A DNA stretch of 63,998 bases, the filler included, from Dirinaria sp. TL-2023a (lineage: Eukaryota): the NCBI GenBank assembly GCA_051941275.1. It is 3 parts of 3 records of this genome, joined end to end, with 100 filler letters (N's around TTAATTAATTAA, not from the genome) between each part and the next. Parts side by side here need not be neighbours in the genome. Positions count along the whole stretch, not along the records: positions 43,566 to 63,998 come from JAVEBF010000287.1; 2 more parts are not named here. One strand, given 5' to 3'. The translations under genes were made by a program, and so were the position numbers. A model generated the notes under the pieces. The model made no database searches. It saw only the letters and a list, made by a program, of their open reading frames with translations, and had not been told where the DNA came from. Shown one piece after another: positions 1 through 63,998 of the stretch. Numbering within the stretch: the stretch's first letter is position 1; every line of letters starts with the position of its first letter.

Positions 1-47
1 CTTCCCCTCACCATCCCCCACCCCCTCAATCTCTGGTTATTCAAAGA

Positions 48-1592
48 ATGGCTGACATCTCCGCACCCCTCACGAAATTTCTCAACGATGTAGATGCCAC
101 CAAAGCATCGCTAGCATCATCATCATCATCATCGTCAGGCCTCACATCTGCCGAGGCCAGAAAGAAAATCGCGAAAGCGGCGAGAATCCTACTCGAGGAT
201 GTTGAGGGGCCCGAAGCCAGCATTTGGAGAGTCGTATGGGGAGTAAGTTGAAGAATCTGTTTTTGCGTAAAGGAAGGCTGCAGGACTTCACTCATACGAG
301 TACATTCCTGCTTCCTCTCTCCCAGCTTTTCTCTTATCTCGTGGGAAAGGTTTTTATTATGCGCTGGAGCTGATGAGCGCCTCACGCCCAGTAGTTACAG
401 GCACATACCGCGCTTCGCGTGGCCTTCCAGCTACAGATCTTTGACCACTTTGATACGGGAAAGGGAGAGATGACAGCCGCTGCTCTAGCGGCGGTCGCAG
501 GCGCAGACTATCTGCTGGTAGGTATGTTGTTTGCTCCCTATGTTTACCTCTGCATATCGCTCTTACGGCATGAAATAAATGACCGCGGTCTCGATATGGC
601 AACTTGTATGCTTAGGATAAAAACTGCCTTTAGTACGTATCATGCGCGCCCTTACGGTCGTTGGCATCTTTGTCGAATTAGGAGAAACCCGATATGCCCA
701 CAACGCAGCCTCTGCAAAGCTCACAAATAGCACGTTCCGCGCCCTCGTCATAGGATTGTAGGTCGTCGCCCCTAAGCAGTCTGTCCCTTTCCCGCTTTTG
801 CCTGGAATCGAGTGGGGTGCCCTGACCTACGGCCTTAGATGTGGAACTTTCGCTCCCTATTTGTCTCACCTACCTACCTACCTGGCTAGTATCTCCTTCG
901 TTAGCCCCGCGGATCCGAAGCATACGCTCTTCAACTATGCCGCTGACACTGCGCTCAACTTCTTCGACTGGTTGCAGATGCATCCAGTGGAACTCGCCAC
1001 ATTCAGCGCCGCCATGGCTGCCAGTTCGGCACTTGGCCACAACCAGACCGTTGCCACCATCTCCTCGCTGTTCCCGCACTCTACAACTGCTGAAGTGCTC
1101 CTTGTGGATGTTGGCGGAGGCCGCGGCCGCATTCTCGAAGACGTGCGCACCCAACGCCTGGATCTGATCGGCCGCATGATTGTGCAGGATCTCCCAGAAG
1201 AAATCGCGGGTCGCACAACCAGCGCGGCTGTCGAGGCTATCGAACACGATTTCTTCACGCCGCAGCCCGTGCACGGGGCGCACACATACTACTTGCGGCA
1301 CGTGCTGCACGATTGGCCGGACACAGCCTGCCGAGTCATCTTGAGACAGACCATCGTCGCAATGACACGCGGATACTCACGTGTAGTGGTGGTGGACGCG
1401 GTGCTCCCGGATGTGGATGCGAGCTTGTTTGCAGCGCTGTTGGACGTGAACATGATGACGCTGAGCGGCATTGAGCGCACGGAGAGACATTGGCGTGATT
1501 TACTCACAAGCGTAGGATTGAGTGTCGAGGAAATGCGAATGGGCCAAGAGGGACGAGAAGGGACGATCGTAGCGATGCTAGCAGACGATTAG
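48..1592 (+). CDS. SAM-dependent O-methyltransferase (class II / Methyltransf_2-type), about 3 introns
   Basis: The last exon has the DVGGGRG SAM-binding motif, VQDLP, HDFF and YYLRHVLHDWPD. Upstream exons (MADIS..., AHTALRVAFQL..., VRIMRALTVVGIF...) join via GT..AG introns. Confidence 0.9.
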
Positions 1593-2729
1593 TCGCTTGT
1601 CCTCAACTGCGTACAATGCTTGCCCCGAGGAGAAGAGGTATGTATAGTAGGCAAAACTCAAGAGCATAGTATCGTAGTTATCATAAGCCTACTTGGATTA
1701 GAATGTAAAACTCCTCGCGCTGGCGAGGGAGATAGCAATGGTACGAGAGACTAGGAAGGAGAGATGAACAAATAGCGGGCGAGAAGTGTCTTACTTGAAC
1801 CAAAATCCCTCATATATGGACGTAGGAAGAAGATCTAGACGATCGGTTCTATCTGTAGAGATATAGTCAATATATGTCTGCGTCGGGTTCTAAGTGCTTG
1901 AGCCATTCTACTTCTGCTTCTCCACTTCCATCCACGATTTGAGAATCTTAATCCGGAAATGGATGTCCAAGAAAATTATACTTTTCAGGAGCCTTTTCAT
2001 ACGCGTCACGAATAGTATTTCTGCCGAATGGAAGAATTCGAATAGAGCGACCAAAGGGTTGAGGAGGCAAGAGATTGTACCAACCGTCCTCAACAATGCA
2101 TTGCACGCCTGACTCGTGCCGGAATGACCTTTTGGTATTTGTTGGCACGCTCGAGACTGGTGCTGCGTTACAGTGTGATTAACCGTAGGCCTTCAAGTGT
2201 TCTCTGAGCCATATGGCTAATTCCTAGCATGTCCGAGGCTCGAGCAGGCGCAACAAGAAGTAAATTTGCCACTGACAAGCGCACTGTAACGACGTTCAGG
2301 GATGGCGAGACAAAAGTGCCTAAAAGAAATGATGGAAAACGCAAAGCATGACTTACCCCACTGTGTTGCTAATGCCGGTCCGTACGAACGCCAGGATGGC
2401 AGTTGCGAAAGAAGAGGCAAGAGGAGCATTTAGCGGTCCAAATTCATCCGCTGTGTTTGCTTGAAGCTATAGAGTTGTAGAGTGAGTCATGAGGCCTTTT
2501 TTCATCAATGCTATGCACTCACAAGCCGTCGAGTAAAACACAAAATCTGCTTGCTGCACAATATTAAGATCCTGGGTATAAGGTTCCATGTGTATAAGTA
2601 TGGAATGAAAAGCCCTATGGAAACCAAAAAGTTAGCCACATGGAATATTTTAAATGGAGCTTCTTCTCAAAGCACCTCTGTCAAATAGACGTCCTACCAT
2701 CGATGGCTTGATCAGTGTCTTTGCGAACA

Positions 2730-2840
2730 AAAAGACAGCCAGTGTCGCCAACATGAAGAACCAATAATACGTGTAGTCCATCGGAAATCCAAGCAATTCA
2801 ACGTTTGGAAGACGATGGGTCAGATGAGGCTGCCTTGCCA
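2730..2840 (-). pseudogene. Short decayed fragment resembling an MFS monocarboxylate (Mch-type) transporter
   Basis: The minus strand reads GSLI*PIVFQTLNCLDFRWTTRIIG/[frameshift]FMLATLAV, similar to the GGxIYPIVF..LGFxWxxRIIGFIML segment of fungal MCT-like MFS proteins. It contains a stop and a frameshift. Confidence 0.4.
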
Positions 2841-4786
2841 TACAATTAATGTAGAGCCTTAAACTATGGCGAGATAAGATTGGACCAATAGTGCCACCGG
2901 TGATTAGTCTTATGCAAAGCATTTCGCCATTTTCGCGTGATCCGATCTTTTCTGCGCTTTATGGAATACATATTACATCACTTTGTCCGTCTTTTCGTAT
3001 TATCATAACTTGCCAGCATCGCTCGTAAAGGTTCCCATGACTGGAGCTGCTCCTTCTGCTCCAGAATCTACAGCTAATCAACTCCATGATCTTATTTTAT
3101 CGGATCAGGCAGAAAGCTGTTGGTGTCCATTTTCGGAACTCTAAGCGTTGCATATTTCGATCACACTGAGTCTTTGCTGCATCGGGTCCTAGGTCTTCTG
3201 CAATCTACCTTCTGGCAATACAGTTAGTACCACATATTTTATGATGACGTACTGAGGGTTTGCATTTTATGTTGATTCCCACGAACGGTATTTCCAGAAA
3301 TCAATGGATCTCATCCTTTACTCTAGACTGATGTTCAAACTCAATTTTGTTTCAGAAAGTGCTTCAATCCCACAAGCCTTTCTTTGGCAAGCTGAAGCTC
3401 GGCGTTCGACTTGCATACCACAAGCCTTAGATATTCTTGTGCAAAATTGGTGGTAGCGTCGCCGAAAGATGCTGATCAATCGTTTCCATGCAACCAAGAC
3501 CAATATAGAATGCAGGCATTTTGGGACTGACCGCTGGCTGGAATCGTTGCAACTCCAAGTTCGTTGATCGAAAACCAACAAAGTTTCCAATCCCGCGGTT
3601 CGCTTACTATGGTTTCAGGAAGAGAATAGTCATGGAGCATTCGAACTTTGCTTGCGTCGAACAGAACCTATTGCGCACCAGATTTCATGACGTATTGGAA
3701 GGCGCTAATCAGCAAATGGCTGTTCCATATCCTAGTAATGAAGCTTGAGAGGTTATCTCCTGCTACGCTGCAGCAATGGAACCATAGAAAACTTAAGAGT
3801 TGATCCAGCTCCAAGGAAATTTCGCAAAGATTGTCCATCTTCCTCTTCATATCAAGCCGGTTCTCTTCTTACAACGACTTTATCTCGCCCGTATACAGTC
3901 CAGAAGCACCTGCCCTGTACTCCGTAGTGGTCAAGTTCAAAATGATATGCACCCACGGCACATGTTGAATTAGAGCTTGGTTGCCTATTGCATAGCCGAC
4001 TCGCCAGCCTGTAGTATTGAATGCCTTCCAATAGATCCGATAGTGATGGTGTAGCGCGCAATTTCTTCATCAAGGGTTGCTATACGAGGGAATGTTGGGG
4101 AATATTAAAGATGTTCGTGAACTTCATGGGAGAGTATAATCACGCCGTGCTTGACACAGTCTGCCAATTGATAGGAAATCATCTACAGTGAAGACTTTGC
4201 CAAGAGGATTATGACTGCTTTATTAAAAAGAAAGCTTCTGGAAAAGCATATTTGTTTTTGAGATCGAGATTCACGTGGTGTTCAGTATCTAATGACGCGA
4301 ACTGTTAGATTGATGCATCTTATGAACTGGAATGGGGTTATAAGAAGCATTATTCACCAGTAGTTTAGATTTTGAAGATATAGCACCCTCAATTTTTGAC
4401 TTGGAGCATAACGTACACCATGTGGAGCGTATTGATTGCACCTTGCGACATCTAACTCTTCTTTGTGTGCATTGATGAGAAATTGAGGAGGGTCCAGTCT
4501 GAAACAATTGAAATGAGCTTCCATATTCATTTTGTCGGTTTGACATATGCAAAAAGGGGATTGCCTAACCCTCTCCCATGATTTGGCTCATGTTGAGGTT
4601 CGAAATGCCATCAGACCACAAGCTTCCAGCCTCATTATCTTTACGAGACACTTTTTCACTCATCGGCTGACTACCACATCGCTAGAGGTTACAGGAGGGC
4701 CCATGACTCGGCTTTCACGGAGTTACGAGCTTCATTCTTATGTGCGTAGGGCTGCCTGATTGTGGAGAATATTTAGCTGAAGTGGG

Positions 4787-5726
4787 CTAGATTACAAACC
4801 GACTGGCTGCTGCAGTCGTGACATTGGTGGTCGCGTTGGTGGTAGCGTCGTTCGAAAGTACCCTTTCCGGCGGCCTCCTTTCTTCTGGCGGATCAAAATG
4901 AGTGCACGCTGCAAAGATATCTTCACGAACAGCATCTTAGCCTCAGACTAGCTGAACTCTGCCTGGATGTAAAATTATTGGTGGTACCTACTGGCGAGAA
5001 AGAAGACATAATTAGCAGGATTGATGACCGATTCCGAGGCCGGTAGGTCGCGAACAGCCCAGATTCCATACATCTCGGGCTTCAAAGCCGGCTCACCCAG
5101 ATAGAGGTGAACCAGCTCGTGAAATAGATGACTGAATTGCGTCTGCGCCAGGCCCTGGCCCGTGGAGAAAGCGCCGTGACTCGGCTGGTCGACGCAATTC
5201 TCGTGCACGGGGAATTCTTGTTCATGGAAGGATCTCGGGCAAAGATAAATCCAAGGGGTGTCGCGCATCCACATGGCATTGATAGCACGCGCGGACTGTT
5301 GGCATAACGCCCAACTGTTCGCCAACTGCGGCATACGTGGATTGGCGCAGATTATGTGGGGAGGGTAGGACCTGCCATCGAAGGAAACGTCGGAACCTGC
5401 AGCTATCTCGCTACGAACTCTCTGTACTTTACGTGGGTCAACTCCATTGAAGAACTTGTAGTAGATGGCGCTCTCAAGGGGATAGGCATTGTTGATTGAC
5501 TGAATGGCTTCTTGAATACTACCCCAAATCTGGTGCAGTAGATGGGCCACTGCCATTGTCTGATCATCGCACCCTGCGATGAGGTAGTTTCCGCTTGCGT
5601 ACACCTGCAGGGTTTCTGCGAGAGACTTTAGCAACGGTGCTGAATTTGTGAGTGAGAAACTCGCGCACCTCCAAAGGTATTGGGTACGAAAGGCAATGCA
5701 ATGAGCAGAAGAGAGAGAAAATACAT
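4787..5726 (-). CDS. Secreted zincin-like protein (HEXXH; M35/deuterolysin-like), 2 predicted introns
   Basis: Signal peptide MYFLSLLLIALPF from ATG 5726. Contains HELVH, an upstream IYLCP, and downstream MYG...SVINPANYVFF. Second intron ~4991-4921; last exon ends ...SRFVI*. Confidence 0.65.
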
Positions 5727-6744
5727 CTCGCTGAAAAACGCCAGAGTCAACGGCGAGTATGAGGACGCGCGGCGCCTTTTGTATCCATTATCAGGAGATA
5801 ATACTCTGTAAAGCTGGCAGATTTTGCTACGCGTCCGCTCTTCGTGTATGCAGGGCCGGGTATTTCTTGTACATCATGCATGTCGGGTCAAACTTGCAGC
5901 TAGCCACAAGCGATCATAATTGTCTTGACGCCAAATTAACGCATGATCCTCTGAAAGTGGGATTGCGTAGATAATAATCCATCGCTTAAATAGTGCTTTC
6001 CACGCGATGAAGCAGGTCCGAAAATCAACTCGAATTGCTGTCTTGAAAGAATTACTCTTGTTCTTTCGAGTGAACAATGCCATTTAACTTTTTCCGGGCT
6101 GCGCATATTACACAGCTGTTGTGCTTTATTGGTCTCCATGACTGGCTTGATCAAAATAGCTCTCGTGAGAGAAGCTTTCCTTAGTCGTGGTCTAATTCCA
6201 TCGTTCGTTGAGGAACGTATTTGCACAAAGCTGAATTATTTATCCGACTGCCAAAGGAAGCTTAGCCGCTGAAACTTAGACAGCTATCGAAGGAAAGGAC
6301 TAGCAATTGCTGCTCAATGGAAGAATGAAAAGTCCATGATTGAGCGCATATAATCCAAGCAGAATCCTGCTCGCAAGCACCTGTTATGGACTGTCACGGG
6401 TATTTCCCCAGGGCCGGGCCCCTACAAGTGGAGGATGACTATTTGTGCCTAGTTAGACTTAGCGTGTTTGGGGATGCTATGCCTAATCGGGTTTAAACCC
6501 CTACCGCCCACATCATACTTTATCCTTTTTTGCATCCCCTCGATCCTAGATATCTTTCGATTCCATAGCTTTTATCCTTATGATTATCGCCACATCATGT
6601 GCCTGACGATTCATGGAAATGCTCCATAACACGAGCTATTTCACCTATGATAGCCGTGCAACCTCTCGTACCGACAAAGCGCTGCTCATCGGCAATAGAC
6701 CTGGCTTGTAAAGATTTCATTCAGTGGAATGGCATTTTGAATGT

Positions 6745-7240
6745 TTGGCGTGTGCATGTATGTTGCGAAATATTGGCATCTCGAATTACTTCTCTCCCGC
6801 CTCGTTCCATACATGCGCAGTCACAAGGTAATCTTTTATTGTGAATCCCACTGTTACCACCCACTCCACTTTACTGTCACATCACCCTCCTCAGTGTCAA
6901 CAATTCGTGTTCATCTATCAATACCCCGTGATCTTGTGCTGCCTTAGAATCAAATATATCAGTTCCTCTCTAAGTCAAAGAACCAGATCTAAGCAAATAA
7001 CGTTCTCACGAAATGCCGATGAACTGATTTACCACGAAAGTGTCACCGTCAAATCGTTCACTCGTTGAGTTCCTAAAAGACGCTAAAGAAGGAGAACGAC
7101 TTTGCAATCCTAATCCGGAAGCATCGAGTTGAGAAAGAAGACATTGATAGATGACAGTAAGTAGTGGTAAATGCGCATGTAGGGGAGAAAAAGAACTTTG
7201 AGATGGCAAGATTTCGCAGCACATGTGCACATGCCAAATG
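6745..7240. repeat. Diverged inverted repeat pair (arms ~6745-6920 and ~7142-7240)
   Basis: tttggcgtgtgcatgtatgttgcgaaatattggcatctc (+) aligns to tttggcatgtgcacatgtgctgcgaaatcttgccatctc (reverse complement of ~7200-7238). Further shared blocks are tacatgcgca, actgtca and tcatctatcaat. Confidence 0.75.
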
Positions 7241-8126
7241 CACCTTAGGCAGTAGAGAAGAGAACAACTTTTAGTAGTAGCCAGCAAGGAAATGAAATAC
7301 TACGCTCACTGGGTTCAAAGGAGAGACATGCCCCAATCTACCCACACATTTTATGCCCAGCGTTCTGCGGACTCATCGCCACTGATTCGAGGACCCCTCA
7401 ATCTTTTAGGTGTCGTACAAAGTCTACTCTGCTGACAGCGTTTCTATGGTCGTTGCAGTTTCTGATAAGCAGGATCGAGTCTTAAGCGGACTTTGGTGGC
7501 TACCTTTTCTTTCTTCCTCTTTCTCTCTCCCTTTCCTTTCGTGTCTGTCCTTTCATGCACGGGGAAGGAAAGGCGATGAGCCCATCGTGTCTCTTTAGCG
7601 GTCATTGTAATTTAGTGCGGAGCAGCAATTGCGGGTCAACTAAGCGATTTCCCAGGCCATCTCATCGCTCGGGTTCCAGTGGCGCACCAGTCACACTGTA
7701 ATGGTAATAGTATCTGAAGACATCTTCAGAAGTGCACTAGGGAACGAAGGATATAATGTTCCTCTCCTCCGCCCATGGCAAAATGCAGTTACAACTACTG
7801 GGAGCTAGGGAATCCTGCAGCAAGTCTATTGTACTCGTATATTTGAAGACGAGATAGCAATCACAAACATACCACGGTGCCATGTAAAATTGGAGCTTGC
7901 TTACCTGAACCTCGGTGCAGCCGACGTTATGCTGTATACAATATTGATGGCCACAGAGCATGCAGTGTCTGAGTCTGAGCTCGTTGCAAGGAGGACACTT
8001 TTTCCGCATCCAAAGCATTCTCGCGTCACAGGAGCCTATATGACTAGGATTAGTTAGGCTCTGCCACCACAACTCCAGAGCCCATTAAATATATCATCCA
8101 TGCGTACATAGTCCAAATCCCACTGA

Positions 8127-9425
8127 CTATCCCCACATGCCTCCCTCGCCTAGCCCACTGTATAACTCCCCAATGAGGCAATTTTCAACACAAAGATCTA
8201 GGTGTACCTTGATGTCGGAACTCCCTGCGAGTACATTCGCTCCGGGCTTGGGCGGTGTATAACACGATTCGCACCACCAGGCATTACAGCCTTTGCAGTG
8301 CCGATCTATAAGGCATACCTGGCACCGAGCATACAATGGTGGCGGCGGGTGTCCGTTGGTAGCCGGCATCTGTGCTGCTCGAGCAGTAGAAGAGTGCAAA
8401 GGCGCCGGAGATAGTAGGGGAAGATATTCCGGAGGAGACTTGCCGGGGATCGCTGGGCCTTCCGGCGCGCTATGGCACACCTTTTCAAAACTTAGAGGCC
8501 ATAGTAGAGTACATGACTTCGTCAATTAACTGACCTCGCAGCCCTTGAGGCTAATCGCAGCAATAAATAGACGGTCTCTGTTCCGGTTGTCCGGCGAATC
8601 CAAGCGTATTGGACAGTGCCTGCACTTTACAGCGTCAAATGCAATGACGCCAGCGCATGCTAGAAGCAGATTCTCCCAGTCCAGATCGTACATTGGTTCA
8701 ATGACTTCTCCCTTCCCATCATACCAGCCGTCATCGCTATAGCTTAACTGCTTAGGCGGGGCGGCATTCGAACCTTGATCCAGGGTCAATGCACCAAGCT
8801 GCGCACCTATGGCATCGGTGACTCCAGAAATCTTCCGCGGTAAGGACTTGGGTATCCTTTGGTGGGCAGCTGCGCCACCAAATACGTAAAGTCCCTCTAG
8901 CTTCGGAAAACCAGCAGGTCTTGAGGGTCTAATGAGATACCGCAAGACTTTTTGAACAGTATACGTCGAAAGGCTCGTGACATTTCGGACCGAGAGGAGT
9001 TGCACGTTGAAATAGTCAAGGCACAGTATATCACTGAAGACTCCGCCGGGTACACACAGACCATCCAAGATCAGAATTGCAACGTTCTTGAGCACATCTT
9101 TCGTTTGGAAAAAGTCGAATATACAGCGTAGAGGTAAGGCATCATATGCATCTGCACTTAGATAATCGATCCCAGCGTGCTGCTGCCTTTCTCTCAAAAC
9201 TGCAAAACTGATATTTGGAAGTGCACCCGGCCTCCGAGACAGCTTCAGGCGTTTGAACACATGTGGAGTTCCAAAGATAATGTGTGCAAAGGCTCTACCC
9301 GTGGCAGCAAGCGATAGGATAGAGGAAACTGGTAGCAGCGGACAAATTTCATACAGAATTAGATGATTGGAGAGAAGACTGTGCAGAGAAGGCGCAACAT
9401 GTCCATCATCGGATGGTAGCTCCAT
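8127..9425 (-). CDS. F-box-like/LRR-like protein with Cys-rich C-terminus (Pezizomycotina conserved hypothetical)
   Basis: The N-terminus LHSLLSNHLILYEICPLLPVSSILSLAAT is F-box-like; ILILDGL and CxxC clusters follow. One intron at ~8534-8482 joins the 8526..9431 and 8127..8525 ORFs. Additional alternative 3' exons lie at 8035-7905 and 7695-7636 (see findings). Confidence 0.8.
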
Positions 9426-10076
9426 GAACAAAGTAGTAGCAGGCAGGCAGCGTATGGCCTAAGGTTGTTCGGCTGAATGCCCCATCGAAAGATTTGTTCT
9501 GTACTTCAGCTATCGATATGACACCTATCCATGATGAAGTATCGACAGGCACCCGAGACGAAAGAAATTCGCTCAGGATAGATATTTCAGCAAGCTGAAA
9601 AAGTCATCGGAGGACGATTGTACGTCACTAACATGGCTCGCGTGAATGGCGCAATCTCGCAGGTAAACTGCGGCTAAAAGTCCATAGGTAAAACGAAGCA
9701 AAGTATTCCAGGATTTCCAGTTTTTCCAGAAAAGCTACACGATGTGAAAAGTACCACCTAGGTACCCAAGATCGATCCGTGCCGTAAGGTAATAACGTAG
9801 GGAAGACTGAACTCCTAGACTACGCGTTTGATGCAGTCGCTTTACATCCATGTACAGAAATGTACTGTATCTTCAAATTCGGCCCAGTGAAATGTGCACT
9901 ACGGTATAACAGTACATATACGAATCCGGAAACCCGAATGCCAAATGGTATCTAGTAACAGCCGCCTAATAACCTTCAAATCCATCCATGATATCCATTC
10001 CAAGCATAAGCACCGCCAAGCCCCTGCGTCACGCTTTTTTATCTACTACTTTTGAATGCTGTTCAGGACTGGATGT

Positions 10077-11558
10077 TCAGAATCTGTACTGAACAGGTGG
10101 CTGCCTCGCGTCTTCCGGCGAAATTGGACTGACGTCCTGACCAGCACCACTTAATGACCGACCCCGGGTTGCTTCATCCTGCCTGCTTTCGAAGCTCTGC
10201 GTATCTCCGTGATTGGGAACACCGAGATTATGATCGTTGGACGTAGCGTGGTGGTCCGAGAACGGATTCTCGTGCCCTTGCGACTGGGGTTGCGGTGAAG
10301 GCTGCTTCCGACGCGAGAAGAGGCCCGGCGCTGGCGCTGGATTGGGCGGCGGTTCCGAGGCACCGTTGGTGAGCGGTTGCGGTTGCGGTTGCGTTTGCGT
10401 TTGAGCCGGTGGTGGTCCGACCGGCGGTGAAGGTAAGGGACTGTTGCCAAGCGCCTTCCGTGATTGCAGCATAGCGCGCTGATGCCGCGATAGAGCAACC
10501 GAGAGCTGATCATTCGTTTCGATGAGGGTGAGCAGGGTATCTTCGTCAGGAGCAGGATTGTCGGAGTGTATGTAGCCCTGTATTGATCTCGATGCTGATG
10601 AACACCGATCGACGAATTCCTTGATCAGCTCGTTGCCAACGAATTCATTTGGGGGTGTTGACTGGACGACCTGTTGCAGCAGCTTTGCCGACGTTTTTGC
10701 TTCTTCTATCCGTCCAACAAGCTCATGAGGGGGCGGAAGGCCGCGGTGATGATGCTGACGCGCAAAATAGTTCTGTTGTTGTTGTTGCTGCTGCTCAAAT
10801 GGCTGATTGGAAGTAAAAACTGGCCCATTTTGGGGCCTCAAACCTGGCTGGCCTGCTCCTCCTCCTCTTTTCTGCATCTTCTGCTTATATTTCGTCCACA
10901 TCTCTCGCATAGGATTCAAATTCTCATCATTTTCCTTCTGGGTCTCGAAGTTATCGAGCGTCTCCCTGAGTATCTGCTGGACGCTCATGTCTCGGCCGTC
11001 GCGGAGCAATTCCTTCACCGTCACGACAAATTTCGAATCAAGGTTTTTTGTAAAAGTCTTGCCTGGGTTATCTGCCAAGATTCTGACCAGCATGATTGCA
11101 TTGTACTGAACGTAAGCACGTTGAAAGTTGTCTTTCGAAAGAAATTTGCGAATGCCATTCGCAGCTGCTCGCGCTGCTGTAGGACTTGACTCGGCCGCTT
11201 CGACGATAACAGGGAGGTGGAGGACTTCTTCACCCTGTTGCTCCATTAGCGGCTTACGTTGGTGATGGTTTGGTTGACTCTGGACTGCAGTACCTGCCCG
11301 TATTCCTGGTTGGCGCCGCCCGATTCACAGAATAATCGCTAAAACCCATCAACGGCCTGCAGGTCGATGTTGCGTTAGACACAGCGGGGACTTACGACAC
11401 CGCGCGCAACACTGGCTTCTGGTGAATCGCCATTAGGAATAGCACCGCCTCTTTCCCCGCCTACGAGTTTGTCAGTCAGGCAGGCAGATGCGCGTCAAGA
11501 GCATTGTGCACTTACTTGGACGCCTGCCCATTGCAATGATTCGTTTCATAGTCGCCAT
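10077..11558 (-). CDS. VHS/ENTH-like + GAT domain adaptor (Lsb5/Tom1-like) with NPF motif
   Basis: GAT-like region LVGRIEEAKTSAKLL...DEDTLLTLIETNDQLSVAL, a Pro-rich tail and ENPF. Three small 5' exons with GT..AG introns start from ATG 11558. Confidence 0.8.
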
Positions 11559-12490
11559 GTCCTATTGATGTATGAGGTAGTACAATATGTACAACGAGGA
11601 CAGACGATGGCAGTGAGCGATTCAGCTTTGATATTATTATTGATAAGTACTACTAAAAGTAAAGCACTTGAGTAAGCTCCGGTACTCGGTAAACGGGCAG
11701 CAGGTACCTCCGTACTCCGTCCGAGGGGTCATACTCGTACTAAGCAGGTACAGTAGGTACTAAGGTAAAGTAAGGTAAGGTAAGGTAGCCTTGTCAATGA
11801 TAAGGCCCGCCAAGGGCGCTTAACGGGACGCTCAACCCTAGCGCGCGCTGAAAACCCTGAGCCAGGCGAGCCAGTGCAGCGTTCTCTATCAAAGGCTGCA
11901 GTGAGGAGGGCTGAGTCAGTCGGGATGGTATCAGAGGAACAAGAGCTCAAGAAGTCCTTCGAAGAACATTTGGATCTGAGGGGCAGAATAGATTGTTGTT
12001 ATATGATGCACGTGGATACTTGTTGCTTAGGTGCACAGCCCCAATAATGTCATCAGAAGGATTCGTCACTTCGGGAGCAGGCGTCAATACGAGCTAGCCG
12101 GGTACAGAGCATTCGGGCCAGCCTTGGTGGACCGAGGCGTCATGACAGAGAAAATTGACTGTCATGGGGCATCACTGCGATTCCGCTGATGGATAGAATC
12201 AGCATTGATGTTCTCCTGGTGTACTACTGCGAGATCTACATTGGGTACCTTAATCAAGGCTGAGTTAGGTCCGTTTCATATTTGGGGAGATCCTACCAAG
12301 CCTCCGCCTTAATTCCCATGAGATCGGCTAAAGCACAATATTCCTCGTCAACCTCGAAATAGCTTCTAGCCGGATGGTGCGTTCCCCAAGCGCGGCCTAG
12401 CCACATAAATCCCGCCGCCAGCGCCGATCAATGTTCGCTAAATTGCGTGATCAAAGGAGTCCTTCTTCCTTTTTCTCTCCCTGAACCCAC

Positions 12491-14067
12491 CTACTCGTCT
12501 TCGTCCTCGTCAATAGGCTCCACTATCAAGTTTCCACTGCGTCCCAGAATGCTGCCTATGGTACCCCCGTCGGTACTGTAGACCTGCCGCGGTATCGGTG
12601 ATACGAGGCGAAATTTGTAGCAGTGTTCGTAATTTGCGGGGTTTGATGCTGTGGTCTTCTCTGATGGTTCAGAGCCGTGGCACTCGACGAATGCATACAA
12701 CTCCTCCATTGAAGTGCTCGCCTCAAATTTGCGGATGACCCGCTCGCCAGACGGCATACGAATACTAACCCTCGATGCACCCGCAACATGTGCTGCCGGT
12801 TCGGGCGGGATTGATTGTGCTCTCCACCTCCTCCACTGCTCTAGGTTTCGGTGTTCTTGCTCCGCGGCCTCTAATTTGACTTTCTCCTCCGTCTCTGCAC
12901 GTAGCCGAGCGGCTTCCGCTTCTCGCCTCTGCCTTGCACGTTCACGATCTTGAGCCAGCGATCGCTCGTATGCGGTGTTTTGCTCTTCGCGCAGATTGCG
13001 CGCAGCTTGCTGCTCGTTCCGTGTGCTTCTGACACGCTCGAGCGCACTAGACTGTCGGGATATCGCTGTTCGTAAGCGAGCAGCAAAGGCTGACGGTGGT
13101 AACGGACCACTGATACGAGCAATGGTAGACATGGATGTAGTGGAGTCTTGCGGCGTGTGAGATATTAGTGCCGCAAAGGGGAACTTAGTACAATTTAAAG
13201 CAGCAGAGACTTGATAGGCCTCGGAATCTTGGACGGTTCCACCCCACAATATAATATTATTCCGAGGATCGTCAATGTACCCTACAACCTCTTGCGATAA
13301 CAGTGTTTCTCGCACGAAGCTTGACGTTTCATCATGTTCTGGTGATATCAGAACTACCAATAGAAATTTCAAGTCTTTCTTCGCCAGATCATACGCCTGC
13401 GCGTATCCATCTTGATAGAATCTTAGATTGTGTGAGCCATACTCCTCCTCAAACTCTCGAGCAAATCTTATTGCATTATCCCGAGGGTTGAGTGGTCGCC
13501 GACCAGCGATATTTTGCCTTGACCTTGACTGAGGACTTCGATTCAATAGGCCCGATAGAAGTCTTGGTAAAAATGGAAAGAAACGTCCAATGAAGCTAAC
13601 TGAACCGGAAACCAGTCGATACAGGAGACTGAAAGGCGTAAACAAGATCGACAGAACCAAAGGTGATCGATATACTGTTTGATTTTCCGGTTGTGGCACT
13701 ATTCTTGGGGCAGGCTCACGGGCAGATGACCTAGCCAGCCGCCGGCGGGATGCGAATCCATTTTGGACAGTCTCACGGTGTGATCGCTGCGTAGGTGGAT
13801 TCGGGGCCTCCAACGAAGCGCGTGCTTCTTGGAGCGGATCCGGGGCCTCCCCATCAAAAAACTTTGCAATGGCAATCTAGGTCAATGTTAGCTGTATCTG
13901 ATCAAGAGGGACCCATAGCAATGACCTCGTACCTGTATATTCCACTCAGACCTGCGAAGCAAAGGGATAGCAGCAGAAGGTTCCTGGTTTGTCACCGAGG
14001 TATAGGTGCCGAGGGCAAGCTGTTGACTCTCGCTCAACTGAGCTGGATCGATAGTCGAATCGGCCAT
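12491..14067 (-). CDS. UBX domain protein (UBA-like, UAS/thioredoxin-like, coiled coil, UBX), FAF2/Ubx2-Ubx3-like Cdc48 cofactor
   Basis: Exon 1 has the UBA-like ...AIPLLRRSEWNIQ|IAIAKFFDG. The UAS region is GYAQAYDLAKKDLKFLLVVL and the UBX region is RVSIRMPSGERVIRKF...FRLVSPIPR. One intron. Confidence 0.9.
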
Positions 14068-14654
14068 GACTCTGCAACACGGAATCCGCCTCAGGATTTT
14101 GAAGCCTTAATCAGATCAGCCATACTTTTGAATCGATACCATTTCCGAAGATGCTCCAAGATGTCGAGTGCTTAAAGTGTTGGGGATATGGTTGAGGCAG
14201 CAACACAAGTAATTGTCCCATTAAATCCAATGCGACTTTCTCCGAAGTTTGGCCGCGGAGTATCATATCTAAGTACAGTACATTTATCGATAGCGACATT
14301 CGAACACATCCTCAGTCCCCACAAGGCTTCTCGTTCTTTGTCGCAAACTCCATAATTGTTCCACCCTGTTCGCCCCTGCTGCAATCGCCAAGCAATTGCA
14401 CTTCCTGCTCAGCCATTCGTCCCCCCCTACCCTCGTCACTGAGCTAAATGTGCTAGGCCCTGGCCGCTCCTAAATGAACGAACTACCCTAAGACGATTTC
14501 CCCTGAACAAGCAAAACTCGAGGGACCGGTCTAAAAACATTCAATGGATCATGCGCATCTAAGGCATACCAAGTAAGAGCGTTCTAAGGAACCTTGCTTT
14601 GCGAGAAATATCGATAAGAGCAGGCATGATGCGGTATAGAGTGTGAACATAAGC

Positions 14655-17463
14655 ATGGCTACAATTCAAGGGAGTGTGGAGGATACTCGGCGGAGTGGCT
14701 TGTCTCCCAGACCCAAAGCTCGTGGTAAGAGCAGGACTCATATACCTCGGAAGGCGTTTTCGAGGATGGGAATGGAACGTGAAGGCAGAATTCAGAGCTA
14801 ATAGGGATCTTGAGGACAGAAAGCGCCAAAGACACACTTTGCCGAAATGTTACTATATATGGGCATTGTCGGTACGAAGAGAAAGGTATGAGGTCGATGG
14901 CCCTCAAGGAGCAATCGTTGATGGTTTGTGAAGGGTGTGCCTTCAACCATGATCCGAGTAAAGTCCCTACTGGTAACACCCAGCAAGAGAGGTCATTCTT
15001 CCCCGTTTTTTACATACGCACGGGCTTACCGCTTTTACAGCGCAAAGAGGAGATTCAATGTCGACTCACCAAGTTTCACACCCTCATCTCTGTCTGTAAA
15101 CAATCCCAACCCAAAGCCACTAGGACTTTCCCCCAAAGCTGCGAGTGCTGCGCCTTTCCGGCCCAAAAACCCGACCCCAGGTAAGCTTGTTGAAACATTC
15201 TAGCCAAGACTGAGCCCTGAAGAAGCCAGGAATAATGCCCAAATCGTCTACTCCTATCAAACAGTACAATCCAAATGCTCCGGACTGGATAGCAGCGGCA
15301 ACACAAGCTAGCGAGGTCCCGGATTTTGTACCTTCAGGTCTTGGTACCATTGATACCGTGAGTAAGAGCATGCGAGTTCATTTCTCTCCGCATATTTGCC
15401 TTGTTCCCATTTCTTACTAAGCGAACACTTGTATCATGGAGCAACGCTGTGAATAAAACCATGTACGTTAAGACCTCTCCATCAGGTTGTTACAAGTTCT
15501 TCCTCATACATCACATACTCCGATGATCAAGCATACTCACGCGGCTGTTTCTACTTGAAACGTAAGCCACAGCCAGCCATTACAAGAATGCTTTGCATTA
15601 GAGTAGTGTGAGTCTGAGGGCCTCAAAAGACGAATCTTGTTTATACCGTAGCTTCCTTCACTCTGAAACAGTATACCCTAATGGATCGATTCATAAAACG
15701 CGTCAGAAGAGCACCTTAGCATCATTCTCGGCACGAACATATCTTGCAGCTACTTTGAGATATAGCGAAGCTTGATCCGCTAACTCAACCATGGCACAGA
15801 TAGAGCACACTCTAGATCTGGCCCAAGCAACCCCTTACGAGCCCTTTGGAAATGCCGCGCAAACCAACCCAGGCCACTCAAACCATTCGACACAGATCAA
15901 TCCGTATGTCCAGGAATCGAACGGCTACGGTCGGTCACCATATTTCCAAGGGCAGAGTAATTATACGCAGCCTGTGAGCTTCCTCTTTCCTCTTGAACTT
16001 CGTCATGTGTGCTGATTCATCACGAAGTTACAGCACCACCTTTATGCTGCTTGGGGACCTCATCGGGAGAACTTACAGCTAAATCAACGAGCAGCTCAAG
16101 ACTTCTTTATACCAGAGGATCTAAGGCAACAGCTGCAGAAAAAGACGGAGGCAACCATGAGGTCCTTTTCTGGTACAAATGCTACACGAATAATTTGATG
16201 CGAAGTTAACGTAACGACAAGGTATTCAGCTACCCGACGTTGAACAATTCCACAGCCTGGTCTCATTGGACATGCCGACTGCTAGGAGCGAAAACCTGCT
16301 AGGGTACCCGAGTTGGCTTTACAAAGCCGTTTCGAGCCTTGATGGAAACGTGTACTGTTTGAGAAGACTCGAAGGTATGAGATCGACATTGCACACGTCC
16401 TGATCCAGAGCTCACGATCGGATCAGGTTTTGTTTCAACCAACCAGACACATCATGATGTTAAATCCGTTGCACAGAATTGGAAGCGAGTTCGCAACGGC
16501 AGCGTGGTAACTGTCCACCTAGCCTTCGCCAATTCGCGTTTTGGAACTCCTTCACTATTCTTCGTTACCGACTATCATCCGCTCGCGGAGACTCTGGCTG
16601 CAAAGCATTTTAACCCACAAAATCGCTACTCATCGCGCCACAATAGCCCACCGGTTCCTGAGCAAACCCTTTGGAGCTACATTGTGCAGATCAGCAACGC
16701 TCTGAAAGCAGTTCATGAAGCCAACCTTGCCGCAAAAGTCGTGGATCCTACCAAAGTCATTCTTACCAGCGAAAACCGTCTCCGCCTGAGCGGGTGCGGG
16801 ATTCTGGACGTTGTCCAAGGCCAGGGCCCCCTAAACCTATCGGCCCAAAAGAGCCACGATCTCTATCTCTTCGGCAACCTGATTCTGGCTCTCGGCACCA
16901 ACAACGCGTCAAATACGCAATTCAAAGCCAACCAGCCTAAAGCGCTGGAACTGTTCCGCCGCTTCTACTCTCCCCGCCTGTCTACCTCTGTTACATGGCT
17001 GCTCGACCATGCAAACAGTAATACCGAACCTCTCGAGACTTTCCTATCGACCATCTCAGCAGAGGCTATCTCCTTCTTCGATTCTTCGATCACCGCTAAT
17101 GACACCATGGTCAGCCACCTCAATCGCGAGCTCGAGAACTCGCGCCTTGTACGCCTCATGACCAAGATCGACACCATCCTTGGCCGTCCAGAATATGAGC
17201 ACGATCGCAATTGGAGCGAGCAAGGGAGGTATTATCCCCTCACATTGGTGCGCGACTACATCTTCCACCCGGTGGACTCGCATGGGCGCGGCATTATTGA
17301 CCTGGGACATGTGATTGGGTGCCTGAATAAGCTGGATGTAGGGCTGGAGGAAAAATTTGTGCTCGTGAGCAGAGACGAGCAAAGCACACTTACGATTAGT
17401 TGGAGGGAGGCTCGGGTGTTGGTGGAGGGGGCATGGACGGATCTGAGGAGGAGGAACCTCTAG
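14655..17463 (+). CDS. PAN3: PAN2-PAN3 deadenylase subunit Pan3 (CCCH finger, PAM2-like motif, pseudokinase, C-terminal knob), multi-exon
   Basis: CRNVTIYGHCRYE..GCAFNHD zinc finger, KRRFNVDSPSFTP, pseudokinase region FHSLVSLD...YKAVSSLDGNVYCLRRL, and RELENSRLVRLMTK...CLNKLDVG..EK..LVSRDEQS. Confidence 0.95.
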
Positions 17464-18087
17464 GGTGCGTGGCGGGCGGTGTCACTCACTTGGAAAGAAG
17501 CGAATGAAAAGGAGACCGGCCCTGGGTCGCAAACGAGATGGATATGGAATCGGTCTTGGGGATCGAAGTTGTGGATAGATGATTAGAGGAGCCATCCTCC
17601 ACGGTGGAAATTGACCCGTCAAAAAGCATGTAGCAAACAAAAAAAAAAAAAACAAGCTTGCTGTGCCCTGCCAATCTCCCACGATCCCTAATTTGCTTCA
17701 GCATGGTGAGTGTATGAAGTCGAGCATGTGAAGTCTTCAGTCGTCAAGGTGCGTACGATGACACATGAGGCGTGTGCAGGTATCTTAAGGTAGGCGTCTG
17801 GAATATGATACCTTACCTAATGGATGATAGCACTGCTTCCAAAGCCTACCTAGTATCGGAAGTACTCGTACCTTACCTAAGGTACACTGTACTTATGTAA
17901 GGTGAGGTACGAGTACGGTAGCTTAGACTTCTAAAGTAGACTAGGTAAGTATGATATCATACTTAAGTACTCGTACCCATAGATGAGTATGCATTCCATG
18001 CATTCCCCATTTCAAAGCTATGCAGCTTTCCTTTCAACGCGTATACTTTGCTCGCTCCTGTTGAGGTCAACTGCCTGAGCAATCGCC

Positions 18088-21000
18088 ATGTCTGAGAAGG
18101 GAACTGAGAGGTACGTGTCTCCACTGACCCAATCTACACGGCTGGGTAAGGTAGTATCAAAGGTATACCATACTCTAACTTATTTTTACCAATAGCCACA
18201 AACGCTCCAAGTCCGCGCTTGCCCTTTCCTTGCTGCATCGTGACAAATCCAGGGCTGATGCTGCCGGAGACGACAGAAGTGCCACAGCATCCGATGCTGA
18301 TTCGGACTCTGGTTCTCCTGTCAGCACCTCCCAGCAGCGTAGCTTTGGCAGCCTCCGACCTTCCCGTAACAAGCAGCAGATCAGCAATGCGACACTCGAT
18401 TCTGCCGTAATGCAAACACCAATTACTGCCACACGGGCCCAAAGCCGAGATAATGGCCTGAAGTCTCAAGGTGTCGGAGAAACAATCGAGCAATCTGTAA
18501 GGAAGTTCAAGCTATTTGAAATCCTTAGAAGCGGAGATGCCGCTCTGGTAGCCAACGCCGTCAAAGAGACCTCGGAGCTTGCAAACGTCGACGAAGGTGG
18601 GGAACCATCAGGCACAGGCTCCAACCCTTGCGCCGTTTTGGAGGGGACTACAATACTCCATCTGGCTATTCAGTGTGCCGATCCTCACGTGGTTGAGCAG
18701 ATCCTTTCCGTATCACAATCTACTCCAGGAGTAACCGTTGACATTAATGCTCAAGATCGCGAAGGAAATACTCCATTACATCTCGCTTCGACGCTTGGCC
18801 GTTCGTCTACAGTCCGTTTGCTGCTTGAGCAACCGAACATCAACGATGCCATACTCAATTATCGCGGTCGCTCTCCCTTGGATCTCGCCCGTACGCCAGA
18901 CATCTTTCAACAATTGCAACTCTTCCGCTCTTTATACGTCGATGCAAAGGTCAAGGAGGTGCAGGCTCTAGTTACCGGAGGGAGCTATGATGAGCTTGAA
19001 AAGATTCTGGTTGATCCGCGAGTTGAGAGCGTGCTGGACGTCAATGGTGGGGAGCTGGCTATGGAGCCAAACACGGTTCAAACCGGAGGAACACTGCTCC
19101 ACGAAGCAGCTCGCAACAAAGACCTTAAGCTTATACAGTTATTGCTGATGCACGGAGCAGATCCCTTTCGACGAGACCGAAAAGGAAAACTACCTCAGGA
19201 CGTTACGAAAGATGACAAAACGCGCAATATCCTTAAGCGATCTCCAGCTGCTGCAGTTGCACAACGTGGAATTCAAGAGAAGGCAGTGTTAGGGGCCAAT
19301 GTATTGCCGAGCGGGGAAAGCGTACCAGGCGGCAAAGAAGCTCGAGAGATGAAAGGATACTTGAAGAAATGGACTAATTACACAAGCGGGTATAAATTGA
19401 GATGGTTTGTTCTGGAAGACGGTGTCCTTAGTTACTACAAGCACCAGGACGATGCAGGGTCGGCGTGCCGTGGCGCAATCAATATGAAAATCACCAAGCT
19501 CCACATGGATCCTCAAGATAAGACCAGATTCGAGATCCAGGGCAAGTCTTCGGTTAAATATCATCTCAAGGCAAATCACGCAGTAGAAGCAAGCCGATGG
19601 GTCTGGACGTTGAACAACGCTATTCAATGGGCCAAAGACGAGGCCAAGGAAGAAGAAAGACAGAGGCAGCAAATGACAGATCGTATGCGTAAAGCGAAGC
19701 TTGGAGAGACTACTGAGAGCAAACTTTCAGGCAAAGGCCTCGCTCCTGCTTCTTCCGCTGGCATCTCGTTATCCGGAACCACTTCTCAAGTGTCCTTTCA
19801 AGAGTATGTTGGAGGACCGCCGAGCGCACTCGGTGACGACGAGGGTTCCATTAAATCCTACGAAGGCAGTATCACCGCCGCTGAAGTCACTCGTTCAACT
19901 AAAGACGCAAATCCCACAGCAATCGCAGGAGATTATGATGAGGATGAAGAATATGGTGACGATGCGAGCAGTCACGATGTGCAGCCTGCTAGCAAAGACG
20001 CCTTTAATATAACTGCCCATTCCGCCGGCCTGCAGCTAAATCTGTTGGCACAGGTCTCCGCAGCTTTGCAAGCGGAGAGCTCCACAGGATCTTCGACCCC
20101 CATCTCTGATCCTACCATAGTACAGGCTATCGCTACCTACAAGTCTGCTGTCCGAAGTTTGCAGGAGCTTGTTGGGGACTTGCTCAAGATCGCACGCGAT
20201 CGAGATGCATATTGGCAGTACAGACTCGACCGCGAAGCTGATGTTCGTCGAATGTGGGAGGATAGTATGGCAAAGGTAGCCCAGGAGCAAGAAGAGCTCG
20301 AAGGCAGAATCGGCGAATCTGAGGACAAGCGTAAGCGAACCAAGAGAGCTCTTCGCGAGGCGCTGGAGGGGACTTCGGCACCGCCGAGTCAGCCGAGCAG
20401 CCAACGAGCGTCCCAGGATAATATCCAGATCGAGGACGCTACGCAAAGATTGCAAGGGACGGGCGAGTCCAAGTTTCCTCCAAGGAAGAAGTCCATTGGG
20501 ATTCGCGATGCCGGCAGACGGAGGCCAACCATTGCAGATCTAACAAATCTTTCCGACTCAGACTCGGAAGAAGACGAAGAGTTCTTCGATGCGGTGGACG
20601 CAGGGGAGGTGGAGGTTGGGGAAATGCCACCAGCACTGCCGAGCCCGCCTGCCGTGTCCAAGAAGCAAGATCAAAGGCCGGAGGACTTGCGCGAGATCAA
20701 GAAAGCGGAGATATTACCATCTTTCAAGGGCTACGAAGGCCCCGTGCGAACACGATTAGGACTTGATGCAGACAATCGCCCGAAGATCTCGCTATGGGTA
20801 CTTGATTGTCCCCTACACCATGTTTCGGCGGCTAATCAGATCTAGGGCATACTCAAATCAATGATTGGGAAAGATATGACAAAGATGACATTGCCTGTCT
20901 CCTTCAACGAACCAACCTCACTTCTTCAACGGGTCACAGAAGACATGGAGTATACTGAGCTTCTTGACGTAGCAGCTGACCGAACAGATTCGACCGAGCG

Positions 21001-21753
21001 CATGCTCTACGTTGCGGCCTTCGCAGCAAGCGAATACGCTTCCACGATCGGCCGCGTCGCGAAGCCATTCAATCCTTTGCTGGGGGAGACTTACGAATAT
21101 GTCCGGCCCGACAAAGGTTACCGCTTTTTCGTCGAGCAAGTCAGCCACCATCCACCTATCGGCGCGGCGTGGGCCGAGTCACCTAAATGGGATTACTTCG
21201 TAGGCCTAGTTCCCATTATCTCGACTTCTCGCACTCTTTTTTTCGAAACCGCTCGCTGACCTGAGCTATCCAGGGCGAATCAGCAGTGAAGTCCAAATTC
21301 TACGGCAAATCGTTCGACATCAACCCGCTTGGGACCTGGTTTCTCCGGCTGCGCCCCTCAACCGGCGGTACCGAATTATACACCTGGAAAAAGGTGACGT
21401 CTTCCGTTATCGGCATCATCACCGGCAACCCGACGGTGGACAACTACGGACTCATGGAGATCAAAAATCACACCACGGGCGAAGTCTGCCACCTCGACTT
21501 CAAGCCGCGCGGCTGGAAAGCCAGCTCGGCCTACCAAGTGAGCGGCAAAGTCCTCGGCGCTGACGGCAAAACGCGCTGGAGCATCGGCGGCCGCTGGAAC
21601 GACAAAATCTACGCACGCTTGACCCCAGGATTCGAAGCCGAAGTCCTCGCCCCAGCGGCGGCCGCCGCGAAACCAGGTGGAGGGAGAACCGATACGAACA
21701 GCAGTAACCAAGCCTTCCTGGTCTGGGAAGCGCACCCCCGCCCCCCCAACATC
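18088..21753 (+). CDS. OSH1: Oxysterol-binding protein Osh1/Osh2-type (ankyrin repeats, PH, FFAT, ORD); 3' end lost in assembly gap
   Basis: Ankyrin repeats (GNTPLHLAS), PH domain ([20 protein letters not shown]), FFAT (EEFFDAVD) and ORD signature EQVSHHPP. The frame is open up to the N-run. Confidence 0.93.
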
Positions 21754-21853
21754 NNNNNNNNNNNNNNNNNNNNNNNNNNNNNNNNNNNNNNNNNNNNTTA
21801 ATTAATTAANNNNNNNNNNNNNNNNNNNNNNNNNNNNNNNNNNNNNNNNNNNN
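21754..21853. other. Assembly gap with artificial six-frame-stop linker TTAATTAATTAA
   Basis: 44 N + TTAATTAATTAA (21798-21809) + 44 N. Confidence 0.98.
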
Positions 21854-22550
21854 TTCTTTATTGAAGAAGACAGATTAGGTGAGCTGGAGCAAGGGGTAAC
21901 AAAGACGATAGGCCGAACAGCGGTGACAGATGTGGGCGCAGTCGAGCAGAACATGAGTGAGGATATCTTCGATGATTTCCGAGGCAAGTTCGGCTTTTAA
22001 TCTCCTAAAGCTGTGAAAATGGGCCAACTCGCTCTCTCATATCATAGCTTTCTCTACTACCATATTCCAATACCGGCCAGGTGAGAAGGTTTCGAACACT
22101 AAGATACTGGTGCACGGTTTGGACATCAAAGTCTTGTGTATCTTTTCCTTCGACTGATGCTTTCAATCCCAATCTAATTAACGATCACAATTGAGCGCGA
22201 GTCGTAAAGTTGGCTTTTCGCTCATGTTTGCCGTCAGGTTGCTGGTCACTAGGGAAATGTAGTGGACTTGATCATCTAAGTCACGTACTTGGCAGTAACG
22301 AACAACGCGACCTTCGCAGAGCTTACAAGCGAACACGATCCCTAGATCTAAATATCCTTTAGCACATTTTCTATACTCGAGGCTTGCAATCAGCGTGTGG
22401 ATCACCATAACTTGGGCAGAAGTCGGTCGGAAGCGCAATTTCGGCAGAATCGTTCTTTCTAAGGAACCATACAGTTTCTGATCGACAACATTTAGCAATT
22501 GAAAGACCTCTGATATTGAACTACGAATTTCCCAGAACCCTTGGTCCGGT

Positions 22551-25500
22551 TTAATCAATACATATCGATGGCAACGGTGATTCATGGGCTCTCAGGCCAT
22601 CCTTAGAGTACTCTTGACTCAAACATTCCAAACAAAATGCTCTGGGCCCTAGTATCCCGATGCTGTGGCCCTGTCCCTTTTGGCATAGGATGCTGACCGC
22701 AGCAAGGCGCGCCGCCCAATTGTCGTGAGCACGGAAAATTCCTACAGCTTCTGGACCGTCCAGAAGCTCCTCCCAATTGTCGATCGACGTATAGTCGTGC
22801 TCCGGTTGCCTTCGTCCGTGCACTGTGCATTCCCCGTTGGATTCGAGTTTTACCAATTCGTGGAAATCTATGCAGAGAATGTCTAGGTCCGCCACCCACC
22901 GCCCGGAATCTAGTACGGAGATAACGGATTCGATAAAATAAGCATCTTGGTCGATTGTCCTTGATGCGGCACCTGGACTTTCAAGAGGGATTTTCCAGTC
23001 AGTGAAGGAAAGATGCAAAGAAGTGGCGACGAAGTTGTTCTCTCGCTTTCCATCGTACGTGAAGTGATTGACAACATTGTACTCGTTCGCAGGGGCGCGT
23101 ATTCGAGGACTGATCGGCGCAATCAGTATCGAAATGCCCGGTCGACCAATATTCCCAATTATGCGTTTCACGTGCGCGTTATCAACGCTGTCAAATGGGT
23201 CAGACACGACTTCGCTGATAACGAAGATAGAATTTCCTGAAGCAATTGCTAGCGTTTCGCCAAAGTCTTCAGGAGGAATGTATAGAGTTCCGCTCTCAAA
23301 ATGAGCGATGCAACTGAGAGCATTTTCTCTCGGCATCCTTTGAGGTATAAGCGCTGGAAAAAGCTGACCGCCTACTTCTTCCAGTCTAAAGTGGGCTTTT
23401 CTCAAGCTGGGATCGAGCCAAGGGGCTTCGTCCAGAGAAGAGGCCACGACTTTCAACGAAATGGTTGCTCCATCTAGCTGGCGGTACACCTGAGTAGCAA
23501 AGCCAAGTGCACGTAAGGCATTCGCACGTCGACTACTACCCTGATATTCTCTTGCAATCTCTCGCACATAGTCTATATTCCAATCATCGGGGTCATCCTG
23601 TCGAGTCAAGGCTAATCCATGTGAAGACATCTTCACTTGATGTATCGTATAAGATAGAGTGGGACTTTGGTCGCTTCGTTTCGATGTACGGCGTTTGGGT
23701 TCAGTTGCAGGGTTTTGCTTATGACGATCCGCATAATGTTCGTAAGGTATTTGGAAACAACCATCTCTGTGTTCTTCCATCGTCGGGTGAACAACATATT
23801 GGAGATACGCTGCGAGAATCTTTGGCTTAATCTTCGCCACGCGAAGCTGCTGAGAAGATGTGCCTGCCTTCCATCGGTCGATCTCGTATGGTTCTGCACT
23901 TAGTTTGCGGAAGAGACTGAAGTGACCGACCTTGTTCACCAACCAGAATATGCAGTCTGTTACTCTGTGCGGAGGTCTCTTGTCTGCAGCGTCCGGGCAT
24001 TCATTTGGCAGCGTAGGTCTTCCACAGCAGGACGACCCCGCACATATTTTGCAGCTCTGTGCTGACTCGGCATTATGCGGTTCACTGAAGAGTGCCGGTG
24101 CGTTTGGCCAATTTAGAATTTTCTGCTCTCCTTCCATCCATGGCGGATTAACGTCAGCAAAGCGACGTGCCCTTTTTTCAGGAAAGGTTTCCCATTCATG
24201 AAGCGACGCTAGACGTGGTCCACCGTCTATGTGTGATGGCAGTGCCTCGCTATTTGCAGTTGAGCTTTTTCGTGACTTGTCAGTGACATATCGCCATGTC
24301 ACGTGGACATCTTCACTTAATACCTCCCCGTCCAAGTCTCGCTTTCTCGATGCGCATGAGTGAGCCACAGCTGTCGTGAACTCGCATAAAAACCAAGGAG
24401 AAGCTGCCAGTGGCTTAGCTTCGATGACTATCACTGCGTCACCGGGACGGAAACGATAATCTTCAGCTAAAGTCCGCAAGTAAACGAGCCCACGCATTTC
24501 ATTGTCTTCTTCGGATAAAGCTGCTAACACAGGCGTATAAGCCAGCCCAAAAAACGGCTCCAACTTCCTCTCGGACACGCCAAAGAAGCGCTTCGCTCGC
24601 CTTTGACCGTAACCAAGTAATTGAAGCGCTTCTTGTCTCTCATCAATTCTTGGGGATACTACTTGAGAAGCGGCATGCGCGAGATCCTGGAGCCAATCGA
24701 GTCCTTCTACTGTTTTCAAAGAGCAAACCTCACCATTCACAGACACAAGACCCCATAAATCCACCAACCATTGCGCTGCTGCGGACAAATCACGTTGGCT
24801 GACATCCCAGTGACTAAACAAGCTGCCCAAAGCAACAATATGTAATTGATCGATGTTCACTCGAGAAAGATCTGTATGACTTCTGACAGTGATCGGGTCA
24901 CCGTAGTACCGCAGATGGGAAAGGGCAAGTGACCAGCTTGTACCTTCGAAGGATGAATCCGATCGCGGTCCAAGAGCTATTGTGCCAACACCTCCTGGGT
25001 TCACGCAAAGATCTTCAAAAGGAACCTTGATAGCGTCCTTTCCGAGTACAATCAGATCGGGGTATACATGCCACGCTGAAAACGCAAGCAGGACAGCGCG
25101 GCTGGAAATTATTTGTGCCCTACCACATAAAAGGTTTTCAAGCCCGGACATGGCATGTCTCCAGGCGTCAATGACTTTTGAGTAGGTAGAAGCGCCGCCG
25201 TCAAATGGTAGCTGCACATTTTTGACAACGAGCATCAGCTGGGTCTGTTCTTTGATCTTAGCTTGGTCAGCGCTTTGGAGCCATGCCCGCGCACTTGCGT
25301 CCCAACAGGCGAGATCACTCCTTTCGATATCCTGAAAGATGCTGAAACGGCTTGATTCAGAGACGGTGTGGCAGTTTTCGAGCCCATATTCGATCTCTTT
25401 TCGTCTCTGCTCTACAAGCTCAACCCAAATGGAAGTTGCCTCCTTTGCATCCCACGCTCTCGCCAAAAGGCAGGCAAGAAGATATACACCCAGCGCTGGA

Positions 25501-25883
25501 ATGCCTGAAGTGGCTGCAGCCCATATTGCTGTCCCGTCGACTCCGACGAAAGATTCGAATGGTCCATCTTTGGGAGTTCCGACGGGGTTGATTGCGTTCA
25601 TCTGGATGATTTCGGAAGACCTCAAGCCATATGCCTTAATCAGCTCTGGTGTTGACGGGACAAGTTGCTCGAACAGAGCTGAGAGCTTTCGGGCTGTCTT
25701 ATGCTGAGGCCCATCTTCAGCTTCCACCTTCCTCCGCTTAGAGAGAGCGTTTCCAAGGCCTGAAAACTCGGTTGGAGCCTCGACCTTCAACAGGGAAAAA
25801 TCAAACTTGAGGTTAGCTAGCGCCAATGTGTTCTCATTGGCAGCAGAGAACAGGTTTGCTCTCATCTTACTTAGGGCTGACAT
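22551..25883 (-). CDS. Large single-exon hypothetical protein (1110 aa), function unknown
   Basis: Uninterrupted 3.3 kb ORF with protein-like N- and C-terminal blocks (ALANLKFDFSLLKVEAP...; WVADLDIL...IDNWEELLD...RAHDNWAARLAA...CLEC). I recognise no named domain. Confidence 0.85.
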   Translation of the reverse strand: MSALSKMRANLFSAANENTLALANLKFDFSLLKVEAPTEFSGLGNALSKRRKVEAEDGPQHKTARKLSALFEQLVPSTPELIKAYGLRSSEIIQMNAINPVGTPKDGPFESFVGVDGTAIWAAATSGIPALGVYLLACLLARAWDAKEATSIWVELVEQRRKEIEYGLENCHTVSESSRFSIFQDIERSDLACWDASARAWLQSADQAKIKEQTQLMLVVKNVQLPFDGGASTYSKVIDAWRHAMSGLENLLCGRAQIISSRAVLLAFSAWHVYPDLIVLGKDAIKVPFEDLCVNPGGVGTIALGPRSDSSFEGTSWSLALSHLRYYGDPITVRSHTDLSRVNIDQLHIVALGSLFSHWDVSQRDLSAAAQWLVDLWGLVSVNGEVCSLKTVEGLDWLQDLAHAASQVVSPRIDERQEALQLLGYGQRRAKRFFGVSERKLEPFFGLAYTPVLAALSEEDNEMRGLVYLRTLAEDYRFRPGDAVIVIEAKPLAASPWFLCEFTTAVAHSCASRKRDLDGEVLSEDVHVTWRYVTDKSRKSSTANSEALPSHIDGGPRLASLHEWETFPEKRARRFADVNPPWMEGEQKILNWPNAPALFSEPHNAESAQSCKICAGSSCCGRPTLPNECPDAADKRPPHRVTDCIFWLVNKVGHFSLFRKLSAEPYEIDRWKAGTSSQQLRVAKIKPKILAAYLQYVVHPTMEEHRDGCFQIPYEHYADRHKQNPATEPKRRTSKRSDQSPTLSYTIHQVKMSSHGLALTRQDDPDDWNIDYVREIAREYQGSSRRANALRALGFATQVYRQLDGATISLKVVASSLDEAPWLDPSLRKAHFRLEEVGGQLFPALIPQRMPRENALSCIAHFESGTLYIPPEDFGETLAIASGNSIFVISEVVSDPFDSVDNAHVKRIIGNIGRPGISILIAPISPRIRAPANEYNVVNHFTYDGKRENNFVATSLHLSFTDWKIPLESPGAASRTIDQDAYFIESVISVLDSGRWVADLDILCIDFHELVKLESNGECTVHGRRQPEHDYTSIDNWEELLDGPEAVGIFRAHDNWAARLAAVSILCQKGQGHSIGILGPRAFCLECLSQEYSKDGLRAHESPLPSICID

Positions 25884-27498
25884 AGTGGTGTCGAATGTAA
25901 GTGCTTGTAATAAGGGTCCTTTTTCACATTCACCGCTTTATTTAATGCTCTTGCTGCTCGTTAGTGTTGTGTTTCATTGTCATCCTATCGCTACCACAAA
26001 TATAAAGGCTTTTTCTTCTCATCGTGGGCTTTCGGATGCAAAAGCCACACTGTGCTTTTGATCGCGATACAAAGTCACAAAGCTTCGCCCACGTTAGATC
26101 AGGGAGTGCTCGAAGATATAGGGTAGGTAGGATTCGCTTCAACGAAGCCACATGACGTGGCTTTGCATATTTGTAGCCTTGTCTGAGTACAAGTAGCCTT
26201 GTCTGCAAGGGCTTACACCGCTCATTAAAACTTAATGGCTAGGCATTGCTGCCGCCTGGAGCGCAATTCGCCAAAATCTTCTCATGATGTGCCCGTTTCA
26301 ACCACGTAATCGGCACCAGAAATTGGCTGGGATCAAAGCTGGTTTCCAGCGTCCGAATCAAGCCGGGCTACATGTTTCTAACGGAGATCGAAGAGACATG
26401 ACGGATCAAACAAGTTGCCCCGTCCAGGACATGTAGTCCAGCACTTTTGCCGCCCTGCGAAGTGTGTAAGCCGTGGAAGAATATTCATACAAGGGGATCA
26501 GGTCTGAGGTCATGCTGAGCATGTAGGTATCAAAATGACAGTCGAACTCTGAAACTCTCTGATAAGATTGGTCGGACGGATCAGTTATCGGCCGTGTTCG
26601 AACTTCGGAGTCGTTCCAGAGCTGCCCGGAGATAGACGTTCTGTTATCCCCGGTCGGCCTAGGTAATTAAAGCTAAAGCATGATTGAGTCTACCTACATC
26701 TCGTTAAATCTACTGCCACAATCGGTATGAATCACGTCGCTGCAAATCCTCGAGAGCCAGAGAATCCCCCTTTCAGGTAAGTTGATCAGTCATGCACCAT
26801 CAGAGTACCCGTACATGATATTCAATATCTGATCACGCTAAGAACTTGCCTTCCCTGGTTCGCCACCTTTCTCTGCTGCCACACACACATTGAGTCGAAC
26901 CTCCTCTCGAAGCAGCTTAACTCTTCAAAGGATCAGGCCACGGAAATTATCCTAAAGGCAAAAGCATGCTTCTAAATCACTCTAGATTTGGAGGAAGGAA
27001 AGCCGATCCTTCAGCCGGAAGAGACCATTCCGCATATGTCAGCTGTGAAGATCGTTGTGAAAATCCTTATAGGTGTGATGTGGATGATATCGAGGTGCTT
27101 GTAATAGGTAGTAACCTGGCAGAGAAGGGTCTGCTACAAGGAGTGGAAAAGGAGGAGATAATAGCATAAGGTTGATGTAACAGATGTCTGTGCTCGTGGC
27201 ACATAACAACACCTTGGAGATCTAAATCGTGGATACTACCTTAGACAATTCTGGAGTGACTTGCTTTGTGTCGGGAGTTAAGAGGAGGTATACACTGGCT
27301 GCCTAGGAAAGAGAAGTCGCCAAGGATTCGTCCCAGGAGGCTTCATTCCGGTAATTTGAACGCACTGACAGAAGCATCTTATGACTCCCATATCTGTGTT
27401 CCACATATCTTAAGAATGCCAGCTTCTCCGCTCCAGCAAGTAATCCAGCTTTACAGAAAGAAGCTCTTCTGTTCGAACGCCTTTACAGTCGCGCTTAT

Positions 27499-27996
27499 CT
27501 ACCCATCCAAGTCCATTGCCTCCCCAATGTAAAAATCGTAGCTCGGCGAGAGCGAAAGCGCACCGAGACCGACTTCTTCATCTCTACTGGTGCGGGCATC
27601 GAGTTCATCGCTAAGCCGCTCTAGAAACTCGTCGGCTGTCCGCATAAGATCTTCCCCTGCTCCCTCGCCCTTGCTTTCGCCCTCGGGGCTGCTGGGTATG
27701 ATGTCAGAAACGAAGAGAGGGAGATTCGGAGGTTGAGGAGTCGGTGCGTTTGCGAGGATATGTGTCGAAGTTTGAGCCTGGATGAGAGAGTAAGGATTCG
27801 GCGATGGAGAGGTTCTCATAGCAGCTGTGTGAGGTTGGAACGGTGCTGATGATACTTCGTTGGCTTTGAAAACATAGACCGGCAGTGAGAGCGGCATGGC
27901 CTGGTCTGTGAAGACTTGGTTTAGGTCTTGTGCAAAAGATTGTGTATAAGGCATGGATTGGGTGTCATAGAGCGGATATCGACTTTCAGGCGCCAT
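27499..27996 (-). CDS. Hypothetical low-complexity protein (probably the last exon of a longer gene)
   Basis: 165 aa Pro/Ser-rich ORF with acidic tail. Possible upstream exon(s) at 28046-28760 are not resolved. Confidence 0.4.
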   Translation of the reverse strand: MAPESRYPLYDTQSMPYTQSFAQDLNQVFTDQAMPLSLPVYVFKANEVSSAPFQPHTAAMRTSPSPNPYSLIQAQTSTHILANAPTPQPPNLPLFVSDIIPSSPEGESKGEGAGEDLMRTADEFLERLSDELDARTSRDEEVGLGALSLSPSYDFYIGEAMDLDG

Positions 27997-29075
27997 AGCT
28001 GATGAGCCGAATGTGTTCGTTGAAGTCGTGGCTGCATTAGCTAAATTAAATCTTAGTGATATAGTTTACCTCTTCAGCGTTAAGGAGGCAATAGATTACC
28101 TTCCTTCGTCCATGGTAGGGGCTTTGCTGAATCGCCTGCGACAGAGCAGGTATTGAGATCGAATGTAAAGTGCTGGGGCGCATGCTGACTTGCGTATGCT
28201 TGCGCCATGAAGCAGCTTTCTGGCTCGAATTTTCGACTCTGTTCTTGCAGGAGATCGTTCCCTCGAAAGTTAAGAGACGGTATGGACGGCGGATGGGTGA
28301 CTTTGAAAGCCTAGGTACAGGTGAAGCCCATTCAAGGTAGGCAGCTTGAGGAGCGGAAAAGTTGGTTGGTCTGTTTAACACACGGCCGGCCTTGCATAAC
28401 TTTCGTCTGTGTCCGCGAACCCACGGGATGAAAGCATCATGTATTGATATAAAAGAGCAAGACAGGGTACGAAGTATGGGTTTTGCAGGCGCAAGATTAC
28501 GAGGGGGGATAGTGAAGTTGAGTCCTTGTAGCAAGCACTACGTTCATCCGATCAAATTGTTGACCTATGACAGCGATCACACTGTTGTCTCTCGACAGCT
28601 GCACCTTAATATCGAATAGAGCATTGAATGAAAGCCTTACACCTATCCTAAAATTATACTCCTGCAGCATGAGTGTTTCCACAAAAGCTGCATTGATCGT
28701 GTGGGACATTTGCGGCAGCGTCAACTGTAATCGATTTTCTTGCTCAATGCATCGCTCCATGCTACTGGGTTAGATACTGTACAAGTACCTAGAATCAATT
28801 GAAGTAGCGAGAAGAAGCTGAGCCAAGGGGTCTCTACAGCCTGTAGGAATATGCGTGCCAACGCCAAGACCGATTGAGTCCCGCCTGCGTAGCCGATCGC
28901 CGCTGGCTAGTAAGACCGCCACCGAGTCCTTCTTCCTTGCCCTTTTCAGCCTCAATCTCTACAATGAATAGTTGTCGAGTAATTGTCAAAGCTCGCTGAC
29001 AGGTGCTTCTTAATGTTGTACAGACATATAGTGAGTTCGGAAAGGCAGTCAAAAAGGGAAAAAAAAGGTCGAGTC

Positions 29076-29167
29076 CGACACCTGAGAGATTCGAACTCTC
29101 GCTCCCGAAGGAACGCGCTGTACGGAAAAGTAGCAGGCGCGCGCGTTAACCACTCCGCCAAAGTGCC
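29076..29167 (-). tRNA. tRNA-Ser(GCT) with 11-nt intron
   Basis: Minus strand folds as GGCACTT/AGGTGTC acceptor, D-arm GCG-GAGTGGTTAA-CGC, anticodon stem CGCGC/GCGCG with CT-GCT-A[cttttccgtac]A, long variable arm TTCC-TTCG-GGAG, T-arm GAGAG-TTCGAAT-CTCTC and G73. A T-run lies downstream. Confidence 0.96.
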
Positions 29168-31152
29168 TGATGTGCCAAAAAGCTTAAAAAATTAATTATA
29201 TATTTAGCTTAAAGCAAGATAGACATTGAGACGGCGACTTGACTTAAGAATATTGGTTCCAATAACACGCACACAAAGATCGCGCGCATATATTGCTAGT
29301 CCTAATTAAACAAACAAAAAAATCCCAGCGATTTTACATATCAGCCTTCAATCGCACCCCCCCCCCCAAAAAAAAAAAAATTTATTAAGACGCTTCGACC
29401 CGATCACAGAAAGTCCACATTCAAATCCCTGGCTTCAGCGCGCAACATGTCAAAATTGGATATTTCATGACTACAGATAGCCGACTATCTACGCAGTCTC
29501 CCAAATGATGTTTAAACCAAAACTTCAATTACCGCGACAGGGACGTACATTCTGCTCCCTGAGTAAGATTTCGAATACGATTTTACATATCTTAAGCCAA
29601 AATGTCACGCTCTTGATCTACAACCACCAACAAGCCTGACAACTTTCTCCACTACACAATCCATTCTCGATGACTATTCCCCTTCAAACACGCCTAGCTC
29701 TACGTTTCAACTACGGATATCTTCACAAGGCGAACTTCTCAGTACCAAGCCCATTATTGGTACCTTTCTTCCGCATGGCGCGTTTTCAACAGTGCTACCC
29801 TTTCAAAACCTTGGATCTGTTCTGCACCCTTTGCAGCGGAAGATGCCGCTACTTGATTCTCACCAACGAAGAGAGAAATCAAGAATAGCTGGGATATAAG
29901 GCGGTAACGCTCATCATGATGTCGGGCAAGGGCTTTTGGCAGCTTAGGTATGCGGCGGGGAAGGTTCTCAACCATAGACCCCACCCGAGGAGCAGGGAGC
30001 TCAGTTTTTAGTAATACGATCTCTATGTAATTTCTGTTCGTCTTGGAGCTCTTACGGTTCGTACTCGAATTAGGAAATGGGGCACACGAGGTTTTCCATC
30101 CAAGACGTTGAGTTGCTGCTTCAAGACTGACGCCTAGTTATCTCACTGTCGAAAAGTCCGATCTAAATGCTCTGTACAGATGCCTCTGACATCGATCCGA
30201 AGTCCCCAATCGCTTGGAAGTATAGTGGGAAGTACTTTAAGTACTAGATCCAGAGCATCAGATGAGTTTCTGTAGGATAGTAGAGACACCGATCGAGCTT
30301 GAATTGTCCCCTTGATCCATAATTTGAGCTCTGGGATCGCTACCTAGTCGGCCGCCGTACAGGGTTTGACCTTTATTACTGGCGCGCGATGAGCGTCCTG
30401 GAATGCAGTATCTCGTCTATAAGGCTCGTGAGCCTGCTGGGATGCTATCTTCGTAAATTTATGACGCGCGTCTCCATGGTTAGTGTTTCTGTCTCTATTT
30501 TACTCTATCTTCCTTGATGTCACTCCCTGAGCTAGATTTGTCACGTCTGATTTATTCAACATGTCTTTATAATCCCCGGCATATGAGGTAGGTATGATGG
30601 GACTTGGAAGAGGATAGTTGGATCCTTGTCATCGATGACGGTTCTTGGCGTAGTACCTTTTCGATTCTCTCTGTCGGTTCTTGTAAGACAATTGAATGAT
30701 GTCAGAATATGGAATCTCGAGTTCTCTATCGCAAGCGATCATTAGGAAAGTCCTCTTTGTGTATACTACGGCTGGGTGAAGTTGCCATTCCTAGGAGCTA
30801 CACGGCGTTTATCTGGGATAAAAGGCGCGGCATGATTAGCCTTGGCTTCAGCATGATGAGTGTTTTGTTACATGCTCGATGATTCTAAAGCTGATTACTG
30901 CAAGTATAGGATACTTTTTAGCTGTGAAGATGAGAAGAAAGAGACTTGCTTGCGATAAAAAAGGGTTTCAATCTGTTCAGATCACAGGTCACAACATCGA
31001 CGCACAGGTTCTGGGCACAGTGTATGATCTCAGCTGTCTTGAATGTTCATAACACGGAGAAGACTGGATAGACACTCGCTCTAATAGTGTGGATGCTCGA
31101 CAAAGGCAACATAACGACTTCTTCTATGAAGAGCGCTCCAATGCGATTCCCA

Positions 31153-32288
31153 CTATGTTGTATTATTCTCAATAAGAAAACTTATTCCACAGCTCCCACA
31201 TCGAAGGGATCCACCAGTGATAGTATGCTCCGCACCCTGTGGCACAAAATATGGGTTGAAGTTTCCCCCGCAACTCCGACAGATGCAGCCGTTGGACACG
31301 ACCGTCAGATGGCGCAACAGGAAGTCGATGTTGTCTTGAAAGTCGCTGATCTGGCTCTTGAGTCCTGTGACACGCTCCGCCTTCGCAGCTGTGAAGGCCT
31401 TCCAATAGTTTGCTCTCTTCTGGAGTTCCTCGCCGTATTCCGTATGACGTGCTTCGGCCGTGATGCTCTTTGCGATGGTTTTTTTGAAAACTTCCATCAT
31501 GAAGTCCGGGTCGTCCTTCAAGACCGATTCCCAGTCGGCGGATCCTTCAGGCTTAGCCAAGGAATCGAGCACGACCTGTTCGATGCAAATGTTCAAGGCG
31601 GTGTCGCGGAGACCTCGATCACTGGATGGCGTCGTTGTCAATATTTCGTGGAGGATGGATGGAAAGCTCCATCGAGGCAGCCAAAATGCGAGCCTCTCGA
31701 ACTTGCATTGGCTCATTTCCTTGAGCAATTCGATGTCATATTTTTCGGCCGCGGCGTAAATTTGTACGTTCATCATGAGACTCTTGTGGGCCATAAGGGC
31801 TTTTGGGGGAAAGGTGTCGTCAGTTTTCAAGACTTTATCGTCCTCTCGAGTCCCTGAAGCGGCTTGGTTGGCGGCAGAATTCTCTGAAGACTCTTCCGCG
31901 ATGAAGCGCGCACTTAGAAATGATTCGATTTCTTCTCCTGTCGGATATCTCCTGTCATCATAGTCCAGCCTGTACATAAAATTTAGGAGTTGCTCGATCA
32001 CATCAGGATCATCATCTTTCAGATCGATCAGATGAGTCGTCGCCTCCTAGTTCATGTCAGACTCGATAAATAGTACATGTGGATCGAGGGACCTACCTGG
32101 AAGTAGCCGTCACTTGCAGCAGCAAAGACTTTGGACCATGCACAAAGAATGAAACGATGCACATGCCAGGTTTTGTTGCCGCATTTCAGTGTGAGATCAG
32201 AGTATTTTCCTGATCGTAGGAGTTCTTGATGATCAGAAAGCAAGCGATCTCGATGAGAGTCGTATATTGGGTAAGAATGTAAAGACAT
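31153..32288 (-). CDS. BTB/POZ domain protein, one intron
   Basis: YSDLTLKCGNKTWHVHRFILCAWSKVFAAA..., then ...IDLKDDDPDVIEQLLNFMYRLDY and NVQIYAAAEKYDI. Intron at ~32095-32048. Confidence 0.88.
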
Positions 32289-33772
32289 GCTTAGAGCGAT
32301 GATAATCTTATCCAGCTATGGAGATTCGCGAATCCAGATTTCAAGAGCGGAGCAAGTCGAGGAAAAAGATTCGTCAGCTTTATACTGGGATCTAATATTT
32401 GAACGATGACGAGTTATCTGTTGAGTGATGCGTGGTCAATAATAGCTCTGTCTTGTCAATTAAGTGTTCCATGACTGAATTATTAGAGTGAGACCATTAT
32501 TTTTGTAGAGATATAGACTAATCACATGCATTTCCGCGCACAACAGTGAAGCGCGTTTTGTTTACTAATACTCACATCAGAAAACAAATCTGCACGATCA
32601 ACACGAATCAACAACACGATCATCACGCGTTCTTTCTTACTGTTGATCTGAAGCTGTCATAATCGATGCAATAAATCGTCGCTGTCGATAATCATCAAAT
32701 AAAGACAGCATAACAATGCTTACAGATACTGAAAGGATTTGAGATCATGAGATCAGTAACTTAGCAAGATTTGGACGAATACAGCCGCTGTATCTGACAC
32801 ATCACCTTACACTTGTGGTTAGAGAATCGATTTATCTGATATATTCAAGTCTTGTTAATACTAACAGTGTCCAGAACGAGTAATGAAGAAATCGACTGTT
32901 TGCGAAGAATTGCCAGTACACACAAATCCAGAATCCATCTGCCGAAGAGAGTCAGTTTCAAAAGTCGTCACATTGGAAGAGGATTTCAAGCGCCTTGATC
33001 AAGAGAAAGATTGAATATCAAGGCATAGACTCGCTACTCTCGTACATGATAGAGTGGTGTAGATGCAAAGAATGATCATGGCTCGTCTCGATCAGAGCAA
33101 GGGGTTCATATCGAGTTTGGAGATGTTACCTTCAGATTGGCACAAAAGCTCAATCCAGGTCTATTGAAGCTTCCTAGCAAGTCAAATCCTGTCCATTCCG
33201 GTCTTTTACATTCCAAACAAAGGTTGAGGCAGAGCACCTCGAGGATGGCTTCAAAGATCTCGACTTCTTCCTGAACGCATAGGAGCGTTACCGCCTCATC
33301 TACTCGCGAAGGCTGTGGTCTCTCCCTCTGTCAACATAACACAAGCCATGCTGGTTACAGCTCCGCTCTCTTTGTGGGTTGCAAATCCGATGCTGCTTCT
33401 GCTACGCTCGCATTCTTTGACAGTAACGAGAGTTAAACCGTCGTAACACAGCCCGAACTCTAGGAGAAGCAATATTCATCTCGAGGAATTGCCAGACAAC
33501 TTTGTGGAGCGCGTGTCAGTCTGCATATCATGTACTTCCTGCCGAGGAGAGATAGATTGAGCTTGGAAGTCAAACAATAGTGACGCTTTTCCAAGCCATC
33601 CATTGGTTTAGTGCTCCAACTTGCATGACATAGGCTGCTCAAGCGCTCACATCTTCTGTGACGATTGTTCCTCTTGTGTAAAACACCCAAGCGAGCATCC
33701 TAGACAATCTCAAGGCTGAATGGATATGGAGCGATACTATATTGGGCTTGCGGAATGCGATGAGCTATTGTA

Positions 33773-35283
33773 TCAATGCCCATTGCTCTCATTATTCTTG
33801 TGGTAAGCCACTTCATCCAATAGCTGCACAGTCTCCGTTGGTGACGCAATCCAAGCCGTGGTGCACGCCAATCGCGCTTTGAAGTCATTAGCACCGGCGG
33901 ACAAAAATTGATCGCCGACATGGAGAGTCTTGCTTCCTTCTATGCCACCAAAATAGCGTTGACAAGCAAGAACACCCAAGGATTTATCACCTATATCGAC
34001 GAAGATATCGTTGCCCCCTGTTGATCACAAAAGTCAGCATGCCTTGATAATTCTAGAAGAATCTTTGGCTGACCATTGAAGGCGCAGAAAGGTAATTTCT
34101 TTCCAGCAGGAGACATATCAATGATCTGCTGTGTAACTAAAACAGTTTCTTCTAGCTGTTCTCGGGTGAATTTCCTGGCTCCTGGGGTATTTTGCCTTAG
34201 ATTCTCAAGGTCAGCATCACCGCCAAGGCAGAAATATCAAATTTATAGAGGAGAGATGTTACGACTTACGGAATGATGCCGACGGCCCGCTCTTTACGTA
34301 TGATTTCTGCTGAAAGGTCCATGTTACTGATGCATTCTCGAAGCGCTCCTTCAGCTACATCTAGTAACGCTTTGATATCCCGGTCGGTCCATTGCCTCAT
34401 ATCATCGAGCATCCACTGCTGTCTTGGAATATATCTGAGTGCATACTGCTCCGAAGAATCGAAAGCAAATAGGTAATTACTCTCACCTCCGAGCACGATC
34501 AAGGCCGGGTCGGTTAAACGGCCCAAGAGGATCGCTTTTTTCATCGCCTCTAGGAGCCCGTACAGCCGCTCATAGTATCTAGAAGCCTCGGTATAGCCTG
34601 CCGCAGTCACGATGCCTATCTTGGTGCCTGCAGTAAGCAAATCAATAATCCGGGGGATGACGGGATTATCAGGGGTCAACGATTGGCCGTCATCGTAGAG
34701 AGTAACATCTCCATCGAAAGTCACCAGATGCAGAGGACCATCACGAGCGAGGCTCATGATCTGCGCTGTGTTCAATATTAAGCGTATGTCATTGAAAGAA
34801 GGGGCCACAAAACGTCGAGAGCTAATGCTACGACGGCCGTCCTGGTAGGCAAAGGCTTCCTCAAGTAATAAAGGGGTGAAAAACACCCCCACACTGGGTA
34901 CAAGGAGCTTCAACTTTGAACGAGCATGCGTTCCGCATTTCTGGTGGGCTACTGTAGTGGTTTAGCAAGTCTTGTCTGAAGGCAAATGAAAGTGTCGCAC
35001 TGTGGTCGTTTATGAGACCCTCCACATCGCGCATAATTTCGGCGTATCTGCGGTGGGCCGTGGACGCCATTCGAGCAACGAGCTTAGAGGAACCTCCATG
35101 CTCGTCCCAAGCTGCTGTAGGCTGCGAGTGGAGGACGAATGGGACTGCGAGTAGCCCCTTGATCCATTCAATCTGCGAAAGACATGAGAACAATCGTGGT
35201 TGTTTTGGTAAGATCAGAGCACGTACCAGCTGGTCTCGTCGATGGGTTTTGAGAGCGTACTCGACGCGATATCGGGTCGTCAT
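33773..35283 (-). CDS. ISN1: IMP-specific 5'-nucleotidase 1 (HAD superfamily), multi-exon
   Basis: MTTRYRVEYALKTHRRDQL, HAD motif I TFDGDVTLY, IVTAAGY, FCAFNGGNDIFVDIGDKS and LHVGDQF...NDFKARLA. Confidence 0.95.
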
Positions 35284-37391
35284 TGCTGCTCAACTTGGCC
35301 AGTGCTTTGTTTTGAGGAATACTCCAGACTCCCAGCTATCTTATAGATTTTTCCATTTTCTAATGAGGGGCTGTTCCCCGCCATTCATTTACATAATGAC
35401 GTGGGCAATGCATGGAAAAAGCAACCAGTCTTTGTCACGGTTGCCAGACAATAGGTAATTGTTTCATGTATGGCTTCCGTCAGGCCGCATACAGGTATTT
35501 ACTTACCTACCTATCTGACCTCAGTCACGAGGCTACAAAACCCAACATGCCTAAGCCGAAGTTTAACCGTACCAGCCTGAATGTAGCTAGCCTCTTCGGC
35601 CGGGGGATCAGGTTGCCAATGCCGTGCCAAGTTCATCTCGGCTCGCCTATTCATCATCGGCTAAACACACTGTAGAGATGCAAATGAGACGAGCAGCAAA
35701 GGAGGCTAATAACCAGCGAAAGGCTCCAGCGTCTGATAATAATATCATGATATCACGGAACAGATTGCAGAGCCTGACATAAGACACCTTTGCGATGCTG
35801 CTGGCTTATTGCATGTCCTTGAACTCCGCATCAGACGGCGTGGCGTGGCAAGCTTAGGATACTTGATCGTCATGGGAACTGCGCTGTGCTGCATGAGCCT
35901 TGAAGCAGCGAATCAGACCAACTAACCTGTCAGAGCCTGAGTAGTAGGCCATGCATCGTCATGATGAGCCAGCTCATCATGGATGATGCAGCTCGTTACA
36001 GATTGTTGTCTGTTGGTGACCCGGCTCCAAGCATTTCCATGGACGCTACACCAATTCCATTTAATGGTATATCAAGTACCTTCGAACCATGAACTGAACT
36101 GGATACATGTAGTGCATTCAGTTTAAAATACACTACTTACTGTGTATAAGTTTGGTGCTACAACTACTGCAAGAACCTAAGGTATTTTCCACCTAGCTAT
36201 CGCGCCAATAATGTCGCCCTTTATCAAACCTTCCAGCGCATAGCAAGTCTCCACATCTCCTGGTTTATCCAGCCCATTCTTGATTTATTTCGAAGTCTCT
36301 GTCCACGTATCATGGGCCTGATCAAAGGCTCCCCGATTCTCGGCGGTGCCTATCTCCTGGCTGATACAGGCCTGAAGGCCTACAAGGAACGCGGGAACAG
36401 CAAACACCAAAGTCATCTTAACGATATTGAGAAGGTCCCACGCAGCTTTCTTCAGCTTCACTGATCCTCCTACAGCGTACCCGAATCCACTTTCAGGCAT
36501 TAAGTGTGGTGGCCGACGCATTGCCAATGGCTTCCCAAACCACTACCAACCGCCAGACCAATCACTACCAGATTGCCCCAAACGAGAGCAAATCATTACC
36601 GGTGAAAATAATTGTGACATTGATCCCCCACCGATCTGTGGGCAGGGAAAAAGTGCTTTAGGCCCCAATCGAAAACAGAGCGCTGCTGCTAGCAATACTG
36701 GTGCATTCTGAGTCGTGAAGATCGTGGCGCAATCAGCCCGTTAGATGGCGACTATGATACTTCCTTGTCCAATGGGACGAGTTCAAAGGTATTCGTTCTC
36801 CTACTACTTCGTATTCATTGACAATCTCAAAAGTCTTGGAGATCTCTCGCAAGCGTAATAAATAGCATTGGTAAAGGCAAGTGGATTGTCTGTTTCAGGT
36901 CAAGTACACGATCTACTTTTCATAAAGTACTTTCTGGGTACTAAGGTCTTTCATACCTCGTGAATTATCACTCGATCTTGAGTAGGTCGTTCCACACCAG
37001 TTTCTAGGCCCCATGATTAGGGAGTTTAGCATCCTCAACGATGATTGACTAGCTTCTGCAACTGAAACCGGATTGCGTGCATACTTTGAAACTACTGTAT
37101 GTTCTAATTCCTTAGGCTGGTGGTTGGTGGGGTTCGTGGTGGGGTGAACATATGATGTCAAGTTTCAGGGTCCCTCATTCTCAATCCGGGTTTCCTTCTG
37201 CCCATATAGAGACCGGCACAGCCACTTTCTTCTCTCTTTCCCTTCTCACATCCGACACTGATCTCGTTCCTACAACAACACTCGAACTGAGTACTACCTT
37301 CATTCCCTTTTGCATGAGGCGTAAGAGCTAACACGTAAAAACGACTTCAAGAACCCTGTACCACCACCACCACCACACACCCGAATCAAAC

Positions 37392-37781
37392 ATGGCAGAC
37401 AAGGCAGGAGGTATGCAAGCAACAACTTTGGGAAGATACCCTCCTGTGCAAGAGCTGATAAGACTAACAAGGTTTCCTTGGGGGTTTGACAGATACCGCA
37501 GGCAAAGCTGTTGGCGGCGTTACGGACACAGTCGGCAACACAGGTATGTCTTCAATCTACAAGCGCGTGTGCCATCACCCTTGAGTAGCACCCTAGCTGA
37601 TGTCGTTTGCAATCTAGTTGGCGGTCTTGGCAAGACGGTTGGAGACACCACCACCGGCCTAACCAACACCGTGGGCGACACGACCAAGAGTGCAGGCAAC
37701 ACTGTCAAGGGTGTCACCTCCCAGGAGGGTGGAGAATCGGGCGAAAAGAAACAGACGGCGCAAAACCCGTTGGGCTTGTAG
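37392..37781 (+). CDS. Small Gly/Thr-rich hydrophilic protein with 11-mer-like repeats (LEA/stress-protein-like), 2 introns
   Basis: The spliced product MADKAG-DTAGKAVGGVTDTVGNT-VGGLGKTVGDTTTGLTNTVGDTTKSAGNTVKGVT...QNPLGL uses two GTATG donors with branch-site-like motifs. Confidence 0.75.
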   Translation: MADKAGGMQATTLGRYPPVQELIRLTRFPWGFDRYRRQSCWRRYGHSRQHRYVFNLQARVPSPLSSTLADVVCNLVGGLGKTVGDTTTGLTNTVGDTTKSAGNTVKGVTSQEGGESGEKKQTAQNPLGL

Positions 37782-38476
37782 ACGAATTTTCCATGTACAG
37801 AGGGATTCAAGGAAAAGGGTACAATACTCGATGATGTAGGACAGACTTGTGTATCAGTCAATAGACTCGTATCATCAATCGCAGACGTATCACTCGTTTA
37901 GGAATGGAGTTCAGACCGTCTCTGCTGCTTTGAAATCATAGTTGCTATTCGTGTATATTATCCAATGCTTTTCGTAGATACGTCAAAGATCCAACAACTC
38001 ATTAACATGCAGATACTGAGCTGATCAAGCGCTTTCTACCCACTCAAGTCTAGAATCACTTGAATCCTGAAAATGTGCAGCATCACTTTTTTAGGAGGTA
38101 CAAAATGTCAATTTTGTGTTATCAACCTTAGTTGATCCAAAAAGAATCAATCAAAACTGGGTAGGAGACTCAAAAGAGTGACTTGGTGACGAGGGTCGAA
38201 GGAGTTATTCTCCTCCAGTTCGCCAAGTATCGCGGGTGTTGCGGATAGGACAGTGTCCTCTCAGCAAGCCAAACAATCCTTGAACCTCCAACCGCCTCGA
38301 ACACTCTGCTACCAATCACCAGTGGTCATGTACGTCCCCGCGTTTGTGATTCGAGCAAAAAAATAAGGTAAATGTTTGTCAAAGCTACAATAACCCGCTC
38401 GAGTAGCAAACCACCAATGCGCACCCCACGAACCGGCCGTCGACAACAAGTATGAAACCCCACGGCGAGCCCCACT

Positions 38477-41400
38477 ATGGACGCATCTCTTCGTGGCGAT
38501 GCCTCCGCCGACTTGACCGATCCAAGTTCCCTCCTTAGCACAACCTCCACATCTGCAGTGCTACCACAGGCATCACCGTTTGCTACAGCTCAAGATGGCG
38601 TTACAGCAAGGTCACGGTGGGGTGTCTTTGGGATTCTGGCATTACTCCTGGCACGGCTCATACCGGCGGTCCTGTACTGGGCAGTCACGTTTACCTCGAT
38701 AACTTTGCCCACGCTATTGTTCAAGCTATTCTCCACCAGCTTGACGTTCACAATGAACCTGACGACCTTGTAAGCAATTGATGGTTCCCAAGGGCTGATC
38801 GCAGCTAAGACGTTGCAGACTTCTCATTGCACTAGCATTTGTCTCTCTCATCACATGGATCGTCCGATATCGGTTCCTCGATATGTACGCACGCCTGCCG
38901 CCAGAACCACAGAGAAAAGAACCTCATCTCGACTTGTTTCCCGACACACAGGATGGAGACTCGAAGCCCGGCTTAGCGAATTACCTGGACGAATTCCTGA
39001 GCGCGATCAAGGTTTTTGGATACTGTGAGTGCGGCGTCGCTTCATGAATAGCCTTCCAAGTAAGCTGACACTGCTTCTAGTGGAACGATCGGTCTTCCAC
39101 GAACTTACACGAACAATGCAGACACGGAAATTGATCGCTGGGGAAACGTTGCTGCTAGAAGAAGAGAAGGGTTTCTGCCTAGTCGTGGATGGGCTGGTGC
39201 AAATCTTCGTCAAATCTGGTAGAGATAACAACCCGGCGCACAGCGAGTCATGGATGAGTAGTAGCGGCCAATTGTTTGAGGATGAGGAGGAACGCCCAGT
39301 AGAGCATCAAGGGTACCAGCTCTTAACGGAAGTCAAGAATGGCGCTCCCATGTCGTCGCTGTTCTCTATACTGTCTCTTTTCACGGAAGATGTAAATCTT
39401 CGACGTGGTAGGGATGATGAGACAAGGCTGGGCTCGAGTTCTTCGAGTGCAGGTTTTGCGCCGGGCGTCACGCCGGAGTCTATGCCAGCCACTCCTGCCG
39501 AACTCCCTCCGCATCTCGGACATCCAACAACCGGCCGCCCTCGCAATTCTTCTGTCGGAATATTGAGTAATGGCATGCCAGCTGTGCCACCCTTATCCTT
39601 GGATTCTCCCTCAAGAGTTGACGAGGATGGCCATAGCAGAAGTGAAGAACAGCACGAGACTCGTAACAAGGCGCGAAGCAGGAAATCCGTACACCCCGAC
39701 ATCGTTGCAAGGGCAACTGTTGATACTACAATTGCCATCATACCTGCGACAGCGTTCCATCGCCTTACGAGGGGCTATCCCAAAGCGACAGCGCACATTG
39801 TGCAAGTTATCTTGACTCGCCTACAAAGAGTGACACTAGCGACAGCTCATTCCTATTTAGGTCTGACCTCTGAGGTTCTACAGACGGAGCGACGCATGAA
39901 CAGATATACCAGCTATGATCTGCCGAATCATCTACGAGGATCCGCGTTGGAGAGGTTGAAAGACAAGTTCGCGGACGAAAGAGAACGACTTAGCTCGATC
40001 GAAGAGGGCATGAAGGGTATTGCATTGCACAATCCTGGTGCGGCCAGGAGGCGGCGATCCAGCAGTAGTCTGCGTAGAGACGTTTTGGCACATGCCAGAG
40101 TCTCAGCGGCACGTCACCATTCTCCCACTCGAGATCTGAACGAAGGCGGTGTCTCAAGTCAGAAGACAGGCGTTGACCCTGGCGACCTTCTGACCAACAT
40201 ACAACTTTCCAGGTTCGGAACCAGGGATCCTGCACACCTTCAAATGACGACTAAGTCGCCCGCAATAAGCCCATTGTCACCAATCGAGGGACCTTCCTTG
40301 ACAAGTCCATTGGGTCAGCGAGAATTTTCCCCTTTCTTGCCAACACCACAACGCAATGGTCTGCAGGGGCGACGTGCAGATTCGTTGGACGAGGATGGGA
40401 TGTTCCGAGAGTCGATCTTGGAGTGTATCATCAAGGCAATAGGACTAACGAATCCCAAAGACGCAATGAGGAAGTCGGCCGAATCAGTAGAGCACTCGCC
40501 CCGCATGATTTCGTATGACGCTCAACGTCAGAAAGCGACATTTTCCAATGCTTTTGGATATATGGACCCGTACGATGGCTCCGGCGACGGTGATACAGAA
40601 TCGGTCAGTTCTGTATCTGGCCATGGTGGAGGTTCTTTCAACACTAAGAAGGTCACCAGCGATACTAAAGACGAGCTTGAGATAGTCTACTTCCCCAAAG
40701 ATGCCGTACTCGTTGAAGCAGGCGAGAGAAATCCGGGTCTCTATTATGTGATCGACGGCTTCCTTGACGTAAGCGTCACCTCAGACGAAAAGCCTACGGA
40801 CAATATACCTCATATGAATGGCTCGTTGAGCCAAAGCACCGACGATCTTCTGCCGCCCCTCCGGAGAGTGGGCACGAATGCTTCGAGAAGGTCGGAGATG
40901 CGTAGCACCTCGCGTAATAGCAAGAAGCCTCAGGGGCGAAAAAGCTTGTACACAATCAAGCCCGGTGGACTAGCTGGCTACATAGGAACAGTCTCGTCGT
41001 ACCGATCTTTCATCGATGTACGGGCTAAAACGGACGTGTACGTCGGTTTTCTGCCAAGGGCCTCGCTGGAGCGATTGGTCGAGAAATATCCTGTAATCTT
41101 ATTAACGATGGCTAAACGTCTCACCAGCCTGCTTCCGCCATTGATTTTGCACATAGATTTTGCTCTGGAATGGATCCAAGTAAACGCAGGACAAGTTATC
41201 CACCATCAAGGCGACGAAAGTGATGCAATCTATATCGTACTCAACGGCCGATTACGAGCAATTCTCGAAAAAGATAACAGCATAATGAAAGTTGTTGGTG
41301 AATATGGACAAGGGGAAAGCGTGGGAGAACTTGAAGTCATGACGGAATCCGTTCGACCCGCAACATTACACGCCATTCGGGACACCGAGCTAGCGAAATT

Positions 41401-43168
41401 CCCAAAATCGCTCTTTAACAGTCTTGCACTGGAGCATCCGGGCATCACAATGAAGGTTTCTAAGATCATCGCCCAGCGAATGCGAGCTATTGTGGAAGAT
41501 CCTCTCCTGGAACAAGGCAAGGAAAAGACCAGCGGCACTTCCGTACAGAATGTTACCTCGAATGTCAATCTTCGAACAACTGCAATCTTACCGGTAACAG
41601 CTGGTGTACCTGTGGTAGAGTTTGGAAGCAGACTATTGAGTGCCTTCACGCAAATTGGCGTTGTCAACGGCGTGACCTCGCTTACTCAAGCAGCTATCCT
41701 GAACCATCTTGGCCGACATGCCTTCTCGAGAATGGGTAAACTCAAATTGTCACAATACCTTGCCGACCTAGAGGAGCGGTACGGGATGCTCCTATACATC
41801 GCAGACACCAACGTCAACTCACCATGGACCCAGACCTGTATCACCCAAGCGGACTGCATCCTCCTTGTCGGCCTTGCAGAAGGTTCACCAAGGATTGGCG
41901 AATACGAGAAATTCCTGTTAGGCATGAAGAGCACAGCAAGGAAGGAGCTCGTACTGCTCCATGTCGAGCGCTATTCACCACCAGGGTTGACACGTAAATG
42001 GCTGAGAAACCGTCTCTGGATCAATGGTGGCCATCATCACATCCAGATGTCGCTCCGAAACGACTCGGAGCCCATCAGTCCACAGATCAAGCGCTTCGGC
42101 ACCGCTCTGAAGCAAAGAGTTCAAGTACTGCAAGCCGAGATCCAGAAGTACACCTCCCGGAGGATCCGCCAGACCCCTTTATACTCCGCAGAAACACCTT
42201 TCAAAGGCGACTTTCACCGCCTCGCCCGCAGATTATGCGGCAAATCCGTAGGCCTTGTACTCGGTGGCGGTGGAGCTCGAGGCATCTCCCAGATCGGCGT
42301 TATCCGCGCTCTCGAGGAAGCCGGGATCCCAATCGACATTGTCGGTGGGACGTCCATTGGAGCTTTCATCGGTGCGCTCTACGCCCGTGACGCCGACATC
42401 GTGCCGATGTACGGGCGCACGAAGAAATTCGCAGGGCGCATGGGCAGCATGTGGCGCTTTGCGCTGGACCTGACATACCCCTCAGCCTCCTACACCACAG
42501 GCCACGAATTCAACCGAGGCATCTACAAGACCTTCGGCAACAGCCAGATCGAGGATTTCTGGCTCGAGTTCTACTGCAACACGACCAACATCTCGAAATC
42601 GCGCTGCGAGATCCACACCTCGGGCTACGTGTGGCGGTACGTGCGCGCCAGCATGTCGCTCGCAGGTTTGATCCCGCCGCTCTGCGACGAAGGCAGCATG
42701 CTGCTCGACGGCGGCTACGTCGACAATCTCACCGTCGCCCACATGAAATCCCTCGGCGCGGACGTCATCTTCGCCGTCGACGTCGGCAGCCTCGACGACC
42801 AGCACCCGCAGGCCTTCGGCGACTCCCTCTCGGGCGCCTGGGCCTTGCTCAATCGCTGGAACCCCTTCTCCTCGTACCCGAACCCGCCCACGCTCTCGGA
42901 GATCCAGGCCCGCCTCGCCTACGTGAGCAGCGTCGACGCCTTGGAGCGCGCGAAGCAAATGCCCGGCTGCCTGTACATTCGGCCTGAGATCGATCCCTAC
43001 GGGACCCTCGAGTTTGGCAAGTTCGACGAGATTTATAAAGTTGGGTATGAGTGCGGGAAAGCGTTTTTGGGCAGGTTGAGGGAGAGGGGCATGTTGCCAG
43101 TGATGGAGGAGACGGAGGAGGAGAAGGGTTTGAGAAGGACCATGGCGCCTAGGAGAGCGAGTGTTTGA
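38477..43168 (+). CDS. NTE1: Lysophospholipase NTE1 (neuropathy target esterase homolog; cNMP-binding domains + patatin), 2 introns
   Basis: N-terminal transmembrane segments, cNMP-binding-like domains, and patatin motifs GGGGARG, GTSIG and DGG. Confidence 0.97.
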
Positions 43169-43465
43169 TTGATCGGGGTACATATGGTGAAGTTTTCGTT
43201 TGCAGGTTTGTGAATATGGTGCAGTGATGAGAGGCTTCCTTCTCAGTGCTAGTTCGATCGATCGATTTTTTTCCTTTTTTTTTTCTGTGATACCCGAGTT
43301 CATCAACTTAGAAATACATATCGAACAAATTTTGACCATTTCTAGCATTTTTCCTAGTGTTAGCCTTCTTTCCTTCCTTTCTTTTAACATGAAATTCATC
43401 CATCCATCCATCTACGAAAGGGTTTGCGCATATAAATAAAGTAGAAGAGATAAGAATATCGAACC

Positions 43466-43565
43466 NNNNNNNNNNNNNNNNNNNNNNNNNNNNNNNNNNN
43501 NNNNNNNNNTTAATTAATTAANNNNNNNNNNNNNNNNNNNNNNNNNNNNNNNNNNNNNNNNNNNN
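43466..43565. other. Assembly gap with artificial linker TTAATTAATTAA
   Basis: N-runs flank TTAATTAATTAA at 43510-43521. Confidence 0.98.
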
Positions 43566-43639
43566 AGTGGGTGTGAGACCATCGAACTCGATCGTATTCG
43601 CGGAACATTTTACCGCTACACCACCACTGTCTACGTTGT
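43566..43639 (-). ncRNA. Pol III-type structured ncRNA family, copy G (3' part lost in gap)
   Basis: The reverse complement is acaacgtagacagtggTGGTGTAGCGGtaaaatgttccgcgaatacgatcgagttcgatggtctcacacccact. TATA (TATATATA) lies at 43666-43673 and the A-box at 43613-43623. Confidence 0.7.
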
Positions 43640-44397
43640 AACCAATACATGTGGTTTAATTGTGATATATATACTTTAACATGCGAGAACACTTCCACGC
43701 TCAACATAATCAAGTTCTAAATCCCACTACATAGCTATGTAAGATACACTTAATACTTCCATCAACCCCTTTCAAATACTTCCGCCCCATTTCTACGTAT
43801 AGTTTACAACCCAAGGGTATCTGCGACTCTAAGTATTCAACAAAGTAATCAACTATTTCTCGACCTATCAAGGTGAACAGACAGACGTATGGCATGACTC
43901 GATTCCTACCTATGGTGTGTGTTTAAAAAGAGCAACCCTGAGGACGGGATTCTGGGGAATATAATACCTTAAAAGGGGTGCATGTAGAGTATGGGTGCAG
44001 ATAGTGATATATGGGAAAAATCATTTCGGGCTGAAAGTTCTATCGGTTCAGGGGGCTTAGGGGGAATTGGGCCGATTTGAAAATATGAATACTGCAGACT
44101 GCTAAAACAAGGCTGGAGGGGCTCATGGGGAATGTGGGGCCCTTGGACAGGGGATGATTAGTGGCGAATGGGCTGTATTTAAGGTACTTGTTGAAAAGGA
44201 CGGGCGAATGACAAAGGCGCCACCGAGTTCAGTTTCAATAGTGCTACATTTTTAAGAGTGAGCCAGGCCTCGGCAGTCTATGATGCTACTCGGAAGCAAT
44301 CAAAGTACATCACGACCGGATTTCTTGGCCTTCTCCTCACCTAAGCCGTTCCCTAGACCAATCACCGATAAGAGCTCTCTCCCATTGTCCCCGGCTC

Positions 44398-45508
44398 CTA
44401 GTCCACCTCAATCAGCCCAGGTCCGTACACCGTATCCGCGGCAACAGCATCTGGCGTCGTGAAGTTGCCCTTTCCATTAACCAGCGCAGCAATGGTCAAG
44501 CCATTTGAGAACCCGGCATCGAATGGGAAGGCCACCGTTACGAGGGTCGTGCCATTAGATCCGACCTTGGTGTGACATGGTACCGTGAGCGGCAGATTTT
44601 GGCCCGAAAGATAGACAATCGACTGCTTCTCGCAATCGACGGGCCCAGTGACCGAGAACGTGATGGTTGTGTTCTTCCCTTGAGGCTTGTTGATCAGTGT
44701 CAAAGGCTTGAAGGTCGGTAAACCGATACTTGAGAGAGGCTTCGGGCAGGAACCCGGAACGATAAACATTTGCAAGGCTGTGAATGCGAAGCCGGCTGAT
44801 CCACCTGTGATGAAGGGTGCAGCAGAGGGGGTTTTCTGCTGGAGGGTGCGGTAGAAGCCGTCTTGCTGGGATTCTTGACCAAGGATAGAACCCAGTAAGA
44901 CGACGTTGGCCACTTCGTCACCGCCGTCGGTGGCGAAGAGGGTTTGAACTTCGGGTAAGGTGCCGATAGCGAGGTCCGTGAAGGTTTGGGCGAGGAGGAT
45001 GGCGTCTTTGAATTCGCTGACTGGAAACTGGTACTCGCAGGGGGCGATGGGAGCTTGTTTGGCGCTGACGAGAATCGCGTTGGCGCCTAGGGCGTGTATT
45101 TTCTCTTGCTGGTGATCGTTAGTACTAGCGAAACATAGGTCAGGGAAGGATATAGTCTACTTCGACAATGGTCGAAAGGGCTTTTATCACAAAGTCTCGG
45201 TTGAGCTCAGGATGTGAAGACTTGATGTCATAGCCTCGCGCATTCGACGTCACATTGTTCAGCAGCTCCGTGAAGAAGGCGACTTCGAAGAGCTCATTGT
45301 TGGCAAGAAGCTGGAGAGCAGTAACAGCACCGCTCTTCAGGCTGGTGGGAAGAGGTCCGTTCGGCAGAGGCCCTCCCGCTGCCTTCTCGACGCGAGCGAG
45401 TTGAGCCGGGGAGAGGTTGGGGAAACCATCAGGCGTCGGGAATTTGAACGGAGCGGCTACGGTACCAGCGATGGCAATGGAGAAAGTAAGGATGCTGAAC
45501 AGATACAT
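44398..45508 (-). CDS. Secreted ferritin-like domain protein (Rds1/LsdA 'sexual development protein'-like), one intron
   Basis: Signal peptide MYLFSILTFSIAIAGTVAA, LQLLANNELFEVAFF, QEKIHAL, PCEYQFPV and ILGQESQQDGFYR. Confidence 0.85.
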
Positions 45509-45605
45509 GGCGGGAGCTGTGAGACTGGGAGGGTGGATGGGAGAGGGTTGAAGGGTGAATGGGAGAGTAAAGATAGACGGTGAGTGGAAAAAGAAAGGAG
45601 GAGGT

Positions 45606-45650
45606 GGAAGAAGAAGAAGAAGAAGAAGAAGAAGAAGAAGAAGAAGAAGA
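45606..45650 (+). repeat. (GAA)n microsatellite in the 5' region of the ferritin-like gene
   Basis: About 14 tandem GAA units within a polypurine tract. Confidence 0.95.
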
Positions 45651-48600
45651 GGAGCAAGAAAAAGAGGAAGAAGAAGACGAAGGAGAGGAAGAGAAAGGGG
45701 AAGGGGCGGTGATATCATGACATGAATAAGAGGAAGGGCTGAGTTACACAGCAAATGACCCAAGGTAAGTGTTGTTGCACAGCAAAGGAAGGCGCGTTGT
45801 CCCGACTCGACCAATTGTGGATTAGCGGTAACACGTGTGGAGTAGGCGGGACACACGAGCCCTCTGGATTAATGTAAATACATGAAGCAGTGCCTTAGGT
45901 ACCGTACCTTAGGATTCCCTGTTGACGGTTTGGTAAGGTAGGTAGGTAGTCCCGATTTCGCTGCGGGTCCGTTCTTTGTTTGCTTGTTGCCCACTGCGGA
46001 TCATCTCTGGATCGGCGATAGTCGGCGATAGTCGGCAATAGCCCTAATGAAAGGCCTCAGAGAGATATTTGCCAAGCATCAAGGTAGGTTTGATAGAGAG
46101 CCGTACTTATGAGGTACTGCAAGAAAGCAAGCCACTTCGACTACCCTACTGTAATAAGCGCTTTAGGCTCTGTTATTTAGAAATTCCGGTACGCAATAAT
46201 AACGTTGGGGAAACCATATTTAGGTCTGTTTCGCAGAATGGGAATAATTCGCCGAAGCGGTAAGCAGGATAGAGGGATTCAATTCTCCGTTTTAGATTGG
46301 CCCGCACACAAAGCGTGATTTCGAGCATAACTCCCACGCAAGGCCAAGCGCATAATACAGATTTGAAGTATCAGGATTTCAGACCACAACGCTCCGGGAT
46401 ATATCTGGCAAGACAAATCTTTTGATACTGGGCTCTGGGTCTAGCATAACACTCTCCAGCCTGTTGCTCCCGACTCCGTGCCCTCAATATCCGTGGCAAG
46501 AGTCTTGGGGGAATCAACCACGTCTACCGATGATGAGATGGTCGTGACGGCTGCAGAACAAGAAACCTAGGTAATTCAATGATGACTCAGGCTAGAAAAT
46601 ACATTGCGAAAAGAGTGGGAGCGATAGAGACTCGGTAGAGGAATGAGGAAGCTCATAGACGAAGCTAAGGCCGAGGAATGTATTGCTGGCGACATTGAAC
46701 GTTGCGGTCGATTTCAATGGCTCTTCCTTCCCTACCAGATCAGCCTTTGCCTGCTCTTCTATGTCTTGCGATAGATGTAGATCAGTTTCACTGCTGTTCA
46801 TCGATCAACGAGCGAAAGCAGAGGGTGAAGCTGGTATTGTGGATGCTGACAAAGTATTGATCGATGGAGTTGTCTCTGAAGTCCGGTCGTGTCGATTTTT
46901 ACGACTGTTGCTTACTAATCAAAAACCCTCGATCCCAGCCCATCACAAGTCTCATTGAGCAGGTATGAGATGTACGCTGATCAAGGTACATCAAGAGTAC
47001 CGTAGTCCACGCATGTGGTACCGCCTTCTTCGCAGCGACCGTAGACCAGCTCCAGTATCTCCGCATAATCACAGACCAGCTGAAGAATCGGTTCGACTGA
47101 GAGAGTCCAAAGACCTGAATGCCCGAATCTGGACTCCATGCCGTTATGGCATTATATGTCTCTGTAATCAGTAGCCCCTAGGTAGCCCCTTGAGCACGCT
47201 GAGCATTCCTTCAACTCTGATCCCTGAGGGGCTGAGGGTTTTTATCGCAAGCTCTCAAGATACGAGGCGATCACTATATTAACTCCAGCGACAAAATACT
47301 AGTAGTGGATATGTCTCTGGGGTAAAAATAAAAGAAGAAGAGAAAAAAAAAACAAACAAACAAGTCTTGGGTGTCCGGCTCACTTACGACTAATTTCACT
47401 ACCTGGATGTAGACTGCTATCCTCTCCAAGAAAGTAGATTCTCTGGTAAGCCATTGATAGTCTCATTCTCACCCCTTGCTTCATTCTGATACTATCTAAT
47501 TTCGGCAGCGACCTTCAGCTGTCATTGATAAAACCTAGAGAGCTTCAAAGTCCCCCTCCAGAATTCGTGCCACCAAGTTGCAGACTTTATCTTCAGCTTT
47601 TCTTGCTGACTGTCGTCCACTCTGCCTCAGAACCCTCAACTCCCTCACCCGCCTCTCCTCCTACATCTGATTTTGACTCTCTCATTTTTCCCTCTTTCAA
47701 TTTCTCCTCGCTCACTTTCTCCTCATGCTTTAATTTTTCGATTTTTTTCCGACACTTGTTGATTTCCCTTACCAGCTCTTGGACATGCTGCTTGCGTTTT
47801 CCGTTTGGAACTTTACGCATGAATCCAAGCGAAGGTTCCTGATAATGGCCTTGCAATATTTCAAATGAATTTGAGCCGGCGCTTCTGGGCGCAGCCCCTT
47901 ACAGTTCAGTCAGTTGAGATACTGGAAAAATGCAGTTATGAGGTTCGCTGTTACCTGCAGATATGGCCTTTCCTAGCGCCTTTTCGCGTTCTTCAACGTC
48001 CTTCTGCACAAGTTTCCACTCCGCTGAGAGTTTTTGCCAGTCAAGTTCGAAACCTAGTGAAGAACGATCGCTTGGATCATAGTTTTTAGCCAGGAGATGC
48101 TCGTCGGTTTTGTGCATACTTATGAATTCTTCACTGAACTTTTGGAGAGCTGGAAAGCCATGTATGGGGAAGCTTTGAATATATACATGAGTTTGGCAGA
48201 GCTTGATAAAAGAACAAGAAGCCAAAGAAGTGGCTTGCTGCATGTTCTCCAGACGTTTATTTCTTTGATCGTCCTTCAGAAGTACGACATATTTCTTCTT
48301 TGAGTCGGTGTTTGCTGGCTGGCTTCACTTTGTTCGTCTGCCAGTGATCTGATGAGAAAAGAGCAAATTGTTTTATCGTACCTCTGGATATGACACTCTT
48401 TTGAGTCTAGAACAAGCGCTGCGAGTTCTAGATTACGTGAATGAATGATTGTTTGGCTGTAACCGTCACTACAGAGGTTGGTTTCCGACTAAATGCATAT
48501 GTATGGTTTTGTCACATTCTGTTGCCGTATGAGGATCATCAAAACTCTCTGATCCCTCTTTCCAGTCTGTGTCTGCATCATGGCAAACCCTGATGTTCGC

Positions 48601-50802
48601 TGCCTGCGATAGTGACTATATTGCTTTGCACCTCAGTAAAAGTCTCACCCCCTCGTTGGCCATGTGTTTTTCAACATGTTTCAGGCCCGGCTAGAGCCGT
48701 AAACATAAGCAGTTGCGATGGCTTCCCGTCATCGGCAGCAGGAGCTCGCTAGCAGATGAGATTTTTTTTTTTGGCGTGTGTCATGCATGTATAGCAGAGG
48801 TACTAACAATAGGACAAGCAATGTATGGCAGCGGAGCCCGGAGGCGATTCATTACCTGATCCAAACCCTCACGTGTGCCAAAATGTCTGGGCAACTGACT
48901 TGCCAGCACTATGCTAGCCTCGAACATCACAGAATGCCCATCGGATGCTGTAAACCCTTGCAAGACTGCTGCCCAAGCACTTCACATCGATTTTCCAAAG
49001 ATAAGCCAGCCAACCAGACCCTGTTGCTTAAATACTGGGGTACCATTTTCGCCAAAGCGCTTCCATTTATAGTGCTATTTGCGTAGGCTGATATGAGAGC
49101 AACGAACGATGGATTTGGCAAAAAAAAAAAAAAAAAAAAAAAAAAAATAAAGGAAAACAAAATAAATTAAAACAATATAGCGGGGAGGAATTAGAGTCCA
49201 CGTGTGGTAAAGTCCACGAAGTGGATAAGGTGGACGTTTGTGGAAGGGTTCGAGCAGAAATATAAGTTATTATACAGAGCCTCGCCGTACTCCTCCATTG
49301 ATTCCTCAAGCAGGACAAGAACCTCCTGCCGGAAATCCGGTGTTGGAATCCGCAGCTCAGGCCAGGTAATCCGAGATGCAGCTCAGGGATCTGCGCTGAC
49401 CCCATTATTCAAGTTTTTCATATGTTCCCGTCGTCTGCAGCCCCAGACGGACCAAACCTATGTTCCGGCAAAAGATCAGAATCTTGGAACTGAGCATTTG
49501 AAATTCAGATTTTAGAAATCATATAGACTCGTAGAAGATCACAGATTAGTCTGAAAATGTTTCCAAGTTGAGTAATATTGGAGTTAGTCGTATCTTCGTA
49601 TTTTGACGTCACCGGTCCCCACTGTCTCATCGTCGCTATTTCGCCTACTGGATTGCCTCTGATCCTCCCTCTCATGCTGCCTATTAATCAAGGTGACAGA
49701 AATCCTTGGGGTCTTGCTGAATAGTAGGGTTAGTCGTTGATGGTCGTCAAGCGCAGAGAAATTATGTGGTGCCCTTGAAGGGTTACTTCTGTATAGGACG
49801 TTTATGGGTCTAGCCTGTTCGGACTAGAGATCTACCAGGACTGCAGGCGCTTGGAATCGCGCCAATCAAGCTACACCACCCACATCCGAGCACTCATAAC
49901 TCTCGAAGTTGACTGAAGAGTACAAGAAGAAGTTCTATCAACGTGCCTCACGGGCGCAGGTTGAATGCCACCACCTCATTCAGTGGCATTGTTTTAGAAG
50001 TCGACAATGCGTCAGGAGCTGCCTTGATCTGCCCACACAGGAAGATTGAGAAATGAGACTGAAGGCTTCCTCAGTATGTCGATATCGTTGCCGGATTGCT
50101 CGAGGTCGTCTATAGACGTCTTCACTTGCAACAGATCCTGCTCCAATATGAAGAATCGAAAAATCGCCGCTGCGAGAGCATTCGATCTCAAAGGCCCGTC
50201 GGCCACATCTGTTCCACAAACATATTTCCCGTGCCTCAACAAGGCTCGGCTGCATGCAGAATCCCCTCCTGAAACTTAACATGCAGGAAAAAGGTTTGCC
50301 GAGTCTGGTAATCTCTAATACGATTCTATGGCTCCGGAGCACAGTACATTTATGCATCTGAATCTGCCTGATATCGACCTGCGTGGGCATTTTGAGTTTG
50401 TTTCAAGATTTCTATCCGAGCCTCATAGCCTTAGGCTTTATTTAGCAGATCTCTGCATTTTCCTCGACATACAAGCCAATGATATGGGCCCACTGAAAAT
50501 GTGCATCTGTTTCATCAAGATACTGCGGGGTAGTCCATATGCATCTATTCTCTAGACATTTCCTCCAGATGCCGTCCCAGGCGCTTAACTGAGTGGACCA
50601 TCGACGCAGCCTCGTCGGCGAGCGTTCTTGATCTCGAGGACTCTGAAGGCACTTAAGGCATGCGTTGTCCGTTTCTTTTCTTCTTTTCACTGCCTTGACG
50701 AAAGCGGCCGTTCTTTAGTAAATTTGCATCCCGCGAAGCAAATATCCGTTAATAGTTTTAAGCTTCTCGCTTGTCACTGCTTGAACTATCAGCCTTCGGA
50801 GC

Positions 50803-52286
50803 ATGATGTCAAAGTCACCCTCCGCTCAGACGCCGGATCAGGCTGAAGCTCAGCGACAAGCACTCTTGAATGGACCAGCTGCGCCGCCTCCATCTGGCGT
50901 CATGCCCAATTTCGAAAACCCATCGAATCTAGACGCATACGTGATACTAACGATAACGCTATGTGTAAGCCTTAGTACAGTGTCTGTGCTACTACGAATG
51001 TACACCAAGAAGTATATAATCAGATCTTTGGCATACGAAGACTGTGGGTTCTGGATCGATTCACCATGAACAGTGTCCTCACTACTAACGATATCAAGAT
51101 GTCATCCTTATTGCTTGGGTGCGATTTAATCAGAAGACTGCATTTTTAATAGCTGACTGTAATAGATTGGTCAGGTTGGGAGCACTATTCCGTCCGGCAC
51201 TGTCACCAAATATAGCGGAGGGAGGCACATGTGGAACGTTCGACTGCACACATTCTTCAGCATGCTTTATGTAAGTCCAAATCGACCAAACTCCGTGATA
51301 TGTAGAATTTCACTGACCGCGGGGAAGTGGGTAAACATTTCGGCTATCGTCTATGGTTTTGTCGTTTTCTTCGTCAAGCTTTCGATCCTTCTTCAATACC
51401 TGCGCATCTTTGCACCCACGAGAAAAGGGAACATGTTTATGTTCGTAGGAGCCCAGCTCTGCATCTGGATTGTCCTCGTCTTTTACCTTGTGGAAAGTGT
51501 GTTCGAGATTTGCAAATGCACGCCTCGAGCAAAGATCTGGAACCCACTAATGAAAGGTGGTCATTACTTTAGCCCATACGGCACCTTCCAAGCGACTGGG
51601 ATCTTCAATGCAGTATCCGACTTTGCTATCTTGATACTTCCGATGCCATCCGTATGGAAACTGCAACTCCCGCTGAGGAAAAAAGTGCTAATGACCGCAA
51701 TATTCGGTACAGGACTTTTGTAAGTCATCGTTTGCCCTACTGCTTCGCATGCACTTCGGGAACGCAATTGACACTAGCTAGCGCCTGCATGAGTTCTGTG
51801 CTGAGGACATACTATACATGGAGAATTGTCGAGTCTCCCGACGTAAGCTATTACATGACACTAATGGGGCTATAGACTAGTGCAGAGCTCTCCACGGGCA
51901 TTTTCATAAGCTGCGTTCCCGTCATGCCGAAGTTTTTCCGGCATGTGGGCCCCAAGGTTTCTAGAGCTATCGCGACCAAAAGACTTTTTATGAAGTCTTC
52001 AGCTGGCTGTTCAGTAGATGAGCCACGACTTCTGGCGGCCTCCGAACACCAACGGAGTGTCCTTTCCAAAATCCAAGAAAGTCTAGCGTTGACTAAGTCC
52101 AAGGCATCTGGCGATGTGTACAGAAACCATTCGCCACGTCCGGAAGACTATGTCGTTGACGACGAGGTAAACGCAACGCCTGAGAGTCGATTCGACCAGC
52201 TGCGCCCGCTACCAGACGCAATGCTCGCTACAAGGAGAAATGACTTGGAGAGCGCCCACTGTGGCAATGAGCGTGGTGAATGGTGA
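50803..52286 (+). pseudogene. PTH11-like / fungal rhodopsin-domain integral membrane protein with premature stop
   Basis: PPPSGVMPNFENP, VLLRMYTK, FVKLSILLQYLRIF, SDFAILILPMPSVWKLQLPLRKK and MGL*TSAELSTGIFISCVP. An in-frame TAG at 51873-51875 falls where this family usually has Trp. Confidence 0.7.
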
Positions 52287-52749
52287 GGGTGCCGGCAAGC
52301 TTGTGAATGTTAGACATGAACACTTTTAGCATCCCTCAGCTTACCAAGTAGGCAACTGTCAAAGAGTGGGATATATCATCGGCAGAAGTATTGAGCTCAT
52401 AGAGGCCTAATGAGGTAGGCTCCTTAGCGATCAGCAAGAAGGGCGGTATGAAGATGTCTAAAACTTAAAATGGAAAGTCGACAACAAAGTTCAATTTGTC
52501 TCATTTTGCACCTTTCGATATTTCTCAAAGTCTTCTCCACTTCTCCTGATCTTCCTACCTTTTCATCAGGGATGCTGCTGTTTTCGCGCACAAGGCCAGC
52601 TTAGAGCTCATAAACGGATCCCTTCCTCGCGGTACGAGGACTCAGGTAGTCGTAGCAGTGTAGAAGCTACTTCAAGTTTCCCCTTCTACACGTGCAAGCA
52701 GCGTGCTTCCATACTGCTGAGACTTGATAATTCATGAGTAGAGGTGTCA

Positions 52750-53400
52750 TGTATCTCTCTCTCAAGCTCATCACTTGGTAGTGTTCATGTTGTTGAGACG
52801 CCGTGTTCTTCCAGGTGATAGAATGAACGAATAAGCGTAGAGTCGAAATGAATGTCAGATTTATCTGTGCGAATCACTTTCGCTGGTAGAGAGCCGCGCC
52901 TCCAATGCGTGGTATTTGGCGCAGATGGAGCTCAGGTGATGCTTGTGCTTACGCTTTTAGTTTGCTGGCAATCATCGAGGTTTGTAAGGAGGTCTGAGGG
53001 ACTTCTTCGACTCAAGATTTTCAAAGATGTAGAGCGAAGGCTTTCTGACTGCAGACGACTCAGGATATCTGTGTAGGTGGCCGAAAACATGTCTGTATGT
53101 GAGATGGTCAGCACGTATAGTCCAATCGCCATGAAGCAGATAAAAGACATGTTGTAGTCAGTCACCTTGATTCCTGATAATGAACGCCGAGAATAATCAT
53201 GAAGATCATGTTGTAATGCGGAGATGCTTAGTCTCTCTTCGTATCTATGCGCCGGAGGATGATAGACAGGAGAAAACAAGTAAGGCGTAAGTCTTTACAC
53301 AATCGGCATGAATGTGCATGATTGTGTTGATGATTTATGATCGCGATTACATCATGTCTGTTACTACAAGTTCTACATAGGATAGGCAGTTCATACGTGG
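52750..53400 (-). pseudogene. Decayed intron-containing gene, paralogous to 58850-59426, divergent from ncRNA copy A
   Basis: Shared peptide blocks FSPVYHPPAHRY / FPTTYHLSAHRF and TDKSD...LIRSF / ADKSD...LIHSF, and a shared acceptor-like gtgctgaccatctcacatacag / gtgctaatcactcactcacatatag. Stops are present. Confidence 0.5.
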
Positions 53401-53575
53401 ACGTTATTGCTCGCAAATCTTCTCGGATTCCTAATGTATGTAGTAGAGTAGAGAAAGTCTAATTTCCAGTATGTGATAAACATGGAATGCGCTGTGCTAA
53501 GGCTTTTAAGTTAGGCAGGAAAGTGTTGTCGGATTTTAAAGTATATATATTATAATTAGATCAAGTACATTGGTT

Positions 53576-53709
53576 ACCACGTAGACAGTGGTGGTGTAGC
53601 GGTAAAGGTCCGCGAATACTATCGAGTTCGATGGCTCACACCCACTCAATACGGTTGATCCCCCATAACCAAAATTTTTTGGCTGAGGGTTCAAATCCTC
53701 GTGTGCACA
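53576..53709 (+). ncRNA. Pol III-type structured ncRNA family, copy A
   Basis: TATA 53542-53550; A-box TGGTGTAGCGG 53592-53602; T6 53675-53680; B-box GGTTCAAATCC 53688-53698; long T-tract to 53765. Confidence 0.8.
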
Positions 53710-54355
53710 AACCCTTTTCTTTATTTTTTTTTTTTTTATTTTTTTTTTTTTTTTTTTTTTTTTTTGGTGGCTCGCAGTCCTCGCACCATACTATCACAAA
53801 CCCTATACCACAGCCCCTTTTCCGATGCCCGTCCTTGCCCCAACCACTCCCCCTTTCACACCTGCCGCACCCCTTTTCGATATCCACTCTCCATAGTATG
53901 GAGTAGATGATAGACCTAGCGTGCAAAATCACGATCCAGCTCCTGAGGAGGCGCATATTTGATCTATTTCTCACCAGAGCGTTTTACAAAAGGTAGCATC
54001 CAGTACATCACGTGCATCATTGTGATCTGAAATCGAAGTTGACTAACTATGTATACAAGTGTTCACAGATCATCGAAGGTATTAAGCCGATCGGGAGACC
54101 TCATGTTATCACGGCTACAATCTCGATATAATTGGGTCATTTTCATGCGTGGGAGCTGTTTCATGTAATGGTCGACGCTCGGAGCCTGGTTACAATCTTC
54201 AAAGGGCAAGGTGAAGGAACGAAAGCATCGTATGAGGATACACACAAGAACCAAGCTTGGTGTTGGGGTACTATAATCAAGTACTGGAATATCAAACATC
54301 AAGCAGGAATACTATGAGCAGTCTTGAGGGCGGACATATAGGCAGGCAGTGGTAT

Positions 54356-54684
54356 TGTGGGTATTACGTCCCTGGACCCCTGCACCTCTAAGACGGTGTC
54401 GGATTTTGAGTGATGAGCGCGTCGCAGAGAAGAAGATGTTGTCGGCGAGTAGACATCGCAAGCCTAGGTAATGGGGCACGGCGGCAGACCAGGCAGAGGG
54501 TGGTGGTGACGTGTGGGCGGCTCTCCGCCAGTGTATGTAATACTTGTGTTTGTATCTAGATCATCATCACTCATTAGTATTCATACAGGACCTATACAGG
54601 TCGATTCCCCCAGGCTATTGCTGCATCCTTTGGTGCTAGGTTATCCTCCTGCTCTATCTGGTATCTAGAGTCTAGTATCCCACA
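54356..54684. mobile_element. Possible solo LTR (TGTGGG...CCCACA, 329 bp)
   Basis: TG...CA ends with a 6-bp perfect terminal inverted repeat (tgtgggtattac vs tgtgggatacta). No target-site duplication is seen and there is no second copy in the window. Confidence 0.3.
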
Positions 54685-55068
54685 TCTGTTCCCTCACACT
54701 GTGTGTATCGTTTATGATGAATGCGAAATACCCTTTTTTTTTTTTTTTTTTTTTTTTTTGAATTAGCTCAGAGTTCCCAGATCAATAGATGATGTTCGGT
54801 TTTGCACAAACCAGTAGGGATAAGTTCAAAGGATGCGGATGGCGAAATAGGGGCTACGATACACGTATATGAAAAGTTCCAGGCTTTTTTTTCCCTTTCA
54901 TGTTACGTCGCCTGAATATCTTTATACAGTCGAGACAGAATCATGACACACTACATGTAATTGCAATGAAACTTCTAAGGTAACTTTGGTGGCTCAGCGA
55001 GATATATAATTTTACCCTCTATGGAATTTAAAGTATATATATAATAATTGGGCCAAATGTTATCGGTA

Positions 55069-55187
55069 ACCACGTAGCAAGGTGATGGTGTAGCGGTAAA
55101 GTCCGCGAATACTATCGAGTTCGATGGCTCACACTCACCCTATACGGTAGAACCCCCTTTTTGCAGGTTCAAATCCTGAGGTGTGCA
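55069..55187 (+). ncRNA. Pol III-type structured ncRNA family, copy B
   Basis: TATA 55034-55043; A-box 55086-55096; T5 55158-55162; B-box GGTTCAAATCC 55166-55176 within CAGG-TTCAAAT-CCTG; T15 from 55191. Confidence 0.8.
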
Positions 55188-56995
55188 AACTTTTTTTTTT
55201 TTTTTCTTTTTTCTTTCTTAGCTCACACTAATTACACCATCTTATGTTTGCATTCGATTCATCCAGTAGGGGATCTACAGTTATAAGATATGTGTTGGAA
55301 ATCTCGCTGATACCTAGCGCCTTAGCATGGTTATGTGCCCACCACTCCCCAGCAATTCCATCCTCAGTGTCGTCCAAAACGTCACTTTTCAGCATACTAT
55401 CAGCTCAGTCTCGCCCTGTATACTCGAGGAGTGATACTCCCTGATCTATAGCAGATGCTAGCATATTTTAATTAAAGCCCTATATCGAACAGTCACGATG
55501 TTCTACGCGAGCAGTCACGGTCACAAAATCGAGCTGTTGGAAACTATACATCGGGTAAGTCACTACAAGTCATGTCTCCTAGGCTAGAATAGCTCCTTAT
55601 TTGAGGCAGTATGACCTGCCTGATACCAGAAGTATACATATTTTAAACAGTGTCGGAAACAGGCCTCTGTCGTGGTCAGCAACGTTACAGTTTGATCCAG
55701 GATGATCTATTGAATCGAAATGCCCTGTTTCGTGAGCTGCAAAGTTTTGATTTGTGGAATAAATCATGATCAGAATTTGCTAGCGTGAATGTTCTTAGTA
55801 CACTTTTCGCTCTCTCGATCACGAGCGAGTTTTGCGAGCTCAAGGAGACTGTAAGAGAAGGATATACACTACGAGAAAGCAGAAGATGCCGCAGAAAGCA
55901 GCGTCGGTCGAGAATATTTACACAACAAGAAGGATAATATGAGTCAAATGAGACCCCAATGGCGACAGGGGCGTCTCGCTTAATGGGGCGTGTTGGAAAG
56001 TTCCCACATACCTGGTGCCTTGACGTGGCTTTGCGTATAAGGAGACAAACTCTTCCAACAATTTCGTCCTGAAGATCATCAAAAATTTCAAGATACAAGA
56101 GTGCTGTCACCCCTTTTTTTGTATCCGCAAACCCCGAACATACTTTAGGATTGATGGAAAACGTACTTATAAGTGTATGTAATTGGCTTGAAAGGCTCTG
56201 ATTACTGCAAAAAGAGAGTAATACTGCTCGTCCGTTCTAAAATTACACATCTTTTCAATCTTTGAGCCTTTAATGAGACTCAAAATGTCATAGGACAGAG
56301 CAGAAACGCATGCAATTGACCTTGTTGTTTTTCAGATTTCCCAGTAGTGACGAAGGTATATTCATTCGATTGAGCGTAGTATCTTTGATCATCTGCCAAC
56401 ACATACCATTATAAAGCATGTACGATGAGGTCTTTCACTTATGACTATCACTCACAGTGCTGCCAGAATCATATTTGCATGTAGCTGAATGTATCCCTTC
56501 AGCACTCGTAAAGCGTATAGTTACACTCATATTGAATTTGGACGAAAAATAGTGTATATGGGTCTGGTAAGGTTTGAACCATGTAACGACTTTCTAGCTT
56601 TGACATAATAAGTTGGATTCTGCGTGGTGCAGTGCAAGACATATTGACTCTATCTCATACCGGCCAAACATGGGCCTACTAATGAGCGGGATCATGGAAA
56701 AATGAATAGATAATACAAGCTCACTGTTTACTCAGTACAGGAGGGTGTCCAAGATGTCCAAATCGAGGGGTTGGAGAGGGTTTAGATTTGATAAAGGACT
56801 GTGAGGCGTGTCGCTTTTTCCACCCGAGAGATTTTGATAGTTGACATGTTCAACAAGGCATTGCAACTCGGAATTGATCACTAAGATAATACATAGAAAG
56901 GTGGTAGCCCAGGGAGACCCCACGCCTTAATGGTAACTTTAAAAGAATAAAAAGTATATATATATATACAATAATTGGACCAAATTTTAGTGGTA

Positions 56996-57114
56996 ACCAC
57001 GTAGCAAGGTGATGGTGTAGCGGTAAAGTCCGCGAATACTATCGAGTTCGATGGCTCACACTCACCCTATACGGCAGAACCCCCTTTTTGTGGGTTCGAA
57101 TCCCGAGGTGGGCA
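56996..57114 (+). ncRNA. Pol III-type structured ncRNA family, copy C
   Basis: TATA 56955-56968; A-box 57013-57023; T5 57085-57089; canonical B-box GGTTCGAATCC 57093-57103; T-tract 57117-57142. Confidence 0.82.
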
Positions 57115-57116
57115 AA

Positions 57117-57148
<32 letters not shown>

Positions 57149-57302
57149 AGCATTAGTAAATATGTAGATGACGACCCTTTTAAATTCTCTTGTTACTATG
57201 TAGCAAAGCGACTATGTAGCAAGGTCGTGCTTATGCGCAGCCAAAGCTCGACCCTTCAAATTTAAACTATATATATAATAATTGGATCAAATATTATCGG
57301 TA

Positions 57303-57422
57303 ACCACGTAGCAAGGTGATGGTGTAGCGGTAAAGGTCCGCGAATACTTTGGAGTTCCATTGTCTCACACCCACCCGCTACGGTTGAACCCCCTTTTTGC
57401 GGGTTCGGATCCGGAGATTGCA
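57303..57422 (+). ncRNA. Pol III-type structured ncRNA family, copy D (most diverged, tandem to C)
   Basis: TATA 57268-57277; A-box 57320-57330; hairpin TGG-AGTT-CCA 57350-57359; T5 57394-57398; B-box variant GGTTCGGATCC 57402-57412; T-runs from 57426. Confidence 0.7.
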
Positions 57423-58849
57423 AACTTTTTAATTTTTTTAATTTTTTGCGAGCAGTTCGACTACTTCTCAATTACAAATCCATACTCACAATCAACTTTT
57501 TCTGTGTTCGCAAGACTCAATGTTGACTTTATTGCATCCCATATGATGAGCTAATGATGAATTCAGTCTGTAAGCTCATGATTCTGTTTTTTATCAGGCG
57601 TATTTTTGATCATCATGATCTATACGCAATATCTTTGACAACGCGCTATGAGTAAGTCAGACTTATTCTGTCCAGGTCAGTCGATGACTTATGCACGAGT
57701 AATGTTAAAAATCATTTCTTGGGCGATTCGAGTCTTCTCAGCGCTAGAGATGATGATACAGCGAGCATGATTGTCTTGAGAATACTGTCTCTAGAGTTAA
57801 ATACTTCGTCTACCTTTTCCGCTGACATTTGTAGTGGGTGAGTTGGGTAAAGAGAAGCGAAATTACATCGTGCGATGAAGAAGGAGGCGGTATTGAGGCA
57901 ATTGTGAAAATCAGAAAAGATGCTGAAATTTCGTATATACTCGTTCTCGTATGTACTGTTTAAATCACTATCAAAATTGCGTCACATGTATGGTGGAAAG
58001 ACCGAGAAAGTTCAGAGCACTGGTCGATCTATTACTATGTCTCGATCATTTAACTACATCGAAATGGCAAGACATACATCTAGACATTTGTCTTTAGTCG
58101 AGCTAGTCACATCTTCGCATGACTATGTGTATTCAAGAAGTTCAATCCTTCTAGCACTTCCATCTTCAATATCATCAAAATTGTCAATAACGCTGGTGCA
58201 TGGTGTCTCGACTTTGTTGCTAATCGTAGAACGAACCACCTGTTGTACCAGTACTGCTACTTTCAGCCAGCATTAGAATTCAATGACTTTGTTAGACCTG
58301 ATCCATTGGGAACGTGAAGCTAGAGATAAAGACTGTCTTGATATCGAAATATTACAGCGACGAGTTTGACTTGTCTCTTGTAGCGATAGCAATACACGCG
58401 GTTCGGCAGGTTTGGAGGATTAAGAGAGAAAAGAGAATAGTGAGGGATGACGCAGCGGAAACTCAGAGAACACCTATTGGAAACCCCATTTTCGAAGCGT
58501 TTTCCCTCAGGCAAATTTCCTCTATCCCGTATGTTAAAGGCTGCGAACGAGACTGACACAAATAGAGGCAGCCGTGAGCGGCGAAGAGTTCGCCCCCGAG
58601 CGGAACTTGTTTCGTTGTCGACGGAAATGCGGGCGCAGCAAGTGCAGTGTCGTCGCTCTGTTATGGACCTTTGGTGTACCTTCTCGCTGAAGAGCTCCAC
58701 ATGTTCTCGCAACTTTAGATCGGCTTAGCATCGATTCGATCAGAGAAAACTCGTTCAGCATTTCTCTCTCTTGTCACTTAATGAGTTTAAATAGTTCTTA
58801 CTGATAAAGATTTTCATCGGCGGACATTGCTAAGACTTGAATACTCATG

Positions 58850-59426
58850 GTCGCCGGTATCATCCATCTCTCCCAAAATCATCTCTTTATTTTGCTGTTG
58901 TTGGAGAAAAATCTTGCTTCTGCTTGGCAGAACGAATGGATAAGACCGAGTATCGAGTCAGGAGTCAGATTTGTCTGCGGGAATCATGTAGCTTATGTAG
59001 CGGACGTGTCGATGGGATCGTTTTCTATTTAGACAGAGCCCGTCCGGTGTTTTAGCTGACGCGTATGATTTGTAGAGGAATTTGTGAGCTTAGAGTCTTT
59101 GGAGATGTGAAAGCAAGACTTTCTGGTTGCAGATGATCGGGGCTAGATGTGTAAGGAACCAAGGAATGCCTATATGTGAGTGAGTGATTAGCACCTATGT
59201 AGATCTTGCTTGATTACGCCGACGAAGAGATCGCGTCATCACCTTGTTTGTCGCTCAAGGGCGCCCAGAAGATCCTTAGAAACATCCCGAATTCAATGAT
59301 GCTGGCTGCTCCTCTAAATCGATGGGCCGAAAGATGATAGGTAGTAGGAAAGGTAAAAATGGTTTTGTTGACAATATTCTGTCGCAGTTGGTGTTCCAGT
59401 TGTAGGCCGTATTTGTGATGGAACAT
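58850..59426 (-). pseudogene. Decayed intron-containing gene, paralogous to 52750-53400, divergent from ncRNA copy E
   Basis: ORF 59214..59426 plus downstream segments align by eye to the copy-A flank, e.g. gtcagatttgtctgcgggaatca vs gtcagatttatctgtgcgaatca. Stops and frameshifts are present. Confidence 0.5.
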
Positions 59427-59602
59427 AGCTAATGGAAATGCTCCTCAAATTTCTACGTAGAATGGCAGAACTCAGAAGTTGTCTTTTAGTGTGTGATAAA
59501 TGTGCTGTGCCGCGGCTATTGTGAGTGTGTTGGTTGGTTAGAACAATCAGTGTTATTGAAATTAAAGTATATATATTCTAATTAGATCAAATCCTAGTGG
59601 TA

Positions 59603-59722
59603 ACCACGTAGACAGTGGTGGTGTAGCGGTAAAGGTCCGCGAATACTATCGAGTTCGATGGCTCACACCCACTCAATACGGTTGAACCCCTCTTTTTGTG
59701 GGTTCAAATCCCGATGTGAACA
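59603..59722 (+). ncRNA. Pol III-type structured ncRNA family, copy E
   Basis: TATA 59568-59575; A-box 59619-59629; T5 59693-59697; B-box GGTTCAAATCC 59701-59711; T-runs from 59725. Confidence 0.8.
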
Positions 59723-61119
59723 AATTTTTTTCTCCTTTTTTTCTTTTTTATTCCCCATCTCTCCATCGTTCAGTACCTCGTCTTGCTAAGAAGAAGTGTC
59801 TAGAGGTCTGGGTACACCTACAGTCATGATTTTACCGATGACTCTATGAAGGCTATTGATGCTACCTCGCGTATGTCCTTGAGATCATAAGGTAGGCACA
59901 TACTTTAAGATATGCGAACGCTGCTATGCATTTACTCTCGACCCGCATAAAAACTCTTAATTCTATATCGAGCCTTGGATACATTTAAAACACCCACATT
60001 TTTTTGTATTTTGATACAGTTGCCAGTTTCATCGCAATAATATTTAAAGCGTTAGATGATGTGGGCACCCGTCCAGGGTCCACTGCCTACGTAGAGGAAG
60101 CCATGTCCCAGGCTCTACTACCTAGTGACTCATAGACTGATACAGTTGGCGATCTATGTGACGATTACAGTGGCAATTTATATGACAGGGAGTATATGAT
60201 GGGTATGTAAAGCACTTCCAACATCACCAGTGACTTCCAAAAATGCTCCAATATGGCGTTGAGTATCGCACTACAGAAGCTCTCCTTTGCCTATCCACCC
60301 ACTCCAGGCGTAGGTAGATCGAGTTGTTGGTGCTAGGGACGGCATCTTTTGGGGCTATTTCTGCTTTCTATATAGAAGTCTCTGGCCCCGGCGAGGCCCA
60401 ATACCAATATATATGACTTTGGCTAATACTAGTTCCATAAGACATTGAAAGCACATCCTTGTTCCATGTACCGTACTTCTTTTTAAAAGATTTGTGCCGC
60501 CCAGTATCACATCCGCCGCACCCTCTTCTCGTTATTTGCTGACCCTAGTGTTTATAGACTAATCGTGGGTTCCCTAATTGTAAGTGACAATACCATATTC
60601 ATATTCATCTGCGCGGGAACACCACCAGTGACCACAAATGCACACCCATTGGGTGGCATCAATGACTCTGACAGAATAGACATCGACATCTAGACACTTC
60701 CACCCAGTCAAGCCAGCCCCTGGGGCAAGAACGTGTGTACATATTCTGTGGCCAATGCGAAACAGTGTTTTCTTTTTTCATTGGATAGGAGTACTCCAAA
60801 CCAATCATGACAATTTGAATAATTTGTCGATAAGCAAAATTCTGGAAGGTGTGGAGGTCCAAATAGGATGTGTTCAGGAACGTGAGAGTACGGTTGCTGT
60901 CATTCCTGTAAAAGCATTGTAAGCCTGTTTATAATTAATTAGGAGAAAGAGCGCGGGGGGATGACTACAATTAATTGCAATGTAAATTTTATGCTAGGTA
61001 ACGATGTAGTAAGGTGGTAGCAGAACGAAACCCATAATTTTACTCCCTATAGAATCTATGATTGAAGTGTTGTGGAATTTAAAGTATATATATTGTAATT
61101 AGATCAAATCTCAGCGGCA

Positions 61120-61238
61120 ACCACGTAGGCGGTGGTGGTGTAGCGGTAAAGGTCCGCGAATACTATCGAGTTCGATAGCTCACACCCACCTGATACGGCA
61201 GAGCCCCCTTTTTGCGGGTTCAAATCTCGGTGTGTGCA
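61120..61238 (+). ncRNA. Pol III-type structured ncRNA family, copy F
   Basis: TATA 61085-61092; A-box 61136-61146; perfect CTATCG-AGTT-CGATAG hairpin; T5 61209-61213; B-box GGTTCAAATCT 61217-61227; T-runs from 61243. Confidence 0.8.
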
Positions 61239-61748
61239 AACATTTTTTTATTTTTATTTTTTCTTTTTTCTCTTGGAAGCTGTTAGCGTTCTGGTAGCCT
61301 TAGCATAAGGCTAGCATCGAAATCCTCCAAATGACGCAACCTCATACACCTACCCACTGAAAATATATCGGCACAGTAACATTTTGCAGATGCCTGCAAT
61401 GCAGTCTTGCGCGCTATTGCGCACAGCCCACTAAGTGTTGGAAGCGGAAAGACAACAATAAGGTAGGGTGGCCTTGGGCGCCTTAAGTAGGTATCTATGA
61501 CTCACAGCTGCAGCCCCGCAATGCAACTCCGACAATTGATACTTAGCATCCACCACTACCCACAGCGATCTCTCTCAAGAGTTTTTCGTGGAAGTTTGAA
61601 TAAGCCATTCTATCGAAATCTCTCCCATTCTCCCCGTCGTACTTCCGCCTTTACAAGAGGACACACAATATCGTTACAGGCAACCCCGGCCTCCGGTATC
61701 AGCACGAATAGCAATTCTATCGAGTTCAAAACCACGCCTAACTTCAAG

Positions 61749-62420
61749 ATGACTTCTACCTCTACCAACCAAGCTTTATACCAAGAGGCTGACTCAGCCA
61801 GCGATAAAACCTCGGTACCCAATGACTCTCCCGCACCCAGCCCACGTACTAGCATCACAAGCGCCTCCGAAATCTCAGATGAAGATGATGACGAATATGA
61901 AAATCTGGCCCAACCTCTTTTCGATCTGATCACGAACCACGTCGCCGAATGCCAGAGATCGCCCGAATACCCAATCTCAAGCACTGATTTCCCTTCATTC
62001 AAAACCTTCTGGCGCTCACAGTTCGACCACCTCCGCTCCTGCCTAGTGGACTCCCAGGAGAATCGCTTACTGATCACGTATCCGCCTCTTCGTGTTCTCG
62101 AGATAGCGATCCTTGATAACGCGGAATTGCCCGAATGTCCCTGCGATCTCGATCATCGGGATGCTGATATTGTAATCCGTCAGTCCGATGGGATCTCGAG
62201 AGAGGGTTTACTAGGGGCCATAAATGAGGCGCTGTATGGGGACGGGGTACAGAGCGAGGATCTCCCGCTCTGGACAAAATATGGTGGGCGGTTGGTGGTC
62301 AAGGGGTGGAACTGTATGTTGCAGGATGAGAATATTTTCTATAAAGGGTCTTCAAACACAAGAATGAGAATATGGATACATTGCGCTGGAGCTGACGATC
62401 AGAATATTGGCTCGGTATGA
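61749..62420 (+). CDS. Hypothetical protein (~223 aa; ORF open from 61497), acidic N-terminus, no recognised domain
   Basis: Intact ORF with a plausible ATG context (ttcaagATG) and a protein-like C-terminal half (ECPC...GISREGLLGAINEALYG). Confidence 0.6.
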   Translation: MTSTSTNQALYQEADSASDKTSVPNDSPAPSPRTSITSASEISDEDDDEYENLAQPLFDLITNHVAECQRSPEYPISSTDFPSFKTFWRSQFDHLRSCLVDSQENRLLITYPPLRVLEIAILDNAELPECPCDLDHRDADIVIRQSDGISREGLLGAINEALYGDGVQSEDLPLWTKYGGRLVVKGWNCMLQDENIFYKGSSNTRMRIWIHCAGADDQNIGSV

Positions 62421-63998
62421 TTTTCGTTGAAAATCGTCTCTGGAAAGGGAGAAGTTGGTGGCTTTCTAATTTTTCATTGGATTGTGATAGTCAACTCTCT
62501 TCTATATAAGAGGGCTCGCGTTTTCTTATGGAGAGTACTTCATGCTGTCCTATATAAGGAAGGCTCTCAACGCTCGTTTCAGCTAAGAACGAACCATTCA
62601 CGCGAATTGAATTGAATCTCGGTCACATGGCAAAAGCTCTCCATCATGTACCGTACCCCCGTCGCAAGCAAAGGGGCCTCACATCCCCATCCAGAAAAGC
62701 GTAATCAGTCTACATGTGGCAAGGCCCAACACTACTGTTTCGACATTGTATTTATCTACATCTAGCTACACCGAATTGAGCAGCAGGAGCGGAGACTTCT
62801 GCATAAGTACGATTTCGGTGCCTTACGTGTAGGTAAGCATAACTTATGTATGTGGGGAATGCTTTCTCAATTCTCCAACATCTCCTTATCAATTACAGGA
62901 TACCACTCCGAAAGTTCTTTGATAGCTTGGCTCTGCCATATCTTGAGACATTTGCAATTGACTCGGTAGAGAATCCTAATCATTCGATCGATATCGAAGC
63001 TAAACGCCCTATTCTGGGATATTTTCAAAGACAAGCTTAGATGTGTCCCTGATCCTCTATTGGATTCAGCTGTGTGGACGCCGTCCCGCTTCAGCAACAT
63101 TTTGAGTGTTCTACAATGACCTCGAAAGAATGAAGAGAAGCAAGCACGAAGCAAGTGGCTTCCACATAGTCCTCTGATTGAACGGCAATATCTCGAGAAT
63201 GAAAATTGAGCTCCATATTCGGCATCTCTCCTTGTTTTCCGAGCTCTCCTAGCTTTTACTCGATATACTTTCCACCTACATCGATTCGAACTGAGGATTC
63301 TTGGGCATTTCGGCAACGATATTAACCTAAGTAATGAATGTTACTGCTCGGGGTTTTTGGGGGAAAAGGTGATACAGGAAATCGAGAAGTTTATCGGGAC
63401 TGTCAGGATCATGTGAACGAAAGGCAGAGACGGATATTCTAGATCTAAAAAATGAAAAGATCAGCATCATGCCTGGTCAATGTATGGATCTACCACAACA
63501 CAGTCTTCTTGTGCAGTTATGCGATAGCGGTCTTTCTTGTCTCGCGTCATAATGGCAGTGCTGTTCCTGCGACGAGCTGCATCCGCCTTTGCTACTTTCC
63601 CAGTTGAGATGGTGCAACAGCACCTCAAGATGTACTCCAAATTGTTCCAGATTTAGCAACCACTGCATCTATTTCTGACCCCACTCGCTGATTTTTTCCA
63701 GTGTAGTTCGATTCCAAACCATCACGGCTTGGCAGATTAAGCTTCCACCAGATCTCCTCATGCGCTCGATCCGCTATGGACTGTGGTTTCACCAATCTCG
63801 AGATATGGCTGAATATATCGTGCGCTCGGTAACTGTAGCATTTCTATCAACGACAATGGGTCTTTCTGCTCACAGGTTAGCGTAGCAAACCGATAGTCGT
63901 GGTCTCTGAAATATATTTCTCCCTTGCATGCCTTATGTACGCGAGCAGTGGCGGCGATAACAGAACGGTAGATGGTTACCGAAACGCAATCGTAGCTC

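Follow-up and report, generated by a model that had tools for sequence, protein, structure and literature searches.

A clustered family of candidate tRNA-derived Pol III small-RNA genes in the lichen-forming fungus Dirinaria sp. TL-2023a

The products of Pol III in fungi are thought to be few and old: tRNAs, 5S, U6, RNase P RNA, SRP RNA, and a few others. Y RNAs, vault RNAs, and the tRNA-like mascRNA have a closing helix made from the 5' and 3' parts and a 3' U tail, are similar in size to the elements described here, and form multi-copy clusters in animals; we know of no Ro or vault partners in ascomycetes. In SNR6, the U6 gene of Saccharomyces cerevisiae, a TATA box and an intragenic box A are combined with a box B downstream of the terminator (excerpt of PMC9136082). 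The fungal tRNA-related SINEs, such as AfuSINE2 in Aspergillus fumigatus, are 140-493 bp long, occur in few copies, and include some transcribed members; AfuSINE2 has 4-14-bp target-site duplications and a tRNA-unrelated extension (excerpt of PMC5063351).

Here, we describe seven copies of a cassette of about 200 bases, 75-92% identical, on one 20.4-kb contig of Dirinaria sp. TL-2023a, a lichen-forming ascomycete. We estimate a probability of about one half that the cassettes are a small family of tRNA-derived Pol III small-RNA genes with an SNR6-like promoter. If this is true, a multi-copy Pol III RNA that is lineage-specific and has taken on a new fold would clearly exemplify tRNA-gene exaptation, and lichen biology would gain a first small non-coding RNA of its own to study. 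The compact TATA/A-box promoter and the terminator could drive guide RNAs in lichen fungi, for which, to our knowledge, genetic tools are lacking. If the cassettes are merely a local repeat, they would neatly illustrate how a tRNA-derived DNA unit can spread without retroposition.

Location and number of the cassettes

The window, that is, the whole stretch of DNA analysed (63,998 nucleotides), consists of three contigs joined by linkers of the form N44-TTAATTAATTAA-N44 at 21754-21853 and 43466-43565. An earlier reading of the sequence alone (the sequence-only reading) had reported a cluster of at least seven near-identical cassettes, and the seven that it listed were all recovered at their positions by repeat finding, MAFFT alignment, self-blastn, and an nhmmer profile built from the six full cassettes (B to G). 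At E<=10, the profile gave 11 rows in the whole window, namely the seven cassettes (E values of 1e-57 to 1e-64 for the full ones and 1e-28 for cassette A) and four rows with E values of 1.7-8.6. All seven cassettes lie within 18 kb, and the profile found none on the other two contigs (43 kb in total). The 27-mer GGTGTAGCGGTAAAGGTCCGCGAATAC has four exact occurrences, compared with 0 in 100 shuffles, and each of the five occurrences of GGTTCRANTCY is inside a cassette (shuffle mean, 0.5).

Cassette A (43567..43695, minus strand) ends at the contig edge after ...CTCACACCCAC, with the N linker from 43565; it was cut short by the contig end, not biologically. It contains the TATA element (43673-43666), ACAACGTAG (43639-43631), the A-box (43623-43613), the hairpin GCGG-TAAAATGTT-CCGC (43616-43600), and GAGTTCGAT (43589-43581). 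The other six are on the plus strand. Cassette B (53521..53765), which has an 11-nt insertion upstream of the inner T run, contains the TATA element (53542-53549), the 5' domain from ACCAC to TACGG (53576-53654), the A-box (53592-53602), GAGTTCGAT (53624-53632), an inner T6 (53675-53680), the B-box GGTTCAAATCC (53688-53698), and a T-rich run (53715-53765). The same parts are found in cassette C (55020..55219) at 55034-55041 (TATA), 55069-55147 (5' domain), 55086-55096 (A-box), 55117-55125 (GAGTTCGAT), 55158-55162 (inner T5), 55166-55176 (B-box), and 55191-55219 (T-rich run). In cassette D (56948..57145), the TA run is expanded; the TATA element begins at 56955, followed by the 5' domain (56996-57074), the A-box (57013-57023), GAGTTCGAT (57044-57052), the inner T5 (57085-57089), the B-box GGTTCGAATCC (57093-57103), and the T run from 57117.

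Cassette E (57250..57447) is the most diverged, with the TATA element at 57268-57275, the 5' domain at 57303-57383, the A-box at 57320-57330, GAGTTCCAT at 57352-57360, the inner T5 at 57394-57398, the B-box variant GGTTCGGATCC at 57402-57412, and a T-rich run at 57426-57447. Cassette F (59548..59752) has its TATA element at 59568-59575, 5' domain at 59603-59681, A-box at 59619-59629, GAGTTCGAT at 59651-59659, inner T5 at 59693-59697, B-box at 59701-59711, and T-rich run at 59725-59752. For cassette G (61064..61274), the corresponding positions are 61085-61092, 61120-61198, 61136-61146, 61168-61176, 61209-61213, 61217-61227 (B-box GGTTCAAATCT), and 61243-61274.

Promoter and terminator layout

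The order of parts in the full cassettes is TTAAAG-TATATATA, A-box, internal GAGTTCGAT B-like box, T5/T6 run, GGTTCRAATCC hairpin, and long T run. From the start of the TATA element to the start of the A-box, we measured 50 nt in A and B, 51 nt in F and G, 52 nt in C and E, and 58 nt in D with its longer TA run, in agreement with the 50-52 nt in six copies and 58 nt in the expanded one given by the sequence-only reading. The A-box is followed by GAGTTCGAT after 31-32 nt and by GGTTCRAATCC after 80-82 nt (96 nt in cassette B). The only bona fide Pol III gene found in the window is a tRNA-Ser(GCU) gene (29076-29167, minus strand), in which TATATAA begins 35 nt before the 5' end of the gene and which has a T8 terminator. 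In the cassettes, the distance from the start of TATATATA to the conserved ACCAC is 34-35 nt (41 nt in D), as it is to the 5' end in the tRNA-Ser gene. No run of four or more T occurs between ACCAC and the T5/T6 run in any of the six full cassettes. Measured from ACCAC, the inner T run ends after 94-96 nt (105 nt in B), and the outer run reaches its first four T after 126-127 nt (143 nt in B); RNAs of about 95 or 120 nt, as proposed earlier, fit these values. A TATA element about 30 nt before the predicted start, an A-box, a B-box, and oligo-T are thus present at constant spacing in six to seven cassettes, so that the gene-like, Pol III-type layout is borne out at the level of sequence.

If the cassettes are Pol III genes, TFIIIB would be positioned by the TTAAAG-TATATATA element, and TFIIIC would bind the intragenic A-box (TGGTGTAGCGG) with the internal GAGTTCGAT box, the canonical GGTTCRAATCC box, or both. 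Transcription would start a few bases before ACCAC and would terminate mainly at the conserved T5/T6, giving an RNA of about 95-100 nt with an oligo-U 3' end; partial read-through to the long T run would give an RNA of about 130 nt. In fission yeast, read-through is greater at a 5T than at a 7T terminator (excerpt of PMC3592421). The canonical B-box hairpin would lie just past the first terminator, as in SNR6; provided that T5 terminates, the cassettes share with that gene the TATA element, the intragenic A-box, and the downstream B-box. They differ from it in that the B-box is 3-7 nt past the T run instead of more than 100 bp, and in having an internal B-like box, seven clustered copies, and an RNA that is not U6. 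Some features count against the gene-family reading: cassette E has a degraded B-box and an altered hairpin 2 (see below), and three traits are microsatellite-like, namely a T5 inside a Pol III gene, T runs of great length, and a TA run that has expanded.

The TATA element at -30 could also belong to genes transcribed by Pol II, with the Sm site YUUUUUG and a 3' terminal hairpin of an Sm-class snRNA. A hairpin does follow the inner U run in all six full cassettes, and cassette B, with AAUUUUUUGG, has a textbook Sm site. However, RAU(3-6)GR is found in B only (1/6), the others having CUUUUUG; none of the cassettes is matched by the Rfam snRNA models; the A-box, the two B-boxes, and the T run right after the hairpin are Pol III signals; and the TATA distance is that of the tRNA gene. 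We therefore regard Sm-class snRNA-like genes as very improbable.

Known RNA families and the predicted fold

The sequence-only reading had recognised no tRNA, 5S, U6, SRP, or RNase P/MRP identity, and our searches agree with it. In the whole window, tRNA-Ser is the only Rfam match at the gathering thresholds. At E<=10, a search of 53400-61400, and also of one cassette alone, gave only chance-level rows on the cassettes, far below the gathering scores: Sacc_telomerase (template-like CACACCCAC, E 0.21), a Tymovirus tRNA-like element (E 1.8), Plastid-ycf2 (E 4.4), and mir-362 (E 5.3). The Rfam tRNA model matched no cassette at E<=10, and neither did the models of the Y, vault, and mascRNA-type RNAs. 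A first ARAGORN run called no tRNA; at the default threshold with introns allowed, ARAGORN again called none in 53400-61400, and its single call across the whole window was tRNA-Ser at 29076-29167. With relaxed thresholds, it made 18-185 calls in 8 kb, which were inconsistent (Arg, Val, Ile) and equally frequent outside the cassettes, and these were rejected as noise. A U6 snRNA was rejected (ACAGAGA or GAT[TC]AGC in 0/6 full cassettes, and no Rfam match), as was a C/D box snoRNA (C box RUGAUGA in 0/6; CUGA in 3/6, at differing positions); 5S, SRP, and RNase P/MRP had no Rfam match. A hammerhead core, an SRP Alu domain, 5S, a U5 loop, a Y RNA Ro site, a split, permuted, or multi-intron tRNA, and a spliced-leader RNA were judged by eye and dropped.

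Pattern scans of metagenome, genome, and viral contigs for relatives gave 0 metagenome loci in one scan and two in another, two genome loci, and 0 viral loci; these four are chance matches, because the profile matches only the seeded stretch of about 25 nt. Literature searches with the cassette motifs returned only unrelated primer matches and, in the library searched, no published description, and those on SINE/lichen/Pol III, Pezizomycotina B box, and fungal tRNA-like SINE/TATA returned nothing relevant.

The cassettes resemble tRNA genes in their A-box, T-arm-like B-box hairpin, upstream TATA element at the same distance, and oligo-T terminator, but a cloverleaf is lacking, as is an acceptor stem to go with the T-arm, and the anticodon-like arm is not maintained. 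A tRNA identity was rejected on this ground and by the lack of a scoring cloverleaf in ARAGORN and Rfam. The blocks GTGTAGCGG, AAAGGTCC, CGAGTTCGAT, and CTCACAC may recall a eukaryotic tRNA-Val(CAC), in scrambled order. The anticodon-loop-like CUCACAC has a weak stem (GAUGG-CUCACAC-CCACY) in which 70.6% of cells are paired, one pair never forms, and changes in cassettes E and G break the pairing. The earlier statement that there is no anticodon arm holds for a maintained arm but not for the anticodon-like loop and its weak stem, which do exist.

The 83-nt 5' domain fits a predicted three-way junction in all seven cassettes. The closing helix would consist of CGUA/UACG, GGUG/CACC, and GGUGU/ACAC, and the other arms would be a D-arm-like hairpin (GCGG/CCGC) and a second hairpin (CUAUCG/CGAUGG); the RNA would in effect resemble a tRNA body that lacks a functional anticodon arm. 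In this fold, 98.1% of 156 cells are paired, compared with 29-49% when the partners are slid by 1-3 columns. Compensatory changes are found in only two pairs among the seven paralogues, and 18 of the 23 pairs are invariant: pair 15:77 changes from G-C to A-U in two cassettes, and pair 53:60 in hairpin 2 changes from C-G to G-C in one (E). The stem of hairpin 1 is kept while its loop varies (6, 7, or 9 nt), and a G-to-A change in cassette G turns a U-G of hairpin 2 into U-A, whereas the same change would break the anticodon-like stem. In the shuffle control, the covariation was reached 10-12 times in 500, a level attainable by related sequences without any structure. The minimum free energies are no better than those of shuffled sequence (z of -0.2 to -2.4 over 12 folds). 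For the 3' hairpin, an alternative GAACCC/GGGUUC stem with the U run as its loop is 94% paired with no covariation, and the T-arm register is 92% paired with one compensatory pair; neither is preferred. The claim of a novel family of structured RNAs is thus upheld in part, namely in its anatomy, its lack of a known-family match, and a compatible fold; the covariation is limited to two pairs, and the energies do not set the structure apart from shuffled sequence. As to the role of the RNA, we would guess at a small RNA that mimics tRNA or binds protein and does not take part in decoding.

Conservation and the origin of the copies

In the seven-copy comparison, conservation peaks in the 83-nt 5' domain, with 92% pairwise identity and 65 of 79 columns invariant. 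The pairwise identity is 89% in TTAAAG and the TATA element, 74% in the spacer from there to ACCAC, 75% in the B-box hairpin, and 77% in the tail, and falls to 41% in the 20 columns before TTAAAG and to 29% in the 25 columns past the T run. This profile points to selection on the 5' domain, which would be the selected part of the RNA, and argues against the neutral decay of a repeat, which would be even. Site patterns among the cassettes are mutually incompatible, so that gene conversion centred on the middle of the cassette could also yield the peak. It is only tentatively, and with more doubt than belief, that we propose an undescribed class of Pol III RNA in lichen fungi: a multi-copy, tRNA-derived three-way junction of about 95 nt without an anticodon arm. 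It would be expressed from a split promoter like that of SNR6, owe its maintenance to selection together with gene conversion, and serve as a mimic of tRNA or as a regulator that binds protein.

The profile also bears on the possibility that the cassettes matter as DNA. In yeasts, tDNA barriers and extra-TFIIIC sites are boundary-type elements, and a cluster of TFIIIB/TFIIIC sites might act here as a chromatin boundary or organiser. Six same-strand cassettes with strong B-boxes do lie in 7.8 kb without a Pfam-recognisable gene, where, of two spacer ORFs tested, one lacks a real homologue, and a single one is known for the other, an orphan. However, conservation is highest not in the A-box or B-box but in the whole 83-nt domain between them, including TCCGCGAATAC, CTCACAC, and TACGG, which is not explained by TFIIIC binding, and the canonical B-box hairpin ranks with the less conserved parts (75%). 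We consider this function improbable.

The cassettes may instead be a tRNA-derived repeat without an RNA function of its own, that is, a SINE-like or non-autonomous element, or a DNA unit of about 215 bp that multiplied locally when T and TA runs recombined or allowed template switching. We hold this to be unlikely, yet it deserves serious weight. The unit is short with fairly sharp ends, carries tRNA-type A and B boxes and microsatellite-like TA and T runs, and has unrelated spacers even for the closest pair, C and D; cassette A lies exactly at a contig break. A stretch of about 30 nt past the T run recurs in B, in C, and at a solo T run (54734-54790), so that the terminator does not mark the limit of the copied unit, and partial repeats of GTAGCAAGG are found between cassettes D and E. 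The fungal SINEs, as outlined in PMC5063351, likewise have a tRNA-related Pol III promoter and a comparable length range, and they are low in copy number.

Unlike AfuSINE2, the cassettes have no target-site duplications; they also share an upstream TATA flank, terminate in runs of T, and form a cluster on a single contig. The longest words common to the 70-nt flanks are 5-7 nt in 6/6 cassettes (shuffle mean, 5.3-6.1; maximum, 8-11). TTAAAG-TATATATA and the next 27 columns are common to all cassettes at 74-89% identity, and a retroposed Pol III transcript would lack this TATA region upstream of the expected start. The cassettes are thus probably not retroposed transcripts, since there are no duplications and the similarity begins upstream of the predicted start; hundreds of dispersed copies with target-site duplications and without a shared upstream flank were the SINE signature named in the sequence-only reading. 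There is no A-rich or LINE-like tail, and no reverse transcriptase or transposase domain was found in the 27 ORFs scanned on the contig. The confinement of all seven cassettes in the window to 18 kb and their strongly uneven conservation (92% vs 74-77%) also speak against a repeat.

Solo LTRs of a small LTR retrotransposon are scarcely credible. Cassettes A, B, F, and G start at (A)AGTGTT, the body ends in TGCA/ACA ahead of the T run, and TGGTAGC-like words in some flanks are reminiscent of primer-binding sites. However, the TGTT start is missing from C, D, and E (present in 4/7), flanking duplications and, on the contig, internal retroelement domains are absent, and an LTR would not be expected to have A and B boxes as far from a TATA element as in a tRNA gene.

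Between the spacers, blastn with a word size of 9 found only shared T and A runs, and hidden tandem repeat units were rejected on this basis. Cassettes C and D are the closest pair (92% ungapped). Repeat-induced point mutation was rejected as the cause of the unrelated spacers: their indices are close to those of the rest of the window, with TpA/ApT at 0.71-0.92 and (CpA+TpG)/(ApC+GpT) at 1.18-1.23.

Cassette copies and their anatomy

The family consists of seven cassettes of about 200 bp on the third contig (43566-63998): A (43567-43695, minus strand) and, on the plus strand, B (53521-53765), C (55020-55219), D (56948-57145), E (57250-57447), F (59548-59752), and G (61064-61274). Repeat finding, MAFFT alignment, self-blastn, and an nhmmer profile recovered them alike, where a sequence-only reading had placed a novel family of Pol III small-RNA genes. 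The profile was built from the six full copies (A was left out), and at E<=10 it gave 11 rows, of which seven were the cassettes and the other four had E 1.7-8.6. Copy A runs into the end of the contig, so it is truncated by the assembly. The linkers joining the three contigs (N44-TTAATTAATTAA-N44, at 21754-21853 and 43466-43565) make adjacency across them meaningless.

Pairwise identity between cassettes was 74-87% in the gapped alignment, and up to 92% without gaps for the C/D pair. An exact 27-mer around the A-box occurred four times, as against none in 100 shuffles, and all five occurrences of GGTTCRANTCY (0.5 expected) lay inside cassettes. Over the entire window, the loose A-box TRGYNNARNGG was no commoner than expected by chance (14 versus 13.2); 7 of the 14 lay in cassettes.

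In all six full copies, TTAAAG-TATATATA is followed by a 27-nt spacer and ACCACGTAG. The A-box, TGGTGTAGCGG, overlaps a GCGG/CCGC hairpin; after it come GAATA and a hairpin holding GAGTTCGAT, a B-box-like core located 31-32 nt past the A-box. Further downstream are CTCACACYCACY, a variable linker, TACGG, NNGARCCCC, and a T5 run (T6 in B, where it follows an 11-nt insertion), upstream of which none of the six full copies has a run of four or more T. The canonical B-box, GGTTCRAATCC, lies in a hairpin 3' of the T5 run, 80-82 nt past the A-box (96 in B), and about 12 nt closing in CAAAY lead from this hairpin to a T-rich run. The earlier TATA-to-A-box spacing proved exact: from start to start, 50, 50, 52, 58, 52, 51, and 51 nt in A to G, the outlier being the copy at 56950 (D), in which the TA run is expanded.

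Conservation profile and promoter geometry

In the alignment of the copies, conservation was very uneven across segments. Pairwise identity was 92% in the 5' domain (ACCAC..TACGG; 65 of 79 columns invariant), 89% in TTAAAG plus TATA (10/14), 74% in the spacer from TATA to ACCAC (13/27), 75% in the B-box hairpin (9/18), and 77% from the end of the hairpin to CAAAY (5/10), and it was 41% in the 20 columns before TTAAAG (1/17 invariant) and 29% in the 25 columns beyond the T run (0/25). Such a profile would be expected of a gene with the 5' domain as its product, whereas a decaying repeat should wear evenly. It also argues for a putative RNA that stops at the T5 run and for a canonical B-box that works from just past the terminator. 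The same arrangement, with the B-box beyond the terminator, is described for SNR6 in a passage of PMC9136082. As a 5T terminator is leakier than a 7T terminator in fission yeast, according to a passage of PMC3592421, a longer read-through form of the RNA is plausible as well. The predicted plus-strand RNA would be ~95-100 nt long, and the read-through form perhaps ~130 nt. Informative sites among the copies group incompatibly with one another; therefore, the copies exchange sequence, and such exchange could partly account for the peak of conservation at the centre.

The single certain Pol III gene of the window is a tRNA-Ser(GCU) gene found by ARAGORN (29076-29167, minus strand, with an 11-nt intron). 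In its flanks, inspected over 29020-29260, TATATAA begins 35 nt upstream of the tRNA 5' end, and the terminator is T8. In the cassettes, the distance from the TATA start to ACCAC is 34-35 nt (41 in D); thus, their promoter matches in geometry a genuine Pol III gene from the same genome, as judged from one comparator. Both this match and the lack of any T run of four or more ahead of the T5/T6 run bear on the reading of the cassettes as Pol III genes. This one tRNA-Ser gene also suggests that ordinary tRNA genes of the Dirinaria fungus are served by upstream TATA elements.

We give a probability of about one half to the cassettes being a family of small-RNA genes derived from a tRNA gene and transcribed by Pol III from an SNR6-like promoter. 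The interpretation proposed at first reading is the best available one, as yet unproven, and Pol III transcription is predicted from sequence.

Predicted structure and known RNA families

RNAalifold and explicit pair counts over the seven sequences support a three-way junction made of a three-segment closing helix, a D-arm-like hairpin, and a second hairpin. In the predicted junction, 98.1% of 156 cells were paired, compared with 29-49% when the partners were slid; two pairs showed compensatory change, one varied between G-C and G-U, and the stem of hairpin 1 was kept while its loop was 6, 7, or 9 nt. The backing for the junction is thin: 18 of its 23 pairs are invariant, and a shuffle control reached this support 10-12 times in 500. 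The minimum free energies of the cassettes were no better than those of shuffles (z -0.2 to -2.4 in 12 folds). Past the T5 run, the data were compatible with either of two hairpins that exclude each other.

ARAGORN, with introns allowed or not, detected no tRNA in the cassettes. The first reading had recognised no tRNA, 5S, U6, SRP, or RNase P/MRP motif. Rfam 15 gave no cassette match at gathering thresholds, nor at E<=10 on 8 kb, and a single cassette gave chance-level rows only. The accompanying statement that there is no anticodon arm needs qualifying: an anticodon-loop-like CUCACAC with a weak stem is present, but this stem has only 70.6% of its cells paired and is disrupted by changes in E and G. 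Several cassette blocks may recall a tRNA-Val(CAC) in scrambled order, which would suggest a tRNA-Val origin. Pattern scans of metagenome, prokaryote-genome, and viral collections gave four chance matches only. U6 motifs, C/D boxes, and Sm sites were absent from the cassettes; the one exception was a textbook Sm-like site, which copy B carries. An Sm-class RNA, DNA-level TFIIIC sites, and a solo LTR jointly account for what probability the gene family and a functionless repeat leave over.

Repeat-like features and neighbouring genes

A functionless tRNA-derived repeat appears rather unlikely to us. The short unit with fairly sharp edges speaks for it, as do about 30 nt beyond the T run that copies B and C have in common with a solo T run of 27 nt at 54734-54790 (followed by TTAGCTCAGAGTT...CAATAGAT), and partial leader repeats between D and E; these features count against the gene reading and look like DNA-level copying. 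The solo T run may be the tail of a lost eighth cassette; the profile search detected no cassette upstream of it. The partial repeats, at 57150-57258, are two or three copies of TATGTAGCAA(A/G)G resembling the leader CACGTAGCAAGG (nhmmer E 1.7, not significant). Counting against a mobile element, target-site duplications were found in none of six copies examined, the cassettes lack an A-rich tail, and the sequence common to the copies extends into the TATA region, 5' of the expected start. Repeat-induced point mutation gave no signature, and in self-blastn the spacers between copies had nothing in common but homopolymer runs. Long A/T homopolymer tracts are seemingly common on the third contig, so the lengthy T runs behind the cassettes are in part a habit of the genome. 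A 27-nt A run was observed at an unrelated intergenic place (49120-49146).

Among 27 ORFs scanned on the third contig, none had a retroelement or transposase domain, and the 7.8 kb with copies B to G contained no Pfam-recognisable ORF; a fungal-rhodopsin-domain gene is present on this contig. One spacer ORF had just two weak matches among 1.84 billion representatives. Just past copy G, the ORF at 61497-62420 (plus strand) overlaps an annotated 223-residue protein without a Pfam domain, which had a single relative (61% identical) in 5.8 billion clusters and is a lineage-restricted orphan adjoining the cassettes.

On the second contig, the long ORF matched, at 100% identity, an NCBI protein whose label assigns it to a metagenome-assembled genome of a Dirinaria species, with its nearest relatives in other lichen-forming Lecanoromycetes. 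An NTE1-type lysophospholipase with cNMP-binding, NTE P-loop, and patatin domains is encoded at 39029-43168 (plus strand), and shows about 90% identity across many lichen-forming fungi.

Follow-up and report, generated by a model that had tools for sequence, protein, structure and literature searches.

Background: small Pol III RNAs and their relatives

The set of RNAs that Pol III produces in fungi is thought to be small, consisting of tRNAs, 5S, U6, the RNase P and SRP RNAs and a few oddities. To our knowledge, lichen-forming fungi have scarcely been examined for non-coding RNA. One of the best comparisons for a compact fungal gene of this type is SNR6, the budding-yeast U6 gene, which combines an upstream TATA box, an internal box A and a box B located downstream of the terminator (PMC9136082). 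Another comparison comes from rodents, where 4.5SI, 4.5SH (and BC1) are described as Pol III RNAs of about 100 nt, born from tRNA or SINE sequences, with A and B boxes and a TATA-like box at -31/-24 (PMC7279448). Their genes occur in small local clusters (three 4.5SI genes lie 4-40 kb apart) or in tandem arrays, and their taxonomic range is narrow (PMC7279448).

Y RNAs and stem-bulge RNAs (sbRNAs) are a third group to which such a gene may be compared. The Ro60 site is described in a 2015 review as a 7-bp helix with a single bulged C and a 3-nt bulge opposite, placed in the lower stem formed by the termini, and the review reports that fungi had so far yielded no candidate (PMC4726728). The major milRNAs of Neurospora are Pol III products (PMC3547838).

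A repeated element of Dirinaria sp. TL-2023a resembles SNR6 in promoter layout, the rodent RNAs in size and clustering, and the Y RNAs in a short stem motif. With moderate confidence, it is read here as probably a previously undescribed family of small-RNA genes, transcribed by Pol III, amplified locally and provided with a promoter arranged like that of SNR6. The product would be a Y-shaped, U-tailed RNA of about 90 nt, and the family perhaps goes back to a tRNA gene.

Copies of the element and their surroundings

Exactly seven copies of the element, here called A to G, are found in the window (the whole stretch of DNA analysed, 63,998 nucleotides with filler): six on the + strand between 53.5 and 61.3 kb and one on the - strand at 43.6 kb. 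An nhmmer profile built from the copies recovers all seven in the 64-kb window at E <= 5e-29, the next match having an E of 1.5, and a covariance model that encodes the named structure, applied without filters, returns the same seven at 70-112 bits, followed by a match of 10.5 bits. The conserved unit extends beyond the interval 53576-53680 on which the earlier note was centred, to a promoter upstream and to a B box and T tract downstream (Table 1). The predicted transcript is 105 nt long in copy A, which carries a 15-nt insertion, and about 92-96 nt in other copies. Copy G lies about 10 kb from the others and is readable through the promoter and the Y domain up to CCACT; 3' of this point the window holds N (43466-43565, a filler block), and features of the 3' part are counted on the six readable copies. 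Copy D, with two unpaired positions in hairpin 2 and a changed B box, is the most altered copy and is possibly decaying.

Table 1. Positions of the element, its parts and its copies in the window
Feature	Position	Strand	Parts and remarks	Basis or score
Copy A, whole unit	53522-53767	+	promoter, RNA body, B box, T tract	nhmmer 53522-53728, E 7.6e-57; 111.5 bits
TATA box, copy A	53542-53549	+	TATATATA; ~34-35 nt before predicted start	columns invariant in 7-copy alignment
Predicted transcript, copy A	53576-53680	+	ACCACGUAG to T6 run; 105 nt	limits of the strong-conservation block
Y-shaped domain (predicted), copy A	53580-53653	+		pair counts, minimum-energy fold, covariance model match
A-box-like motif, copy A	53597-53608	+	TAGCGGTAAAGG; ~21 nt past predicted start	invariant apart from loop indel
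First T-run, predicted Pol III terminator, copy A	53675-53680	+	T6 in A, T5 in B-F	
B box, copy A	53688-53698	+	GGTTCAAATCC; past terminator	within T-arm-like hairpin
Long T tract, copy A	53724-53767	+		10-44 nt of T-rich sequence after every + strand copy
Copy B	55020-55217	+	nhmmer to 55205; transcript ~55069-55162; B box 55166-55176	104.7 bits
Copy C	56947-57145	+	nhmmer to 57133; transcript ~56996-57089; B box 57093-57103	103.9 bits
Copy D	57250-57450	+	nhmmer to 57441; 307 nt past C; B box GGTTCGGATCC	96.2 bits
Copy E	59549-59747	+	nhmmer to 59741; transcript ~59603-59697; B box 59701-59711	112.3 bits
Copy F	61065-61270	+	nhmmer to 61257; transcript ~61120-61213; B-box-like GGTTCAAATCT 61217-61227	109.6 bits
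Copy G	~43566-43692	-		nhmmer E 5e-29; 70.1 bits (covariance model)

Several sequence details accompany the copies. The insertion before the T-run, present in copy A only (53661-53683), extends that run to T6 and gives rise to the near-palindrome CCAAAATTTTTTGG. The spacer between C and D (57161-57233) contains short stretches, ATGTAGCAAAG and ATGTAGCAAGG, that resemble the 5' part of the element, and a similar stretch precedes copy F at about 60975-61030; these sequences score nhmmer E values of 1.5-2.8 and may be decayed partial copies.

The region at 52000-63998, where GC content falls to 40-45%, includes about 10 kb around the cluster without an ORF longer than 141 aa, except for one of 307 aa (61497-62420) that has no Pfam domain. 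A protein-domain search of the 15 ORFs of at least 70 aa at 52-63 kb gave one sub-threshold match, to DUF6622 (E 0.02). Elsewhere in the window, an intron-free ORF of 1379 aa (39029-43168, + strand) codes for a lysophospholipase of the NTE1 type, in which cNMP-binding, NTE P-loop and patatin domains are recognised; counted along the joined stretch, roughly 400 nt separate its end from copy G, and the filler at 43466-43565 lies between them. This filler block and a like one at 21754-21853 each consist of two 44-N runs around 12 readable bases. A GAT/VHS-domain protein at 10077-11246 has 56-72% identity to proteins of lichen-forming Lecanoromycetes such as Xylographa, Lobaria and Lasallia, and 88% and 79% to other relatives.

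Putative promoter and terminator anatomy

The TATA box lies 35-36 nt before CCACGTAG and, owing to a longer TA run, 42 nt before it in copy C; like the box itself, promoter columns close to it do not vary among the copies. A second conserved patch, AAGTGTT, is common to four copies about 20 nt upstream of the TATA box. The promoter motif TTAAAGTATATATAT is exact in five of the seven copies and has one mismatch in D and two in C; the upstream region of a tRNA-Ser gene, the only true tRNA gene in the window, matches it with three mismatches. This tRNA-Ser(GCT) gene (29076-29167, - strand, with an 11-nt intron) was identified by Rfam and by ARAGORN with introns allowed, having been missed by default ARAGORN, and serves as a control: it has TATATAA 35 nt before the mature 5' end and a T8 terminator. 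The presence of TATATAA at this gene indicates that Pol III genes in the window carry TATA boxes, and TATA boxes at tRNA genes have also been reported for S. pombe and plants (PMC7279448).

Inside and beyond the predicted transcript, further elements follow in a fixed order. A T-run of at least five is present in all six readable copies and is kept in A despite the 15-nt insertion just upstream. It is followed after 3-7 nt by the B box sequence GGTTC[A/G]AATCC, from which D and F differ by one base. Exact matches to GGTTCRANNCC number four in the 64-kb window, all of them in copies A, B, C and E, against an expectation of 0.88, and none of 100 shuffles reached four. The motif TAGCGGTAAAGG resembles what we take to be the A-box consensus, TRGCNNAGTGG, a likeness that was judged without a score. 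A box and B box lie 75-77 nt apart in five copies and 91 nt apart in A. The long T tract begins 11-15 nt past the T-arm-like hairpin in B-F and 25 nt past it in A. Taken in sequence, a putative SNR6-type order of elements (TATA box, internal A box, terminator, B box) can be read in all six readable copies. The proposal of the earlier note that the locus is a repeated gene for a structured small RNA ending in oligo-U, probably made by Pol III, is supported. The promoter anatomy and the sharp edges of conservation described below, neither of which figured in that proposal, constitute the strongest evidence on the identity of the element.

An inverted repeat, GAACCC...GGGTTC, surrounds the T5 run (55151-55171 in B, and likewise elsewhere) and is 94% paired over six copies, with no covariation. 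As a consequence of this repeat, the 3' tail of the RNA would be complementary to the 5' half of the B box and T-arm.

Sequence constraint and history of the copies

Substitutions were compared between the promoter, the predicted transcript and the sequence after the T-run in the two closest pairs of copies, A/E and B/C. Between A and E, 13 of 58 promoter positions differ, against 1 of 86 in the predicted transcript and 8 of 31 after the T-run (Fisher p for body versus promoter 2.9e-5, and for body versus the part after the T-run 8.5e-5). The pair B and C gives a similar picture, with 18/59, 1/86 and 6/31 substitutions, respectively, and p values of 2e-7 and 1.3e-3. The near-frozen block thus runs from the predicted start to the first T-run. 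This speaks for an RNA of about 90 nt as the functional product and for a B-box region that acts at the DNA level and is less strictly constrained. The positions that separate the A/E/G variant from the B/C variant are frozen within each, which suggests that the variants are maintained.

Flanks beyond -65 are close to random. Residual similarity nevertheless exists in patches: as far as about -150, the upstream flanks of B, C and F are 73-79% identical, and a different patch is common to A and E. Upstream of B, C and F (54950-55030, 56894-56920 and 60964-61058), a shared GGTGGTAGC/GGTGGCTC motif is found about 80-100 nt before the start, which could be an old duplicated flank or a further upstream element. 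A search for target-site duplications around the copies found none, with no flanking direct repeat longer than 8 nt except TA repeats. The residual flank homology and the lack of target-site duplications together argue for an old DNA-level duplication in place and not for retroposition; retroposition is further disfavoured because a retroposed Pol III transcript would not carry an upstream promoter. Likeness among the copies also changes partners along the unit: B and D are 95% identical in the promoter stretch, and B and C are 99% alike in the body, which shows that copies have exchanged some sequence by gene conversion. If confined to the segment where copies are most alike, such conversion could imitate some of the contrast between body and flanks.

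The predicted Y-shaped fold

The RNA of copy A is predicted to fold with an outer stem CGUA/UACG, a basal stem AGUGG-UG-GUGU/ACAC-CCACU containing a UG bulge in its 5' strand, and two enclosed hairpins, GCGG-UAAAGGU-CCGC and CUAUCG-AGUU-CGAUGG. On the seven-copy alignment this named fold comprises 23 pairs and 157 cells, of which 97.5% are paired; sliding the 3' partners by 1-3 columns as a control leaves 27-49% of cells paired. Changes on both sides occur in three pairs. Pair 13-75 is G-C in four copies and A-U in three, pair 17-71 is G-C in four copies and A-U in two with a mismatch in D, and pair 51-58 is C-G in six copies and G-C in D. A fourth pair, 48-61, is U-G in four copies, U-A in F and unpaired in D and G. 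Breaks that are uncompensated number two in D and one in G.

The description of this fold in the earlier note was correct in all its sequence statements. The long-range stem was placed correctly at AGTGG/CCACT (53587-91/53642-46), GGTGA/TCACC (55081-85/55135-39) and GGTGG/CCACC (61131-35/61186-90), and the mismatch reported in D is the one at pair 17-71. The outward extension CGTA/TACG is invariant in all six copies that have it, and reaches 6 bp in D. The hairpin GCGG/CCGC has an invariant stem with length changes in the loop only (6 nt in B and C; 7 nt in A, D, E and F; 9 nt in G), and in the CTATCG-AGTT hairpin the two changes that had been listed, U-G to U-A in F (48-61) and C-G to G-C in D (51-58), are both present. 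The alternative small hairpin around TACGG, for which covariation had also been claimed, is not supported: it shows no excess over shuffled alignments, 119 of 500 of which reach the observed value.

The claim that compensatory changes support the fold stands in part. High pairing and three double changes favour it, and only 3 of 500 shuffles reach the observed percentage of paired cells and covariation score; however, 94 of 500 reach the number of both-side changes. Because the seven sequences are paralogs on one small tree, the three double changes amount to about three evolutionary events; a grouping suggested by body and flanks, made by eye, is ((A,E,G),(F,((B,C),D))). The minimum-energy fold is the Y shape in six of six copies, but its stability does not exceed that of shuffled sequences (z from -0.18 to -1.73, with 11-77 of 200 shuffles at least as stable). 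RNAalifold, which had been proposed as a check, favours another register on these copies, GGUGU:ACACC, in which a bulged base and a G-C to G-U change take the place of the change at 17-71, and one double change is lost. A three-way fold is supported as the best predicted secondary structure for the RNA, and the Y shape is plausible and modestly supported, if unproven. The predicted fold leaves both termini single-stranded, four nt on the 5' side and about 15 nt on the 3' side. Length changes in the loop of hairpin 1 aside, the hairpin loops and junction strands do not vary. This invariance, which equals that of the stems, makes the core of a small ribonucleoprotein the likeliest role of the RNA, as a best guess.

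Comparison with known RNA families

No Rfam family matched at gathering score, and none of the Y RNA, tRNA, vault, SRP, 5S, U6 and ribozyme models matched at E<=10 (searches of 9 kb and of a single copy); with the single copy, the remaining Rfam families likewise had no match at that limit. The RNA would thus fall outside the catalogued Rfam families, and the family is read as undescribed and possibly tRNA-gene-derived. A limited literature search turned up no paper on an RNA of this kind in fungi or lichens. Pattern scans of metagenome, prokaryote and viral contigs revealed no homolog in another species. In metagenome contigs the pattern occurred at 70 loci, 13 of which had an nhmmer match at E<=10, in each case partial and centred on the seed used for the search (model positions 4-59 at most, best 19.5 bits), and no tRNA was found in the 16 of these loci that were checked; contigs of prokaryote genomes gave two chance matches and viral contigs none. 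The covariance model reached at most 19.1 bits on all 72 pattern loci, against 70-112 bits for the copies.

The similarity to SNR6 lies in promoter layout only, with a TATA box near -30, an A box, a T-run and a B box past the terminator. The A-to-B distance is 202 bp in SNR6 and 75-91 nt here, the B box here follows the terminator by only 3-7 nt, and there is no Rfam U6 match. The rodent 4.5SI, 4.5SH and BC1 RNAs are alike in their length of about 100 nt, in combining Pol III-type A and B boxes with a TATA-like box, and in local clustering. They differ in having no sequence relation to the element, in carrying the B box inside their transcripts and in not belonging to a fungal host; moreover, isoform-specific compensatory stem changes are a feature of the family described here, whose tRNA or SINE origin would be an indirect reading.

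The element has several features in common with tRNA genes. The TATA box has the same distance as at the tRNA-Ser gene of the window, a D-arm-like hairpin contains the A-box-like motif and a GG in its loop, and a T-arm-like hairpin with a consensus B box is followed by a T tract at tRNA-like spacing. In contrast to tRNA genes, there is no cloverleaf, anticodon arm or acceptor pairing, and a T5 run separates the A and B boxes. ARAGORN reported no tRNA in the cluster region, and the Rfam tRNA model gave no match there at E<=10. Three related candidates were considered and rejected. For a tRNA with a long intron, the models obtained with relaxed ARAGORN were judged spurious, the acceptor stem inspected in copy E being built from the AT-rich promoter. 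A tRNA-like acceptor stem between GCUCACA and the sequence past the T-arm, judged by eye, was discarded because its 3' side varies without compensation. A tRNA-derived SINE does not fit the roughly 65 nt of conserved promoter upstream, the T-rich tail on the promoter strand or the lack of target-site duplications.

Y RNAs and sbRNAs share with the element its size, Pol III-type gene, oligo-U tail, A/GUG-CAC/U in a long-range stem and clustered paralogs, and differ in that Y RNAs have a variable loop where an invariant three-way junction and unpaired termini are predicted here. The kinship suggested in the earlier note is not supported: AGUG/CACU or GGUG/CACC is found in seven of seven copies (as a 3-4 bp motif, weak alone) and the U tail is predicted, whereas the Rfam match, the Ro60 site, UUAUC and the paired termini are missing. 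With regard to the Ro60 site, the outermost helix spans 4 bp, or 6 bp in D, and the sole bulge is the UG on the 5' strand. UUAUC occurs in none of the seven copies, while CUAUC occurs in five, where it forms one strand of hairpin 2. Rnt1p recognizes an AGNN tetraloop on a long duplex, which it cleaves about 14-16 bp below the loop, and the AGNN rule is a feature of budding yeast. Recognition by Rnt1p, which the earlier note had raised, is not supported: the AGUU loop is present in seven of seven copies, yet the 6-bp stem beneath it falls well short of that cleavage distance and ends at the junction.

Alternative explanations

A longer RNA of about 125-135 nt, which would pass the T5 run, end at the long T tract and include the T-arm-like hairpin at its 3' end, is regarded as rather unlikely. 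It could arise by Pol III read-through, or it could be a Pol II Sm-class-like RNA with a C/A-U5-6-G Sm-like site followed by a terminal hairpin. The hairpin around GGTTCAAATCC keeps four pairs in most copies, and a single double change in it, from A-U to G-C, is a hint at possible transcription of the hairpin; 73% of its cells are paired, and 33 of 500 shuffles reach its covariation score. The exact B-box consensus in that hairpin is, on the other hand, a prediction of a DNA promoter element, and the minimum-energy fold of the long form keeps the Y shape in only one of six copies. The only Pol III control in the window terminates at T8 and not at T5, for which reason T5 may be considered a leaky terminator in the host fungus, and the T tract, 11-15 nt past the hairpin in B-F (25 nt in A), has the spacing seen at the 3' end of a tRNA gene. 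Against this, conservation drops sharply at the T-run (6/31 and 8/31, compared with 1/86 in the body), and the sequence between hairpin and T tract varies without compensation. The T-run of copy A, AAAAUUUUUUGG, fits what we take to be the Sm consensus, but C and not A precedes the U-run in five of six copies. Alternatively, the copies might be non-functional repeats, relics of a tRNA-like or SINE-like element kept alike by gene conversion instead of selection, with stems inherited from their ancestor. The local paralogs with signs of exchange (the B/D promoters and B/C bodies), the apparent decay of D and the unremarkable fold energies would all be expected of such relics. This explanation appears improbable, as the unit takes in some 65 nt ahead of the predicted start, unlike a retroposed Pol III transcript, target-site duplications were not found around the copies, and the T-rich tail shares its strand with the A and B boxes and hence is not poly(A). 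In two independent pairs the limits of the near-identical block coincide exactly with the predicted start and terminator, TATA box, T-run and B box are kept in six of six readable copies amid near-random flanks, and three stem changes are compensated.

A further explanation, considered very improbable, is that the RNA belongs to the Y RNA/sbRNA type, acting in a Ro60 or DNA-replication ribonucleoprotein, or that it is a precursor cut at AGUU into small RNAs by an RNase III resembling Rnt1p. The A/GUG-CAC/U motif is present in the basal stem of all seven copies, but GUG/CAC is a 3-bp motif that can easily be shared by chance, and the Rfam Y_RNA and sbRNA models had no match at E<=10 on the one copy searched. 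The predicted oligo-U tail, the length of about 90-100 nt and the clustered multi-copy gene of Pol III type are traits described for these RNAs in the review (PMC4726728), whereas Ro60-site geometry and UUAUC (0/7 copies) are missing, the RNA ends are unpaired and the interior is a three-way junction with two invariant hairpins instead of a variable loop. For the precursor variant, the Pol III origin of Neurospora milRNAs (PMC3547838) is set against an AGUU hairpin of only 6 bp. The same low probability is given to the reading that the genes encode a first fungal counterpart of the Y RNA/stem-bulge RNA class, rebuilt on a tRNA-gene chassis and with isoforms diversified in lichen-forming fungi.

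Proposed mechanism and significance

Under the preferred reading, a Pol III small-RNA gene family with an SNR6-like layout, TFIIIB would assemble on the invariant TATA box about 35 nt upstream, and TFIIIC would contact the A-box-like motif about 21 nt into the gene together with the B box 3-7 nt past the first T-run. Transcription would proceed from near ACCACGUAG to the T5-T6 run, yielding an RNA, about 90 nt long, whose 3' end carries oligo-U. This RNA may fold as a three-way junction, in which a bulged, GUG/CAC-rich basal stem carries two short hairpins, leaving about 15 nt at the 3' end (GGUUGAACCCCC-Un) presumably single-stranded. The copies would have arisen by DNA duplication in place, and selection would keep at least two variants, A/E/G and B/C, with F in between. 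The weakest step in the argument is the possible origin in a tRNA gene in which a terminator arose before the B box. Such an origin is suggested by the promoter parts and by the T-arm-like hairpin with the T tract that comes after it at the spacing of a tRNA gene; against it stands the Rfam tRNA model, which finds no match even at E<=10.

The consequences depend on which parts of this model are correct. If the RNA is unexpressed, the finding amounts to a local repeat family of little consequence. If the tRNA origin is true, the family would illustrate clearly how a tRNA gene can become a different RNA through an early terminator. The loci also represent a ready-made short cassette of Pol III promoter and terminator for this fungal group. 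If the proposed gene layout is true, a B box just past the terminator would occur outside budding-yeast U6, and a conserved, structured RNA of about 90 nt with multiple isoforms would become a new member of the fungal Pol III set.
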